IMG/VR virus record: IMGVR_UViG_3300018892_000001
Source: an uncultured virus (IMG/VR IMGVR_UViG_3300018892_000001)
Lineage: Duplodnaviria; Heunggongvirae; Uroviricota; Caudoviricetes
Length of the DNA: 64,000 bases
Reading direction: 5' to 3' (one strand)
The first letter of the stretch is position 1. Every line of letters begins with the position of its first letter. Positions 1 to 64,000 of the stretch are shown piece by piece. Below the pieces are notes generated by a model. That model made no database searches, was not told where the DNA came from, and saw only the letters and a list, made by a program, of their open reading frames with translations. Made by a program: the position numbers and the translations under genes.

Positions 1-3000
1 AAAGTCTATCCAAGACGCGGGCGAAGATATTGACTCATTGGGAGAAGTGTCTCAGTCCAAACAAATCCAAGCCTTAAAAGGCATCTTTGGAACAACTGGG
101 ATATCCGGGGCATCGGCGGCACTAGGTCAAATCAAAGAATTAAATAGACTGGCGATCGCAACTCGTGCTAGTTCCACCAACACTGAGCAACTTACTCAAT
201 ACTTTACAGAACTTCGTGATATAAAAATGAAGCCGGGGCAGGATCTTTTTGCTGCGATTATCGAGCAAACCCCCAGCTATACAGAGGCGGTGCGTCAGAT
301 TGACGAGGCAAACCTCGCCCTGATGCAGGTGAACCTCAAAACACTTAATAGCTTGGATAGTGGTCGTCTAACAGACTACTTCCAGCAAGTTAAAGGGATT
401 AGTACTGCGCCTGGGCAAAGTCTATTTGCTGCGGTTGTAGAAAATGCCCCTGATACGCAAAATGCGCTCAACCAAGTCTCAACAGCAATGGAGCAATTGG
501 GAATTCAGGTTAAAGGGCAAGTTGGGGCAGCGCGGTTGATGGCTCAGGTTATGGAAAACAACCTCGCAGGTAGCTTCCGCTCTCTTGAGTCAGCACTAGA
601 AGCCGTACAGGTTAACTTTATTGAACCTCTGACCCCTTTAATTCGGCTGGCAATTGATGCCGCCACCCAGTTTGCTTTATTCCTCGCCAACCTTCCTGCC
701 CCCATCCGTACAACCATCAGTGTTGCGGCTGCGCTAACATTGGGTATGGGAGCGTTGGCGATCGCAATCGGTGCAGCCGGGGTCACGCTTTTTGGTTTTC
801 AGCAAGCTATGGCAGTAACGAACCTGGCGTCTTCCTCTTTGGCGGCAGGATTGATACCCCTTACTGGTTTCTTTGATACAGCGCAAAAAGCTATTGTTGC
901 AACAAATCCATTAGAAACTTTCTTCAAGCGTAACACCCAACTTGCTGGAGATTTTGAGAAAGCCGCCGCTGGGACATTTGACGAAACCATAGCAGGGATG
1001 AAGCTGTTAGGACGGCAGGCGATCCAAACCGGGAAAGCCTTCCTCGTCATGTCGAGATCCCTAATGCTCTCCCCGATTGGGTTGGGTATTGGTGGATTCT
1101 TGCTCCTAAATACAGTGCTAGAGCAGGTTGTCCCAGGTTTTAACTTACTGGGAACTGTACTCGGTGCGATCGCTGCTCCTTTCGGTTTTATATACGGCTT
1201 ACTTAAGGGCATCATCCACTCTTTCCTTGATCTTCTAGGCTTAACTGGATCTGGGGCGATGGGTACGATAGCCCCTGTATTTGGCACCATTACTAATGCA
1301 ATTGAACTTGCAGCTAAGTCATTTTCCCTGTTTGCCGAATCAGGGGAGCGGATTGGAGAGCGACTGGGAAAGGCAATTACACTCCCATTTGAATTAGCTG
1401 GGCAAGCTATTGGCTCCTCTTGGGATCGAACAATTAGCTTTATCCGAGGAATTCTACGTCCCTTTGCTGACTTTGTTCAGGGCATTGGGCAAATGTTAGT
1501 TGGGTTCCTCGCCGAAGCCTCACCAGGTCCCACTTTCTGGATACGAAAGAAGTGGGCGATGACAGTACACTTCTTGCAAGGACTATTTGAGCGCCTCAAG
1601 GTAGGTGCGATCGCCGTGGGACAGCAGTTATTAAATGCTTTTACTACTGTTCTCCCTCAACTCTCCAGTGCAATTTCCATTGCGACGGTATTTGCAGAAC
1701 TATCAGGGATTATTAACCCTGTACAAGGGTTAGCGATCGCAATTGGGAACACAATTTTTGGTGGCATTGTGGAGTCGATGGGTAAGTCACTAGATGAAGT
1801 GATCCCCATCTTTATTCGCCGCTTCTCCCTTGTTGCCGCGTTTGGTGGGTTCCTTGCTCAACGATTGAACTTCCTCCAGCCCCTGCAAGCTCAAATTATT
1901 GCCGGACTTGCGATTATTACAGGGCTTTCGACGTTTTACCTAAAAACGTTCAGTTTCGACATTGCAAGTATCTGGCATACTACTGTTCAAATTATCCAAG
2001 GGGACTTACAGGCATTGGCTGGGGTCGCTAAAAATGTTGGGCTTCTTTTAATTAGTTTTCTCGCCGAAGCCTCACCGGGACCTACCTATTGGATTCGCCG
2101 GAAGTGGGCGATGACGATAGAATTCCTCTCAAGCTTGTTTAAAAAAATTCGCTCCGCCGCAGTTCTTGTCAACCAAGCTTTCTTAGGGATTGGCGATGTC
2201 TCATCAGATCAAGGAATTGTTGCCCGCCAACAAATCCTTGAAGGTGTCGTTCTTAGCCTAGTCTCAGGCGTCAAGCTATTAGGCTCAGTTGCCACTGGAG
2301 TAGATTGGGCAATTACTCAGATTAACCAGTCGGTGGCTTCAGCCATTGACAATCTTGATCTCTTGGGATTTACCCTCCTCACCCTTTCTTCCCTGCCAAT
2401 GACCCTTATTGGGCAACTAGCTCAAGGATTTGAGGCGGTACTTCCCGAACTTGCCCTTTTTGTAGGAGTCGGACTCCCGCGAGCGATCGCCTACGCATTG
2501 CCAGGAGCAGTCGCGATTGCAATGAGTACAGGACTCATTCAAGGGCTAGAGAAGGGCTTTGCCACTTTTGTTGCTGGGATGACGGAACGCTCCAAAGTTG
2601 CGTCACAACAATTGTCTCAGATGTTCGATGCCAACTTGAAGCAGGCAATCAACCGAGGACTATCAGAAGGCGTGACAACGTTTGTCCGAAATCTTCCTAG
2701 TGTCTTTCCCGGCATGGAAGATTACCAGTTTACGTTTGATTTTGATCAAGCGTATGCCGATTATGAAAGTCAACGAGAAGCGCGAGTTCAGGCAATTACC
2801 TCTTATTTACAGGAAGTAGGAGTTGTAGCCAACCAGGTAGGGCAACAGCTTCAAGCAGCACTAGCTCCCTTGCTCTCATTTCGGATTGGGGACATATTCC
2901 CCGCTCTTAGCTTCCTTCCTCCCTTAATCCCCCTAGTTACCGCCATTGTCCCTGCTTTTCAATCTCTATCGCAGGTTGTCCAGTCCCCGGCTGTACAGGG

Positions 3001-6000
3001 AATTGTTAATTTCTTAACCGGAACTGTCCTCCCAACGGCATTACAAACATTGCGTGCGATCGCTTCGACGGTTGGTTTGGTTTTTAATGCTTTTATTTCA
3101 CTCCCCCTAACTGCTGCACTGATCGTAATTACTCGTCCCATTGTTTCTGCCTACCGAGAACTCCTGGCATTTCTCCCGCAGATTCCTGGGATACTCGGAC
3201 GAGCGATTGTTCAACTTGCCCGAACAGCCGCTACAGCCGTGGCTAATTTACTTGCGCGAATTCCCTATATTGGGGAGACCGTCTCTCGTGCATTCTTGGG
3301 AACCGTAGAATTCTTGATTGCAGTCACTCCGGTATATTTCCGACTACTGAGAGGACTATTTGAACGCTATTTCTTGAAGACAATTCGCCCATTACTTACT
3401 AGGTTCCAGCAACTATTTGGTCAAGTTGCCCAAGGGATTGTTTACGCCTTAGAAAGGGGATTTAAACCATTAGGTACACTGCTATTCCGAGCGCTTAATC
3501 CAATGAGCGCTTTCAAGCTAATTGGGACATACATCCGTACCAAGGGCTTCGCCGGACTGTTTAAACCTGGGTTGTTCATGCTCAACCCATTTGACTTATT
3601 CTTTGGGGGAATTCCAGGGATCTCTTGGGCAGTTAGAACAGCCGCGACAGCGTTCTATCGCATACCCTTCCCCGCCGGAATAATCGATAAGAAATCGCGA
3701 GAATTATTTCAAATCTTTGCAGGCTCAGAAGCCTTCCTGGAAGCAGAGCTTAAATCCCGACGACTAGGGCGAACCATGCTCGTCTCGATAGAAGATATCT
3801 TGAAAACTCAGCCAGCGATTGGTCGCTTCCTAATACAAATCCTCCGAGGGGTGTTAATGATCAACCCTCTCGTCCAAATCATTGGTCGTATTGCCCTAAC
3901 TACAATGTTTTGGTACTCGGCATTGAAGCCGATTACACCGGAGATGTTTGAGGCGATCGCTGCGACAAAGATGCTGGGGCTTTCCCTTTCTCCAGTCGCA
4001 AGTATCCTCAAGGGAATGCGCTTCGTGTTTGTTGACATGAACGAAGCCTTTATGAGGTTTGCTCGTGGCATTATCCCTTTCATGCGCGGAGTACAGAACT
4101 TCTTTAATGTCTTAGGAACAATTACAGGCGTAGTTGTCCACGAGACTGCCGGAATTACAAGTATCCTCTTAAACTTATTTAAAGCCACATTCGGAAACCT
4201 AGGCTTACTTGTCGCTATTGGTTTTGCTGGCGCGATTGATGCAACGTTAATTGGATTCCGAGCGATCGCCCAACTAGCACGTCTTAAAACTGAGCAGTAT
4301 GGGGATGCTTTAGTTGCCCTATTTCAGGGAAATATTGGTCCACTACTTGGACAGATTGCTAGCGACGTAATGGGTGTCGTTGGGTTTATATTCGAGCAAA
4401 CTATTGTGCGGGTTACGAAGGTAGCACTTAGCCTTGCCTCTACTGTGGGCGGTGCGATTCGAGCGACATTCCAAGAAATTGTCCGATTTATCCGTGACCC
4501 GTGGAATGAAAGTATCCGCCTCCTTAACTTGCTTGATGCTGCGGTAGATCGCGTACTAGGGAATATTGCAAGGACGATTAACGTCTACATCCAGCAACTT
4601 CAGCTCGACAGGCTTGCCCGTTTCCTCTCTCATTACTGGGTACAGATTGCGGCGATCGCAGACGTTCTCCTCGCCGTATATGGGGTGCTTAATCCCATGC
4701 AGGCGGCAATCTCTGGACTGATTGGGTTAGGGTTATTTCTAATTCAGGAGTACCGGACAGGCTTCCAAAACCTAGATGCGTTGATTCAAGGATTGGCGCA
4801 TCCCATTGAGCTTATTACCAATGCCATTAAAGCAATGGTGGCGGCGCTGGGCATCTATATCCCACCGGATCTAACCAACATCATTGCTAATGTTACAGAG
4901 CAATTTATTAAATCCCTTCCGATTATTACAGGGGGAGTATTCCTGATTGCCCTGCTCATCAAACGCAACATCGGCGAGGCATTTAGCACTGTGACAGGTG
5001 GGGTAATGAAGATCGTCGGGGGACTGATGCAGGCGGTAGATGCGACACGAGTTTTTGGGGGTGCAATTTCCGACGTAGCACAAAGTCCTAAGGTACAAGC
5101 AAAGGTTGGCTCTCAAGTCCACAAAGTCCGTCGGCAAGAATCTGTGTTGGGCGTCCGCAATCCATTCGCCTATTCCCAAAATGAAGATCAACAGAGAAGA
5201 GCCGTTGCGCTTGGGGATGAGCGGGTGGCAAAGAGTCGGGCAGCCCTACGGTATCAGGATGAGATCAACAAGAGCCTACAGAAGATTGTTAAGGAGGAAG
5301 AGGAAGAAATTAAGCGGTTGGCGCGATCGCGCAATGCTCGTGACCAAATCATGGCATTTGGAGGAAAGCTCCAGCGCCCCGATGGCTTCTCTTATGAAGT
5401 AGCGCCCTTACTAGAGAAGAAGAAGGGGCTGCTTGGATTAAATCGGCTGGAGTTGAGCGAGACAGGCAAAGCTGCGGTTGCAGATCAAGCAAGGAGAAGA
5501 ATTACGTCTCCAGACTCCGAGTCTGCTATGGGGACTCGAATGCAGGCAGCAAGAAGATCTGGATTAAGAGCCGCATTTGAAAGACACAGTGGAGAGCCTA
5601 TTCCAGATGACGTTCTCAGGAAACTAGCGCAGCAGGGAGATTACGGCATCACCAATCTCATGGGAGCCTTCCAGAAGGCGATGGAAAATCTTCATGTTAA
5701 AGATTTCCAAGTTAACAAGTTGTACGTTGCCGAATTTAATCGACCCCAAAATTTCCCAACCCAAACACCTATCGACTCAAACGCTTTTGATATCCAACTC
5801 AATAGGTTTCGATCGAATCCTATTCATGCCAACAAAGAAATTATCAAAAAAGCTAAAACTGCTTCAGAAATTCAAATTGAGATTGACCAAGCTACTACCA
5901 CTGGGGATACAAGCTATGCAAATTTGATTGGCAAGTTTAAACAAAGACTTGAAAAGATGTTTGAGGTTCCTGCTGGGAATTCGGCTATTGTAAGCTCTAA

Positions 6001-9000
6001 TGTTATTGAGGAACACGCAAAGACGCTATCCGCTAAATTCAATTTAAGTGAAGAGGAATACCAAAAAGCAAGAAAAGCTGTTATCACTGACTTGCTTCAG
6101 AGACAGGCAAAATCTATTGGCAAGACTGTAACTGACTTCAATGATTTTGAAGAGGCGAATATTGAAGCCCTGAAGCAAGCTAACCGAAGAGTTGAAGGTT
6201 TTCATCCCATCGCGACAAATACTGATGTCTTAGCTCAAGCGGTTCGCAATATAGCAGGGCAAACGCAAGCAGAAGTAGATCAACTTAATCAAACTAGGCG
6301 CTCCTTTTTTAGTAGCCTATTTGGCTTCACTGGAGTTCCTCAACTCATTGAAAATTTCCAGTACAATCGTCGCCTCTTCCGTCGTAGTCAACAAATTTCG
6401 CGACGGGTTGAGGAAATGGCGAGGCAAGAGTCAAAAGACAAAGCATCAGCACAGGCAGCGCGGCAAAGGGGACTAGAGGCGCTGATGTCTAGATCTGGTT
6501 CTGGCTATGACTTCCACACTCAATCCGCACAATTTTATGCCTCCAAACAAATCAACGCCCAAGAACAGGCATTCATTGAATCTTGGGTAAAAAATCGTAG
6601 CTTCAAAGTTGACATTACTCAACACCAAGCTTTCCGCCCAGAAGTTGACAAGATAATTGATAGATTTAAGCAACTTTCAACCAATTTAACTTTAAATACT
6701 GTTGATGACGTTAAAAAGTTCCGACAGACACTTAATGATGTATCTACACAGATACAAACACAACTATCAAAAGACGAACAAACTGCTCTTAAAAAGCTAG
6801 AGCAATACCTCCTACACGGAGCATCTGAAGCTCCGAAAGGAGGTCAACTATCTTTTGGTGAGCGAGATTCTATCCTCGCGGCAATTAACAAAAGTATTGC
6901 CAATAATAAAGGAGCCTTCGGCATAACAGGAGATCACAAGGATATCTCCAAGGCAAGTTTCAAGAAGTTATATGACCAAAATGAGGTCGCCATAAACCGC
7001 ATCATTTCACAGTTCGCAGCAACGGGTGAATTCGTTGCCAAAATTGGGGGCAAAAATGAGTATATCGAAGGGGCGTATAAAGAGATAGAGAGAAAGCTTG
7101 GACTAGGAGGAGGTGGAAAGGGAAGTTCACTACGACGGATTCAAGACATTAAGTTCAGTAATACGATTCGTCAACTAGGCATTAATTTTGGACTCTTTGT
7201 TCAAAGCATCGAAGAGAATGTTGCAGAGTTTCGGGAGCGGATTTATAGAGGACTGGATAGCTTTGAAGGTTGGCTTGAATCCCATCTCCGTTTCCCCAGC
7301 CTAGCTACTGGAATTGTTGATCTCATTCGTCGTCCATTTGAGTTCCTCTCAAACAATATAGAAGCTATCTATACAGCACAGAAGATAAATATCCAAAATA
7401 TGGCAAATCAGATTAGGGCTGATTTTGTCGGGTCTAATGTTGTCAGCCGAATTAATAACCTTAATCAGAAATATAAAGAAGCAAGAGAAGCCTCACTTCA
7501 GACTATCCTGCAATCCTCCAGGGATGAACGAATAGCTAAACTGGGTCGAAAGAATGCTTTCCAAGGGGCACAGCTAGGTCCTGTGTGGGAAGAGTTAAAG
7601 AAACGGCAACTTAGTCAAGCTCAGTCCGGTCAAACTGTAAGCGCATTGATGCGTGGGGGAATGAGCGAACAAGCTGTTCGTTCCATGTTAGACAGGGAAC
7701 TGCGACGACAGGGACTTTCTAGGGATCAGGTTACAACCGAGATAGATAAGGTTCTTGCTAGCCTTGGGAATCAAGCTCGCTATTCAGTGGGCGACATCTT
7801 GAAGATGCGAGGCATTGATGCAACTAAGGTCTCCAAGGCGCTTGAGTCTGCTCTTTCACTAGAAGCTAAGGCAGTAGAGCAAATCCTCAAGAACCCAAAC
7901 TATACGGCGCGAGCTGTGGGTCCATTCCAGCTCTTTATGGTTCGTGACATAGTTGGCATTCTAGGCGACACCTTCCGAGGAATTGGAGGTACGATGGTGC
8001 GTCTTGTTCGCCCTGTTGCAAAAGATGTAACAGCGGCATTTGGTAGTAATGTGTTGACTCGTATCGCTAATGTGACCCGTGAAATTAATAAATTCTTAGA
8101 GATTGGAGCATCTCGATTAGAAGTAGGAATTATTAAAGTTGTTGGGCGAAACCCGTTAAGTCGGGCAATTAATCGCTTTGCGAGTAGCCTTGGTGGACAG
8201 ACAGATCTACTAGCTCGGTTTTTTGACAAACAAGCTGGTATTGTTGCCGATCAAGCTCCTAAAACCTTTACGGTTCGGATTGTTAATGCCGTTCAGTCCA
8301 TCTACAAAGCTGTTTCAGATAATCTTACAAAAGCTTATAACTACGTTCAAGCTCAAAAAGGCATCCTTCCTGCGATCGCACGGCTTATGGGAGGCGTTCG
8401 AGATTTCTTCAAGGGATTGTTCCGTAACAAAGAACTTGAAAAAGTTCAACAACAGATTAGTCAACAACGAAGGGCGTTTGAATCTAACGATCCAAGAAAG
8501 TTCAAGGGTGAAGAGCAGCAAGCAAGAGCAGCTTCCCGTCGTCGAAGGATAGCCGAACAACTTCCGGCATTAGAAGAGAAACGCAGGCTCTTAGCACGTA
8601 ATCCAGTCCAGAAAATGGCTGATTATGTAAGCTCTAAAAAGCTTCCAGAGAGAGGATTTAATCGGATAGGACAAACCTTTGAAGGGATGAGTAGTCGCCT
8701 CTCTGAGTTCGCCACGGTTCTCCGTGATAAGCGAGTAAAAGCAGAGGAAAAGCGCCGAGGCGGGGTTTACGATCCAGACTTATATGATCGCGTTTCGCCA
8801 AGAGGTCAAAGACGCGGGGCAAGTGGGCTGGGACAAACGATGTCGCCCCAAAACAACGACCAAATGGGAGGCGTCCGACCAAGAGAAGGGATGCGATACA
8901 TAGGGCGAGGGATTGTAGGTGCAACACAAGACATCCTGCCCTTGACCACCAAGATATTTTCCGACTTGCTCTCGGCTGGAGCTAAAACAAGCGATCGCCT

Positions 9001-12000
9001 GGGACAATTCTTCCGAGGAGCGGCGCTAAAAGTTCAAGGGGCATGGTGGCAATCGGCGACCGACATCATGGGACGTAGTTGGCGAGCAATGGTTACAGCA
9101 GCAAAAGGAGTCGGAAGCTTCATTATTGCCCGATTAAATCATGGAAGTGCCGACGTAACGGCAGCAGCCTGGGATCGCACTCAGCATTCAGTTTCCCAGG
9201 ATATGCAACAGATGGCTGAAACTGCTCAAGCCACTGGACAACATATTAGCGGAAGCATGGAGCAATCGGCAACCCGCTCCGTTGGGTTCTTTTCTCAACT
9301 AGGAAACAGCATTGGCAGAGTCGGCAAAGCCGGGATGGCGATTGGAGGAGCAGTTACAGGCATAGGTTTCGGAGCGCAGACAGCCGTATACTCCCTCTCT
9401 ACAATGGGATTTGTTAGCGAGGATACATCCGAGAAACTTCGCAAATTCTTTGAAATCTTCACTCTTTTTGGTGCCGTAGGCGGAATAGTTACTCCGCTCT
9501 TTGCCGCAGTAGCATCTTCTTTGGGAGCCATTGGCGCGATCGCCGGAACAGTCGGCACAGCAATTGTCGGGGTTGGCGGTGCGATCGCTTCTGTTGTTGG
9601 ACTAGGAAGTGTCGCCTTCGCCCCAATTATTTTAGGTATTGCAGCCGTTGGGCTTGCATTTGCTGGATTGTACTTAGCGATTAAATCCAACTTCCTCGGA
9701 ATTGGCAATATACTTACTACCCCTATCCATTGGATCGAGGCAGCATGGCAGGGATTCGTAGATCGATTTGGGGCAAGGTTGATGCCAATCATTCAACCTG
9801 CATTGAATGTCGCACAGGGTTTAATCAACGCATTGAACCATAACCCCACCCTCCGCATTCCAGAAGCTTGGGAGGCTATGAAGGAAAGAATCGGGGCTGT
9901 ATTTAACTGGATGTCTTCAACAGCCGGGGCAATTGGCAATGCGATCGTTGGATTCTTTAGCCCTATCGGTAAATTATTCTCACACGGCGGAGTACGCGAA
10001 CAGCCAGTAATTCAACCCCGCGAAAATAGCATTCAACAACTTGGACATAAAGTTCAAGAATCAACCTCAGTAGTCACTGAAAGAGCAAGTGGCTTAGGTC
10101 GTGCGGTTAATGATCTAGCTGCCAAAACCCTTGTTGATATCCTGGCAAAAATAACATTACTTGTCGGAGGAATAGTTCTATTTCGCCAACAAGTTGGGAA
10201 AGATATTGCCAATCTGGGCGCTCAGGTCGTATCGAGCCGCAGTATGCCTTCTTCTTTGATTAATGCGATTGGCGTAAGTGTTTTGGCTAAAACTTTTGCT
10301 ACCTCACTTGGTATAGCCAAGATCGTTAGGGGCGTCACATCTCTAGGTAAAATATCCGAAGATCTGCTTAAGCCAATCCAGAAGTTAGCTTCAAACATAG
10401 GACTGAAAGCTAATACGACAGGAAGACGACCCCAAACCGCACTAGAGTTAACATCCGGAACACTCAAGGGACTAGGAAAACTAGGGGACAAACTTCGACC
10501 TATTGCTGGATACATACCAGCGATTGCACTCGCTGCACCTGATGTAGCAATGTTAGGAAGCGGACTTATTGGATTAAGCTATGCCTTTAGCGAATTTCCT
10601 GTCTTCCTGTTAAAGTTCAAGTCACTTCTTATGTTGGCTGGTGGCTTTGCCTCTGCGATCTCTGGGGTTGTGCTCTTACTGGAATTGGCAACCAAACAGA
10701 CAAATGTACTAGGAGTGCTTGTTGGTAGTCTAGTATTCGTTGTTAAAGCTTTTGCCGGAGTATTCAAGGGCTTTCAGAAAGCTTTTGCTGAAATTTCAAA
10801 CCCCCTGAAAGCCTACTACGATGACTTTATCGCCACAGTCCAAAGGATGGGTAAAGCGGGCGATGATTTTGGACAAAAACTTGGATACGGGCTAGCTCAA
10901 GCTCTAATTTATCCTTTAAACTTTATTTACCAAGCTTGGCAGGGTTTAGTAGACTGGTTCGCACGACTCCCTTTGGTATCACACGCACTAAATATAGGGC
11001 AAGGGTTGGTAAATGCTCTGAACCACGGCGCGGCGGACGTTACAGCCGATGCTTGGGAGTCTACTGAGCAGCGAGTAGGAGGAGTTTTTGGTTCCTTGGC
11101 GTCAGCCGCAAGTGGTATCGGCAATACAATCGCTGGGGCTTTCAAGCCAAGACCTCAAAAGAATAAAGTATTGCAACCCCAAAGTCAAGTAGAAGAGAAC
11201 CCGGAGTCTCTTGGCTCTGGAATCATTAAGAATGCAACAGTAGCCATAGCATTTCTGCGCGACAAAATTACAGCTCTTATTAAGTCAATCGGGCTATTAA
11301 ATACAAAGGTTGACTATCAGTCTCAATTGCTAAAACATCAGCTTCGACTACAACAAGTCAATTTAGTTCGTTCTAGTTGGGGTATTTTAACGAATCGAGA
11401 GAGGAATAGTAACTTATCTGGACGCGCCTCCAATTTGCCGTGGGTGCAAAGGCGTCAAGCTCAAGTGCGAGGAATTGGTGGGCTTAAAGAGGCGGCAGAA
11501 AACCCGCGTCTGCGGCGACTTAAGCAGTTAGGAGGACTGGTTGGGGAGTTAACTGGACTAAAAGGGGGAGCGATCGCTTCCTTGCTAACAGGTATTACCT
11601 CGATCAGTGGGGCGTTAGGTTTACTTGTCCTAGCATTCTCTACTGACTTTTTAGAAATCCGAACTAAGACCGTTAAGCTTGCCCAATCTATGCAGGGTGC
11701 ATTCAAGGGGGCAATTGACTGGATTACAGGAGCTTGGACTGGCTTTAGCAATTGGTTTGGAAAGATGCCTTTAGTTCGCCAAGCCCTTGCAATTGCTCAA
11801 GGTTTAATCAACTCATTGAACCATTTCCCAACGGTCAAGATTCCAGAAGCGTGGGAAGAAGCAGGCAGGCGGATTGTCGGACAATTCCATTATTGGCTAA
11901 ATGTTGCTAAATGGGTAGGGGTTGCCATTGCGGGCACCCTGATTACGGCATTAACTGCAATTGCTGCGGCGACAAATCCGGTAATGGCTGCAATCACGGG

Positions 12001-15000
12001 ATTTACTTTAGGAATAAGCGCACTAGCTTTCTTTTCCTCAAAGATACTAGCAGGATTTGGTGCTGTTCTTGACTGGTTTGGGAATCGCATTCTTGCCTTA
12101 GATGTCAAGTTTGCTTCGGTAAACATAGGTGCTATAGCAGGACCATTGTTTGGCTTAAGCACCATATTCGCCACCGTAACTACCGCAGGAACCCTACTGG
12201 CAGCGGTTCTAACAGCACCTGTATTTGCCCCTTGGATTGCTGGAGCTACAGCACTAGGAGGAGCGATCGCCGGAGCCTTGTTCTTGTGGCAGCGTTTCAG
12301 AAAGCAATCTGAGATACCTCCGTCCGTAGAACAACCGACTCCCACCCCAGGATTTAGAGAACGAGTGGGGCAGAAGGCTCAGGGAGTCCGAGATGCGATT
12401 GTTGAGCAAGGTGTAAGGGCTAAAAATGCTGGAATAGGTGCGGCTAATGCAGTTGTGGAGCAAGCTACGAAGGTTAAAGATGCTGGAGTAGGTGCGGCTA
12501 ATACAGTGGCTCAACAATACCAGTTGTTCGCTTCGGCTGCGGCTGACGTAAGCTCTATTCGTCAAAGCTTACAGGCGAGTTCTTCTCTAGGAGATCTAAA
12601 CAGCAGCTATCTGTCTAAAATTGTTGATTTAATTCAAAATCTTGTTGATTTTAACAAGCCGAAACCTAGTCCGGAGCCACCTCCAATGGTTACAGGACAG
12701 TCGCTTATCGTTGGCTCCGGAGAAGTTAATAACCCGAATGCTATCCAGAACAAAGTAGGGGGGATCGGTGCGGCTATTCAAGATACTGTTTTGGGTCAAA
12801 ACGCTTTTGGAAAACTTCTTTTAAGTCCTATTGCCAGAGCGCCGTTAGATGCAATGGGATTAAAAGATACCCAGAAACGGATCACAAAGGAAAGAGAGCG
12901 TGAGCGAATCAGGCAATCATTAGGACAACAGAAAACTGGTGTCCAATCCTCACTACCTGGTCCCCTGGGATTATTTAGCAAAAAGGATGAGTTTCAAGAA
13001 GCAATTCAATCCCAACTTCAGGGGCAAGAACTGAAATTAGCCGAAAAAGTAATTAGTGGAGCGCAAAGCTCTAGCGCCCTTGTCCGAGATCAATACAAGG
13101 GTTTGGTCACGACGATCACTCAAAACGGACAAGAGCAAGTTGTCCTAAATGAAAAAGGGCAAAATTACTTAGAAGGACAACTTGCAGGACTCATTAAGCA
13201 GCAAACAGGATCGTTCTCTGAAAAAGAATTGGCAGTTACGGCTCAGAAAGCGGGATTCAAAGGAACTCCCGAACAATTAAGGCAAGCTGCCTTGGAGGGA
13301 CTAAGAGGGAAAGATAAGGATCAGTTGTCCGCTCTAGAGCAAGCCGCAGGCACACTTCCTGGGACGAAGGTTGATTACCAGGAACTTGCTAGCGACAGTT
13401 TGTCACGGTTAGTTGAAATCGCCCAGAACATCTTCACTTGTGTTGACTACATCGCTGCCCTTCTACAACCAAAATCCAAGGTTCCTAAGTCTCTAGCTTC
13501 AGGGGCATCAATTCCCGTTGATTTCCAACCTACTCCACCTTCTCCTCCAGCAGAGCCAAGTCTTGTATCTAAGGCGGGAGATGCAATCAATAACACGTTA
13601 TCCTCTCTCGGTGTCCACGCCAAGACGCCACTCAGTACCGGGGCAGCAGGAGCTGAATCAATAACAGAGGTTCTAACTCGACTTCGTAATTCTCTGTCAA
13701 CGACCAAAGAGCCAGTAGAATACACCTCTATTCAAAAACGTATTGGGCAGTTGTTCGCTGGCAAGTTTGAGCAACCCAAAGGAGTCCAGGCTCGCCTTTC
13801 AGATCAAGTAGGCAAGCCCCAGCCCACTGCCCAAGGCATAGATGCTGACCCATCAAAGGCATTGGCGTTTGCCGCTCAAAATACGACACAAGCTTGGAAT
13901 AATACCACTACGGCGATCGCGTCCAACATTGATTCCTTAGTTAGTACGTCTGCCGACCAAGGTTACGAATTACAAAAAGCAGTATCCGAGGGTTCTCCAG
14001 GACCTACTTATTGGATTCGAGAACACTGGAGTAAAACAGTCGAGGCGATTAAGGGATGGATGCATGGATTAGGCAGTACATCCCAGAAGGTTGGGGAAGC
14101 AGTAACCCAATCCCTAACCCCCCAGGAGATGGTTCAAAAGGCGAAAGAAGGTATCCAACAAGTCGGGAAAAGTTTGCTTATTTTGGGGGGAGACATTGGA
14201 GACTTTATTCGTAGGGCAACAGTCGCGACACTGACTCTTAACTTCTTCGAGCTAGGAGATGCCGTTGGCGACCTTGGTGGAAATTTTGGCTACTTTGCTC
14301 AAGGAGTAATGACTGGCTTTGGGCAGATGGGCAAGAGTGCGATCGCCTTCTGGTTGATGGCAATGAGTTGGGCAACGCCCTTCTTTGTAATCCTAGGAGG
14401 AGTTACTTTTGTCACTGCCGTCTTGGTTGCGAACTTCTTGGGGCTACGGACTATTCTTGGTGGAGTGATCCGGATTGGAATTGGGGCAGGACAAATCCTG
14501 ATTGCGGTCTTGGGAGGCTTGGGGAATACGGTTAAGTCCCTTGGCAAGATTGCCCTTGGTGTATTTAAAGCACTCAGGGGAGACTTCTCACTACTTGACG
14601 AGGGAATTGCTCAACTAAAAGCCAGTTTCACCCAAATGAAAGCGGGCGTAGTTCGGGGGCTTAAGACGATTGGGCGAGGCATTCGGCAGATCTTTACTGG
14701 GATTGATCAAGGAATCCAGCAGGTATTCCCCTCGTTTAAGGGTGTTATCCACTACGTTCAGGCTATTTCCTCGGCATTAAAAAATCCAGAAGCTGCCGCA
14801 CGGATGCTGGCGCAAGGGATTGTCCGAGTTGCGCGACAAATTGGAGACACCATCCAAACTATTCCTGGATTCGTAGCGCGTGGGGTACAGAAGGCGTTTA
14901 AGTGGGTGAAGGACGGTGCTAATGCCGTACTCAAAAAAGGACAGCAGGTTGTTGCTTACTTCAGCGGGTTGTCGTTTTCAGAGGTAGGCGATCGCTTCGT

Positions 15001-18000
15001 CACGGTTCTCCGTGATGTGGGAAATGCCATTGTTCGCCTACCTGGAACATTGACGGGGGCGGTGGAGCGGATGATACCCGCCCTCAAGGCTCCTTTCAAC
15101 TATCTACGAAGATTTATTGGGACTTTTATCAATGAGATGAAAGCCTTGCTCCCACCGGGAATAGCTGCATCGATAGTGCTGGGATTTGAACGTGCGGCTG
15201 GGTGGATCAAGGCAATCTTTAGCCGGATTAAATCAGGATTGCGCGGCTTTGTAACTCAGCTTGGCTTTGAAGAGCAGTTTAATGCTGTCACCCAAGGTAT
15301 CCGAACACGATGGCAGCAGTTAGTTGATTTTGCAACTAAGACCAATTTATTTGGTTCTATTCCAAAAGATATCAAGCAGTTTTCTGCTGCTTTTGTAAGG
15401 GGCGTAGACTTAGCTCAAGCCATTTGGACTCGATTTACAAATTGGCTGGCATCTACGACCTTATTCCCTAAGATTTGGACGCAACTTGAGACGTTGGGAA
15501 GTCGATTCACTCAATTTGCCGAGAAATTGGGCGAAAAATGGGAGGGGGTTAAAGGGGAATTTGCGACTGGGAATATGTTCGCTGGCTTCTTTGAGAGGAT
15601 GAGGCGTCTAGGGACTCGTTTTCAGGAATTCGTTATCAAGCTAGAAGAGAATTGGCGTGGATTTGCTCGAATTATTCCAGGTATCCCCATCTTCCAATCT
15701 CTATTCACCGAGCTTTATGTGTTTGGCGATCGCTTTAGTGGGCTTGCCAACTTCCTGGAGCAGCAATGGCGAAAGTTGGCGCAGTTTTTAGGTACAACGT
15801 CACTAGTTGGAGGTGCGATCTCGACCATTGAGTTTTTGGGGCGAAAGTTCACTGAGGTTATTGGGTTTGTCAAGGGAGCCTGGGAACCTTTCACCGAGTT
15901 TTTAAACAGCAGTGACTTCTTCTCAAAGGCATTCGAGCAGCTTCGCAAATTTGGGAATTTTATCCCTCAACTAGGTGAAACGACGAGGCAGGAATTCTCT
16001 AAAGCCAGGGAATTTATTGAAAATGTATTCCAGGATGTCCCTGGAGCAGTTAATCGCGCAGTTGAGCGCATTAGCAATGCTTGGCGAGGATTTACAGACC
16101 AATTCCAGTCTATTTTGTCCCCGATTGTTGATTTTGCAAAGAAAGTTGCTCAGTGGCTAATAGACGCATTGAACCATTCACCAACGGTCCGCATCCCAGA
16201 GGCGTGGGAAAAGGCAGTTGCTTGGATTCGAGGGACTATAGAATCTTTGGTTGCCCCAGCTCAAGGGGTAGCTGAAAAACTAACTGGAATATTCCAGTCT
16301 ACAACAAATCGTATCTCTGACTATTGGGCTGGATTTAGCCAAACGTTTGAGACTCACGTTGTCCCTGCCCTGAACGCACTAAAACCTCACCTAGACGAGT
16401 TGAGAGAGGGCTTCCAAGGATTTACAGAGCGACTACAGGCCGCGCTTTCTCCCTTAATAGAGAGATTTGGTCAAATCACATCTCAAGTTCAAGATTTTAT
16501 TCAAAGGATTCGAGCGGCAAGGGAACCTATAGACGCAACAGCAAATTCCGCTGTCAATTTAGGTGATTTGCTAGCACGGGGATTAGCCGGTGCCATATCG
16601 ACAATCGAGCGAATGTCCCCCGCTATTTCAGTTGTTCTTAAGATATTAGGAAACTTAACGATTGGCTTTTTGGAATTAAGCGATCGCATACTTGCTGGGC
16701 TTAGTCCGGCTCTATCCACCATTAAAGAGCTTGCCGATAAGGTATGGCGATTTGGCAACGCCTTTACAGAGGTATTTGGAGCTGCCGTTGCTCCGGCAGC
16801 CAAGGAACTACTTCCGGTTCTTAAGAAGCTACTAGCTATTTATGGGCGAGTGCTTGCGTTATCTGCTGCCCTTCCCTTTGGAATGATCGCTGGTGGCTTG
16901 GCTGGAGTCGTGGTTTCCATGAAGGCGCTACTGAATTTATTTGAGCCAATGAATCAACGCACGAAGGAACTCTTAACTTCCTTCAGTAGCGCACAAGATA
17001 TGGGGAAGGCATTTGGGGAGATTGTCGGCAATTCCATTTCGGGAGTAATTAATACCTTAAAAATTCTCCTGGAAGTGGCGGCTACGGTGGGTGATACCTT
17101 GACGGCACCACTAAAGTTCATTGATGCCGCATGGGAGAAAACGGGAAATGCGATCGGGGGAGTTTTAGGGCGATTAAAGCGACAAGCAAAGGGCGCTGGG
17201 AAAGGATTTCAGGGGGATCTCTCTGAGGCGTCTCCTGGTCCCACCTACTGGATACGCCAAAACTGGGCGAAGACAGGGGACTTTGTGAGCAATCAGATAA
17301 AAGAGATGGCATCGACAGCCAAGACCCAGGGGAATGGCATGAGGCAATCGCTAGAAAATGTCATGGGAGGGGGCGACGCATCTACAAATATATTTCGATT
17401 TGCCCAGCAAAATGGAAACAAGGCACAGCTCGTATCTATTTATGAACAAATGGAGGCAATGAGGCGAGCCGGCGCACTTGAGCAGCAAATCCGAGAAAAG
17501 CACCAAGCTGGCTTATTGTCTGACGCTAGGGCTGAAAAGCAAATAATGAAACAGAGGCAGCTAGGGCAAAAAGCACACCTAGCAATGATTAACACTGTTA
17601 GGGAGATCCAGACTTCGGCTAGGGAGAGAGAAGCTTCGGCTGCCGGAGCAACTCAGGAGCGAAATCAAAAGTTAGCCAACAGCTCAAGGGGGCTTTTCCT
17701 CAGTATGGGTTCTGCCCTATCTAACTTCGCTCCACAACTTGCAACACCTCTATTCATGCTCAACGACTTTGTAGATCTTTTCATAGATCTCAAAGATGTA
17801 CTTCCCCAAATCCGAGCATTGTTTGGAGCGACAGAAGCGGCAACAGCCGCTAATGCAGCGACAACGAGTGCTGCTAATGGAGTAATTGCAGCGTCAGAAG
17901 GAACCGTGACGGCGGCAGCCGCGAGTTCAGCAGCAGCCCAAGTCCAGGGCTCTGCGGCATCTAGTGGAGCAGCAATAGGGGAAGCTGCCGTTGTTGGGGG

Positions 18001-20680
18001 AGCTAATAGCTTTATGGCAACGACTTACGGACTCCTAGGGAGGGCAGCTCAATCGGCTTACGCCAACATGATTAAACCCCTGATTCCTCTACTTCCCTGG
18101 ATATTAGGTGTGTCTGCTGCACTATTCATTCTCTATCAAGGTTTCAAAAATAATTTCTTAGGCATAGGGGAGGCGATCAAAGGAGTTGGCGGCTTTATTA
18201 AAGAGTTTTTCGATTTACTGCTTGGTGGAGTATGGCAAACAATTGCCTCGATCTTTCTCAATATTGAGGTTCAAATCAGTGCTATCGGTCGCACACTTGG
18301 TCGGGTCGGTCATATTTTAATGGAACCGTTCCGCCCACTCTTGGCGGCATTTGGTGTTTCTGGACAACGCTCTCTGTTGGGGAATGCAATGGTCGTGACG
18401 GTCAATTTGATCCTCCTTCCTTTAAAACTAGTTGCAGGAGCAATTAATCTCATCATTAGCCTCCTCAGTGGCTTTATTCAAGGCGTAATTCTAGTTGGGG
18501 GAATCATCCTCAATTTCATCCTGCTCCCTATTCGGTTGATCAACGCCGCGATTTACGGCGTCATGATGGGCTTCAATTCTGTGATGCTCGGTGTCAACCA
18601 AGCGGTCAACTTATTACTTCTTGCCCCTCTAAATATCGCCACGGCTGTTGCCTACAAGATTGCCAACGTAATCGCAAAAATAGGGCGAGTAATTACTGCC
18701 TTCATTCTTTCTCCCTTCTTTGCCGTCCAAAATGCCATCATGAGGGCGATCAGCCCTGTGGTGGATTTTGTCTTTAAAGCAATTGGATTGATCGCAGGGG
18801 CAGCAGCTCTAATTTTCACCATCTTAAATCCAGGGATGGTAATTGGGACGTTCTTTGCCTTCGTCACTGGGGCAACATTAGCGGCAAAAGCAATTCGATT
18901 CACATTAGGGATTCCACTTAAAGCTATCGGTTTCCTGTGGCGAAACACGTTAGGAAAGATGGCTGCTGCGGCAGTGACAGATTCGACAGTGGTAGGTGGA
19001 GCCAATACGTTCATGGCGACAACGTATGGGTTATTGGCAAACGCTGCACGATGGGCATATAAACAAATCTTGATGCCATTAATGCCTTTGCTCCCACTAA
19101 TCCTAGCCGTCGTGGCAGTTCTCGGTCTTCTTTACTTGGGATTTAAGACCAATTTCTTGGGCATTGGTGATGTGATAAAGGGGTTTATAGGAGGGTTCTT
19201 ACTGGTATTTGATGTTGTTTGGGGCGTAATTAAAGGAATAGGGGATGCGATCTCCCAGGTATTTGGTAGCCTGATAACTTCGGTTGGAGAAATCTTTGGG
19301 GCATTAAAAGAACTAGCCGGGGCTATTCTTGCTCCCTTCGACGCTTTATTCGGACTGTTTGGAGGAAATGGTGCCGGGGGTGGGGGATCACTTGGAGAGG
19401 CAATCAGTGCTACTGTCGGTTTTATTCTAATTCCCACTAAGTTTGTTGCCGATGCCCTTTCGTTAGTGATTCGGGGGATAACATCCCTGATTGTGGGAGT
19501 TATTAGGCTAGGAACAGCAATCATCAATAGCATTTTCCGACCCATCACCAGTACGTTAGGATTCCTTTCTCCTGTAATGGGAGTAATTCGGACAATTATT
19601 GGGGCGATCGGAGGGGTGGCATTAGGGATTGCGGCTCTAATCGGCTTGATTGGTTTTCTCGCTACTACCCTGATTCCGTTAATAATGACCGGAACCGCTA
19701 TGCTATTTGGGATGATCGTATCGGGCATGACGTTCCTGATCTCTGCTGCCCTGCCTGCGTTAATCAGCGGCTTATTAACAGTTGCAACGGTTGTCATTCC
19801 CTTGCTGGTCAGCGCATTCTTGTTTGTCTCAACTGTAGCTATCCCAGGCATTATTAGTGGATTAACTGCGATCGCTACAACAGCTATCCCACTGGTAATG
19901 ACTGGCTTGTCTGCTGCCATTCCCTTTATCATCGCTGGGTTTGGCTTCATTGCGGCGACAGTTATTCCCGCCATAGTTGCTGGAGTAATGTTCATTGCAA
20001 CCGTCGCCATTCCCGCTATGATTGCAGGAATTGCCGGACTTGTAACTGCCGCCATTCCACTACTCATAACCTTTTCTCCAATAATCCTGATGGTTCTCGC
20101 AGTTGTCGCTGCGGTTGTCCTCGTTAAATTAGCTTTCGATGCTGTCGTTGGGGCAATACAGAAAGTCATTCAGGGAATAGCGAGTGCAATCAGCTCAGTT
20201 GGGCAATTTTTCCAAGCTCTGCCCTTGATCGGAGGATTATTTGGAGGACAAAAAAATAATGCGGGCGATGGTTCCAACATTCAGGAATTCGCCGGTGGAG
20301 GTTTAGTCCTAGGGCAATCCGCTCAAGCTGTCCCGGTGATTGCTCACGCGGGGGAATTTGTCATGACCGAATCGGCAACCCAGGCTAACCTAGGAATACT
20401 GCAATATCTTAACGCCGGAGGGAAATTAGCATTACCTGCCCCTAACGTTGGGGTAATGCCACCCATGCCCTTAAGGTTGCCGACTCCAGCCGCAGCCCCA
20501 GCGCAGGGGGCAGGAAGTGGGGCTGTGGTGATCGAAAATGTCAACATCAACTTCGAGGTACAAATTAATGCCAACAATGGAGTCGAGGCAGGGGATGAAT
20601 TCTTGAGATATATCGAAGATCCAAGGTTTAAAAAAGCAGTAAGACAAGTGTTAAGAGAATCAGTTGAAAGGATGAAGTAA
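1..20680 (+). CDS. Giant phage tail tape measure protein, 5'-truncated by the window (>=6892 aa)
   Basis: Frame is open from nt 2 (KSIQDAGEDIDSL...) to TAA at 20680. TP901-type core end (MENNLAGSFRSLESALEAV), long Ala/Gly/Ile amphipathic W/F-periodic stretches, repeated SPGPTxWIR / LNHxPT motifs, and C-terminal FAGGGLV...IAHAGEFVM motif typical of TMPs. Confidence 0.9.
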   Translation, partial: KSIQDAGEDIDSLGEVSQSKQIQALKGIFGTTGISGASAALGQIKELNRLAIATRASSTNTEQLTQYFTELRDIKMKPGQDLFAAIIEQTPSYTEAVRQIDEANLALMQVNLKTLNSLDSGRLTDYFQQVKGISTAPGQSLFAAVVENAPDTQNALNQVSTAMEQLGIQVKGQVGAARLMAQVMENNLAGSFRSLESALEAVQVNFIEPLTPLIRLAIDAATQFALFLANLPAPIRTTISVAAALTLGMGALAIAIGAAGVTLFGFQQAMAVTNLASSSLAAGLIPLTGFFDTAQKAIVATNPLETFFKRNTQLAGDFEKAAAGTFDETIAGMKLLGRQAIQTGKAFLVMSRSLMLSPIGLGIGGFLLLNTVLEQVVPGFNLLGTVLGAIAAPFGFIYGLLKGIIHSFLDLLGLTGSGAMGTIAPVFGTITNAIELAAKSFSLFAESGERIGERLGKAITLPFELAGQAIGSSWDRTISFIRGILRPFADFVQGIGQMLVGFLAEASPGPTFWIRKKWAMTVHFLQGLFERLKVGAIAVGQQLLNAFTTVLPQLSSAISIATVFAELSGIINPVQGLAIAIGNTIFGGIVESMGKSLDEVIPIFIRRFSLVAAFGGFLAQRLNFLQPLQAQIIAGLAIITGLSTFYLKTFSFDIASIWHTTVQIIQGDLQALAGVAKNVGLLLISFLAEASPGPTYWIRRKWAMTIEFLSSLFKKIRSAAVLVNQAFLGIGDVSSDQGIVARQQILEGVVLSLVSGVKLLGSVATGVDWAITQINQSVASAIDNLDLLGFTLLTLSSLPMTLIGQLAQGFEAVLPELALFVGVGLPRAIAYALPGAVAIAMSTGLIQGLEKGFATFVAGMTERSKVASQQLSQMFDANLKQAINRGLSEGVTTFVRNLPSVFPGMEDYQFTFDFDQAYADYESQREARVQAITSYLQEVGVVANQVGQQLQAALAPLLSFRIGDIFPALSFLPPLIPLVTAIVPAFQSLSQVVQSPAVQGIVNFLTGTVLPTALQTLRAIASTVGLVFNAFISLPLTAALIVITRPIVSAYRELLAFLPQIPGILGRAIVQLARTAATAVANLLARIPYIGETVSRAFLGTVEFLIAVTPVYFRLLRGLFERYFLKTIRPLLTRFQQLFGQVAQGIVYALERGFKPLGTLLFRALNPMSAFKLIGTYIRTKGFAGLFKPGLFMLNPFDLFFGGIPGISWAVRTAATAFYRIPFPAGIIDKKSRELFQIFAGSEAFLEAELKSRRLGRTMLVSIEDILKTQPAIGRFLIQILRGVLMINPLVQIIGRIALTTMFWYSALKPITPEMFEAIAATKMLGLSLSPVASILKGMRFVFVDMNEAFMRFARGIIPFMRGVQNFFNVLGTITGVVVHETAGITSILLNLFKATFGNLGLLVAIGFAGAIDATLIGFRAIAQLARLKTEQYGDALVALFQGNIGPLLGQIASDVMGVVGFIFEQTIVRVTKVALSLASTVGGAIRATFQEIVRFIRDPWNESIRLLNLLDAAVDRVLGNIARTINVYIQQLQLDRLARFLSHYWVQIAAIADVLLAVYGVLNPMQAAISGLIGLGLFLIQEYRTGFQNLDALIQGLAHPIELITNAIKAMVAALGIYIPPDLTNIIANVTEQFIKSLPIITGGVFLIALLIKRNIGEAFSTVTGGVMKIVGGLMQAVDATRVFGGAISDVAQSPKVQAKVGSQVHKVRRQESVLGVRNPFAYSQNEDQQRRAVALGDERVAKSRAALRYQDEINKSLQKIVKEEEEEIKRLARSRNARDQIMAFGGKLQRPDGFSYEVAPLLEKKKGLLGLNRLELSETGKAAVADQARRRITSPDSESAMGTRMQAARRSGLRAAFERHSGEPIPDDVLRKLAQQGDYGITNLMGAFQKAMENLHVKDFQVNKLYVAEFNRPQNFPTQTPIDSNAFDIQLNRFRSNPIHANKEIIKKAKTASEIQIEIDQATTTGDTSYANLIGKFKQRLEKMFEVPAGNSAIVSSNVIEEHAKTLSAKFNLSEEEYQKARKAVITDLLQRQAKSIGKTVTDFNDFEEANIEALKQANRRVEGFHPIATNTDVLAQAVRNIAGQTQAEVDQLNQTRRSFFSSLFGFTGVPQLIENFQYNRRLFRRSQQISRRVEEMARQESKDKASAQAARQRGLEALMSRSGSGYDFHTQSAQFYASKQINAQEQAFIESWVKNRSFKVDITQHQAFRPEVDKIIDRFKQLSTNLTLNTVDDVKKFRQTLNDVSTQIQTQLSKDEQTALKKLEQYLLHGASEAPKGGQLSFGERDSILAAINKSIANNKGAFGITGDHKDISKASFKKLYDQNEVAINRIISQFAATGEFVAKIGGKNEYIEGAYKEIERKLGLGGGGKGSSLRRIQDIKFSNTIRQLGINFGLFVQSIEENVAEFRERIYRGLDSFEGWLESHLRFPSLATGIVDLIRRPFEFLSNNIEAIYTAQKINIQNMANQIRADFVGSNVVSRINNLNQKYKEAREASLQTILQSSRDERIAKLGRKNAFQGAQLGPVWEELKKRQLSQAQSGQTVSALMRGGMSEQAVRSMLDRELRRQGLSRDQVTTEIDKVLASLGNQARYSVGDILKMRGIDATKVSKALESALSLEAKAVEQILKNPNYTARAVGPFQLFMVRDIVGILGDTFRGIGGTMVRLVRPVAKDVTAAFGSNVLTRIANVTREINKFLEIGASRLEVGIIKVVGRNPLSRAINRFASSLGGQTDLLARFFDKQAGIVADQAPKTFTVRIVNAVQSIYKAVSDNLTKAYNYVQAQKGILPAIARLMGGVRDFFKGLFRNKELEKVQQQISQQRRAFESNDPRKFKGEEQQARAASRRRRIAEQLPALEEKRRLLARNPVQKMADYVSSKKLPERGFNRIGQTFEGMSSRLSEFATVLRDKRVKAEEKRRGGVYDPDLYDRVSPRGQRRGASGLGQTMSPQNNDQMGGVRPREGMRYIGRGIVGATQDILPLTTKIFSDLLSAGAKTSDRLGQFFRGAALKVQGAWWQSATDIMGRSWRAMVTAAKGVGSFIIARLNHGSADVTAAAWDRTQHSVSQDMQQMAETAQATGQHISGSMEQSATRSVGFFSQLGNSIGRVGKAGMAIGGAVTGIGFGAQTAVYSLSTMGFVSEDTSEKLRKFFEIFTLFGAVGGIVTPLFAAVASSLGAIGAIAGTVGTAIVGVGGAIASVVGLGSVAFAPIILGIAAVGLAFAGLYLAIKSNFLGIGNILTTPIHWIEAAWQGFVDRFGARLMPIIQPALNVAQGLINALNHNPTLRIPEAWEAMKERIGAVFNWMSSTAGAIGNAIVGFFSPIGKLFSHGGVREQPVIQPRENSIQQLGHKVQESTSVVTERASGLGRAVNDLAAKTLVDILAKITLLVGGIVLFRQQVGKDIANLGAQVVSSRSMPSSLINAIGVSVLAKTFATSLGIAKIVRGVTSLGKISEDLLKPIQKLASNIGLKANTTGRRPQTALELTSGTLKGLGKLGDKLRPIAGYIPAIALAAPDVAMLGSGLIGLSYAFSEFPVFLLKFKSLLMLAGGFASAISGVVLLLELATKQTNVLGVLVGSLVFVVKAFAGVFKGFQKAFAEISNPLKAYYDDFIATVQRMGKAGDDFGQKLGYGLAQALIYPLNFIYQAWQGLVDWFARLPLVSHALNIGQGLVNALNHGAADVTADAWESTEQRVGGVFGSLASAASGIGNTIAGAFKPRPQKNKVLQPQSQVEENPESLGSGIIKNATVAIAFLRDKITALIKSIGLLNTKVDYQSQLLKHQLRLQQVNLVRSSWGILTNRERNSNLSGRASNLPWVQRRQAQVRGIGGLKEAAENPRLRRLKQLGGLVGELTGLKGGAIASLLTGITSISGALGLLVLAFSTDFLEIRTKTVKLAQSMQGAFKGAIDWITGAWTGFSNWFGKMPLVRQALAIAQGLINSLNHFPTVKIPEAWEEAGRRIVGQFHYWLNVAKWVGVAIAGTLITALTAIAAATNPVMAAITGFTLGISALAFFSSKILAGFGAVLDWFGNRILALDVKFASVNIGAIAGPLFGLSTIFATVTTAGTLLAAVLTAPVFAPWIAGATALGGAIAGALFLWQRFRKQSEIPPSVEQPTPTPGFRERVGQKAQGVRDAIVEQGVRAKNAGIGAANAVVEQATKVKDAGVGAANTVAQQYQLFASAAADVSSIRQSLQASSSLGDLNSSYLSKIVDLIQNLVDFNKPKPSPEPPPMVTGQSLIVGSGEVNNPNAIQNKVGGIGAAIQDTVLGQNAFGKLLLSPIARAPLDAMGLKDTQKRITKERERERIRQSLGQQKTGVQSSLPGPLGLFSKKDEFQEAIQSQLQGQELKLAEKVISGAQSSSALVRDQYKGLVTTITQNGQEQVVLNEKGQNYLEGQLAGLIKQQTGSFSEKELAVTAQKAGFKGTPEQLRQAALEGLRGKDKDQLSALEQAAGTLPGTKVDYQELASDSLSRLVEIAQNIFTCVDYIAALLQPKSKVPKSLASGASIPVDFQPTPPSPPAEPSLVSKAGDAINNTLSSLGVHAKTPLSTGAAGAESITEVLTRLRNSLSTTKEPVEYTSIQKRIGQLFAGKFEQPKGVQARLSDQVGKPQPTAQGIDADPSKALAFAAQNTTQAWNNTTTAIASNIDSLVSTSADQGYELQKAVSEGSPGPTYWIREHWSKTVEAIKGWMHGLGSTSQKVGEAVTQSLTPQEMVQKAKEGIQQVGKSLLILGGDIGDFIRRATVATLTLNFFELGDAVGDLGGNFGYFAQGVMTGFGQMGKSAIAFWLMAMSWATPFFVILGGVTFVTAVLVANFLGLRTILGGVIRIGIGAGQILIAVLGGLGNTVKSLGKIALGVFKALRGDFSLLDEGIAQLKASFTQMKAGVVRGLKTIGRGIRQIFTGIDQGIQQVFPSFKGVIHYVQAISSALKNPEAAARMLAQGIVRVARQIGDTIQTIPGFVARGVQKAFKWVKDGANAVLKKGQQVVAYFSGLSFSEVGDRFVTVLRDVGNAIVRLPGTLTGAVERMIPALKAPFNYLRRFIGTFINEMKALLPPGIAASIVLGFERAAGWIKAIFSRIKSGLRGFVTQLGFEEQFNAVTQGIRTRWQQLVDFATKTNLFGSIPKDIKQFSAAFVRGVDLAQAIWTRFTNWLASTTLFPKIWTQLETLGSRFTQFAEKLGEKWEGVKGEFATGNMFAGFFERMRRLGTRFQEFVIKLEENWRGFARIIPGIPIFQSLFTELYVFGDRFSGLANFLEQQWRKLAQFLGTTSLVGGAISTIEFLGRKFTEVIGFVKGAWEPFTEFLNSSDFFSKAFEQLRKFGNFIPQLGETTRQEFSKAREFIENVFQDVPGAVNRAVERISNAWRGFTDQFQSILSPIVDFAKKVAQWLIDALNHSPTVRIPEAWEKAVAWIRGTIESLVAPAQGVAEKLTGIFQSTTNRISDYWAGFSQTFETHVVPALNALKPHLDELREGFQGFTERLQAALSPLIERFGQITSQVQDFIQRIRAAREPIDATANSAVNLGDLLARGLAGAISTIERMSPAISVVLKILGNLTIGFLELSDRILAGLSPALSTIKELADKVWRFGNAFTEVFGAAVAPAAKELLPVLKKLLAIYGRVLALSAALPFGMIAGGLAGVVVSMKALLNLFEPMNQRTKELLTSFSSAQDMGKAFGEIVGNSISGVINTLKILLEVAATVGDTLTAPLKFIDAAWEKTGNAIGGVLGRLKRQAKGAGKGFQGDLSEASPGPTYWIRQNWAKTGDFVSNQIKEMASTAKTQGNGMRQSLENVMGGGDASTNIFRFAQQNGNKAQLVSIYEQMEAMRRAGALEQQIREKHQAGLLSDARAEKQIMKQRQLGQKAHLAMINTVREIQTSAREREASAAGATQERNQKLANSSRGLFLSMGSALSNFAPQLATPLFMLNDFVDLFIDLKDVLPQIRALFGATEAATAANAATTSAANGVIAASEGTVTAAAASSAAAQVQGSAASSGAAIGEAAVVGGANSFMATTYGLLGRAAQSAYANMIKPLIPLLPWILGVSAALFILYQGFKNNFLGIGEAIKGVGGFIKEFFDLLLGGVWQTIASIFLNIEVQISAIGRTLGRVGHILMEPFRPLLAAFGVSGQRSLLGNAMVVTVNLILLPLKLVAGAINLIISLLSGFIQGVILVGGIILNFILLPIRLINAAIYGVMMGFNSVMLGVNQAVNLLLLAPLNIATAVAYKIANVIAKIGRVITAFILSPFFAVQNAIMRAISPVVDFVFKAIGLIAGAAALIFTILNPGMVIGTFFAFVTGATLAAKAIRFTLGIPLKAIGFLWRNTLGKMAAAAVTDSTVVGGANTFMATTYGLLANAARWAYKQILMPLMPLLPLILAVVAVLGLLYLGFKTNFLGIGDVIKGFIGGFLLVFDVVWGVIKGIGDAISQVFGSLITSVGEIFGALKELAGAILAPFDALFGLFGGNGAGGGGSLGEAISATVGFILIPTKFVADALSLVIRGITSLIVGVIRLGTAIINSIFRPITSTLGFLSPVMGVIRTIIGAIGGVALGIAALIGLIGFLATTLIPLIMTGTAMLFGMIVSGMTFLISAALPALISGLLTVATVVIPLLVSAFLFVSTVAIPGIISGLTAIATTAIPLVMTGLSAAIPFIIAGFGFIAATVIPAIVAGVMFIATVAIPAMIAGIAGLVTAAIPLLITFSPIILMVLAVVAAVVLVKLAFDAVVGAIQKVIQGIASAISSVGQFFQALPLIGGLFGGQKNNAGDGSNIQEFAGGGLVLGQSAQAVPVIAHAGEFVMTESATQANLGILQYLNAGGKLALPAPNVGVMPPMPLRLPTPAAAPAQGAGSGAVVIENVNINFEVQINANNGVEAGDEFLRYIEDPRFKKAVRQVLRESVERMK

Positions 20681-20682
20681 TA

Positions 20683-21825
20683 ATGGACAACTATCGGTTA
20701 ACTCAGGCTCGGATACAATGCAATGCCATCCAAGTTCTATTGCTTGCAGAAACCAAGGAATATGATGCTGGTTGGCTACCCCAGGCTAAATCAGTACTAA
20801 GAGACGAAAGTGGAAGATTCGCTAGTAAAGAGGGTAGCTTCAAAGAAAAAGCAGAAGCTCTCTACAAAGAAGATGTTAAGCGCCATAATCGCGAATTTTC
20901 CAAGAAAGAATTTGCTAAATATCTAAACTCTGTTCCTGCACATTTAGAAGCAGCCAAAGATTATGTTTTTGGGACTAGTTACAAGCAGAAAGTTGACGAT
21001 TTAAGCAAGAAGTTAGGAGAGCTTGGGGTCGAACTGAAGAAAATCGCAACAAAGAAGTACAAAGAATTTGAACCCAAGTTAAAGGAGATGAAAGGGGAAG
21101 AGTTTGAACAGGCTGTTCAGGATGAATTAATTAAACTCAAACTTATAAACGAACGAACGTTCAAGGAAGACTTAAGGGAAGCTAAAACTGCCGAAGACAT
21201 CAAAAAAATAATAAACCAACATCAGGCAGAAATCATGAATGCTGCCATTATTGTTGGACGGGCAGTCGCGCTATCCGCTGGCGGATTAGCCGGATGGACT
21301 TTAGGAATTGTAGCTGGAGAAGTCCTGGTATCTGCAATATTTGGAGGGACAATACCAGCCTTTGCTACCATGTTCAATCAGGCGTTAATTGTTTGGGGAA
21401 TTGAGGAAACAGCCCAGCCTGTTGCTGCTTATTTAATTGACAAGAAAGTTACTGACAAAAAATTAAACAAAGAGTACAAAAAATGGGCAGAGTTTGGGGT
21501 TGATGTGCTTGCTATTGTGATGGGTCAAAACCTCGCACAGATCATAAAAGTAGCAGAAGAAAAAGCTACGTTCAAAAAGGGTATGCAAATAGCTCAAAAG
21601 GTTATGGAAGATAACGCCAAATTGATGGCAGAACACGAAAAAAGTATCCTAACGAAGGTAGGATTAGACAAACTGCCAAAAGACTTTGATACCTTAGAAA
21701 GTGCTTATAAATCAGCAATGAAAAAGGCGGCGGAACAGGGCAATTCCTTAGAGAAAGAGCTGTCAGAAATTAATAAGATCAAGCAAGCATACAACGACAT
21801 TCGTAGAAGGCTGTTGGAACAGTAA
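20683..21825 (+). CDS. Leader-family protein 1 (conserved N-terminal leader, coiled coil, hydrophobic segment); putative virion-associated/ejected protein
   Basis: Starts 2 nt after the TMP stop. Leader YRLTQARIQ..LLAETKEYDAGWL..AKSVLRDESGRFASK is shared with the next three ORFs; hydrophobic stretch at aa ~187-240. Confidence 0.75.
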   Translation: MDNYRLTQARIQCNAIQVLLLAETKEYDAGWLPQAKSVLRDESGRFASKEGSFKEKAEALYKEDVKRHNREFSKKEFAKYLNSVPAHLEAAKDYVFGTSYKQKVDDLSKKLGELGVELKKIATKKYKEFEPKLKEMKGEEFEQAVQDELIKLKLINERTFKEDLREAKTAEDIKKIINQHQAEIMNAAIIVGRAVALSAGGLAGWTLGIVAGEVLVSAIFGGTIPAFATMFNQALIVWGIEETAQPVAAYLIDKKVTDKKLNKEYKKWAEFGVDVLAIVMGQNLAQIIKVAEEKATFKKGMQIAQKVMEDNAKLMAEHEKSILTKVGLDKLPKDFDTLESAYKSAMKKAAEQGNSLEKELSEINKIKQAYNDIRRRLLEQ

Positions 21826-21826
21826 T

Positions 21827-22726
21827 ATGTCAAATCAATATGAATTAGCTCAAGCTCGAATTCAAACACTTCAGATTCTTGTGGTTGCCGAAGCCAAGGA
21901 ATACGATGCTGGTTGGCTAGACGGAGCAAAAACAATCTACCGAGAGGGAGGGCGTTTTGCTTCCAAGGGTTCTGGGGAAACCCAGGACAACCCTATTATT
22001 AGCAAAATCTCTGAGTCAATAAGGCAAAATGCCGAGAAACAATTTGCCTCTCTCACGCCAGAGAAGCAGAAAAAGGCAAAAGAGGAGCTTAAGACTATTA
22101 ATGATGGTTTTAATGAACTTGCCGATGGCATTGACAAGATGTCGCCAGAGGAGCAGGAGGAGTTACGGAAGTTCCTCGCTTCTCCGGATGTTAAACAGGT
22201 GCGAGAAGAAGTGGCGAAGTTGTTCGACTCAGTTGACAAAAAGGCGGGAAAAGCATTCCGGCAGGTAGACGCGAAGATTGATAAGGAACTCAAGGGACCT
22301 GGAACTCTTGGTAAGGCGATGAAGCGTATTCAGGCGATCGCCAATGATGTTATGGAAGGGGTGAAGGAGAATCCAGAGATTGTCGTAGGCGCCGCTATCA
22401 GTGCAGCGTGTCTTGTCGCTGGGGGAGCGGGAGCTGTTGCCCTTTTTAGCTTGCCGAATCTATTTTCCGTGGGGGGCGTATGGGGTGGACTAATAGCAAT
22501 AACTGAGGGAGCAACGGGAAGCGCGATCGCACAAGCGTTTGCGGCTGGTGGCTTGTCTCAGCTTGGATTTTCTGCCTCCGCTTATCTTGTTTCTTCTGGG
22601 CTTAGTAATCTTGTTCTGGATGCGACGATGCTCCTTAATAAGGATATTCGCGAGGAAATAAATCAGATAAAGGTTGAAAATGAACGCATAGCGAAAGAAA
22701 GTTTAGCAAAGCAATTTTCATTTTAA
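21827..22726 (+). CDS. Leader-family protein 2; long Gly/Ala hydrophobic C-terminal region
   Basis: Leader YELAQARIQ..VAEAKEYDAGWLDGAKTIYREGGRFASK; hydrophobic aa ~185-270; 1-nt gap to the previous gene. Confidence 0.75.
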   Translation: MSNQYELAQARIQTLQILVVAEAKEYDAGWLDGAKTIYREGGRFASKGSGETQDNPIISKISESIRQNAEKQFASLTPEKQKKAKEELKTINDGFNELADGIDKMSPEEQEELRKFLASPDVKQVREEVAKLFDSVDKKAGKAFRQVDAKIDKELKGPGTLGKAMKRIQAIANDVMEGVKENPEIVVGAAISAACLVAGGAGAVALFSLPNLFSVGGVWGGLIAITEGATGSAIAQAFAAGGLSQLGFSASAYLVSSGLSNLVLDATMLLNKDIREEINQIKVENERIAKESLAKQFSF

Positions 22727-22750
22727 ATCACGGAGAACCGTGACATAGAA

Positions 22751-24172
22751 ATGCTCAATCCATATGCGATCGCCGAAGCCCAATCTACATCCATTCTCTT
22801 AGAGTCTGCACTTAAGGAGTATGCAGCCGATTGGCTCAAGAACACTGAGAGCGTGATGCGGGATGAAACCGGGAAGTTTGCCAAGAAGGCGGCTTCCGTG
22901 GGTCAAAGTGCGTCCCAGGCTAAAGAATCTATTGAAGAGGCAGTTAAGAACCCCCAGGAAGCGAAGCGGAAGGTAAACAGTGAGTTACTTAAACTCACGG
23001 CAAGGGGTTTGGATAAACTTGTTCAGAAGTACCCAGAATTTACTGACCAACTCCTAGACAAGATGCTTGGGCTTGACGCTCAAGAGGCACGGGACAGGTT
23101 GGCAGATGAGTACGGACGCATTAACCCAGGATTGCCCAACGCCATCAGACCAGACCCATTGCCCGTACCCCTGAAGGAGACCCTAGCAGACATCCTCAAG
23201 AAGATAGCAGCAGACAAGGGAAACCCCAAGGAGTTGGCTAAAGACCTCCAAAAAGCATTTGAGCTATTGGGGGAAAACTACAACGATTTAATTGACGACC
23301 TCAACAATGTGGAGAGTGAGTCAGAGGCGGTTAAGCTCCTAGGGAAGATTGCGGCTACTTCTATTCCTATTACTGCCTATCTTGCTATCGCCCTTACTCC
23401 TGAAGTTGCAATCGGACTTCTACTTGGGGATAGTTTATCAACCATCCTTGTATCGACAGTAGCTAGCGAGGCTGTTAGTTTTGCTGCCAACAAGGGAATG
23501 GACAAGATGGATGTGAACAACCCTTGGGTGAGAATAGGGGTTGAATTGGCAATCGGGATTGGGGTTGGAGGGGCTGTTAGTACTGGGGCAAAACAGCTAG
23601 AAAATGCCAAAACAGCAGAAAAAATTGGCGCATTTGCGGACAAGAAGGTTAAGTTACTTCGTCGCAAAGCCGAAGCGACATTTAAAAAGGTCAAATCCGG
23701 CGGCAAATCTTCTATGGAGATTCCAGATTTCCCTCCTATTCTTAAGCAGAAACCAAAAGGAATTCCTGATGACATCGAGTTTGACCAAACACCTTATGGC
23801 ACAGGCTTGAGATTTGAGATAGAGGGCAATAAAGTATTACTAGGTCTTGGTGATGATGGGGTAGTAGGCTTCAAGATCAATGACAAGTTTGACATGGATG
23901 AATCTCTCGCCGACAACGTAAAAAGACGGGCGGCTGTTAAGTTAACTAAGTTATTTAAGTCATCTGTTGCAGAGATGGAAGAAGGGAAGATTCTGTGGTG
24001 CAATATCCATGACAAAGATGGAGTAAAAGCAGCAGATCGTAGATTTAAAGCTTATAAGCTTATGGGTTTTGGAGACAAAGTTGAAAACTCTGTATACGGT
24101 ATAATTAAGGAAGGTAAACTTGTACCTTACAAACCTTCTGCGGAGGATTTAAACAAACTACATGGTGACTAA
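22751..24172 (+). CDS. Leader-family protein 3; C-terminal domain with GNAT-like motif
   Basis: Leader KEYAADWLKNTESVMRDETGKFAKK. First ~190 aa closely match the 24390 ORF. C-terminal LWCNIHDKDG...RRFKAYKLMGF resembles the GNAT Y-x-x-x-GF motif (weak). Confidence 0.7.
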   Translation: MLNPYAIAEAQSTSILLESALKEYAADWLKNTESVMRDETGKFAKKAASVGQSASQAKESIEEAVKNPQEAKRKVNSELLKLTARGLDKLVQKYPEFTDQLLDKMLGLDAQEARDRLADEYGRINPGLPNAIRPDPLPVPLKETLADILKKIAADKGNPKELAKDLQKAFELLGENYNDLIDDLNNVESESEAVKLLGKIAATSIPITAYLAIALTPEVAIGLLLGDSLSTILVSTVASEAVSFAANKGMDKMDVNNPWVRIGVELAIGIGVGGAVSTGAKQLENAKTAEKIGAFADKKVKLLRRKAEATFKKVKSGGKSSMEIPDFPPILKQKPKGIPDDIEFDQTPYGTGLRFEIEGNKVLLGLGDDGVVGFKINDKFDMDESLADNVKRRAAVKLTKLFKSSVAEMEEGKILWCNIHDKDGVKAADRRFKAYKLMGFGDKVENSVYGIIKEGKLVPYKPSAEDLNKLHGD

Positions 24173-24341
24173 AACAGATGCCTATTCTTTATCAGGAGAA
24201 GAGGAGGACTACTGGCTTGAAGCTGTAGTCAACAAGTCAGAAGAGGAAGTAGAATCATTAATCAACGCTCTCCCTCCTGACAAGCAGAAAGCGGTTAACG
24301 CACTAATAGCCGAAACATTTTTTCCTAAAACAAAAGATTAA
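24162..24341 (+). CDS. Small acidic protein (59 aa), candidate immunity/partner protein; not in the ORF track
   Basis: MVTKTDAYSLSGEEEDYWLEAVVNKSEEEVESLINALPPDKQKAVNALIAETFFPKTKD*. Overlaps the 22751 stop by 11 nt, GGAGGA lies upstream, and it ends at a hairpin. Confidence 0.6.
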   Translation: MVTKTDAYSLSGEEEDYWLEAVVNKSEEEVESLINALPPDKQKAVNALIAETFFPKTKD

Positions 24342-24404
24342 AATCTCCGCTTCAACAGCGATAATGCTAGTTGAAGCGGAGATTTTTTTATGCTTAATTT
24401 TTAT
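24341..24404 (+). repeat. Hairpin + ATGCTTAATTTTTAT cassette, copy 1
   Basis: AAATCTCCGCTTCAAC-AGCGATAATGCTA-GTTGAAGCGGAGATTT followed by the start codon of the 24390 ORF; homologous to 27627-27689. Confidence 0.85.
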
Positions 24405-26378
24405 ACATTTGCTCAAGCTCAATGTGTCTCAATACTTTTAGAGGCAGCACTTAAGGAATACACGGCGGATTGGCTCAAGAATGCCGAAAGTGTTGTGCGG
24501 GACGAAACGGGTCGATTTGCTAAGAAAGCAGCTTCCGTCGGTCAGAACGTCTCTCAGGTCAAGGAATCTATTGAAGAGGCGATCAAGAACCCCCAGGAAG
24601 CCAAACGGAAGATTAGTAGCAAATTGCTTAAACTTATGGCAAAGGGGTTGGATAAATTAGTCCAAAAATACCCAGAATTTACTGAAAAGCTCCTAGACAA
24701 AATGTTTGGCTTGGATGCTCAAAAAGCACGAGACAGGCTAGCAGATGAGTACGGACGGATTAACCCAGGACTTCCCAATGCCATCAGACCTGACCCCCTG
24801 CCCGAACCTCTAAAGGAGACTCTGGCAGACATTCTCAAGCAAATGAAGGCACACAAGGGAGATCCCAAAGCACTAGCCAAAGACCTTCAAAGGGCATTTG
24901 AGCTTGCTGGGGAAAACTACAACGAATTAATAGATCAACTCAATAACAACCTGAGCAACAACGATCGCGTACAAGACTTCATTAAAACACTGGGAAAAAT
25001 AGCCTCTGCATCTATTCCCCTTTCCACCTTCCTCGCATTCACACTAGGACCAGAAATCGCGCTCGGACTACTGATGGAAGAAGGATTGGCTACGATCATA
25101 ACGAACACTGGTGTTGGCGTAACGTGGAATTTTGTTGCGGATAAAGCATTGGAAGCGGCAGATATCGAAGATCCGTGGGTGCAAGGGGGAGTTCATTTAG
25201 CTGTTTCTGTAGGTGCGACCACAGGGATGATGGACTGGCGAGGATTCTATCGTGCAGGGGTTCCAAAGTCAGCCAAGTTAGCCAAGGAGGCGGCAAAACA
25301 GGTTGATGTTCCGTCCGATCTGCTGGGGGCAGAAGCCGTTACCTTTGTTACTGGAGGTATTGGGGACGTAACAGGAGATACGGCAACTACGATTGCGTCC
25401 GGACTGGAACAACTAAAAAAAGATCCCAAGATACTTGGGTTTAAGTCCCAATACTTCGTTCCAAATACTAAGAGGGAGTTTGTAACTCAGAACCCTGGAG
25501 CAATCCCAAATCTAGCCACATTTACTAAAACCCTTGTTCAGAAAGGACGTAATCCTGATGCTGTCTCACTTGCAGCTCAAATAGCGGCTTGGCGTCAGAA
25601 ACATCCCCTCATTCCAATCACTTCAACTGGATATTCGGGTGGAGGGCTAATTAATCGAGAATGTGACGCAATCTTAAAAGAGATGGGCATAAATGACGTT
25701 AAGTTCGTTAATGTAGGAACCCCGGATCTGGGAATGTTCCCAACTAACAAAGCAATTCATATTAGTAGTCCTAACGATGAACTCAATGTCTTTAGTCCTA
25801 AAAATGCTCAACTTGTTCCTTCTGTTAAGAGCCATAAAAGCTATTACGAAGACCCTGAATTCTTTTTGACCCTTGATCGAGCTTTACTAGATAAATCAAG
25901 CCATGACTTGCTTAAACGAACAGAGGTATTATCTGGGTCAGAAGAGTACCACGCATTTAGGAAAGCAATAAAATCCGATCAAGTTAATTTTGATCGGATT
26001 CTTGCCAAAGGAGAAGAATTGTCAGAGGATGTCTCTAATAAATTCATATCTACGATGGGGGAATTTATAGATAAATTCAACCTTCCACTTGCTCAATTAG
26101 AAAAAGATATTACAACCAGTACAACTTCTAAAATTAACAAGGATTACCTAAGCCGAGGAGTAGGCGATCGCTTCAATGATCTAGAAAATGCTGCATCTAG
26201 ACTTGTGGATATCCTAGAAGCCAACCTTAGTCTTCAGCCTCAAGAAGCTGGGGTTGTTTCCTCTAAAGTGCAAGCAATTGTCAGCCAACTCAATGAAATC
26301 GCCCAAAATATCAAAAAGATTGATGGAAATCCCCAGATTATCGAACAAATTGAAGGAATATTAGAAGATATTGTTTAA
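24390..26378 (+). CDS. Leader-family protein 4; C-terminal alpha/beta-hydrolase (lipase/esterase-like) domain
   Basis: Leader KEYTADWLKNAESVVRDETGRFAKK. FVTGGIG, nucleophile elbow TGYSGGG, VGTP, downstream Asp (PNDEL) and His (KSHKSYY). Confidence 0.7.
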   Translation: MLNFYTFAQAQCVSILLEAALKEYTADWLKNAESVVRDETGRFAKKAASVGQNVSQVKESIEEAIKNPQEAKRKISSKLLKLMAKGLDKLVQKYPEFTEKLLDKMFGLDAQKARDRLADEYGRINPGLPNAIRPDPLPEPLKETLADILKQMKAHKGDPKALAKDLQRAFELAGENYNELIDQLNNNLSNNDRVQDFIKTLGKIASASIPLSTFLAFTLGPEIALGLLMEEGLATIITNTGVGVTWNFVADKALEAADIEDPWVQGGVHLAVSVGATTGMMDWRGFYRAGVPKSAKLAKEAAKQVDVPSDLLGAEAVTFVTGGIGDVTGDTATTIASGLEQLKKDPKILGFKSQYFVPNTKREFVTQNPGAIPNLATFTKTLVQKGRNPDAVSLAAQIAAWRQKHPLIPITSTGYSGGGLINRECDAILKEMGINDVKFVNVGTPDLGMFPTNKAIHISSPNDELNVFSPKNAQLVPSVKSHKSYYEDPEFFLTLDRALLDKSSHDLLKRTEVLSGSEEYHAFRKAIKSDQVNFDRILAKGEELSEDVSNKFISTMGEFIDKFNLPLAQLEKDITTSTTSKINKDYLSRGVGDRFNDLENAASRLVDILEANLSLQPQEAGVVSSKVQAIVSQLNEIAQNIKKIDGNPQIIEQIEGILEDIV

Positions 26379-26383
26379 ATACA

Positions 26384-26413
26384 TTGACATTGTGATAACA
26401 AGTAACTTATAAT
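26384..26413 (+). promoter_or_regulatory. Sigma70-type promoter with TGTGATAACA box in the spacer
   Basis: TTGACA (26384) - 18 bp - TATAAT (26408); TGTGATAACA at 26391-26400. Confidence 0.8.
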
Positions 26414-26455
26414 AGTAGAGTAAAGGTAAATAAAGCAAAACCAAACCAAACCACC

Positions 26456-27031
26456 ATGTTTAACTACATCAAAAATCTCCTCAACACTACTTCCGAAAAC
26501 GTTGTTGTCGTTCGCGACTTAAGTGTTGCAGCGGTAAAAGAGGTAGCTCCCGCTACATCCACATTCCTGGAAATCCAGAGTGGCAACAGCGCGAACTTCA
26601 ACTCTGACACGCTGCTACAAATGACATTGCAAGAGGTCGGTAGCAGCATCAAGAAAACGTCCGAGGAGGCGTGGTACGCCATTGTGGCGGACACACGAAA
26701 GGTTGACCGCCAGATTACCAAGTTACTCGAAATGAATAACCTTGGCGGTCAGGAAATGAAAATGTTCCTCTACTTTGGCGGTGGCGCGATCGCGACCTAC
26801 CACTTGTCCTTATGGGCAGCGTGGGTAATCGCGATCTTGTCCCTGCTAGGTTTCCTGGCAGGGCTGATCTTGTCATCCCTAGTGCAACTAGGCGGACAAG
26901 TAGCCGCATACCTCCTAATTGGAGGCTTGTTTGCGGTTAGTCTCAACGCAATAATTGACGATATCATCCAGTTTGTTTCTTGGATCAGTGATTCCAATGA
27001 AACTAAAGATCATGAGTTGATCGTCGCATAA
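26456..27031 (+). CDS. Membrane protein (moron-like), hypothetical
   Basis: Has its own promoter and terminator; 2-3 hydrophobic segments in the C-terminal half. Confidence 0.75.
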   Translation: MFNYIKNLLNTTSENVVVVRDLSVAAVKEVAPATSTFLEIQSGNSANFNSDTLLQMTLQEVGSSIKKTSEEAWYAIVADTRKVDRQITKLLEMNNLGGQEMKMFLYFGGGAIATYHLSLWAAWVIAILSLLGFLAGLILSSLVQLGGQVAAYLLIGGLFAVSLNAIIDDIIQFVSWISDSNETKDHELIVA

Positions 27032-27035
27032 ATCG

Positions 27036-27067
27036 AATCCCGCTCCGGGTATCTGGAGCGGGATTTT
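27036..27067 (+). terminator. Rho-independent terminator
   Basis: AATCCCGCTCCGG-GTA-TCTGGAGCGGGATTTT directly after the stop codon. Confidence 0.7.
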
Positions 27068-27247
27068 GCGTTTCAGGATCACAGATCTCTGATCTGAAGG
27101 AAGTAATAGAGGGCAATCACACTAAATCCACAAATAAACCCAGAAATTAGCCCAAAATCCCAAAATATATCCATTTTGCGTCGAATTTACTTGACTTTAG
27201 TGTTATAACATGACATTATAGATATAGAACAAATATTTACAAAAAAT

Positions 27248-27628
27248 ATGAATATCAAGCAGTCGCTGGTTCGTGCCAGCTTTTTTCTTGGCGTAATGAG
27301 CGCAATTGCACTCCGTATCGGAGTGTGGCTTTTACGACGAAGGACAGATGCAACGATTGCAATCATCCAAACAAAGACCATCTGTGCCCTCTTGCTGGGC
27401 GGGATAGCCCTCTACTGGCATCTCGACACCCTTGGGGTGCGGGTGCAGTCGTGGTTCGATGTTACTTGGCTCCGCCTTCAGTGGTGGAACCAAATAGAGA
27501 ACCTCCAATACGAAATTGGATGGAAGTCATTCCTAAGTTACTGGGACGGCTTCTCTACCGGAGCCGGATGGGGACTACTTCTCGGCGCAGGACTAATGTT
27601 TGTCCTGATGCGCCGCCAAAACACCTAA
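27248..27628 (+). CDS. Small membrane protein (moron-like), hypothetical
   Basis: Three hydrophobic segments; upstream TTGACT (27191) with TGTTATAACA box at 27201. Confidence 0.7.
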   Translation: MNIKQSLVRASFFLGVMSAIALRIGVWLLRRRTDATIAIIQTKTICALLLGGIALYWHLDTLGVRVQSWFDVTWLRLQWWNQIENLQYEIGWKSFLSYWDGFSTGAGWGLLLGAGLMFVLMRRQNT

Positions 27629-27689
27629 AAACTCCGTTTCAACAGCGATAATACTGTTGAAACGGAGTTTTTTTATGCTTAATTTTTAT
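27627..27689 (+). repeat. Hairpin + ATGCTTAATTTTTAT cassette, copy 2 (followed only by MLNFYPFP*)
   Basis: AAAAACTCCGTTTCAACAG-CGATAATA-CTGTTGAAACGGAGTTTTT, with compensatory stem changes relative to copy 1. Confidence 0.85.
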
Positions 27690-27723
27690 CCGTTCCCTTA
27701 ATCGCAATTAGTTAGATATATAA

Positions 27724-29496
27724 ATGCCCAATACAACCAACCCGATCGCACCCACCAACCCGACGCCCACCAATCCGACATCGACCAGTAGTACACCCGC
27801 GACAAACTCTAGTACAACTGCGATCACACCCGTAAAACCGAAGGCACCCCCACCCCAAAAGCAACCTATTGAAACCCTTCCAACTAAGAAAGCGACTTTA
27901 ACCAAGCAGGTTTTTGACCCTAGATTTGGGGCAAGTTATGCTCCACTAGAGATCAGATTTCTAACCGGAGCCTGTGCAGATCAACTATTAGATTTAGGGT
28001 TTAATATCCAAGACTTTTCCATGTCCCAAGCCCAAAACTGGGAAAAAGGGAAAGGGCAAACAATTCAGGTAGGGCATAATTTTGATAACGTCTCACCGTG
28101 GACGTTTAACCTTAATTGGCAATATTGGGGCTTGTGGGAGGACGTTCATCAATTGGCAGCCCTCTGCCAACATATGGGAACGATTGACCCTAAATTATCT
28201 ACACCACCCAAACTACAGTTTACCTTCGGCGAAGCCATAATTGACCCTGTTGTTTGCACCAACATAGATATTAAATTTGATGCCCCGCATCCAGGAAGTA
28301 AAGGGATGCGCCATGCAACTGTGACGGCAACCTTTGAACTTGAAGCTGGGAAAGGGACAAAGCATCAGCTTTCTCCACCTTTAGCCCCGAATGCCCTAAG
28401 CGATCGCATCCGAACCCTGACTGAAACAGAGCGAGAGCGTCAAGGGCTAATCGGAGTTACCCGCACCTCACTAGCCCCTTGCCTGGGTAAGAAGGGAAGC
28501 GAGAATGTCGCAAAGCTGCTGAAGGACAACAAGCTTGGGGATGAGGCGACCTTGCAGGCATTAGATGCCAACACATTCGTCCAATTGGCAGTAGCGGGAA
28601 CGATTCCTAAAGAAACCTTGGCTAAACCACAGTTCCAGGAGAAGCTTAAGCGTGATCTAGCGTTCCGTATGGCGAAAACTGAAAACGGAACAACTCCAGC
28701 CACCTCAGAGCAGCTTGCTCGCGCACTAGAAAGTGGCGATCCATTTGGTCTTCCCGAACAGTTCACGTCTACGCAACAGGACAGGCGCGTGGACGAGAAG
28801 GGAGTAGAAACGACTAAAGAAAACACCTTGTTTGGAAGGATATCAGGAGATTACCAAGCCGCTCTCACCGCCATCAAAGACCAAAAACTAGCTGCCAACG
28901 ATGACGTATTTAATCCCGTAAAAAATCCCACAGCCCAAGGGCGACTTACCGCCGCAGCAGGATGTGGGTTGGACTTAAGGAATAACGGAGCGCCTAAGAT
29001 CGCTAAAACTGAAGGGAAAGATGCCGTATTAATTTCAGGAATTAACCAGGCGATCGCAGGCACAAAGTCTGATGAAGAGTTGAAAAAGTTGTTCAACCTG
29101 CCCGAAAACACCCCAGATACCGTACTTCGGAAGATTAAAAATGGGGTACCTTATCAATCTAAGGATGAGTTCCTCGCCAGGTCATCGTATAACCAAATGG
29201 GCATTACGGGTCATTCGCTTTGGAGCAGTTTTGACGCGCATGAGTCGGCACAGCTCACTGAGGTCAACAAGTTTTTAACTCAAGAGAATCTTAGTGATGA
29301 CGACCTAAAAAAAAGATTTGGGGTAGGGGATGATATTGCCAAAAAACTCCGCAATAATGGCAAACCGTTTGCTTCTAAAGAGGAGTTTTTGAAGGCGTCA
29401 TCCCCTAATTCAACTGGAATAGATGGGAAGGGGAACCAGGTATGGCTCGACTTTGAACGGAATGTTGATAAAGTCAAGACGGCAGAACAGCCCTAG
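27724..29496 (+). CDS. Putative tail-tube initiator/baseplate protein with two C-terminal helix-hairpin-helix (ComEA-like) repeats
   Basis: Follows the TMP operon. PPKLQFTFGE..PVVCTNIDIKF...HATVTATF resembles GpU/CIS tube-like proteins. C-terminal repeats ELKKLF..KIKNGVPYQSKDEFL and DLKKRFGVGDDIAKKLRNNGKPFASKEEFL. Confidence 0.55.
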   Translation: MPNTTNPIAPTNPTPTNPTSTSSTPATNSSTTAITPVKPKAPPPQKQPIETLPTKKATLTKQVFDPRFGASYAPLEIRFLTGACADQLLDLGFNIQDFSMSQAQNWEKGKGQTIQVGHNFDNVSPWTFNLNWQYWGLWEDVHQLAALCQHMGTIDPKLSTPPKLQFTFGEAIIDPVVCTNIDIKFDAPHPGSKGMRHATVTATFELEAGKGTKHQLSPPLAPNALSDRIRTLTETERERQGLIGVTRTSLAPCLGKKGSENVAKLLKDNKLGDEATLQALDANTFVQLAVAGTIPKETLAKPQFQEKLKRDLAFRMAKTENGTTPATSEQLARALESGDPFGLPEQFTSTQQDRRVDEKGVETTKENTLFGRISGDYQAALTAIKDQKLAANDDVFNPVKNPTAQGRLTAAAGCGLDLRNNGAPKIAKTEGKDAVLISGINQAIAGTKSDEELKKLFNLPENTPDTVLRKIKNGVPYQSKDEFLARSSYNQMGITGHSLWSSFDAHESAQLTEVNKFLTQENLSDDDLKKRFGVGDDIAKKLRNNGKPFASKEEFLKASSPNSTGIDGKGNQVWLDFERNVDKVKTAEQP

Positions 29497-29963
29497 GCAC
29501 ACAAGCTACCAAACATTTGGTTCCACATTTCGCCCATATCCAATTTAGACACAGAACTAACCTGAGGAAGAGGCACAGGAGTTGGTTGTTTTAGACTGGC
29601 AACAATTGCAAAGGGAGCTTCTTCCCGCAAAATATCTTCCACGGCTTCCCGAAGGAAGTCGGACATAGTTGTCCCCTGGAGGAAGCATACGAGCTTAAAC
29701 CTTTCCTTTGTTTCCTTATCAATCAAAAACCGAATATATCCATCGGCTTTTTGCAGATTATTCTGGTAGTATTTCGTGCGAACACCTGCCCCAGCCGTCA
29801 ACTTTGCCGGAGGCTTCTTTGCTATTTTACTAAGGCTCACTCCTTCGAGAGAAGCAATAACAATTCCCTTGAGCAAGTCGGTCATCTTCCCGTTGGGGAC
29901 TAGATCTTTGAACCTTTGCTTGAGATCTTCGGGAATCCGGATTCGGATATCATCGTCTAGCAT
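29493..29963 (-). CDS. Tandem ribbon-helix-helix DNA-binding protein
   Basis: IRIRIPEDLKQRFK and YIRFLIDKETKERFKLVCFLQGTTMSDFLREAVE. Confidence 0.7.
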   Translation of the reverse strand: MLDDDIRIRIPEDLKQRFKDLVPNGKMTDLLKGIVIASLEGVSLSKIAKKPPAKLTAGAGVRTKYYQNNLQKADGYIRFLIDKETKERFKLVCFLQGTTMSDFLREAVEDILREEAPFAIVASLKQPTPVPLPQVSSVSKLDMGEMWNQMFGSLCA

Positions 29964-30222
29964 TGTCGTGAGCTTGGTGTGTTACATATGTTGTTATATT
30001 GTAACCTTTCAAAGTGTGTGTGAACACAATTGCTCATCATCATCTTCATGTTGTCGTATATCGTAGGCGATCGCATAGCTGAAGCCGATTAATGACAAAA
30101 TCCAAAAGAAACAAACCCCTTTGGGTATATGCCGGGGTTTTTTGCTTGATCACGGTTCTCCGTGACGAAGGTCTACACGTCATCCTTTGTTACAATGAGG
30201 TTATATAGCACAAAGCAAAGCC

Positions 30223-31449
30223 ATGTCACAACCGAAAGAAGGTGATGCTGTACTAGGAGGAACACCCCCTTTGCAGCCCAACTCAACAAGCCTTGTCCTG
30301 GGCGGATTCTATGCCGTGCAGCGAAAAATCAAGGCGCAGGAAGAAGACTTAACCGAAGGCGATATCAAGACAGTGATCGCACATAAGTGCCGCAACTATG
30401 ATGAGCTTCTGGTAAAAATCAAATTTTGGCAGGAGTATTACGAGTTTGAGGGATTAGACCTGGACGAGTCATGCTTAACCGAAAAGGAAGTAGCGATCGC
30501 AATTGCCAATGGGGCAAGGAAATCGTTCTACCTTAATGTTGAATTCCTGACCCATGATCGGGAGTTGGTCAAAAAACAAGAACAGCGACGGGTTAAGAAG
30601 TTAAAGGACTTCACATTCTCCCGTTACTGTCGCCGAGACTTGATCCAAAAAGCAGTCCTTGAACTTGCTGACAAAAACATAAGCAGAGGAGAGGTGCGCC
30701 AAAAGGTGACGGAAAGTCATTGCTCTTGGCAATCCCATTATTGGATGATAAATGATACGCGCTCAGTTGTATTTGATTGGAAAGGCACTGATGATTTACA
30801 GAAGGTTATCTCGACAAGCCTAGGAAAAATTTCCCGAAAGTACGGATTGCCAATTAGCTTAGTTTTTGGCTACAGCCAACTACTAAGGGACTTGGCAACA
30901 ATTGATACCTCTCGGACACTTTTGAGGAGATTTACTTTGCTAGATTCTCTGTTGTGTTTAACAACAACTATCCTCTACCCCTCCGACTTAGAGCCATTTG
31001 ACCCAAGGGTATTAAATATACCAAGGTCATTGCTTTGGAAAAGTTGGATTTTGAATGAAAAGGGACACGAGGTGCAAGTGTCTTTGGATGTAAGAATTCC
31101 TCTGAATAGTGTGTATTTTGGTGGGGCTATACCTAGCGTAATCATTTTTGAGGTGTTCAAAAAAGCGATGGCATATGCGATCGCACTCCACGCTGCCCAC
31201 CGAGACACGGCTACCTACAGTCTTAAAAATCTGGAGCAGAAACTAGGTATCTGGAACCTGCACAAGGCGAAGGAACCCCTAGCTGCACAGGTAGCAGCCG
31301 TCCTGCCAGCATTGCGAGACATTATTGATCTGATAATCGCTGATTTCAAGAAGCAGGTTGAGGATGGCGACGACTCGCCAGCAATCCCTGTTGATCAAAT
31401 TGAGAGAGTCGAACAAGACTTGGGGTTTGTTAAACTAACATTAATCTAA
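30223..31449 (+). CDS. Hypothetical protein with N-terminal DAVLGG motif
   Basis: 408-aa ORF; PKEGDAVLGG..SLVLGG N-terminus; AAAGCAAAGCCATG leader. Confidence 0.75.
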   Translation: MSQPKEGDAVLGGTPPLQPNSTSLVLGGFYAVQRKIKAQEEDLTEGDIKTVIAHKCRNYDELLVKIKFWQEYYEFEGLDLDESCLTEKEVAIAIANGARKSFYLNVEFLTHDRELVKKQEQRRVKKLKDFTFSRYCRRDLIQKAVLELADKNISRGEVRQKVTESHCSWQSHYWMINDTRSVVFDWKGTDDLQKVISTSLGKISRKYGLPISLVFGYSQLLRDLATIDTSRTLLRRFTLLDSLLCLTTTILYPSDLEPFDPRVLNIPRSLLWKSWILNEKGHEVQVSLDVRIPLNSVYFGGAIPSVIIFEVFKKAMAYAIALHAAHRDTATYSLKNLEQKLGIWNLHKAKEPLAAQVAAVLPALRDIIDLIIADFKKQVEDGDDSPAIPVDQIERVEQDLGFVKLTLI

Positions 31450-31458
31450 CCAAGCGTG

Positions 31459-31557
31459 AAAAAGCCCCTCCGGGTATTAAACCGGAGGGGCTTTTTTGTG
31501 AACATAAAGGCGTATGAGCAACAAAAAACCCTCGACAGAAATGTCGAGGGTTTTTTG
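31459..31557. terminator. Two back-to-back bidirectional terminators between convergent genes
   Basis: AAAAAGCCCCTCCGG..CCGGAGGGGCTTTTTT and AAAAAACCCTCGACA..TGTCGAGGGTTTTTT. Confidence 0.85.
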
Positions 31558-31587
31558 TTGCCTAATCAACGATCAGGCGGGGGAGAT

Positions 31588-32592
31588 TTATCGGAACGCG
31601 CTAACGATTTGCTTCAGCGCTTGTTCAGACTTGTTTCGCTTAGAGCCAAGCCACAGGGAATTTATATGCCCTGCGTTGCCACCTCGTTGGGTACTGTGGT
31701 GACTTTGATACTCTGTGACGGCTTGGGCTAGCCCCCAAGCCGTGTGGTACGCGCTTAACATCTCAGATCCCTTCCCCTTACCTTGGTAAAGTTCTAAGAC
31801 TTGTTGTACAGCGCGTGGTTGCTCATCCAAGGACTTATCCTTGTCCCCCAAGATCTTAATGATCAGGGCGTGGGCTTCCTCGTCCTTAACGGGTGTTGAG
31901 GCAAGGAATTCAGCATCCTCTTTGAATTTCTCGAAGCCAGTTTTGGCTTCCTCCAGTACCAGCATTACGCGGGCACTAGAGTAGGCAGAGGTGTGGGAAA
32001 TTACCTGTCCCGCCAACCTTACGGGTAGCACCATTTGGTTTGTGCATACCATCCTTGGCGCCATCAGGTCAACTTTTGCTCCACGTCCGCTTTCGTGGGA
32101 GTTCGTGAAAAGGAGCTTCCCTTCTACTACGTCACCTCCCGCAAGCGTGAAGCTTTCGTTAGTTTTGGCAACACAGAAAACTGTGCGCCCTTGGTTTAAG
32201 AATCCCAATCGTTCCATGACCAACTGCGATTTCTCGCAGAAGGTCACGAAACTTTTTACGATATCTCGGTTCTGGAACGGTTTCCAGCGAAGGGAAACCG
32301 TATCCAGGTGAATCACTTCACCTGGCTTGTTGGGGTTGTCACGGTAGACAACGCGATCCCGGCTTGACTGGAATTGGTAATTTTCGCCAAATTTAATTCC
32401 ATCGGTGGTGTGGACTTCCCAGTCTAGCTTCGCCTTTTGGAGAAGCCCATCTATATCGTCTTCGCTGACAACAGCATCGACTGCTGCGCCAATCCCACGA
32501 TATAGCTTTTTATTGGTTTCACTGGTTTCACTCAGGTTTTGGGTCCACTGAGTTTCTTGACCGTTTCTTCTGATGGTATTTGCTAAAGACAT
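31588..32592 (-). CDS. DUF932 family phage/plasmid protein
   Basis: AKLDWEV, WKPFQNRD, GFLNQGRTVF, LLFTNSHE, RMVCTNQ, TAWGLAQAVTEY. Confidence 0.85.
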   Translation of the reverse strand: MSLANTIRRNGQETQWTQNLSETSETNKKLYRGIGAAVDAVVSEDDIDGLLQKAKLDWEVHTTDGIKFGENYQFQSSRDRVVYRDNPNKPGEVIHLDTVSLRWKPFQNRDIVKSFVTFCEKSQLVMERLGFLNQGRTVFCVAKTNESFTLAGGDVVEGKLLFTNSHESGRGAKVDLMAPRMVCTNQMVLPVRLAGQVISHTSAYSSARVMLVLEEAKTGFEKFKEDAEFLASTPVKDEEAHALIIKILGDKDKSLDEQPRAVQQVLELYQGKGKGSEMLSAYHTAWGLAQAVTEYQSHHSTQRGGNAGHINSLWLGSKRNKSEQALKQIVSAFR

Positions 32593-32898
32593 GGTTTTTG
32601 CTTATGTAGTGAATACTGGTGTGATTTGTTATCACATCTGTATTGTAGCACAATGTAAAAAGTATTACGGAAGCAATAAAAAAACCTTTATCACGGAGAA
32701 CCGTGACAAGGTTGTTTCCCATCATCACCATCATCAAGACGGCAGTCCTTGTGGCTATAACCGACTATGCGATCGTCCACAAGTATCTGCAAGCACTCAG
32801 AAATCGGCGAAACCACTATCCGTCTCCGGCAAAGCAAGCAACGGTTCCCTGGTGGGCGAGTTAGAAATTCATCCGAGAATGGCTGATTATTAAATCGA

Positions 32899-33228
32899 CT
32901 AGGCATCAATATCCGGCATTTCGACTGTTTCTCCTGCCAGTGAGTGAGTGCAGTCATCGAGGAAGCGAATCATGCCGTTCTCAACAAAACTGTGGCAGCG
33001 CAAAGTAACCTGCCCCTTATCGTTCGTAACTGTGGCATTGAGCGAGGGATGGAAGGTTGGCTTTTCAGGATTGCCCGTGAAAGACCAGCTAGCTCCAGAC
33101 GAATTCTTGTGAGGTCGGATGTAGACCTCATGGCTCATCTTACAGCCGGGGCAATCAAACATATATCCAACCGTTTGAAGACGCCCCTTCTCTTCGTCTG
33201 GTTCTTTAATCGACAACAGCTTAACCAC
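32899..33228 (-). CDS. DUF6527-like Cys/His protein
   Basis: FDCPGC..H, WSFTGNPEKPTFHPS, RCHSFV..G.IRFLDDCTHSLAG. Confidence 0.75.
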   Translation of the reverse strand: MVKLLSIKEPDEEKGRLQTVGYMFDCPGCKMSHEVYIRPHKNSSGASWSFTGNPEKPTFHPSLNATVTNDKGQVTLRCHSFVENGMIRFLDDCTHSLAGETVEMPDIDA

Positions 33229-33451
33229 GATCGCCTAGTCTCCGTATAAGATCCTGTACCATTGCGTCGCGCCGATTGCGGCTCAACCTCTCCTCCCGTT
33301 CCCGCTCTTGATAATTACGAAGGAATTGCCGCATCTGGCGATCAATTGCCTCCTTCAGTTCCTTTTCTTTGCCTTGATCTGAGGAGTAGATGGTAATGTT
33401 AATTGTCAGATTGAGCGGGTGGTTCTGCCTGCGGCGCAAGAATTTGAACAT
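33221..33451 (-). CDS. Hypothetical protein
   Basis: 76-aa ORF overlapping the start of the downstream gene. Confidence 0.55.
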   Translation of the reverse strand: MFKFLRRRQNHPLNLTINITIYSSDQGKEKELKEAIDRQMRQFLRNYQEREREERLSRNRRDAMVQDLIRRLGDRG

Positions 33452-33501
33452 ACTAAAATCCCGTCATTGCGGTACTTAGCTAAGTTTAGTCTGAGTACAG
33501 A

Positions 33502-33795
33502 CTAATCAGAATGCGATCTCCTTTCTTCCTTCAGCGCTGTCAAAGCCTCGGCAGCATACCCTCTCTCGCTAAAGGCGTGACGGCAAATACCATAAAAACT
33601 TAAAGTTTCTTGAGCCTTGTACAACTCCACCAACTTGGCTCTTGTGGTCATGTAGTCCAGATCATATTTAAAGGCGATCGCTGATACTGCTCGATACAGT
33701 TCATGGCAAGCGATCACATCCATTACCGGACTAAAGGCGGGTTCTTGATCGGGTAAGTCTAAAAGTTTTGGAGGGGTAACAAAGAATTCAAACAT
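33502..33795 (-). CDS. Hypothetical protein
   Basis: 97-aa ORF bounded by 11-bp repeat arrays. Confidence 0.6.
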   Translation of the reverse strand: MFEFFVTPPKLLDLPDQEPAFSPVMDVIACHELYRAVSAIAFKYDLDYMTTRAKLVELYKAQETLSFYGICRHAFSERGYAAEALTALKEERRSHSD

Positions 33796-33809
33796 TTTCC
33801 AACAGTTCG

Positions 33810-33875
33810 GTTTAGCTCAGGTTTAGATCATGTTTAGGCTGTATCTAGCCTAAGTTTAGGCTAGATACAGCCTAA
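33810..33875. repeat. Array of six phased 11-bp repeats containing a perfect 20-bp inverted repeat
   Basis: gtttagctcag gtttagatcat gtttaggctgt atctagcctaa gtttaggctag atacagcctaa. Confidence 0.85.
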
Positions 33876-34315
33876 GCCACAGCAGTGGCAAACGCGATCG
33901 CCATTCGTTTGCAATCTTCGAGTGTCGCTGCCTTAAAACCAATAGGGAGGTCGAGTTCCGTTTGCTGTCGAAAAGACTGATTTTCGTCTGCTTCGGTCAA
34001 AGCCATGCAATCACCTTCAGCAACAACAGCGCCAATACCGAATCCACAGTATGCCCTGTGACTCCAACCATACCACTTCTGCTCTTTCTCACAGAAGCCT
34101 ATCGAGCAGACTGTTTTACCAGGAAGACATTCAGGTTTAATTCCCAAGGTATAGAGAAAGATAGCCGTATTGATGTCGCCAATATATTCCCCTGACTGGG
34201 CATATACTGAATTCAAAATCACTGGTTCATTACCTTCGACGGTAGTCAACTCTTTCCTAAGTTCAAACCCTCTTCGGTCTTTAAAAACATGAAGCGTTTC
34301 TTTTTGTATTAGCAT
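33872..34315 (-). CDS. Conserved phage hypothetical protein
   Basis: CSIGFCEKEQKWYGWSHRAYCGFGIG motif, recalled from uncharacterised phage proteins. Confidence 0.7.
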   Translation of the reverse strand: MLIQKETLHVFKDRRGFELRKELTTVEGNEPVILNSVYAQSGEYIGDINTAIFLYTLGIKPECLPGKTVCSIGFCEKEQKWYGWSHRAYCGFGIGAVVAEGDCMALTEADENQSFRQQTELDLPIGFKAATLEDCKRMAIAFATAVA

Positions 34316-34375
34316 TAGTCTTTTTTATTACCCTCTTGTGATAGCTCCTCGACAGAATCGCGGGAATCTTTTTCC

Positions 34376-34747
34376 TCAATCGGGGAGATTTCCTTCATCC
34401 CGTAACTGCTTGAATTCTTCCTGCAATTCCTCAGCTACGTTGTCGGCTTTCTCCTCCAGCGCAATTACGGTGTTCCGAGCCTTGGCGCTAGATCGTATGA
34501 TTTCATTTAACTTTAGCTGCATAGCGAGGGAGTCACGGTTTTGGGTATTTTGGTTTAAAACTAGCATCACAGTGTTTAGCAGGGTTGTGATCGTATTTGC
34601 GGATAATTGCCAAAAATCACTAAAATTAACAAAAAATCCCCAAACTCCCCATATCAGTATTAACAGTATTGTTACGACAAAACTGATGGGGCTGCCGATA
34701 ACTTTAGCTGACTTACGAGCAAACTTGGGAAAGGTATCTTTTCTCAT
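34376..34747 (-). CDS. Low-affinity iron permease family (Fet4-like, PF04120) membrane protein
   Basis: GSPISF..IW..WG..FSDFWQL.ANTITT...QNTQNRDSLAMQLKLNEII..ARNTVIALEE. Confidence 0.85.
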   Translation of the reverse strand: MRKDTFPKFARKSAKVIGSPISFVVTILLILIWGVWGFFVNFSDFWQLSANTITTLLNTVMLVLNQNTQNRDSLAMQLKLNEIIRSSAKARNTVIALEEKADNVAEELQEEFKQLRDEGNLPD

Positions 34748-34830
34748 GGGAAGCTTTACTTTATTTTGGTTGACTCAAGGCATCACGCGATCGCCTTAAA
34801 GTATGGCGGAGGTTGTGGCAAGAAGGCGCT

Positions 34831-34885
34831 GTGTAGTCCGTGTTTAGATCAAGTCTATATATAAACTAGACACAGGTTAGACTTA
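34831..34885. repeat. Phased 11-bp repeat array
   Basis: gtgtagtccgt gtttagatcaa gtctatatata aactagacaca ggttagactta. Confidence 0.65.
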
Positions 34886-34903
34886 CAGCAAACAGAGGCA
34901 CAA

Positions 34904-35158
34904 ATGATTAAAGTTCTCCAGGTAGAGATTGACGAAAAGCTTGACAACGCTCAAGTCGAGGAACGTATCTTCTTTGACAATAAGTTGCTGGTTGTTGCCT
35001 ACCTTTTGACCAATGGTTTTGTTGTCCTCGGTAAAGCGGGGGTGATTCACCGCAATAACTTTGATTTAGAGAGGGGACGGGAGATCGCACGGAAAGATGC
35101 CTCAGATCAGTTGTGGTTGCTAGAAGGGTACAAAAGGCATGGTGATGCTTTACAGTAA
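34904..35158 (+). CDS. Phage Gp49/gp66 family protein
   Basis: LTNGFVVLG....NNFDLERGREIARKDASDQLWLLEGY. Confidence 0.8.
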   Translation: MIKVLQVEIDEKLDNAQVEERIFFDNKLLVVAYLLTNGFVVLGKAGVIHRNNFDLERGREIARKDASDQLWLLEGYKRHGDALQ

Positions 35159-35446
35159 GCCTGCCTTGTACAATTCCTCTTGCCGCATAAAACCCATGTA
35201 ACTATGTAATTTCTGAATCGCAGCAAGCCTACATCGCCTCAACCCCTCGTCCAGGTTGAATCCTTTAGGGTCAATCATTGCCGATCTCCCTGGTATTGTG
35301 TACCCGTTTCTAAGTTCGTACTCAACGACAACAACTTTCCGCTTACACAAAACTGCGTACTCAAAACTTCCCTGCTTAATCGCTTCATCAATGATCGCTT
35401 CCACCTCTTCGAGGGTAACCCTGTAATGTTCTACTGGTTCATTCAT
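35150..35446 (-). CDS. Phage Gp49/gp66 family protein (second paralogue)
   Basis: RVTLEEVEAII..LRNGYTIPGRSAMIDPKGFNLDEG...AIQKLHSYMGF. Start placed at MNEPVE because the upstream extension runs through a repeat array. Confidence 0.75.
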   Translation of the reverse strand: MNEPVEHYRVTLEEVEAIIDEAIKQGSFEYAVLCKRKVVVVEYELRNGYTIPGRSAMIDPKGFNLDEGLRRCRLAAIQKLHSYMGFMRQEELYKAGLL

Positions 35447-35459
35447 GTGATCGCTCCTC

Positions 35460-35514
35460 ATATAGGTCTTGTTTACCCTAAACACAGCCTGTGTTTACCC
35501 TAAGTTTAGTCTGC
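35460..35514. repeat. Phased 11-bp repeat array
   Basis: atataggtctt gtttaccctaa acacagcctgt gtttaccctaa gtttagtctgc. Confidence 0.8.
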
Positions 35515-35628
35515 ACTGCGCTCGAAACTACGCTCGAAACCGTATCTCGCTTTTGCTAGAATGAGATAGTAGACTTCAGTAGACTATGGTAGACTAAAGT
35601 CTCAGTAAAGCAAAACCAGAGAATTACA

Positions 35629-36570
35629 ATGACTGAATTTTCCAAATATGAAACGGCCGCAAGGTTCGTTCGCAATCTGCTAGGCGTAAAGAAATTAACG
35701 CCTGCCCAGAAACTAGAGGTTGAGCAAGCTGTAGAACGACACCGACAACGCAAGAGCAATCGGGATCAGCTAGTTCCGATCAAGGAACATCCAAAAAGTC
35801 GGCTGCGTTCGGAGGTTACAAAAGTGATCAGACCGAAAGTCAAAGAACTCTACAACACAGCCAAAGGTACATGGGCTGGTGGAGAAACCTTCCTATGGGT
35901 CCACATTAGTAAGGAGCCATTCGCTAGTGGAAAGTCCATTGAGGTTCATTACGGCAGGTATTCGGGTCGTAACGCCCACCTAGAAATCAATGTGCAACCA
36001 GCATGGCGAAAATACATCGGCAGTGTGCCGGAATTGGCGACTGCTGGGGGGATGCTTACAACTCACGCCGTGCAGGTCAAGCCAGATTGCTGGCAGGCCT
36101 CTTGGGTATGCCAAGGACGAGGGTTTAAACTTTATGTCCAATCTGGCTACATAGTTCAGATTGGCAATCAGTTCTTTCATGGAAAAACTGAAGCAATAAC
36201 CCGTGCAGTTGCAAGAAAAAAGGCGGCATTTGAAAAAATGTCTCAACGACTGAAAGGCATCACAACTGTAGATCAATTAATTCTAGAGTTTGGCGCACTT
36301 CAAGTACGGCGATCTGACTCGCTTCGCTCCGGCAATTGCCAAGAAGGAACGGATAACTGGATAGAACGGTATTTTCCCGACCAGGAGTACGCCACTATTA
36401 AGCAGTTGTTAACGGCAGACAGTAGTGTTCCCGTCGTGGCTGCTTGTAAGGCTGCAATCTTACGGCAAAACCGTCAAAGCAATCTTCCCGGTGAAAACGA
36501 TGCGGTACTCGGCGGTAGTCGCAAGTCCCCTCGAACAACGGATGCAGTACTTGGCGGTGTTTCAAGATAA
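35629..36570 (+). CDS. Hypothetical protein with C-terminal DAVLGG repeats
   Basis: 313 aa; DSLRSGNCQEGT motif; ends PGENDAVLGG..PRTTDAVLGGVSR. Confidence 0.75.
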   Translation: MTEFSKYETAARFVRNLLGVKKLTPAQKLEVEQAVERHRQRKSNRDQLVPIKEHPKSRLRSEVTKVIRPKVKELYNTAKGTWAGGETFLWVHISKEPFASGKSIEVHYGRYSGRNAHLEINVQPAWRKYIGSVPELATAGGMLTTHAVQVKPDCWQASWVCQGRGFKLYVQSGYIVQIGNQFFHGKTEAITRAVARKKAAFEKMSQRLKGITTVDQLILEFGALQVRRSDSLRSGNCQEGTDNWIERYFPDQEYATIKQLLTADSSVPVVAACKAAILRQNRQSNLPGENDAVLGGSRKSPRTTDAVLGGVSR

Positions 36571-36629
36571 ACCGATGGTAGCCAGCCCTGAGTTTTCAGG
36601 GCTGGCTACCACATTCAAAGGAATTAATA

Positions 36630-37076
36630 GTGGATACAAACAGCACCAGAATACAACTCAAAAACGCTCAACTCGCGCAAAAGCTCAAAGAGCGACATGA
36701 CTCGGTATCGGAAGCCGCCAAGGTTGCACTGTACCGATACTTTCATCTACTTGAGGATGCAGTGCGACGATTGGGTCTGACCAAACAAGAAGCCTCCCTC
36801 ATTGCTGATGCGCTTAACGGTTGGTGGGTAAATGCCGAACCCCCAAGCCTGATCCGTGCAGGACTTTATATGACTGTCTCGGACGCGATCGAGCTTAATC
36901 AATTGGATAAAAAATGGGGCGTCAATGGCTCAGAAATACTTGAAAAACTCAAGGCATTATCTGAGCTAGAGGCGATCGCCTTAGTAGATGCAATTCAAAG
37001 ATTTTGGTACGAACCAGACTCTAGTGAGATATCAGATGTTTCTGAAAAGCTCAAGAAAGTGGGATTGATTAGTTAG
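36630..37076 (+). CDS. Hypothetical mobile-element protein, possible DNA-binding regulator
   Basis: GTG start; LTKQEASLIADALNG..LDKKWGV..LVDAIQRFW. Confidence 0.7.
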   Translation: MDTNSTRIQLKNAQLAQKLKERHDSVSEAAKVALYRYFHLLEDAVRRLGLTKQEASLIADALNGWWVNAEPPSLIRAGLYMTVSDAIELNQLDKKWGVNGSEILEKLKALSELEAIALVDAIQRFWYEPDSSEISDVSEKLKKVGLIS

Positions 37077-37096
37077 TAGTGGACGAGGGATAACTC

Positions 37097-38623
37097 ATGA
37101 AATACGCTTCATCCATGCGGTATGCCGGAATGCTGGTAGACGCCCAAGAGGCGGACTATACCAGCTACAAAAAATTAGGGCTACTCTGCCCTATCTGTCA
37201 TGCCCCTGTTTTCTTAGTATCGTCATCTGAACGTGAAAGTCATACCCGTTTAGTGACAAACAAAACTACGGGGATAAAAAAGGAAGTCCAAGTAGCGGCA
37301 TCTTTTGCTGAGAAGCACTTCAGCCACTTCCAGGATGTTAGTGAGGAGCAAGTCAATCAGTGCGAACTACGGATCAGGAACCTCACTCCTGCAGAGGTTC
37401 ACCGATACTCTCGTGGCGCTCACAACCAAAGAGAGCGATTCTTCAGATCGCATTTCTGGAGGCTACTGGAAATGAGCTACAAAATGGAGACATGGGAGGA
37501 AGACGCCGCTTTTGCTAAATCTGGATTCCTCTCCAACTGCCCAGCCAAAGACCCTGACAATTATCGACAACTGAAGTGGGTAAAGTTCAGCGATCGCTTT
37601 GTTAGTGCCTTCAAATCCAAACGAGAATTCATGGTATCAGTCGCCAAGGCTGCGATCGCCGACATATCTTCAATGGACATTGAAGGACTTGAAGAAGTTG
37701 GATTCAGACCAGAGGTAATTGCCTACCTTAAACAATGGCAACAAGCCATCGATGGCAGGATGCAGCTAGAAATCACCCAGGAAGCAATTGACTTCCTCGG
37801 TCACAAGCGCAATCGAGACATGGTTGAACACCTGTTTGCAAAGGCGCTAGCCGACTACGCACTTAATGGTCAAGATGAAGTCCTGCCACTCGATTTGATG
37901 GCTCCTTGTGCGATCGACCAAGAATTCTTGGCGGCGCACATAAGCCACTACACAAAAAACTTCGAGGCAATTCATTCTTGGAACCCCAAGAAACTTGACT
38001 CTGCACTTCACTGGATATTCGCGTGTGTCGCGACAATTCTTGCCACAACCCCTTGGGCGGATGGTTTTGAGAAACTGGAGGAAAAAGCCGACAGTTTATC
38101 CCTCAGAACACACCTGATAACCAGCTCCAAAGGAGTGTGGCACTACACCGTCAATACGGGAAATACACATTTCCAGCCATTCAGCAAAGTTACGGGTAGA
38201 CCTTTTGCTGATGCCCCAGACTGGATTAGTGGGATCAAAAACGGAGGTTCTGTCACAAGAGCCTTGCCCCAAAAAGACTACAGCTTAAAAATAACCATCG
38301 ATCCAACCGTCCCTGGTGCCGCGTTGTTCGACATCGGCAAAGGTAAGGAACCTTCTGCTCCTGGCAACCTGATGATAACTGCCGCTGTAGCCTGGAAACA
38401 AGAAGGCGAAGAGGCACTAATGGAAATGCTGCCAACAATGTACGAATCAATATCTGAAGCTTGTGCATCTGCTGGATTGCCAGCAGCCGAACTAGTCAAA
38501 CCCAAAAAACTACCTTGGCTGGCTATTTTCCTAATGCCTAATCCCGCGATAGGCTTGTGTCCTTGGTTAGCAAATGCCGAGTATGCAATAGCACACTTCT
38601 TGATCCAACTGGATGCCCAGTAA
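37097..38623 (+). CDS. Hypothetical protein with N-terminal CoiA-like zinc finger
   Basis: LLCPICHAPVFL...HFSHF...CELR. Confidence 0.75.
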   Translation: MKYASSMRYAGMLVDAQEADYTSYKKLGLLCPICHAPVFLVSSSERESHTRLVTNKTTGIKKEVQVAASFAEKHFSHFQDVSEEQVNQCELRIRNLTPAEVHRYSRGAHNQRERFFRSHFWRLLEMSYKMETWEEDAAFAKSGFLSNCPAKDPDNYRQLKWVKFSDRFVSAFKSKREFMVSVAKAAIADISSMDIEGLEEVGFRPEVIAYLKQWQQAIDGRMQLEITQEAIDFLGHKRNRDMVEHLFAKALADYALNGQDEVLPLDLMAPCAIDQEFLAAHISHYTKNFEAIHSWNPKKLDSALHWIFACVATILATTPWADGFEKLEEKADSLSLRTHLITSSKGVWHYTVNTGNTHFQPFSKVTGRPFADAPDWISGIKNGGSVTRALPQKDYSLKITIDPTVPGAALFDIGKGKEPSAPGNLMITAAVAWKQEGEEALMEMLPTMYESISEACASAGLPAAELVKPKKLPWLAIFLMPNPAIGLCPWLANAEYAIAHFLIQLDAQ

Positions 38624-38718
38624 TCTAGTATTTATCTTCTTAGTCATGTAGTAATGGCTAAGAAGATAAATGACTAGCCAAAACACAATGCCAACAACAA
38701 CTAACAGAGCAAAAAACA

Positions 38719-39078
38719 GTGCTAGCAAAACTAAGAATTTCCAGTCGCGTAAGAATTTTCATTCGTGGCATTACTTTTCTACGCTCACTTCGCAGACCTT
38801 CCTATGCACATTTAGCAGAAGGCTTGCAATGGATGGCAATACGGCAAATGCTTTGTTTGACACAACCATCAGATATACCGAGATGGAAGGCATACAATGT
38901 CCTCTTGTCTTGCAAGACACCAGATATTGAATCGATATCTTCAGAAGAATTAAAAACACTTTTCCTATTCTCAAAGCACGGGAAAACTGTTTTAGAGAAA
39001 CAGATTGGAGCTAAAGCCCAATCAGTATTAATTGCCAGATTGAGTCCCAAAGAAGAAAGTGACCCAACACACAATTAA
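38719..39078 (+). CDS. Hypothetical protein
   Basis: 119-aa ORF ending before the terminator at 39108-39141; start uncertain. Confidence 0.4.
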   Translation: MLAKLRISSRVRIFIRGITFLRSLRRPSYAHLAEGLQWMAIRQMLCLTQPSDIPRWKAYNVLLSCKTPDIESISSEELKTLFLFSKHGKTVLEKQIGAKAQSVLIARLSPKEESDPTHN

Positions 39079-39162
39079 TAATCATCGTCAATGGTGATTT
39101 CTACAGCTAACCCCTCCAATCTATTAGTTTGGAGGGGTTTTTGTATGGCAAGAGAGCGGAGA

Positions 39163-39555
39163 TTAAAAGTAAACGATGTTGGCAGGATCTCGAAGTGCGA
39201 TCGCAACATCATCAGGTACACCAAAGGCTCCGGCACTCGCATCAATCCTATTCCAGATGCTTTTGGTTGTAGGATCTACCCTCCCATTAGAGTCTTTAGG
39301 GGTGTATAGCGGGAGAAATCCTCCCCCATAGGCGATCGGTGTTTTGTCCCGCCACAAGTTTTCTCCGGTAGCGTACTCGTCAATATCTTTGGGTCCCATT
39401 GCCCAGCCCACAAGATAGTAAATTCCCACGTTGGAATACTGCCGTATCCAAAACTTGGTATCCGGCGAAAGTGGGCGATCGTCAATGACTGCTCTGATGC
39501 CACCGATACCATCCGGCTCGTTGCGAAGGCGAGAAAAATATAGGTGGTTAAGCAT
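39163..39555 (-). CDS. Hypothetical protein co-transcribed with the tail lysin
   Basis: 6-nt gap after the lysin stop; followed by a bidirectional terminator. Confidence 0.7.
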   Translation of the reverse strand: MLNHLYFSRLRNEPDGIGGIRAVIDDRPLSPDTKFWIRQYSNVGIYYLVGWAMGPKDIDEYATGENLWRDKTPIAYGGGFLPLYTPKDSNGRVDPTTKSIWNRIDASAGAFGVPDDVAIALRDPANIVYF

Positions 39556-39561
39556 TTTATT

Positions 39562-41076
39562 TCAATTAAGGACACGATATAAAAACTCAGTTCCGCCCCC
39601 ATAGTAGCGGTTCATCGAATCCAGGCTACCCCTCCACTTGAATTTAGCTTTACTTGAAGAGTTTGAAAGGACTTCCGAGCAGCCAGATGTCAAACAAACG
39701 CCTACATGAGCCTCATTTGGTGCGAACCAAATGTCCCCCGGCTGTGCCTCAGCTCGACTTACCTTTTTGCCGCGACCTTTTTGGAAAGCCTCAATCATTG
39801 AAGGGCAGTATACCCAGTTACTCCCCACCTTTTTAAGTCCTGCCGGCTCTATTGCGAACAAATTAACTGCCCACGCACACGCCTGATTGCCGCCCTCTGG
39901 ACCCGCCGAAGTATCTTTGAATTCTGCGGCAAGGGCGGCTTTTAAAATTCGTTGATTAATATCTCCGGCTGCGGGAGCTGATCCTGCGGCTGGTGTTGTC
40001 CCGGCAGCTTGGGCTTGCTGTCCGGCAGCGATTTGACCTGCATCACCAACTCCAAAGATCTGGGGCTTAGGTGCGTTTGGATCTGGTTTGTACGCAACCA
40101 AGTCGGCTTCTAGGGTACGACCAAAGTAGAAGGTGACTTCATCTACTGTGTAGCTACCATCCAAATCCTCCCCAAATCCTTTGCCCTCAAATGTCATTTG
40201 GGCATCTAATTTAAGGATGTCCGGTTGGGAAGATACATCAAGCTCACACCTTAATATGTGCGATCGCTGGTTATCCAAGGCGTGGATACCCAGAGCATAA
40301 GATAGGGCATCAAGTGGTGCGGTGGCACCGGTTCCGTTGAGGGTACGAGTAGCAGCACCGCCTGTATCGACACAACCTAGTCCGTAATTGGAGGGCATGG
40401 CGGCGGCTCCAACGGCATTGGGGTCTAGTCCAGACTTAAAATAGGCGTCAGCTTTCTCGCAAAACTCAAGTATTTCTCTCGTTCCAGGCTGAGTCGTGCT
40501 ACCGATGCGTCCAGGATGACCGGCATTAATAATACTTCGACAGTTTGCCCAGTCCCCTCTTTCGGCATAGGGGCGGATATCTGCATTGCCCATGCCGCCA
40601 CACCAATACCAACAAGCAATATCAGCAGATAATTCAGTATTTTGAAGAATGAGATCTGGATTGGCAACTAGATCTAGCTTGAAGTGTTTACCGGCTGCCC
40701 TGTAGCCATCATCGTTAGTAAGTTGGATAAAACCCCTACCCCTAAAGGGGTCGTAACGAAAAGGACCTCCTTGCTCTTTTATATTCCTCATATTGCACTC
40801 TGCCATCACATTTGACAGGAACCCAACAACCTGTCTCTTGCTGGTCATTCCAGCCTTCACCATCGATTTAGCAACAATAGGCCAGTTCTTTTCTGCATCT
40901 TTACGGTTGACTTTGCTTCTGTAAATATGCATGATGTCATCCACACTGGGGTACAGCGCGGGAGCGGCTTTAGTTGGCGTCGTTCCACTGGCTGCATCAG
41001 GGGTAGCAGGGGTTGTTCCGGTTGCGGGGGTTGCGGGGGTGGTAGCAGTGGGAGTTAGGGGTTTAGTTTCAGGCAT
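39562..41076 (-). CDS. Virion-associated peptidoglycan hydrolase: GH19 lysozyme + hub-like segment + NlpC/P60/CHAP-like domain
   Basis: GH19 motifs FRGRGFIQLT, LVANPDLI, ACWYW, IINAG. GFGEDLDGSYTVDEVTF resembles a baseplate-hub C-terminus. C-terminal ACAWAVN..AQPGDI..HVGV. Confidence 0.85.
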   Translation of the reverse strand: MPETKPLTPTATTPATPATGTTPATPDAASGTTPTKAAPALYPSVDDIMHIYRSKVNRKDAEKNWPIVAKSMVKAGMTSKRQVVGFLSNVMAECNMRNIKEQGGPFRYDPFRGRGFIQLTNDDGYRAAGKHFKLDLVANPDLILQNTELSADIACWYWCGGMGNADIRPYAERGDWANCRSIINAGHPGRIGSTTQPGTREILEFCEKADAYFKSGLDPNAVGAAAMPSNYGLGCVDTGGAATRTLNGTGATAPLDALSYALGIHALDNQRSHILRCELDVSSQPDILKLDAQMTFEGKGFGEDLDGSYTVDEVTFYFGRTLEADLVAYKPDPNAPKPQIFGVGDAGQIAAGQQAQAAGTTPAAGSAPAAGDINQRILKAALAAEFKDTSAGPEGGNQACAWAVNLFAIEPAGLKKVGSNWVYCPSMIEAFQKGRGKKVSRAEAQPGDIWFAPNEAHVGVCLTSGCSEVLSNSSSKAKFKWRGSLDSMNRYYGGGTEFLYRVLN

Positions 41077-41301
41077 ATGAACAAAAAAAATGGCGCATTG
41101 TTAGTGCGCCCCGGTGTAGGTTGTTTGTTTTTAGCTGTCAATGAAATTGTGCCATAGTGCTGGAAAAAAATCTAACACCCCCACAAACAGAAACTCCCCA
41201 GACTTGTTAAAGTCCAGGGAGTTTCTGTGTCCACCTTGCAAATTTAAAATTACGCTTTTGCTGTCAATAAAAGTGCGCCATTTCTCTACGGTGTGCTTCT
41301 C

Positions 41302-41400
41302 TTAGTTTTTCAAAGTCCATTGCTCGAACCCAGGTGGTTTGGGATAAAGGCGTCTCTTTTCGGCATCTAATTTTGATATTTGCCAGCATTCCGCAAACAT
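41302..41400 (-). CDS. Possible 32-aa peptide
   Basis: MFAECWQISKLDAEKRRLYPKPPGFEQWTLKN*, with a purine-rich upstream sequence. Confidence 0.3.
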   Translation of the reverse strand: MFAECWQISKLDAEKRRLYPKPPGFEQWTLKN

Positions 41401-41743
41401 TAAATACCTATTTCTTTCCTTTTATTGCTTAATCCCATTGTAACTTAATAGTAATGTATATGCAAGTATATTGAGGTAATCTGACACAAAATACAATCTC
41501 GCTACACATCCAAAACAAAAGCCACTGACATAAAGTCAATGGCTTTTCATTTAAGCTAGCTACCTATTACCTATTATCCCCCACTTCGTACTCATCACGG
41601 TTCTCCGTGATGAAGTCCAAAACAAGTTTCGTACTAGCAAAAACACTCATTACAGAACCCATTGTTGCGAAATACACTCAGAAAGGTGGAGTTTCCTCTG
41701 CCCAGTGATAGGCAAAATAAGAGAAATCTATCTTTGTTGAAAC

Positions 41744-41941
41744 ATGGATCATTGCCCAGAATTCAAAAAAGTAATTTCGTTAGTTGGGAAGATGGCACAG
41801 ACTCTCAGGTTATATGCCGATGGGCATGAGGAGCCAGGAGTAGCTCAACGAATGCTAAGAGAATACGATCGCACAATTGAGCAGTTAAGACATCCGCAAG
41901 AACATGATCGTGCTAGTCCAGTAGGACGCGATCGCTGTTAG
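41744..41941 (+). CDS. Small hypothetical protein
   Basis: 65 aa, preceded by a CAGTGATAGGC element that is repeated at 41958. Confidence 0.5.
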   Translation: MDHCPEFKKVISLVGKMAQTLRLYADGHEEPGVAQRMLREYDRTIEQLRHPQEHDRASPVGRDRC

Positions 41942-42006
41942 GGCTTCCGTATTTTCTCAGTGATAGGCGAGAATAGGGAAAACTATTCGCCTCAAAATGC
42001 TCGACC

Positions 42007-42571
42007 GCTAGTACTAACGGAAAGAATGGGCATCTAAGTATTACCAATTTAGGTAAAATTCAGATGCGTGGTCAAGCAAGAACTTGGGGGACACCAACAA
42101 CTTGTACGATTCTTTTTCGTAACGGGAAGTGGTTTACTTCTATTACGGTTCAGTGTGTTCCAGTACGAAGTACAAGCACGGATTCAGTTGGCATTGATTT
42201 AGGTTGCAAAGAGGCAATTACCTTATCAACTGGAGAGAAGATAGCCAAACCTGACTTTATCAAAGAAGGTCGGGTCAAGGTAAAGGTTGCGTCCAAAAAT
42301 CTACGCCGTAAGCGCTCACCTAACTGGAAAAAGAAGGTCAAGGCTTCACGCAGATGGAAGAAAGAACGCAACAAAGTTTCTCAATTACAGAGGAAGGTAA
42401 CTCGCCAGAGAGAGGATTGGTTGCATAAAACCACTAGCAATATAGTGAGCAGTAATAGCCTAGTTGCTGGGGAAGAGTTGAACGTTAAGGGCATGACCGC
42501 CAAAGCCAAGAAGGGTAAACGCAAAAAGCAGAAAGCTGGTTTAAATCGTTCTATCCTAGATGTTGGCTTCG
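42007..42571 (+). pseudogene. tnpB: Internal fragment of IS200/IS605-family TnpB
   Basis: ASTNGKNGHL..KIQMRGQARTWG..VGIDLG (RuvC I)..AGEELNVKGM (RuvC II)..GLNRSILDVGFG. No N-terminus, zinc finger or RuvC III. Confidence 0.85.
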
Positions 42572-42796
42572 GAGCAAGCCTACTACCAACAGGAAATAAA
42601 CGATCTAAAAACTTACAATCGACAGTATTCTGAACTAATAGAGAAATTTCAAGAGAAGGCAGCTCAAGCGGAAGATTGTTTTCAAAGGTTGGCGCAAGAA
42701 AACACACACCTTCGCGCCCATTTAGAACAATCTCAGGCAATGTATGCTCAACTTCTGAAGGTCGTCGAAGGTGCGATCACGGCAAAAGAAACTTAA
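42572..42796 (+). pseudogene. Coiled-coil gene whose start (ATG 41997) is separated by the tnpB fragment
   Basis: EQAYYQQEINDLK...; removing 563 bp joins ATG CTC GAC in frame. Confidence 0.5.
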
Positions 42797-42819
42797 CAAA
42801 GTCGTCCCAGCTAAACAAT

Positions 42820-42862
42820 AAGAAAAGCCGCAAGACAATTGAATTGTCTTGCGGCTTTTCTT
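42820..42862. terminator. Bidirectional terminator
   Basis: AAGAAAAGCCGCAAGACAATT-G-AATTGTCTTGCGGCTTTTCTT. Confidence 0.85.
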
Positions 42863-42881
42863 GTTACTGTTAATATTTAAC

Positions 42882-44498
42882 TTATCCTACGCTTAAGAAA
42901 AGTGGAGTTTCAATCGCTCTTTTTTGTAGCTCCTTCAACTTCTCAACCCCCTTAACCGTTATCCGAATCCGATGAGTTTTCCTCTTCTTTATATCGTCGC
43001 CCTCACCCTCAGCAGGAGAATACTCTAAAAGCCCTTCTCGAATTGACTCATTAACATTATGGCTAAATGCTGCTTTCCATTTAGGATTAGAGTTGTTGCC
43101 TGTATTCTCAATCAATTCTTTGTCTTGTTCAGTGAACGATAAACTCTTCTCTGCCTCCTCATACAATTCCCGTCGAGTCATAGCTTTAGTACTGAACAGA
43201 GCTAAAACTTGAGATAGCAATCTCTCAACATACCCTTTAGACAGGGAAATGGGATGTGACTGAGTTTTTGATTTCTTCAGACCAGGGAATGAGAGAGACT
43301 TGGCGGTTTTAGGTACTTCCTTGAAAGGAAGTGTTTCCAGCTTGCTGGTTGCTTCTCTGGCTTTTTCTCGACCCAGTACAGTAAGTTGATAAACCACTTC
43401 GCAACTACCTAAATTAGAGGGTTCCTCATAAGCCTCTACCAATCCATCTTCGGTCAATAACTCCAAGCAAAGATTGTATCCAACTATCCAACTCCACACA
43501 CATATAGAAGTGTCAGGAGCCTGGAAAATCACTGAAGAACCCGCTACAGACCAGCCCCGCTCATCGAAATGGAAGGTTTCACTACCTTTCCGAGCAATAA
43601 AGGTTTCTGATTTTGGCTCATCAAATTGGAACAGTATGTAGAGTATTTGATCGCGAAATTGCTTGTAATACTCCCCAGCATCGAAGATGTTGATCCTAGC
43701 TTGTCGAGCTTTTTTCTTTCTTAGTTCATTCCATGTTGTCGAGATTTTAAATGCCTCCTCAGCATTCCCTTCCGTAACAGCTTGTTGTAAATTTGCCTGA
43801 AGCAATTCGTCTACCTTTTCTATGGTCAGGCAATCAATAATCGCATCATTCAAGAAAATATTATTACCCATCGGTCTTTCCTCTTTTAAACTAACTTGAT
43901 CTGCTACTATATATCCTTCTAATCGCACCTGTGGATGCTCAATAACCTCCCACGTCCCTTTCCCCCCATAAAACTCTACGCACCAGTTGCGAATGGTTGC
44001 CGTAAGAGATCGCGCACCAAACCACCACGAAACAGGAATGCCTGCTTTGAGATAATCATTAGTTCGCGACTGCAATCCATTCTTGCCGCGCACGATGATT
44101 GGGGAAAGTTGGCATTCGTAGGCGGCAAGGATTGTTTCCCCCCTAATCGCCGCCACATCGGCAATGCGCTGCCTCTTCTCCAATCCCTTCTCAAGTTGAA
44201 TTCGAGCATCCGGGAAAAGGGACAGGAGTCGCTCACCCAACAATTTCTTTCCCAGTTCATGTTCGGGGGAAACTTGGCTAATAGAAGCTAATTTTGTGTA
44301 GCACTGGGAGTTGGGTTTGTGACAGAAATGATCTACCCACCCAGCCCGCTGCCGAAGGTAAACTTGGCAATGGCAATCCGGGCATTCCCATTGGTCATCA
44401 TCGCCCGGATTAGAGGCAGCGATCGGCTCCTTAAATCCTGTAACAATAGCTCGTTGCATTGCGCTTGTTTTTTTGCGTCCAATTAGATATTCGCACAA
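42882..44498 (-). CDS. CoiA-like PD-(D/E)xK nuclease fused to C-terminal winged-helix (Mrr_N-like) region
   Basis: CPDC..HFCH..C, SPEHELGK, RIADVA, YECQLSPI, RTNDY..GIPV.WWF; C-terminal RRELYE..PKWKAAFSH..GLLE..ITVKG. Confidence 0.75.
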   Translation of the reverse strand: MCEYLIGRKKTSAMQRAIVTGFKEPIAASNPGDDDQWECPDCHCQVYLRQRAGWVDHFCHKPNSQCYTKLASISQVSPEHELGKKLLGERLLSLFPDARIQLEKGLEKRQRIADVAAIRGETILAAYECQLSPIIVRGKNGLQSRTNDYLKAGIPVSWWFGARSLTATIRNWCVEFYGGKGTWEVIEHPQVRLEGYIVADQVSLKEERPMGNNIFLNDAIIDCLTIEKVDELLQANLQQAVTEGNAEEAFKISTTWNELRKKKARQARINIFDAGEYYKQFRDQILYILFQFDEPKSETFIARKGSETFHFDERGWSVAGSSVIFQAPDTSICVWSWIVGYNLCLELLTEDGLVEAYEEPSNLGSCEVVYQLTVLGREKAREATSKLETLPFKEVPKTAKSLSFPGLKKSKTQSHPISLSKGYVERLLSQVLALFSTKAMTRRELYEEAEKSLSFTEQDKELIENTGNNSNPKWKAAFSHNVNESIREGLLEYSPAEGEGDDIKKRKTHRIRITVKGVEKLKELQKRAIETPLFLSVG

Positions 44499-44582
44499 AT
44501 ATTAAAAGTGTGATCGTATTTTTGTGATTAATTGCCGAACACGGGGAAGCAATTAAACTAGGAATAAATTATATGAGTTAAT

Positions 44583-45434
44583 TTGATGCCTCGTTCCTAC
44601 CGAGATATCGTAGCCTACGGCGATTTTAGTTTGCCGATGCTCACAGAAGGTCTATTTCTCCGAATAGGGAAAGACCATAAAGTAGAAGGAATTTTATTGG
44701 GTAGTGCTTCATTGAGGGCTGCTACAGACTTTGAGGCAGCAGGAACCGTAAAGGCTCACGAGACTTCAACCAATCATCCCTTGGCTACACCCTCAACGCC
44801 AGGATTAATGGCTGCCACCGACAAAGCTAAACTCAACGGCTTACCCTTATCAGCCGACGTACTCACTAAAACGGGAAACTTGTCCGATGTTTCCGATAAA
44901 CCTACTGCGAGGTCTAACTTGGGACTAGGTAGTGCGGCGATCGCCAACGCAACCGAATTTGAACCGCGTGGTATTACGGCAGCTCACGCAGCAGGTTCTG
45001 GTCCCGGTTCACACTTGCCAAGCGGAGGAATTTCTAACAGCGAAATAGCAGGAAATGCGGCGATCGCAGACTCTAAAATCAACTTTGCGATACCGGCTCG
45101 AATTTCCGCAACTTACGCAACCGGATGGAACACCCCAGCAGGCAATGACGGGGTATCTTTTCGGAAATTTGCCAACAAAATGGTTCAGCTTTCCGGCGTA
45201 GCGGCAAAGAGTACTTCTCCCAACAACAATGATTTGATCTGCACCCTTCCCGCTATCTGTCATCCCGACAGCATAGTTCGCTTCGTAATTTACGGCTCTA
45301 GTTCCCTTGGTATGTTGGTTCCGGCATTTTTAACAGTAGGGACAAATGGCGAAGTAAGACTTCTGCTAGGAGGAACGACACCCGCTCAATTCATAGCAAT
45401 TCCAAACAACTCCATATTCTTCGCGGCGCCTTGA
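44583..45434 (+). CDS. Tail fibre protein
   Basis: ATPSTPGLMAATDKAKLNG, KTGNLSDVSDKPTARSNLGLG, and a C-terminal receptor-binding-like FRK..MVQLSG..ICTLP..HP. Confidence 0.8.
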   Translation: MMPRSYRDIVAYGDFSLPMLTEGLFLRIGKDHKVEGILLGSASLRAATDFEAAGTVKAHETSTNHPLATPSTPGLMAATDKAKLNGLPLSADVLTKTGNLSDVSDKPTARSNLGLGSAAIANATEFEPRGITAAHAAGSGPGSHLPSGGISNSEIAGNAAIADSKINFAIPARISATYATGWNTPAGNDGVSFRKFANKMVQLSGVAAKSTSPNNNDLICTLPAICHPDSIVRFVIYGSSSLGMLVPAFLTVGTNGEVRLLLGGTTPAQFIAIPNNSIFFAAP

Positions 45435-45502
45435 TTCTTCGTCACGGAGAACCGTGATAGACAGTTCGTGCATCGTAACACCTCAAGGTAAAATGCTATG
45501 TG

Positions 45503-47785
45503 TTATCTCACGGGAACTCCCGTAAAAGAAATACCACCCATGCCTGGTTCTCTCTGATAGATTGCCGCGCTTACTAGCGAAAAACAAAGTGAATGGAACA
45601 GGTGATCAGGAGCACCTGGGGGTTCCAACCAAGTACCATCCGGCAATCTATCTGAACTCAATAAGTGTACAAATAAATTTGCATTATCCTTTGGGTTGTA
45701 TGTAGTCCCAGCCGGAAGATGCATTAGTCTTCGATAAATTTTGTCTCGCACCGCATCCAGCCCATAGGTTCTATCTAATACATAAACCGGAGCCAGATTT
45801 TCGCTGCCTTTAACTCGGCTACTATTTTTGGTACTTTTAATTTTCCTTAGGGTTCTGCGCCATTGATCACCCTTTAGCTTCATCTGATCAAATAAGTAAA
45901 CCTGGAAGCGGTGTCCATGCTTAACCTGCCCTGGTTGCCAATACTCATCCTCTGTCTCAAAAACAATAGATCCAGGTAGTTTTGACTGGAAGAAACGATC
46001 CACCTCCTTGATATCTAAGCTTCTTCCTGAAGCGGGGAAAAGCTTATATTCTGCACAATAAGTGCTTCCTGGTAAAATCCTATCTCCCTTCTCACTAAAA
46101 GCAGCCACCTTCCATCCATATCTTTGTAGGTAAGGTTCAAAGATGGGGATAGCTTTGGGATTAGTAACCTTAGCTGTACAAAACTGTGAATACAAAGGGC
46201 GCTGCCCTGGCAAATGCTTCAAGGCAAAGTCAACAGCATTGTTCCACTCCGGCTCAGAATCCATACCAATGACATCAATATTAAATTTCTGAGCAAGGTA
46301 TTCCAATTCATCAAAATCACCAATCTGCCGCCAATCTACAACCTCCATTCGCCCATCCAGCCATTTAAAGTCTGGGTCTTGTGCATCAGAGAACCAGTAC
46401 TTCGCTATAGTGAGCCAGTGAGAATATTTTCCAACATCTAACCCAGCGACAACAATGTCAGCTTCCCGTTCAAGAGGCACAGGTAAGCCCACACACGCCT
46501 GGAGTTGGGAGAGGGCAATCTTTCCTCCACCAAGGCTGATTGCCTTGCCCAGCATCTCTTGGATTCCAAGGGCGGGGCGCTTTGTAGTCCACATAAACCT
46601 GATGCGTTCTACTGGATCAAACGTCCAACTAGCCAGCTTTGGTAGGTGCATGGCGACAGCTTCTCGCACCGCCTCTTGGTTCTCCAAAGTATGGCGATTA
46701 AGATCCTTCAGTGTCATTCCTGTGTTGGTACAGACGAACTCCCCTGCATCTAACGCTTCCTTTTCCAGTTCAATCTCACAATCTTGGCATCCAATGTATG
46801 CCGTTGCGATCGCCTCATCTTTAGCGTGATCTTGTAACTGCCAATCCTCTACTTCTGGTGGATTATCCGAGTAATGGAACCACCTGAGAGGTCGTCCCAT
46901 ACGGTCTACATACCGTATCTCAGTGATTCCATCCTCGGTCACTTCCACAGCCTTAAGAAAATTGCCGAAAGCATCTAGGAATTGGGTGCAGTTGCAGGTA
47001 GGACAGGTAACCTGCCACTGGAAGATGTATTTAGCCTTCCGCACCTCGGTATCAACTAGCCCCCCTTCCATCGCGGGCGTACTACCTGCTCGTATCACTT
47101 TGGTTGCCCACCGAGATTGCCCGAATCGGGGAGCCAAGGCGTCTAGAATTCCGTTCCCGCATAAACCAAATTCATCCACGCAGGCAATACGAGTGGTAAA
47201 CGAACGCAGTCCAGAGGCAGCCTGCTCGTCATCTTTGGAGGCTTCAACTTTGGAGTAGAAGAGTTCCAGCGGGACACCTGCCACAGTAATAGACTGCTTG
47301 GCGTCAATATCTTGGCGCTTGTAGATTCGTTGACTCTCTCTAGATAAGGCTTTGAGGGGTTCGCACTTATCAAATGCCACCTGGATGCGCTCACCTGCCA
47401 TCTTGGTCATCTTGCGTTGTGCTTCAAATCCGAGGGCAATAGGCGATCGGAGGTAGGACAGAGAGAAGGCGCAGAGGGCGATCAAGATCTCACTGTAGCC
47501 GCATTGTGCTTGCTTCGATATTATTAAGCGCTCTAGCCAAGGATTCGCGAAAACGAGCGCAAACTGATAATAAAAAGCCTCATCCCAACTTAATTTTTCC
47601 CCTGAATGGGTTCGGTAATTCTTGCTAACCCAAGCAATAAACAGCTCTCCCCCCTTCTCGTACCACTCTTGAACGGCTAAGTCGCGCTTGGATGAGGTTT
47701 CTTCAATAAACTTGTCACTCTCACTTTTATTACTCGTCTTGGCATTTTGAGCAACTTTGGTAACTGAACTAACTTTGTAAGCCAA
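45503..47785 (-). CDS. terL: Terminase large subunit (lambda GpA-like)
   Basis: Walker A-like KQAQCGYSE, Walker B CVDEF, GSTP coupling motif, CPTC/CQDC zinc ribbon, RNase H-like GLDVG, C-terminal DHLFH. Confidence 0.85.
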   Translation of the reverse strand: MAYKVSSVTKVAQNAKTSNKSESDKFIEETSSKRDLAVQEWYEKGGELFIAWVSKNYRTHSGEKLSWDEAFYYQFALVFANPWLERLIISKQAQCGYSEILIALCAFSLSYLRSPIALGFEAQRKMTKMAGERIQVAFDKCEPLKALSRESQRIYKRQDIDAKQSITVAGVPLELFYSKVEASKDDEQAASGLRSFTTRIACVDEFGLCGNGILDALAPRFGQSRWATKVIRAGSTPAMEGGLVDTEVRKAKYIFQWQVTCPTCNCTQFLDAFGNFLKAVEVTEDGITEIRYVDRMGRPLRWFHYSDNPPEVEDWQLQDHAKDEAIATAYIGCQDCEIELEKEALDAGEFVCTNTGMTLKDLNRHTLENQEAVREAVAMHLPKLASWTFDPVERIRFMWTTKRPALGIQEMLGKAISLGGGKIALSQLQACVGLPVPLEREADIVVAGLDVGKYSHWLTIAKYWFSDAQDPDFKWLDGRMEVVDWRQIGDFDELEYLAQKFNIDVIGMDSEPEWNNAVDFALKHLPGQRPLYSQFCTAKVTNPKAIPIFEPYLQRYGWKVAAFSEKGDRILPGSTYCAEYKLFPASGRSLDIKEVDRFFQSKLPGSIVFETEDEYWQPGQVKHGHRFQVYLFDQMKLKGDQWRRTLRKIKSTKNSSRVKGSENLAPVYVLDRTYGLDAVRDKIYRRLMHLPAGTTYNPKDNANLFVHLLSSDRLPDGTWLEPPGAPDHLFHSLCFSLVSAAIYQREPGMGGISFTGVPVR

Positions 47786-47893
47786 CGTCTACAGCCTTTA
47801 TAGCACAAGGATTCTACGGTACAATACTAAGATACCCCCAGTTCTACTTTCGACGGGAAAACTGAGGGCAACCACCAAAAAGAAAGGCAGTAT

Positions 47894-48634
47894 ATGGCTA
47901 TTTTAGATTGGGAACGCTTTCATGCGCTACCTCCCCGCTCTGGGTTAACCGTGGTGTGCCAGTGCGATCAGTGTGGTCAGGAAATAAACGTACAAAAGTA
48001 TAAGCTTTACAGTTTCTACAAAGATGGCAGGATGAATTTCTACAAATCTGGGGAAGAGCCGCCAGAATTCTGTCCTAACTACAAAAGCTGCAAAGAATGC
48101 GCTAAGGGGCTCAATAAAGGTAGCAAAAGGAAACCTTTATCATCTGAAGCCAAGGAAGTACTAAGGAAGTACTGGACAGGGAGAAGAGTGGGTTCTAATC
48201 ACCCGTCATGGAACCCTGATCGTGAGGCAGTTGAGCGCAAGGCTAGAACCAAGAAGACAGCCAAGAATCTTATCTGGAACGCAATTATTCGTTGCAAACA
48301 GAAGAAAACTGATCGCACACACAAACTCTTAGGATACTCAGCAGAAGAATTGGTCAACCACCTCGAATCGCAGTTTACCGAGGGCATGGCTTGGGAAAAC
48401 ATCGCGGTTGACCACCGCATCCCGGTAAAGGCATTCATTGACCACGACATTGTAGATATGTCGATCATCAATCACCTGAGCAACCTGCAACCACTGTTTC
48501 GAGTGGACAATCTGAGGAAGGGCGATCGCTACCTCGAAGAAGATTTCCAAACCTACATGGCCCGGTTCTCCGACTTAATCACTGAAGCCTCAGCCTGTAA
48601 ATACGAGCAACTTTCGTTTCTCGACTTGCTGTAA
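47894..48634 (+). CDS. Free-standing HNH-type endonuclease
   Basis: CDQC zinc motif, NHPSWN, LLGYSAEELVNHLESQFTEGMAWEN..DHRIP..NHLSNLQPL..NLRKGD. Confidence 0.8.
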   Translation: MAILDWERFHALPPRSGLTVVCQCDQCGQEINVQKYKLYSFYKDGRMNFYKSGEEPPEFCPNYKSCKECAKGLNKGSKRKPLSSEAKEVLRKYWTGRRVGSNHPSWNPDREAVERKARTKKTAKNLIWNAIIRCKQKKTDRTHKLLGYSAEELVNHLESQFTEGMAWENIAVDHRIPVKAFIDHDIVDMSIINHLSNLQPLFRVDNLRKGDRYLEEDFQTYMARFSDLITEASACKYEQLSFLDLL

Positions 48635-48684
48635 GCTACCAAAGAGAAGCCCCCTAGATCTTGTTAGATCTAGGGGGCTTTTCA

Positions 48685-49479
48685 TCACGAAGATACGTAA
48701 TTTGCCCCAGACTGTTGAATTTTATCGGCTAGCCAATCATCGCCCTCGAACGTATTCCAGATAGGCTCCAAGTTCTCTCCTATCCCAGGAAGGAAAATAC
48801 CGTCCTCCTTCTCTGGTCGAACGTATTTAGTTAAAAAGTCAACAACCCAGTGGCGATCTTTACCTTTCTTCTTGTCTATTTTGTTGAAGCGTTCAACGCG
48901 CCAAATAGCGCCTTCAACAGGATCTATTGCGCCATGTCCTGAGGTAGAGATTGCCTCAATAGCCGACTCGACACTAAGAGGATCACCCATCTGGATTAGT
49001 CTTGGCATCACGAACAATCCGCCCACTCGCTTATCAAATTCTTCAAAATTGAGGCGAGTACAATTGCCTGACATAATGTCAAAAGCGACAAAAGGTTCGT
49101 GAGGCAATGCGTATCTCGTGCTGTGGGCTTGGATCAGCCATTCCCCACACAGACGCTCACCTTCACCCAATACTTCAAGAAATCGCTCCTGATGAAAAAA
49201 TACCCATTCAGCGAACAGAGAGTGCTGTAGGTAGGGAGAGGTGGAGGCTAGGAAGCCTAATCGCTGAACGGGATGGATTTTGCCATCTAGCTTTAAAACA
49301 CCTGTGTTACTACCATCGAGCTTCTCCTGGATCAGTATTCGGTCATACTCATCTCTCGCTTTCTCGGTAGCTATCCTTTGCATTCCATCATTGATCTTGC
49401 GATCGCCTGTTCCCATCCGGGAACCTTGGATGTGACCGATGGAACCGTAGTTCTTCCCTTCAAGTATTTTCGATTGCAT
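48685..49479 (-). CDS. RNA ligase (Rnl2-like nucleotidyltransferase)
   Basis: Motif I QEKLDGSN, III LCGEW, IIIa FVAFDI, IV VEGAIWR, V KYV. Confidence 0.85.
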   Translation of the reverse strand: MQSKILEGKNYGSIGHIQGSRMGTGDRKINDGMQRIATEKARDEYDRILIQEKLDGSNTGVLKLDGKIHPVQRLGFLASTSPYLQHSLFAEWVFFHQERFLEVLGEGERLCGEWLIQAHSTRYALPHEPFVAFDIMSGNCTRLNFEEFDKRVGGLFVMPRLIQMGDPLSVESAIEAISTSGHGAIDPVEGAIWRVERFNKIDKKKGKDRHWVVDFLTKYVRPEKEDGIFLPGIGENLEPIWNTFEGDDWLADKIQQSGANYVSS

Positions 49480-49539
49480 AATTTCTCCTTAATGTGCCTA
49501 TAAGTTATTGAGACTGGTGGGCGAAAGAGAGCGATCGCA

Positions 49540-49761
49540 CTACCTGAGCGTTACCTCCTTAATATCCTTATTCTCAAGGCGTACGCCAGCAGTTAATTTT
49601 CTAGCTCTTGCACTCATTTCTTGAGTATAAGGAACTAGTTTGGATTTATTGCCCAGGGCATCATTAACAAGAAAATCGAGAAACCGTCTCATTATTTGTG
49701 GCTCATACCAATCATCTCCTTGATGTTGGTCAACTAGAGGTCTTTGTTGTTTATCTTTCAT
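49540..49761 (-). CDS. Orphan PrlF/SohA-like antitoxin C-terminal domain
   Basis: FLDFLVNDAL..KLVPYT...ARKLTAGV resembles the PrlF C-terminus; no adjacent YhaV toxin. Confidence 0.55.
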   Translation of the reverse strand: MKDKQQRPLVDQHQGDDWYEPQIMRRFLDFLVNDALGNKSKLVPYTQEMSARARKLTAGVRLENKDIKEVTLR

Positions 49762-49786
49762 GCTAATTACAACAGTTTTATTGCAC

Positions 49787-50200
49787 TTACCTGAACGTTA
49801 CCTCCTTAACATCCTTGACACCATTGTTATCCTTCAGGAGTAAAACCTTGGTTCCAGCCTTGCGTTCATTCCAAAAAAAATATTCTGTAGCGATCGATCT
49901 TCTCAGGGTTTCATTTAGGTTAAGATGTCGTTCTGCTATGAGAATATTCAAGACTTTAATTAAATCCTGAGAGAAAGTAACCTCAAAATCCTGGGTTGCT
50001 GGCTGGGCATCTCCTTGGTACGCCCGTTCTAGCTGAAGGAAGGTAGTCGCAACATCTTCTGTGGATGCTAGCGGATACATATCCAAAGTCTGGGCAAACT
50101 TGAGTATTGCTTCCTTAAACACTTCCGGTACCCGGATAGCTGTCGTGGGGAGGTTGTTCCACTTTGGGTTTTCTTGTCTTAGGTTGTCAATGTTGGGCAT
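49787..50200 (-). CDS. Small DNA-binding protein (cyanobacterial PKW..PTTAIRVP motif)
   Basis: PKWNNLPTTAIRVPEVF; C-terminal LNETLRRSIATEYF. Confidence 0.65.
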   Translation of the reverse strand: MPNIDNLRQENPKWNNLPTTAIRVPEVFKEAILKFAQTLDMYPLASTEDVATTFLQLERAYQGDAQPATQDFEVTFSQDLIKVLNILIAERHLNLNETLRRSIATEYFFWNERKAGTKVLLLKDNNGVKDVKEVTFR

Positions 50201-50249
50201 GGTTCTTACCTATAGGGACTCAATCCCCAGTGTACACTCGATCCCACTC

Positions 50250-50654
50250 TTATTGGTTTGACTGAAGTAGCGACTTGCCTGCACCAGCAGGTTTCTCGAC
50301 TTGCATTGTTATCCCAGGTTCGGGGAGATCTTCTTTATCCAAGTCCTCGCAGAGGATGCTAACTGCATTTGCTGGTAGGTTTGAGAATGGAACCATAACT
50401 TTAAATATAGAACCACTTTCCGTGTGTTCAAAAGCACTTCTTACATCAATTCTTCCATCCAAAAACGACTGGAGTCTTTCTGGTGACACTGGGGCATACA
50501 AGAATGTATCCCCTTCCTCCAGTCTGTCCACCCAGACAGCGATGAACATCTGACCTTCTTGATTTTCGCAGGAAAACAAAGAAGGTTGATCGTAGTAAAT
50601 GTAAGTTGATAGGAGTCTAAGATGCCCTAGTGTTGAATGCAGTGGTAGGCTCAT
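50250..50654 (-). CDS. DUF6575-like protein
   Basis: YYDQPSLFSCENQEGQMFIAVW..LYAPVS.ERL; start taken at the ATG after GAGCAAAATC. Confidence 0.7.
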   Translation of the reverse strand: MSLPLHSTLGHLRLLSTYIYYDQPSLFSCENQEGQMFIAVWVDRLEEGDTFLYAPVSPERLQSFLDGRIDVRSAFEHTESGSIFKVMVPFSNLPANAVSILCEDLDKEDLPEPGITMQVEKPAGAGKSLLQSNQ

Positions 50655-50791
50655 GATTTTGCTCAATGACTATGCTGTCATGTTACTACATATGGCAGAG
50701 AGGACAGGAAGCGATCGCCTCCAACAAAAACCCCTAGATCCTATGGATCTAGGGGTTTTTCTGTATATCGCGGGATCTGTCAATCAGTCAT

Positions 50792-51205
50792 CTAGATAAG
50801 TCCATTAGCCTTACAATACGCCCAATAGGGATGACTCTTCTCGGCTATTTTCTTTTCGATAATCGCTGCCCACTCGTGTTCATTCATCAATTTACACGCC
50901 TCATTGGTATTGCTCTTATAAAGATCTGAGAATGGTATTTCTACATACCGATCTCGTTCATCGGGGTCTATCTCGCCTCCTTTGTACTTAAAGAGGTGCT
51001 TGTTTGGCTCAACAGAGATTCCATAAAAGCTATAGCCCTTAACCAAGTCTTGCCATCGGTCAGGATAGCGAAGGAATAGGTAAGACACAAGATATTCCCA
51101 TGTGTGGATACCTTCAAGTGACTCAAACGGGGGACATCGGTAGTCTTCTTGTGGAAATATGACCGCATCTTTTTCTTCGTTGACCTCAAACTCCACAAGA
51201 AGCAA
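50792..51205 (-). CDS. Hypothetical protein
   Basis: 137-aa ORF, TTG start uncertain; terminator at 50725-50760. Confidence 0.6.
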   Translation of the reverse strand: MLLVEFEVNEEKDAVIFPQEDYRCPPFESLEGIHTWEYLVSYLFLRYPDRWQDLVKGYSFYGISVEPNKHLFKYKGGEIDPDERDRYVEIPFSDLYKSNTNEACKLMNEHEWAAIIEKKIAEKSHPYWAYCKANGLI

Positions 51206-51527
51206 GGCGGAGGGCTAGCGAAAAGCCCTGGTGACCCCAGAAATGCACGAGAGGGGATACCCCTCTCAGGACTCTCCCCGCGCCAGTTTTTCCGAACGGC
51301 TCTCCAGGTATTTAGGCAAGATTGGGAGGAATCATCGTCGAGCCGTTCCGATCGTTTCACTAAAACTGGCTTAACTACCGTGTAATACACGAGCAATCAA
51401 CATAGTTCTGTTGTAGGCTACATTAAGTGCGACCGCGTTAAGCTGCAATAGCTAAAAACTCTTTAATACCTATTTTAAGAACACACTAGGGCTATTTATC
51501 AAGTTATGATAGAAGCACAGAAAAACG

Positions 51528-51596
51528 TGGACGGTAGGAGAATTGAACTCCCCAGGGATAGCTGTCAAGACCTCCGCTGGTAACCATACACCGCCC
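51528..51596 (-). tRNA. Degenerate tRNA (Val-GAC-like) or tRNA-like element, 69 nt
   Basis: Acceptor GGGCGGT/ACCGTCC+A, T-arm GGGAG-TTCAATT-CTCCT, TTGACAG loop; D-arm shrunken and anticodon stem imperfect. Confidence 0.55.
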
Positions 51597-51601
51597 ATGT
51601 T

Positions 51602-51639
51602 TAACTAAGCGACAGCAATCGATTGCTGTCGCTTAGTTA
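51602..51639. repeat. Perfect 38-bp palindrome
   Basis: TAACTAAGCGACAGCAATC|GATTGCTGTCGCTTAGTTA. Confidence 0.9.
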
Positions 51640-51812
51640 TTAGATTTTTGGAATATTGAACAAACTGTGTAAACGACAAACTGAACCAGGGTCCAAGTTT
51701 ATTTTCTCGCTTGTCTGACAAATGTCTATTGCAATTTCCTTATCCCCAAATTAGCGCAACTTTTCCTAGATTGCAAGTAAAAATCCTTTTGTTACAATGC
51801 CAAAATTAATAA

Positions 51813-52148
51813 TTATCTAGGTATTTTTAAGTAATTCAATAAAGCTTCTAGCGCCCGCTTGACTGCACCTTTGTCTTTGCCTTTTCTAGTTATTTCTGAG
51901 TTATTTACAATCGATTCAGCGGCTGCAATTAACTGATTAAAATTAAGAGAATCAGTAGTCAATGCCTCTTGATCAAAAGCTCCATTTTGAGCCATTTGCT
52001 CAATTAAGTCTGCTTTTGTAATCTGCTGTATCTCTGCTGCATAGCCTATCTTTTCCCAAGTTTCATCTGTTAGACGAATACTTCTAACATGGCGATAATC
52101 CTGTGACTTAGGAGCAAATTGTCCACTTTCTGTTCTATCTTGATTCAT
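51813..52148 (-). CDS. RHH/CopG-like plasmid regulator
   Basis: VRSIRLTDETWEKI..AEIQQITKADLIE; overlaps the rep stop; palindrome CCGTGTAATACACGG lies 11 nt upstream. Confidence 0.7.
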   Translation of the reverse strand: MNQDRTESGQFAPKSQDYRHVRSIRLTDETWEKIGYAAEIQQITKADLIEQMAQNGAFDQEALTTDSLNFNQLIAAAESIVNNSEITRKGKDKGAVKRALEALLNYLKIPR

Positions 52149-53149
52149 TAGTTTAGTGCCGTGTAATACACGGTTTGTAGTATTTCAAAGTAACTTTTTT
52201 TGTGGCGCTGCCATTCAAAGTAGAGATGCCCTTCATCAATAGAGTCTTCATCGCTGTTTTTTCCTACCAAGTCTTCTGGCTCTTGTTCTAAGGCTTTTAG
52301 GTAAGACCGTAAAACGCCGCCAACTGCTACAGTCTTGGTATTATGTAACTGCCGACTTAATTCTAAAAAGAACTCGCGGTTATATATCATGTCAGACTCT
52401 TTCACCTGATATTTTAATATCTCAGGGACAATCTTAATTGGATTGTGTTTCTTATGAATTGCTTTAACATGACACCTTGGATAATAATCCAACCGAGCGC
52501 ATTGTTTCCAAAGCTCAACCCACTTCTCTTGAGAAAGGTAGCTAGCCCCAAAGTAACTAGGAGGAACCATGAGTAGGCAATGGAAATGAGGATGTGCATT
52601 ACCATCTTTGCCATGCGTCACTTCTACAGATTTAATCCAACCATCAGCAGGATAAATCTTAAGCTGGGTCAGACGCTGGAATGCTTGGTTCATTGACTTG
52701 AGAGTTTCCCTTAGTTCGGTAACAGGGCAATTCTTAATTGTTAGAGTTAAGAACAGCCAGCGGTGCTTAGGAAAGTCTTTTACTACCCTCGGAATGATTT
52801 TATAAGCTTTAGCCTTCCACATCATTGAGCGCCGCCATTGGCAAACACAACAATGTCTGACTCTACAAAATCTAGCTGATGACAGTTTTAGTTTGAGAAC
52901 TCCTTCTTCAAGATCTGGTGTTAATTTAAAATCTAACAACTCAGAGCAAAAGTGAATCCTCTTTGCATAATCGTCAAATTCAGTTCCTCTATAATGGGTT
53001 GCAATTTTATCGCTGTTAGCTCGATGTTCGTCCCATACTTTATCTCTTTCTGATAGATCAGATAAACGTGCTGCTTCTGTGGGCTGGACAGATTCGCCTG
53101 TTAGAGGTAAATTGAGGATGTAGCTCTGGTCTGTTTCATGCCCAGACAC
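52148..53149 (-). CDS. rep: Rolling-circle replication initiator (Rep_1, pC194 family)
   Basis: FCRVRHCCVCQWRRS, motif 1 FLTLT, HUH motif HPHFHCLL, motif 3 EILKYQVK. Start likely GTG 53149 (the ORF-track extension runs through a hairpin). Confidence 0.92.
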   Translation of the reverse strand: MSGHETDQSYILNLPLTGESVQPTEAARLSDLSERDKVWDEHRANSDKIATHYRGTEFDDYAKRIHFCSELLDFKLTPDLEEGVLKLKLSSARFCRVRHCCVCQWRRSMMWKAKAYKIIPRVVKDFPKHRWLFLTLTIKNCPVTELRETLKSMNQAFQRLTQLKIYPADGWIKSVEVTHGKDGNAHPHFHCLLMVPPSYFGASYLSQEKWVELWKQCARLDYYPRCHVKAIHKKHNPIKIVPEILKYQVKESDMIYNREFFLELSRQLHNTKTVAVGGVLRSYLKALEQEPEDLVGKNSDEDSIDEGHLYFEWQRHKKSYFEILQTVYYTALN

Positions 53150-53258
53150 AAAAAAGCCCCCCTGGTATCTAATTGGTTGTGTGGTAACTCCCAATCTACC
53201 AGGGGGTTTTAATTTTTGTCAATTGACAAAGACGTTAAAACTATTAAATTTGAGCATT

Positions 53259-53591
53259 TCAGTCATTGTAATGAAATCTACATTGCAAAAGCTCAATTTT
53301 GCCCTTGTCAACTTTATACACAAATCGATTAGCTTCATCAATTTTTCTTGACCATAAACCAGAACCTTCATGTCTTAAAGCTTCTGGCTTACCTATTCCT
53401 TCAAAAGGGTTTTTCAATGTGCTTTCAATCAAGTCCAAAATTTTTTTTAAAGTTTTAGAGTCTTGACGTGACCAGTATTGGCACTGTTCTAAAAACTTTG
53501 GAGTTAAAACAAGCTCAAAAGTTGTTTTTTCTTTAGCTAGTTGAGTAGAGGTAGAAGCTTCTTTTTGAGATTCATTCTTCTTCTTCTTCAA
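53259..53591 (-). CDS. yoeB: YoeB/Txe family toxin
   Basis: YW..QD.K.LKKI.DLI....NPFEGIGKPEALR..GLWSRKIDEANRFVY...LQCRFHY. Confidence 0.93.
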   Translation of the reverse strand: MKKKKNESQKEASTSTQLAKEKTTFELVLTPKFLEQCQYWSRQDSKTLKKILDLIESTLKNPFEGIGKPEALRHEGSGLWSRKIDEANRFVYKVDKGKIELLQCRFHYND

Positions 53592-54915
53592 AGCCTAGCT
53601 CCTCACGCAATTCATCTAATGTCATTGCCCGTCCTTTTCCTTCTTCTATTTCTTGCAATGCAGACTTTAAGATAATTGCATTCTTTTCTGAAAGATTAAA
53701 AAGATAATCTGTTTCATCAATGCCACCTATATCTTCTCTGTCTTTATCTCTTGCAGCAGCGCCGAACACAGAATAAGCAAACCGATGAGCCAATCTTACA
53801 TAGTCGTTGTGTGATTTGATTGTGTTTAATAGTAAGGTATTAAACGCATCCTCTTCAAAAGGCTCATTTAGTAAAAGTTCACTGTTCTTAATTTCTCCAG
53901 AAGCTAGCTCTGCCTCAACTTTAAAAAGAACTCCATTTTTTTTCTCTTCTGGACTTAATTCAAGTTCGGCTTTTTGAAGCTTTTTTTCGATGATAGCTTG
54001 AGCCTTAAGAACAAACTCTTGACGCATTTTTATTGGGCAATAAGCCCAGTATTGTTCAACAACCTCCAAAAGCAATTCATAACCTCGTACAGTTAATGAA
54101 TAAGCTTTTGCAATCTCATCTATAAAGCGTATAGCGTCAGAAGCAGTGGGATTTGTAAATTGTAAAACTTTATTACTGCTTTGATTAATTTGATTACCTA
54201 ATTGCTTGAACAAATAAGAAGCAATTTTTACTTTGCTATCCAAAATTAAGAGGATGGCATCTACCTCTAGCTTGCTTCTGCCTTTTGCTGCTGCTAGTTC
54301 AGCTTTAAAATCATGCTGTGCTCCTTCTGAACATTCAAAAATGAGGCAGCTTTCCAAATCAACAAATACAACGTCTTCAATGCCTTTCACACGTTGTTCC
54401 TCTATAAACAGACAGTAAATTGGTAGCTTAGTATGCGCTCTTGCCCGATATGCACTTCTATATCCTTGCACAGCCTTCTCTAATGCGATCGAAAGCCACC
54501 CGATCGCCACACCACCAACTGCCCCAACAACCAGCAACTGCAACCAGTCTGGAGCCAAAAGCAGCAGCTCCAGTCCTGCCAGCGAGAACATCTTTGTTTC
54601 GCTAGGTTTTGCAGTTCTTTTATATTCATTTTCGTCTGTATCCCATACAGTGAGCGAGTTGCACTGATGCTGACGCATCAGAGAACTCCCTAAGTATTCG
54701 AGGTCATCATCACTTACTAACTGTTCTGCAATGGTCTTCAGAAACAACCAAAACCATTTTGGTTCCTCATCCTCGGCGTAATGGTAAGGGGACAGGGAAC
54801 GGAAGAAGTCAAGTGCAACCTGCAATCCTTCTTCGTCGCCTGACCAGAATGATTTGATATGGTTTTCATCAATCTGAACAGACTTGATCAACTTAACGGC
54901 GATGGATTTTGTCAT
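53572..54915 (-). CDS. Chimeric protein ending in a YefM-like antitoxin tail
   Basis: C-terminus ETDYLFNLSEKNAIILKSALQEIEEGKG overlaps yoeB by 20 nt; composition shifts near 54430; start taken at the ATG after AAGCAAAATC. Confidence 0.65.
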   Translation of the reverse strand: MTKSIAVKLIKSVQIDENHIKSFWSGDEEGLQVALDFFRSLSPYHYAEDEEPKWFWLFLKTIAEQLVSDDDLEYLGSSLMRQHQCNSLTVWDTDENEYKRTAKPSETKMFSLAGLELLLLAPDWLQLLVVGAVGGVAIGWLSIALEKAVQGYRSAYRARAHTKLPIYCLFIEEQRVKGIEDVVFVDLESCLIFECSEGAQHDFKAELAAAKGRSKLEVDAILLILDSKVKIASYLFKQLGNQINQSSNKVLQFTNPTASDAIRFIDEIAKAYSLTVRGYELLLEVVEQYWAYCPIKMRQEFVLKAQAIIEKKLQKAELELSPEEKKNGVLFKVEAELASGEIKNSELLLNEPFEEDAFNTLLLNTIKSHNDYVRLAHRFAYSVFGAAARDKDREDIGGIDETDYLFNLSEKNAIILKSALQEIEEGKGRAMTLDELREELGFEEEEE

Positions 54916-55043
54916 GATTTTGCTTTGCGTGTACATATTACTATGTTATCACATTCAATCCACCGAGATTAATGGTGAAAGATAGCGATCGCGTTCTTTA
55001 TAACAAAGGTAAAATAACATCAGTAAATACAATCTTAATTTTC

Positions 55044-55565
55044 ATGGCTAAAGGCAAAGGTTTCTGGGGAAGAAAGGATAAAGATCAAAATAAAATAAGC
55101 GTAGAATCAATAGTTCGGGGGGACAGCCTTGAGCCTATTGTCGTGATCAAATGGGGCAAGGAAGGAGGCTACCTCGCGCCTGAAGAGGCAAGATCCCTTG
55201 CTTTGACTATCCTGGGTGCGTCCTGTGCTGCTAAATCTGATAGCGCAGTGGTCAAATTTTTCTCGTCTATTGATGGATTCGGGGTGGGGGGAGCTGCCCT
55301 TTTCCGCAAGATGCTCCGAGAATTTAGGGTACAGAATCGGGATCAAAATCTTTCAGGAATTCGGATGGTTATCGACCCTGATGAAGAGCCAATTCCGATA
55401 CAAGAAGTCACGGGGCAGGCGCTCTATATGCTGGAAATGGCAGTGATGTCCGAAGTGGAGGCTTTTCTGGTTGAGTACCTCAAGCAAGAAGTGAACATGG
55501 ATGAATACATGATTAATCGGGTCATTGGCGAGTTGCGTGACATCATGTATCCCAAAGAAGGATAG
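55044..55565 (+). CDS. Hypothetical protein
   Basis: First of a tightly packed operon; internal repeat (EARSLALTIL.A..AKSD / QALYMLEMA..SEVE). Confidence 0.65.
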   Translation: MAKGKGFWGRKDKDQNKISVESIVRGDSLEPIVVIKWGKEGGYLAPEEARSLALTILGASCAAKSDSAVVKFFSSIDGFGVGGAALFRKMLREFRVQNRDQNLSGIRMVIDPDEEPIPIQEVTGQALYMLEMAVMSEVEAFLVEYLKQEVNMDEYMINRVIGELRDIMYPKEG

Positions 55566-55567
55566 GT

Positions 55568-55969
55568 ATGCAGTTTAGCAAAGCAGAGCCAAACGAAGAT
55601 TTTCTATTGGGACGTTGGGTATCTGAAAACAATATCTGGGAGATTGGCTTCTGCCCCGTCGCCTATGGTGTTCGGGTTAGGCTCGGAAGAGTTGGCAATT
55701 ATTGGGTGAATCTCGACTATTGCGCCGGCGCCGATACAGGGTTTGCGTATGTCCTCTTGGCAACTGTAGTTTTGATCTTGTCTTATGTTCCGGAGAACAT
55801 AACCGAGATAGAAGTGGAGCGGATGTTCCCTTGGTTTGAGATCAAGCCAATTAACCGAGACCCAACTTGCTGGAAGAGACTTCAAGAAATGGCAGACGAA
55901 CTTATTAAAAAAGGAAATTCAGATGACGAGCAAGCCAGGGCGCTACAACCTCAAAATCTACATGATTGA
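55568..55969 (+). CDS. Hypothetical protein
   Basis: 2-nt spacing within the operon. Confidence 0.65.
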   Translation: MQFSKAEPNEDFLLGRWVSENNIWEIGFCPVAYGVRVRLGRVGNYWVNLDYCAGADTGFAYVLLATVVLILSYVPENITEIEVERMFPWFEIKPINRDPTCWKRLQEMADELIKKGNSDDEQARALQPQNLHD

Positions 55970-56183
55970 GGGACGAGGGTGGCATCGACCAGTGAAGATG
56001 ATTTGGTGGATTGCGATCGCTCTCGTGACGTTGCCGTTAAGATTTATCCCGCTGTTCAAACCGCATAAGATGGTGCGGCAGAGATACAAGGTCTTGACGT
56101 TTCGTAGCTTAAAAGAATGTAGGCTTTTGAATGGTAAAGAGATCTCGTTGGTATCGAAGATTCGGAACAGACGAAAACCCTAG
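55922..56183 (+). CDS. Small hypothetical membrane protein
   Basis: MTSKPGRY..., one hydrophobic segment. Confidence 0.45.
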
Positions 56184-56198
56184 ATTGAGAGCGATCGC

Positions 56199-56675
56199 AT
56201 GAACACGAGCAGAGAAGAAGGTTTTTACTGGGTCAAGAATTCCGCAGGAATTTACCAGATAGCATTTTGGGTCAACTCTAATTGGTTATCTGTTGGGAAG
56301 GAGAATGGACGACCAGAAGGTGATTTTGAGGTAGTGAGCGATCTCCTAGAACCATCCCCATCTAAAGTCGAGAACGACAAACCACCCTCCATCAAAAAAA
56401 CAAACCTGGAAAGATATCCAGGATCTATCAAATACAAGACCAATCTCGACTACCCAAAAGAATTCTTCTTGGCTGACTTGCCGCCAAGACGCAACAATCC
56501 GAACCCGCTTCCATTGCAACCTTTGGAGGTAGACGATTACATCCTATTACCATTCCATCCTTCAGCCGAAATATTCGCGGGGAAACACCTAACTTACAAA
56601 GTTATCCATGTGGAAGGGGATCAGGTTTCTTTAGAAGCGATAGGTTTCCGGGTAACGTTTCTGGAGAATGAATAG
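56199..56675 (+). CDS. Hypothetical protein
   Basis: REEGFYWVK N-terminus, recalled from small phage proteins. Confidence 0.65.
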   Translation: MNTSREEGFYWVKNSAGIYQIAFWVNSNWLSVGKENGRPEGDFEVVSDLLEPSPSKVENDKPPSIKKTNLERYPGSIKYKTNLDYPKEFFLADLPPRRNNPNPLPLQPLEVDDYILLPFHPSAEIFAGKHLTYKVIHVEGDQVSLEAIGFRVTFLENE

Positions 56676-56921
56676 ATGGATTTTCTAATTTGGGAATGGC
56701 GGAACAGCGAACAACCAATTGACTACTGTAGGGTCTCTTTTTTGGTTCCACTGATTGGAATCCGAAGAGGTAGAGAGAGGATTAGTGATCAAAAATGGGT
56801 TTGGGTTGGATTCATGGGAAAAACGGAATTCTCTTATGAAGCAGAAAGTGAAGTTGACTGGAGATTTAGTATTCGTGTCTTAGGGTTTGGTTTTTCTATT
56901 CACCGCCAGTGGGGCTTCTAA
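56676..56921 (+). CDS. Hypothetical protein
   Basis: Abuts the previous stop codon. Confidence 0.55.
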   Translation: MDFLIWEWRNSEQPIDYCRVSFLVPLIGIRRGRERISDQKWVWVGFMGKTEFSYEAESEVDWRFSIRVLGFGFSIHRQWGF

Positions 56922-56968
56922 GGCGATCGCTTTATCTAAATATGTCAAGGATTTCAAGAGTTTAATCA

Positions 56969-57442
56969 ATGTCAAAACTTGCCGCTGCAACCGTTCATGA
57001 GTTTTCATATTTCTACTTTGAAGGCGACACGCTAAAAGCTGTAGACAAATGCTCTCAACTGTCAGACGACGAAAATTTGAAATTTTGCAAGCTAAGTGAT
57101 GCAGTTGGATATGTTCAAAAACTAGGATGCTGTGGAATGAAACAGCATTCAATACGGAGCGAGTATCATCGCTTGTGTATTGAAGTGCTGCGTTGGGCGG
57201 TAAAAAATACGGGTCAAGTTTTCCCCGTAATTTTTAGGGGCGTTCGCTCTAATCGACCTGAATCAGAACACATGATTCTGTTTGGAACGCGAGACAAGGC
57301 GGTTGCTGCTTTCTATGGTTCAACCATTAAAGAGTATTGCAACGTTAGAGGAATTCTGGTTAAAACATCCCATGTAAAATCAGTCAAGTCTGACGATTGG
57401 AGCGAGGCAGACGATGAAGTTATATTTTTCCCAGATCTATGA
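56969..57442 (+). CDS. Hypothetical protein, weakly ADP-ribosyltransferase-like
   Basis: IFRGV..FGTRDKAVAAFYG..DDEVI pattern (weak). Confidence 0.55.
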   Translation: MSKLAAATVHEFSYFYFEGDTLKAVDKCSQLSDDENLKFCKLSDAVGYVQKLGCCGMKQHSIRSEYHRLCIEVLRWAVKNTGQVFPVIFRGVRSNRPESEHMILFGTRDKAVAAFYGSTIKEYCNVRGILVKTSHVKSVKSDDWSEADDEVIFFPDL

Positions 57443-57468
57443 AGCGTACAGCCTCTATCCCCGTTAAT

Positions 57469-57696
57469 TTACCACCCCATGAGAGGTTGCTCCCCCTCAT
57501 GGGTGGGGCGGTTGACCTCCTTAAAGTCACCTGGGACAGCATCAGTGATATGAAGACCCGATTCAAGGGTGTGTAAGGCATCTTCCAGGGGTTTTCGACT
57601 ATCGGCATCGGGGCATTGTTGAATCGCGGCTGTGAGAGCAAGAATAATCGCCCCTAAGTCCTTATCTGACAGTAACCACCATTTTTGTAATGACAT
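57469..57696 (-). CDS. Hypothetical protein
   Basis: 75-aa ORF. Confidence 0.5.
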   Translation of the reverse strand: MSLQKWWLLSDKDLGAIILALTAAIQQCPDADSRKPLEDALHTLESGLHITDAVPGDFKEVNRPTHEGEQPLMGW

Positions 57697-57754
57697 AGCG
57701 ATCGCCTACCTTCTAACGTAAAATCCCCTGGGTTTAGATCCAGGGGATTCCGTA

Positions 57755-58306
57755 TTATAGGGCTTTTGGACGGGGGAACTTTGAACCCAAGAAACTCCTC
57801 ATCATTGCTTGATTGCGTTTATCCCTGCTTTTGACCGATTCAGGTTCAGAAGGTGTGTCCGCCTCAAGCGCTTCCTCCATCACGGAGAACCGTGATGGAG
57901 GAATACTTAAGACAAAAGGGAAAGGGAGAGGTGACCTAGGAGGACTTAGCCTAAAAGAATGATTAGTATCGGCAATTTTGTTAATTGATCCCCCCTGCTC
58001 GGCTAAGGCAGTCAGCGCCCGCATTATGTTTCCCTGCGCGGCTATGCCAGCCATAGCCCGCCTTAGGGTTCCCTGTTCGACTATTTCAACCAACATTGCC
58101 CTTACAAACGATTGTGATTCCCCAAGCGCCAAGGAGATTGAGGAAACTGTTTTGTTGAAATCGTAGCTGATTGAAACGGGTTCTGGAACAAACCTGCTAG
58201 GTGCGATCGCCCACCAAACTCCATTGATCTTCTGCGGTGTATCCCAACCGTTGTTCACACACCAATCAAGGACTAACCTATCTAGTGCGTTTAGTTCTGA
58301 TTCCAT
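57755..58306 (-). CDS. Hypothetical protein
   Basis: WCVNNGWD....GVWWAIAP..FVPEP N-terminus; contains a copy of the 16-bp palindrome. Confidence 0.65.
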   Translation of the reverse strand: MESELNALDRLVLDWCVNNGWDTPQKINGVWWAIAPSRFVPEPVSISYDFNKTVSSISLALGESQSFVRAMLVEIVEQGTLRRAMAGIAAQGNIMRALTALAEQGGSINKIADTNHSFRLSPPRSPLPFPFVLSIPPSRFSVMEEALEADTPSEPESVKSRDKRNQAMMRSFLGSKFPRPKAL

Positions 58307-58639
58307 GTCTGTTTATAAGCTATCTTCGTTTTCCCTAGAATACTTCAAATTAAGCAAAAGAATAGCCGCTTACACGGAAGCGGCTTTTTACTAGGAATCC
58401 GCCAGAAAGCCCCGTACCCTTGTGGTCGGGGATGAATGGCGGGAAAAAGAGATCGCACTTTTGCTCCGGAATATTCCGGAGCAAAAAAAATAACCGCCCA
58501 CCAGAGGACGGTAAATGTACTATGAGATGATCCCTATGTCGTGCTTGTAAACACTGTTGAAGTGTAGTGCATAACAAAAGGCGACAACCGTATTATACCT
58601 ATTGATTGGAGTTTGACTTCTCTAGGTTGAACGCCAACA

Positions 58640-58909
58640 CTACTTCTTCTTGGGTCTACCACGGAGAACCGTGACGGACGAATCCAGCTTCTTTTTCTCA
58701 GGGAGCTGCTGAATATCAAAAATAAGCGATCGCTCTTTTAATTTCTCATTGCCCTTAAATATTTGGTTTAACAGCACTTTATTAACCTCCCAGCCAACCC
58801 CATAGTGCATCCCATCACGAATAACGTGTTTAAGATCCTCCCATCCCAATGAGTGCATTCGATCTATTTCGGCTTTGCCTGAAACAGGGATAATGACAAT
58901 ATATTTCAT
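58640..58909 (-). CDS. Hypothetical protein
   Basis: 89 aa, divergent from terS. Confidence 0.55.
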   Translation of the reverse strand: MKYIVIIPVSGKAEIDRMHSLGWEDLKHVIRDGMHYGVGWEVNKVLLNQIFKGNEKLKERSLIFDIQQLPEKKKLDSSVTVLRGRPKKK

Positions 58910-58945
58910 TGAACTAACGGCTGAGGGGCAACTGGATAACGAACG

Positions 58946-59575
58946 ATGGCAAAGAAAAGGAAACGAACTAGCGGAGCGTCTGTTCCACCTCAGCCAGTTG
59001 GTAGACCGACGACACTAACCAAGGAGCTGCAAGACAAGATAGTCGCTGCTGTAGCAGAAGGCGACTATCTTAGTGTCGCCTGTGAGCTAGTCGGAGTGCC
59101 AGGAGCAACAGGAAGAAGCTGGAAACACCAAGGATCTGGGAAGAGGCACGATCGCCCTGCCAATGAAGAGTTTGCAGCTTTCGCAACGGCTGTAGAGAAA
59201 GCTAAGGCTGAAGCTGCACACGCAAGGGTTCAGCGAATAACAGAAGCGGCGCAAGGTCGGCGCATTATCCGCCAGAAGACTGTGACAAAAATTTCTCGTG
59301 ACGCTGAAGGAAACGAGGAAACGGAGACTATAACAGAAATTGTTGAAACGACCAATTACGACTGGAGAGCTGATGCGTGGATGCTGGAACACCAATACCC
59401 TGATCTATGGGGTTCACAGCGAATGTCAGAGCTTGAGGCATGGAAAGTGCTTATTGAAGCTGGACAAGTGCCAGATGAGGTTATCGACGCCATCTTAGTT
59501 GGAGAGGAGGAACGGCGATCGCGCATCCAAGCAGCTCTAAAGGAACCACAAGAATCGGGTTCTGAAGGTATGTGA
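58946..59575 (+). CDS. terS: Terminase small subunit-like protein
   Basis: GRPTTLTKELQDKIV..G.Y..ACELVGV HTH; FATAVEKAKA; DWRADAWMLE..P..WG. Confidence 0.75.
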   Translation: MAKKRKRTSGASVPPQPVGRPTTLTKELQDKIVAAVAEGDYLSVACELVGVPGATGRSWKHQGSGKRHDRPANEEFAAFATAVEKAKAEAAHARVQRITEAAQGRRIIRQKTVTKISRDAEGNEETETITEIVETTNYDWRADAWMLEHQYPDLWGSQRMSELEAWKVLIEAGQVPDEVIDAILVGEEERRSRIQAALKEPQESGSEGM

Positions 59576-59778
59576 TAAAATTGTGCAACTTTCTAATATA
59601 CCAATAGTTGTAGAGCGCGAATGTATTGGAAAATATAAGCTATGTCTAAAGAGTGAGGAATGCGTAACAATTGGTGTGGATTCACTTACACTTTACGTAG
59701 AAATACGGATGGCTCAAGGTGTCTACAGGAGTAGCGTTTATATAAGTACGTGATCTACTGAAGTCTAAAAGCTAATCA

Positions 59779-60204
59779 ATGTTTATCTATCCGAGTAGTT
59801 TGAATACCAGCCATTCAGAACACTGGCGGGTTCTGCGCCAGTTTATTCTAGGCGGCGAAGAAGTCTATCTCACAGAGATAGAAGGAGATAACACATCCGG
59901 ATATAGGTTCCAATATATTTCTAATAGTGCGAGTTATCTATCGCAGTATTACCCTACAAGAGAAGCGGCAGTTGAAGGGTTGAACATAGCTCTGCTGCGA
60001 TCGCTCGTCCATCGATCGCCTCACTCCCTTTTTGTGATTGATGGCACGGGGATTATCCTGTATCAATCCGAGAAAAATATTGGGCGATTTGGCTTAAAGC
60101 AGGGGAAAGATACTTGGGAGATTATTAAAACTAAAAAAACCTCTTGGATTGTCCAAGAGGTCTCTTTCAACCATTTATCTGTTTATCGAGAGGTAGATGG
60201 CTGA
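59779..60204 (+). CDS. Hypothetical protein
   Basis: 141-aa ORF. Confidence 0.5.
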   Translation: MFIYPSSLNTSHSEHWRVLRQFILGGEEVYLTEIEGDNTSGYRFQYISNSASYLSQYYPTREAAVEGLNIALLRSLVHRSPHSLFVIDGTGIILYQSEKNIGRFGLKQGKDTWEIIKTKKTSWIVQEVSFNHLSVYREVDG

Positions 60205-61130
60205 CTATTACGGCGCAAGTCGAGGAGAACACTCGTCCAGTCGCCCTTGTAAATAACGGGGTCTTTATTATCAAGGAATATTGGCTGGGAGTAATCTTCC
60301 CAGCCTTTTATTTTGATCAGGACGAATGATGAGGCAACATAGTCGTCTTTGGTTAAAGAGACGCCCCGGTCGCCTTCTAGAACAAGGTTTAAGTTTTCTC
60401 CAATCCGTCCTTGATATCCATTCTCCTGTGCTGCTGTCCGAGGCTGCGCTGGCCTGCCCAGTCGATTCAAGGACTGTTCTAACCAATTCTTAAATCGATA
60501 GAACTCATCAAAATTAAAATCCCCTACTTCCACTTCTTCTTGCTCTTTTGTCCTGCTTAATACGACAGATGGCGATGACACCGCCAGTCTATCACCGATT
60601 TCTGCTACTGAAGATAACAGTGCCGTTCGCCCCCCTGGAGAGAGATGGCTCAACCTTTCTTTGAGAAGCTCAATTTCTGCTAACTCAAGAAGGTTGCGTT
60701 GAGGTTGGTTGTAGTTTGTAAGGACTGGAGGGGCTGGGGGGAAGAGAGCTTCTTCAAGTTCCGAAGCCTTATAAGGGCGGTTTTTGGACTTGTTCCACCA
60801 AAATCCAATGCGTACCAAGGCTTTCATCATTTCCGGATCGAAGGTCCGGCGGGCGTAGGACTTGCCTGTTCCTATGTGGAAGAATCGGTTGAGTTGGTGG
60901 CGGCTGTATTGAATCTCTTCCTCTTCGAGGGCGGAATTGATCCAATCTGTTGCCTCAGAAATGTTGCAGCATAAATTTTCTAGAGAATCTTGTACGATCT
61001 CTTGGAATAATTCAGTGTTTAATGTCATCATTCTCCTTCCCTGCTCACGAGGGATATTCAATTTGTCGTTTACTTTCATTATACGCTCCAACGCAAGCGC
61101 CCAATTGTAGCATTTAACCGTTATTGGCAT
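60183..61130 (-). CDS. Hypothetical protein, possible regulator divergent from nrdJ
   Basis: 315-aa ORF; start uncertain. Confidence 0.6.
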   Translation of the reverse strand: MPITVKCYNWALALERIMKVNDKLNIPREQGRRMMTLNTELFQEIVQDSLENLCCNISEATDWINSALEEEEIQYSRHQLNRFFHIGTGKSYARRTFDPEMMKALVRIGFWWNKSKNRPYKASELEEALFPPAPPVLTNYNQPQRNLLELAEIELLKERLSHLSPGGRTALLSSVAEIGDRLAVSSPSVVLSRTKEQEEVEVGDFNFDEFYRFKNWLEQSLNRLGRPAQPRTAAQENGYQGRIGENLNLVLEGDRGVSLTKDDYVASSFVLIKIKGWEDYSQPIFLDNKDPVIYKGDWTSVLLDLRRNSQPSTSR

Positions 61131-61200
61131 TTGCAGCTTAATGCGACCGAATTCCGTAAATTATGTCCTACAATTCGGTTGAGTACTCTTCCGGAAAATT

Positions 61201-62442
61201 ATGACCACTACACGAAAGAAAGACGCTTTCCCCACAGGGACAGCTTTGCCTGTGTTTTATCGGACATATAGCCGTGGGGGAAAGGAGTCTTGGTGGGACG
61301 TTTGTATTCGTTGCGTGGAGGGACTTGTTACGCTATCGGCAGGACACCTAAAAAAAGAAGAGCGATCGCTTCTTCTTAATTACGCACGAGAAATCAAAGC
61401 CCTGCCTTCCGGTCGCTGGCTTTGGGTTGGCGGCAAGCCTTGGGTAGAAAACCCTAAGAATTTCTCTGGGGCATATAACTGCACGAGCATCAATGTTAAG
61501 GCTTATGAGGATCAGTCTCCTTGGGCAGCCTTTGGCTGGCTTATGGAATTAGGGATGATGGGATGCGGCACCGGTGCCGTACTAGAACCAAAATACATTG
61601 ACACTCTCCCACCTATTTGTAATATCCTCCAGACTAATATCCTGGGAGAGCCGGGGGAAGTTCACCCAAATGAGCGGCTAGAGGATACGGAATTTACTGT
61701 AAACCGAAACACGCTTTATATCCTGGTGGGGGATTCGCGGGAAGCGTGGGTGGCAGCATACCAAATTATGTTAGAAGCGGCTTCTAACCCTAACCTGGGG
61801 CGGGAGCTGTTTGTCAACATCTATTTGGGCAACGTGCGCCCCTATGGTGAACAGCTCCAAGGTTTTGGAGGGGTCGCTAATCCAGCCAAGTTGGGTTGGA
61901 TGTTTGGCGCGATCGCCGACGTTACTAATCAAGCGGTTGGGCGACAAATGAATTCTTTAGAATGCTGTATGGCGATCGATATTGCAGCAGAGAATACTGT
62001 TGCCGGAAATGTTCGACGTTCTGCTGGGATGCGGCAAGGGAAGTACGACGATCCTAATTTTGTTGATGCCAAACTGGGGTTATATCTCCAAGATGAGGCT
62101 GGGGATTGGTATTTACCTGATGCTAGAAAGTCGGTTTTGAGAATTGCTAATCACACCCGCGTCTTCCACCACAAACCTACCTTAGAAGAGATCCAGGAAG
62201 CTGTTGCCAAGCAGTATTTCTCTGGGGAAGGGGCAATTATGTGGGCGGGAGAGGCAGTATATCGGTGCAATCGCGACTTAATTAGTGAAGGCGATCGCTC
62301 GACATTCCTGTATCTCTATAATTTGGGCATAGAACGCGCCGAGGAGTTTTTAGCTGTTGCTTATCTTCGCTACCACGGTGTACCGTGTTCCGACGAGGAG
62401 CTGGAGCATCGAATGGAAAGATATGGGACAAATCCGTGTGGT
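61201..62442 (+). CDS. nrdJ: Class II (B12-dependent) ribonucleotide reductase, exon 1
   Basis: PVFYRTYSR, LPSGRWLWVGG, GAYNCTS, MMGCGTG, GDSREAW, VAGNVRRSAG, ends TNPCG. Confidence 0.95.
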
Positions 62443-63507
62443 AAATGATTTTGCCTCACGTTAAAAACCTGGCAAAATCGGTGAAGACTGAGATGTTAAC
62501 GCCGAGGTAATCAGAGGAATTAAAGAGCTTCTGACACCGTAGAGAGTAGAGATTGAACCTAATCCCATCAAGGATAAGACTAGAAAATCTCCACGAGTGC
62601 CGGGGCATAGAGCATGGGTCTATGCAAAACGTACTCCGAACTACATTTTTTGTGGTAGCCCTGATATGATTTTAATGCAAAATCTTGAGGAGCTAATCAA
62701 TGAAAAATGCGCCATACATGGATAAAGAACACCTCAGTTCATTGATAGCTTTAGGTATGACTGCTTCCGAGATAGGTAAACAATATGGTGTTCATAGAGG
62801 GACAATCGACTACTGGTGTAGTAAATTCTCTTTGACTATTTATAAGCAACATGGTCAAAAAAGGATTTATACGTTCGATGAAACTTTTTTCACTTGTATT
62901 GACTCAGAAGAAAAAGCATACATCTTGGGCTTCATTATGGCTGATGGATTTATTGAAAGCAGTGGCAGAGCGCTCACTATTACCCTAAACAAACGAGACG
63001 CTGATTTACTTGAGAAGATTAAACAGTGTCTTAAGGCAAATATACCGTTAGCTATCAAAGGAAAGGAAAAGCAGTTCAGGGCTTTAACATTCTGCTCCAA
63101 AAGAATTGTGGCAGATCTTGCACACTTTTCAATTGCAAGAAATAAAACAAAAACCTTGAAGTTCCCTGACTTAGCTAGCCGTCTATATTCCCATTTCTTG
63201 CGTGGCTATTTTGATGGAGATGGACATATAGGCTACCGACAATGTGCCTTAACTGTAGGAAGCGCGAGTTTTCTAGAGGGTTTGTTGAACTTTCTTTGGG
63301 AATCGCACGGTTTTAGACCGTGGATAGGGAATAGAACAACGTACTATCATTTACAATTCAATAAAAAACAGTCTCCATTTATCAACTGGCTGTACGCCGA
63401 CGCTAGGATTTACTTGGCTCGAAAGTATGAGAGGTTTGATACATATTGGCGCAGCGAACATGAAGCTGTAGAACTAGAGGATAAAGAGCCTTTAGGGTAA
63501 CAAAATG
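62443..63507 (+). mobile_element. Group I intron (1065 nt) in nrdJ
   Basis: P1 GGU^AAA/UUUGCC with U.G at the splice site; terminal G 63507; P10 AAUGAUUUU pairs with exon 2 GAAAUCAUU; splicing restores NPCG-EIIG. Confidence 0.93.
62700..63500 (+). CDS. Intron-encoded LAGLIDADG homing endonuclease with N-terminal HTH
   Basis: KAYILGFIMADG and HFLRGYFDGDG motifs. Confidence 0.92.
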   Translation: MKNAPYMDKEHLSSLIALGMTASEIGKQYGVHRGTIDYWCSKFSLTIYKQHGQKRIYTFDETFFTCIDSEEKAYILGFIMADGFIESSGRALTITLNKRDADLLEKIKQCLKANIPLAIKGKEKQFRALTFCSKRIVADLAHFSIARNKTKTLKFPDLASRLYSHFLRGYFDGDGHIGYRQCALTVGSASFLEGLLNFLWESHGFRPWIGNRTTYYHLQFNKKQSPFINWLYADARIYLARKYERFDTYWRSEHEAVELEDKEPLG

Positions 63508-64000
63508 GAAATCATTGGCTCCAATTTTCACTGCAACTTATCGGAGGTTCATCTCAATCAAATTGACCCGCACAACTTAAAAGAGCAGGAGGAGGCGTTT
63601 ACGGTAGGGGCATTAAGCGTGGCGATACTTCTGCAACACAAGTTCCCAAGTCCTGTCTACCAGCGATCGCGTGAATTAGATCCTATCGTTGGCGTTTCCT
63701 GTACCGGGATGTTCGACTTTTTCGTTAAGCGTTTTGGGTATCGCTGGCTGGAGTGGTGGGAAGCTGGGCGACCAAGACAGTGGGGCAATGAAGTTATGTC
63801 ACCGTCTCCTGGAGAAAATTTCAGTCAATCAACAGTCAATGAATTTGAACATGAATCTGAGTACTTTATTGCTTATGAATCTTGGTATCTAAATTGGTGG
63901 CGAGGGATTGTTGAAACTAAGGTGTGGGAGTATTGCGATCGCAGTAATCTTAAGCGCCCAAATCGCTGCACAACTCTCCAACCTAGTGGGACAAAATCTC
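63508..64000 (+). CDS. nrdJ: nrdJ exon 2 (runs off the window)
   Basis: EIIGSNFHCNLSEVHLNQIDP...SRELDPIVGVS...KRPNRCTTLQPSGTKS, open frame. Confidence 0.95.

What the first reader, a model, noticed from the sequence alone, without database searches (positions are those of the whole stretch)
20683..26378. Tandem array of polymorphic proteins with a shared N-terminal leader, directly behind the tape measure gene: candidate phage-delivered effector system
Seen: four consecutive genes start with the same ~50-aa leader (Y-x-[LIF]-[AT]-[QE]A...L..[AT/AL]KEY-x-A-x-WL...R(DE)xG[RK]FA[SK]K). Each has a charged helical region, then a hydrophobic segment, then an unrelated C-terminus. Proteins 3 and 4 share ~190 aa nearly identically and then diverge: one ends in a GxSxG hydrolase-like domain, the other in a GNAT-like domain followed by a small overlapping acidic ORF. 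Known: constant N-terminus / variable toxic C-terminus / small downstream immunity gene is the polymorphic-toxin layout, and PVC-type injection systems load cargo via short N-terminal signals. Inference: the leader is a virion or tail-lumen loading signal, and these are membrane-inserting effectors injected with the genome.
Basis: partly seen in the sequence, partly recalled or inferred. Interest (0 to 1): 0.88.

Follow-up and report, generated by a model that had tools for sequence, protein, structure and literature searches.

The report
Cyanophage capsid-cargo proteins with swappable enzymes

Summary
Four genes share a ~50-aa leader; a profile search finds 104 leader proteins (61-1185 aa), with no curated family for the leader. 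The contexts I could read are large cyanobacterial myophages, including the complete phage-plasmid pC052_F of cultured Nostoc sp. C052. The p3/p4 type is truly polymorphic: a constant leader, helical body and hydrophobic hairpin carry swapped tips (GNAT-like, alpha/beta hydrolase, ADP-ribosyltransferase, zincin-like, kinase, TPR). Small ORFs follow 10 of 12 genes ending in four enzyme-type tips versus 1 of 42 others. p1 and p2 are conserved, non-enzymatic paralogues. New here: the leader's first helix ends in a hydrophobic-x-Ala site that also marks the major capsid protein N-terminus and the scaffold parts of a T4 gp21/assemblin-fold prohead protease. This points to head packaging and propeptide removal, not PVC-like tail-lumen loading; tape-measure linkage is only one of many gene slots. 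Packaging, cleavage, toxicity and immunity are unmeasured. It works like T4 capsid-targeted internal proteins crossed with MuF toxins, but is a member of neither family. The scan noted capsid-tag-like leaders before in other phages, with different sequences; none matched this DNA.

The parts
38..20680 (+). Giant tape measure protein, open at the window's 5' edge (context, not part of the array)
   Evidence: PHROG 1272 E 1e-29; record G001 continues the frame 1,177 nt further upstream
20683..21825 (+). p1, 380 aa: leader, charged helical body, hydrophobic segment 201-227, C-terminal J-domain-like hairpin without HPD
   Evidence: full-length homologues P0026, P0004; P0004 has Pfam DnaJ with HPD at the aligned place
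20683..20832 (+). p1 leader: helix ending VLLLAET, then KEYxAxWL...RDxxGRFASK
21827..22726 (+). p2, 299 aa: leader, helical body, Gly/Ala-rich hydrophobic region 183-213; no enzyme domain found
   Evidence: homologues P0005, P0034, P0098, P0072; leader-only remnant of this type behind the tape measure of pC052_F
21827..21973 (+). p2 leader (RxGGRF variant)
22751..24172 (+). p3, 473 aa: leader, constant body with hydrophobic hairpin (about 200-275), GNAT-like tip
22751..22891 (+). p3 leader (site ILLESA, a weak match to the cleavage profile)
23738..24160 (+). p3 tip, residues 330-470: GNAT-like fold, conserved D..D[GD]..R..Y..[MF]GF
   Evidence: pLDDT mostly 80-96; 1y9k Z 7.3, rmsd 2.5, 98 aligned, many GNAT rows; five other relatives plus P0109
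24162..24341 (+). p3b, 59-aa acidic ORF overlapping the p3 stop; candidate inhibitor/immunity protein
   Evidence: only a 98%-identical relative; family-wide small-ORF pattern
24390..26378 (+). p4, 662 aa: leader, constant body, alpha/beta-hydrolase domain, 165-aa orphan tail
24390..24530 (+). p4 leader (site ILLEAA)
25290..25874 (+). p4 hydrolase-like domain with Ser416 (GYSGG), Asp463, His482; Ser is Cys in most aligned relatives
   Evidence: alignments; positions; sub-threshold Thioesterase hits in homologues P0002, P0037, DUF676 serine esterase hit in L049 homologue

Best explanation
These are internal head (ejection) proteins of a family of large, at least partly temperate cyanobacterial myophages. 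Inferred steps: (1) made late, each joins the assembling prohead through its N-terminal leader; (2) the phage's gp21/assemblin-fold prohead protease cuts after the hydrophobic-x-Ala site about 20-30 residues in, as it would the capsid protein N-terminus and its own scaffold, leaving KEYxAxWL...RDxxGRF at the mature start; (3) at infection they leave the head with the DNA and the hydrophobic hairpin anchors them in, or helps them cross, a host membrane; (4) the exchangeable tip (GNAT-like in p3, hydrolase in p4; ADP-ribosyltransferase, zincin-like, kinase, TPR elsewhere) acts on host targets, and a small downstream protein inhibits tips that would harm the producing or lysogenic cell. p1 and p2 are conserved non-enzymatic members. 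Shown here by sequence: family, modularity, shared site, protease fold, small-ORF pattern. Not shown: packaging, cleavage, ejection, membrane insertion, activity, immunity.
For: Leader at the N-terminus of 104 of 107 profile hits. The site pattern occurs 10 times versus 1.3 expected in one protease-scaffold, always outside the protease domain; 158 copies outside versus 8 inside the domain over 23 homologues. It sits at residue 19-25 of 4 of 4 distinct capsid proteins examined, two of them checked after the pattern was fixed. A profile trained only on scaffold and capsid sites picks offsets -9 to -5 before KEY as the best of 66 positions in 70 of 97 leaders. The protease model matches T4 gp21 (Z 11.2, rmsd 2.8, 127 aligned) and herpesvirus proteases, and a herpesvirus protease's sites are given as YLQA-T and VQA-S (PMC4498786). 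Arrays of five and eight genes follow the capsid gene in L006/L011 and L026, and one copy lies between portal and protease in L039. 60 of 73 pairs with at least 80% identical first 280 residues have unrelated last 150 residues. Two tip modules match C-terminal parts of PHROG head-protein families. Small ORF after 10 of 12 versus 1 of 42 genes.
Against: No proteomics or activity data. The site pattern was first chosen by eye from these sequences; it is short, and 3 of 5 pC052_F proteins that carry it at residues 8-33 are probably chance. Only 47 of 99 leaders match the strict pattern; p3's own site is not among its top three scores and p2's is second. The window lacks its own capsid and protease genes; P0131, taken as a stand-in from contig size alone, has only 4 sites (p=0.057). 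Only 10 of 97 representatives have a Pfam domain above cut-off. The one full-length copy in pC052_F has no enzyme tip. Hydrolase tips have no small ORF (0 of 4). The body model is low-confidence. Many loci come from closely related phages, so counts are not independent.
Confidence: 0.55

Rival explanations
1. Head-packaged and protease-processed, but structural: the constant helical body and hairpin form an inner core or DNA-ejection conduit, and the enzyme tips are optional passengers rather than toxins.
For: p1, p2 and the full-length pC052_F copy have no enzyme tip; most tips are helical or unassigned; 76 of 98 representatives have a hydrophobic 19-mer of at least 1.6; an essential SPN3US head protein with a propeptide and a transmembrane segment is described in PMC5694885.
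Against: Copy number ranges from 2 genes in the complete pC052_F to at least 7 in one partial record; tips turn over while the body stays 80-98% identical; small ORFs track enzyme-type tips.
Confidence: 0.2
2. Tail-associated cargo (lumen, tip or baseplate), loaded by the leader as in PVC injection systems.
For: Directly behind the tape measure in the window and in pC052_F; after the tube gene on 7 and after the head-tail adaptor on 8 of 56 contigs; the phages have sheath and tube.
Against: The leader's site is shared with capsid and protease-scaffold; it is absent from tube, gpI-like and one portal protein and under-represented in the tape measure (11 versus 18 expected), though one sheath has 4 (1.35 expected). 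These are complete phages with portal, capsid and terminase, and a 7,000-8,000-aa tape measure would occupy the lumen (inference).
Confidence: 0.1
3. Not virion proteins: membrane proteins or toxin-antitoxin-like morons working in the infected or lysogenic cell, the leader being a host export signal or a recombination cassette.
For: Hydrophobic hairpin; Ala-x-Ala-like ends recall signal peptidase sites (recalled); leader DNA is exchanged between bodies (P0004 has a p3/p4-type leader on a p1-type body; a matching loose end in run X8); some copies lie away from recognised structural genes (L017, L069, L074).
Against: Only 11 of 99 leaders have an uncharged run of 8 or more residues (median 6) and 25 of 99 a net positive start; most placeable copies sit in the morphogenesis module; the site is shared with head proteins.
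Confidence: 0.1

Closest known systems
Phage T4 capsid-targeting sequence on internal proteins and Alt; SPN3US/phiKZ ejection proteins with propeptides (PMC5694885, PMC10052503; passages read)
   Same: Shared N-terminal propeptide on several paralogues, ending in a site also found in the capsid protein; protease of gp21 fold; an ADP-ribosyltransferase among the cargo.
   Different: Inferred P1 is Ala, not Glu (SPN3US cleaves after A-X-E); a second conserved 25-aa element stays on the predicted mature protein; cargo has a constant body with a hydrophobic hairpin and swappable tips with small partner genes; cyanobacterial host.
MuF polymorphic toxins of temperate phages (PMC5576092; abstract and section 5 read)
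   Same: Constant N-terminus, variable C-terminal enzyme (metallopeptidase, ADP-ribosyltransferase), small downstream ORF mainly after enzyme tips, proposed phage delivery.
   Different: No MuF domain; 2 to 8 paralogues in many slots instead of one gene beside the portal; propeptide-like leader and hydrophobic hairpin.
Polyvalent proteins of phages (PMC5512222; passages read)
   Same: Draws on ADP-ribosyltransferase, zincin-like, GNAT and kinase domains proposed to act early in infection.
   Different: Usually one tip per protein on a constant carrier, spread over paralogues.
PVC/eCIS effectors with N-terminal signal peptides (PMC11495950, PMC9054023; search listing and abstract starts only)
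   Same: N-terminal tag on diverse payloads of a contractile machine.
   Different: Here a complete phage with head, terminase and giant tape measure; the tag matches head-protein sites.

Membership tests
T4/SPN3US-type capsid-targeted internal proteins | Shared N-terminal propeptide on several proteins of one phage | tested here: met
T4/SPN3US-type capsid-targeted internal proteins | Propeptide ends in a site shared with capsid protein and scaffold | tested here: met
   By sequence only; weak for p3 itself; tested in relatives because the window lacks the head genes
T4/SPN3US-type capsid-targeted internal proteins | Prohead protease of gp21/assemblin fold between portal and capsid genes | tested here: met
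   (relatives)
T4/SPN3US-type capsid-targeted internal proteins | Cleavage after Glu (A-X-E type) | tested here: not met
   The invariant residue of the enriched site is Ala, followed by A/S/E/G; actual bond not measured
T4/SPN3US-type capsid-targeted internal proteins | Present in heads, processed, ejected | not testable with these tools
   needs virion proteomics
MuF polymorphic toxins | MuF domain | tested here: not met
   No MuF Pfam or PHROG hit in p1-p4 or 97 representatives; MuF3/MuF4 custom profiles not available
MuF polymorphic toxins | Single gene next to the portal | tested here: not met
   Multiple copies; portal upstream on 1 of 56 contigs
MuF polymorphic toxins | Variable C-terminal enzyme domains on a constant N-terminus | tested here: met
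   (p3/p4 class only)
MuF polymorphic toxins | Small ORF after toxin genes | tested here: met
   10 of 12 versus 1 of 42; 10 of 19 versus 1 of 35 if hydrolase and internal ILNRG tips count as enzymes; related phages, not independent
MuF polymorphic toxins | Toxicity neutralised by the small ORF | not testable with these tools
   bench test needed
PVC/eCIS cargo | Headless tail cluster without capsid or terminase | tested here: not met
   Terminase in window; portal, capsid, protease, terminase in relatives
PVC/eCIS cargo | Pvc15-like AAA loader | not tested
   not searched
GNAT acetyltransferase (p3 tip) | GNAT fold | tested here: inconclusive
   Z 7.3, rmsd 2.5, 98 aligned, many GNAT rows but Z below 8; no Pfam hit
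alpha/beta hydrolase (p4 tip) | Nucleophile elbow plus Asp and His | tested here: met
   Alignment only; fold not modelled; no significant hydrolase hit among solved structures

The most novel reading that the evidence does not exclude
A new class of polymorphic toxins delivered from the phage head: cyanobacterial phage-plasmids with giant tape measures load up to eight or more paralogues through a protease-cleaved leader, inject them as membrane-anchored carriers with interchangeable enzyme warheads, and protect lysogens with cognate mini-immunity genes, so the virion serves as a customisable effector syringe for host takeover or competition between cyanobacteria.
Probability: 0.4. Interest if true: 0.85.

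Novelty: new variant of a known kind. Interest (0 to 1): 0.68.

Why it matters
Which proteins phages carry in their heads and inject is mostly unknown outside T4, T7, P1 and phiKZ-like phages. This family gives a sequence tag that predicts the injected set, a predicted cleavage rule, a catalogue of candidate effectors with partner genes, and a cultured host (Nostoc sp. C052, pC052_F) in which packaging and processing can be tested. If right, it joins two ideas studied apart (capsid-targeting propeptides and phage polymorphic toxins) and offers a leader for loading proteins into cyanophage heads.

Tried and rejected
No family above cut-off for p1-p4, p3b or the leader in Pfam, PHROGs (one weak coiled-coil-type tape-measure hit for p4) or NCBIfam. 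No match in 50,697 GenBank phages for the p3 N-region or the capsid protein. ESM Atlas on the p3 tip: best score 0.79, uninformative. Foldseek against viral models: only weak GNAT-like rows. Solved-structure sequence searches for the hydrolase and protease alignments gave nothing usable. p3b versus the 55-aa ORF after the GNAT-tipped gene in L049: not significant (E 0.7), so homology of the two is not claimed. Complex prediction for the p3 tip with p3b was not available, so binding is open. No RNA holder listed. Contigs of four runs showed no joints; uncovered parts prove nothing. L002 rejected as a relative: it shares only RDETGKFAKK, in an ORF downstream of a portal gene. P0013, P0054 and P0090 dropped as internal-repeat hits. 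The Acetobacteraceae label on 8 of 9 genome stretches is read as probable mis-binning, since gene order equals the viral contigs; not proven. Signal-peptide reading disfavoured (no dedicated predictor was run). Literature searches listed no paper describing this leader; subscription papers and the supplementary files of PMC5512222 were not seen and could hold a profile for the RDxxGRF element.
Full report
Observation. The window is part of a large phage: tape measure (38-20680), terminase large and small subunits, ribonucleotide reductase. Four leader-bearing ORFs and one 59-aa acidic ORF follow the tape measure as described. The core pattern matches 3 times in the window and never in 100 shuffles. 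p3 and p4 are 80% identical over the first 190 residues and 40% over 190-275. None of the five proteins reaches a curated cut-off in Pfam or NCBIfam.

The family. A profile of the four leaders against 1.84 billion representatives gave 107 hits. I dropped three internal-repeat hits; the other 104 carry the leader at the N-terminus and are 61-1185 aa long. The leader has two halves: a 20-30-residue Leu/Ile/Gln-rich helix, then KEYxAxWL-x7-RDxxG[RK]F[AS][SK]K. In the p3 model residues 22-37 form two short strands at pLDDT about 63. The halves are separable: a 775-aa paralogue has the helix and body but no second half, and six genes in L026 put other second halves behind a similar helix. Leaders also move between bodies: P0004 has a p3/p4-type leader on a p1-type body, and a contig end in run X8 runs from a p4-like leader into that body.

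Polymorphism. After removing the leader, p3's body matches 45 of the 104 representatives, mostly up to residue 260-300 only. I scanned 97 of the 104 against Pfam (p4's own cluster and six short ones left out). Ten have a domain above cut-off: ADP-ribosyltransferase (3), TPR (2), Lipase_3 (2), GNAT, kinase and DnaJ; most have none. Among 16 genes picked by genomic slot, 60 of 73 pairs with at least 80% identity over the first 280 residues have unrelated last 150 residues (pairs are not independent). p1 and p2 instead have near full-length homologues and form their own classes. p1 ends in a hairpin that aligns with the J-domain of P0004 but lacks HPD. The p3 tip folds confidently and resembles GNATs at Z 7.3, rmsd 2.5, 98 aligned, which is suggestive only. 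The p4 domain keeps Ser416, Asp463 and His482, with Cys for Ser in most aligned relatives.

Small downstream genes. Among distinct complete genes (11 dropped as too close to a contig end), a 50-120-aa ORF follows 10 of 12 that end in a zincin-like (HExxH), ADP-ribosyltransferase-like, ILNRG-type or GNAT-like tip, and 1 of 42 others. The grouping was made after seeing the data; counting hydrolase and internal ILNRG tips as enzymes gives 10 of 19 versus 1 of 35. Tip classes here rest on motifs that I chose. The small ORFs differ by tip type. This is the pattern reported for MuF toxins, 89.4% versus 25.5% (PMC5576092, section 5 read). For p3b itself there is no distant relative and the likeness to the L049 ORF is not significant.

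Context. A DNA pattern found the leader on 4 viral contigs, 9 genome stretches and 59 metagenome stretches. Neighbours include portal, capsid, adaptor, sheath, tube and gpI-like genes. On 56 contigs the nearest named upstream gene was the adaptor for 8, the tube for 7, the capsid gene or its follower for 7, the tape measure for 3 and the portal for 1; 19 had a copy that could not be placed, and the rest lay by unannotated conserved genes (a contig can count in several slots, and many are close relatives). Two of the three tape-measure cases are divergent from its 5' end. The longest arrays follow the capsid gene: five genes in L006/L011 and eight in L026. No GenBank phage matches, but one plasmid does: pC052_F of Nostoc sp. 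C052, circular, 223,442 bp, with ParA/ParB, terminase 53% identical to the window's, and an 8,170-aa tape measure followed by a 64-aa leader-only ORF and a 405-aa p3/p4-type protein without an enzyme tip. So tape-measure linkage is conserved in this one other phage but is not general. A cyanobacterial host is supported by that record, by the best plasmid hits of two window genes and by source names of protease homologues. Near-identical DNA occurs in biocrust and soil DNA runs from 11 studies, two of which may include the source.

The cleavage site. The gene between portal and capsid encodes a 520-620-aa protein whose central domain has an invariant His and Gly-Met-Ser and whose model matches T4 gp21 (Z 11.2, rmsd 2.8, 127 aligned) and herpesvirus proteases. 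I noticed by eye that [ILVF]-[EQA]-A-[AESG] recurs in it: 10 copies versus 1.3 expected, two of them bracketing the protease domain. Over 23 homologues there are 158 copies in 9,206 residues outside the domain and 8 in 3,477 inside (several are over 90% identical). The same site lies at residue 19-25 of four distinct capsid proteins; those of G002 and pC052_F were checked after the pattern was fixed. In leaders it occurs within 12 residues before KEY in 47 of 99, against a shuffle mean of 4.8 (maximum 13 of 1,000) and 0 of 99 in a downstream control window. A weight matrix trained only on 10 scaffold and 3 capsid sites scores offsets -9 to -5 best among 66 positions in 70 of 97 leaders. Herpesvirus protease sites given as YLQA-T and VQA-S (PMC4498786, passages) have the same form, whereas SPN3US cleaves after A-X-E (PMC10052503, passages). 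Against: p3's site scores poorly, p2's is second best, the 64-aa pC052_F remnant lacks it, the pattern is short (3 probable chance hits among 5 of 226 pC052_F proteins), and the window's own head genes were not available; P0131 is assigned to a very close genome only because its contig is 245,762 nt against 245,281 for p3.

Mechanism. A prohead protease acts inside the prohead (T4 account in PMC5694885, passages), so a conserved site of its type at the end of a shared N-terminal helix argues that these proteins are in the prohead. That is the main reason to prefer head packaging to tail loading. Two tip modules also match the C-terminal parts of PHROG minor-head and head-protease families. A hydrophobic 19-mer of at least 1.6 is present in 76 of 98 representatives of 200 aa or more, suggesting membrane anchoring after ejection; the body model is too weak to say more. 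I put head location at about 0.75, and head-delivered effectors with inhibitors at 0.55.

Comparison and novelty. It works like T4 capsid-targeted internal proteins and like MuF toxins, but fails membership features of both (no Glu site, no MuF domain, many copies). It is not a PVC-type system. My searches listed no description of this leader; subscription papers and supplements were not seen. Earlier scan notes report capsid-tag-like leaders with other sequences in other phages, and nothing on this sequence. I rate it a new variant of a known kind: the tag principle is known, while this family, its Ala-type site, the membrane carrier with swappable tips and partner genes, and the cultured test host appear undescribed.

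Noticed in passing
window 38-20680; G001; NZ_CP040278.1 20766-45278: Giant tape measure: at least about 7,280 aa here (frame continues in G001) and 8,170 aa in pC052_F, in phages with sheath and tube. By the recalled rule of about 0.15 nm per residue this would be a contractile tail of about 1 micrometre.
   Followed up: partly
NZ_CP040278.1 (L098-L103): A record filed as a Nostoc plasmid is a complete phage-plasmid: portal, protease, capsid, sheath, tube, terminase, ParA/ParB, sigma factor, NrdJ, isolated Cas5d and Csx3 genes.
   Followed up: partly
window 33872-34315 (-): Strong Pfam match to the Thoeris inhibitor Tad6 (E 1e-42).
   Followed up: no
window 51813-53591 (-): Rolling-circle Rep_1 gene 58-64% identical to small cyanobacterial plasmids, next to a YoeB-like toxin: possibly an integrated plasmid.
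   Followed up: partly
window 61201-64000: Ribonucleotide reductase gene interrupted by a LAGLIDADG endonuclease ORF.
   Followed up: no
window 26456-27031, 27248-27628, 27724-29496: Two hydrophobic ORFs (191 and 126 aa) follow the array; the 590-aa ORF after them is 48% identical to a pC052_F protein and has no family hit.
   Followed up: partly
L026 2628-9914: Six genes behind the capsid gene carry the leader helix with three other second halves (FxESKVKR.AFGMF, RHPVG...GGQY, KRGxDGRL), followed by two standard leader genes.
   Followed up: partly
L001 373-4451: Two zincin-like (HExxH) tipped genes have their leader and body in different reading frames; frameshift or assembly error not resolved.
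   Followed up: no
L002 6189-6869; P0013: The RDxxGKF element also occurs in an unrelated ORF downstream of a portal gene, and the leader profile matches it eight times in a 3,149-aa protein with a minor-head PHROG hit, hinting at a wider head-related motif.
   Followed up: partly
L017 5445-6026: A lone 194-aa leader protein in a cyanobacterial MAG contig, not beside recognised virion genes.
   Followed up: no
window 48685-49479 (-), 39562-41076 (-): RNA ligase-like gene, and a glycoside hydrolase 19 protein conserved in the related phages.
   Followed up: no
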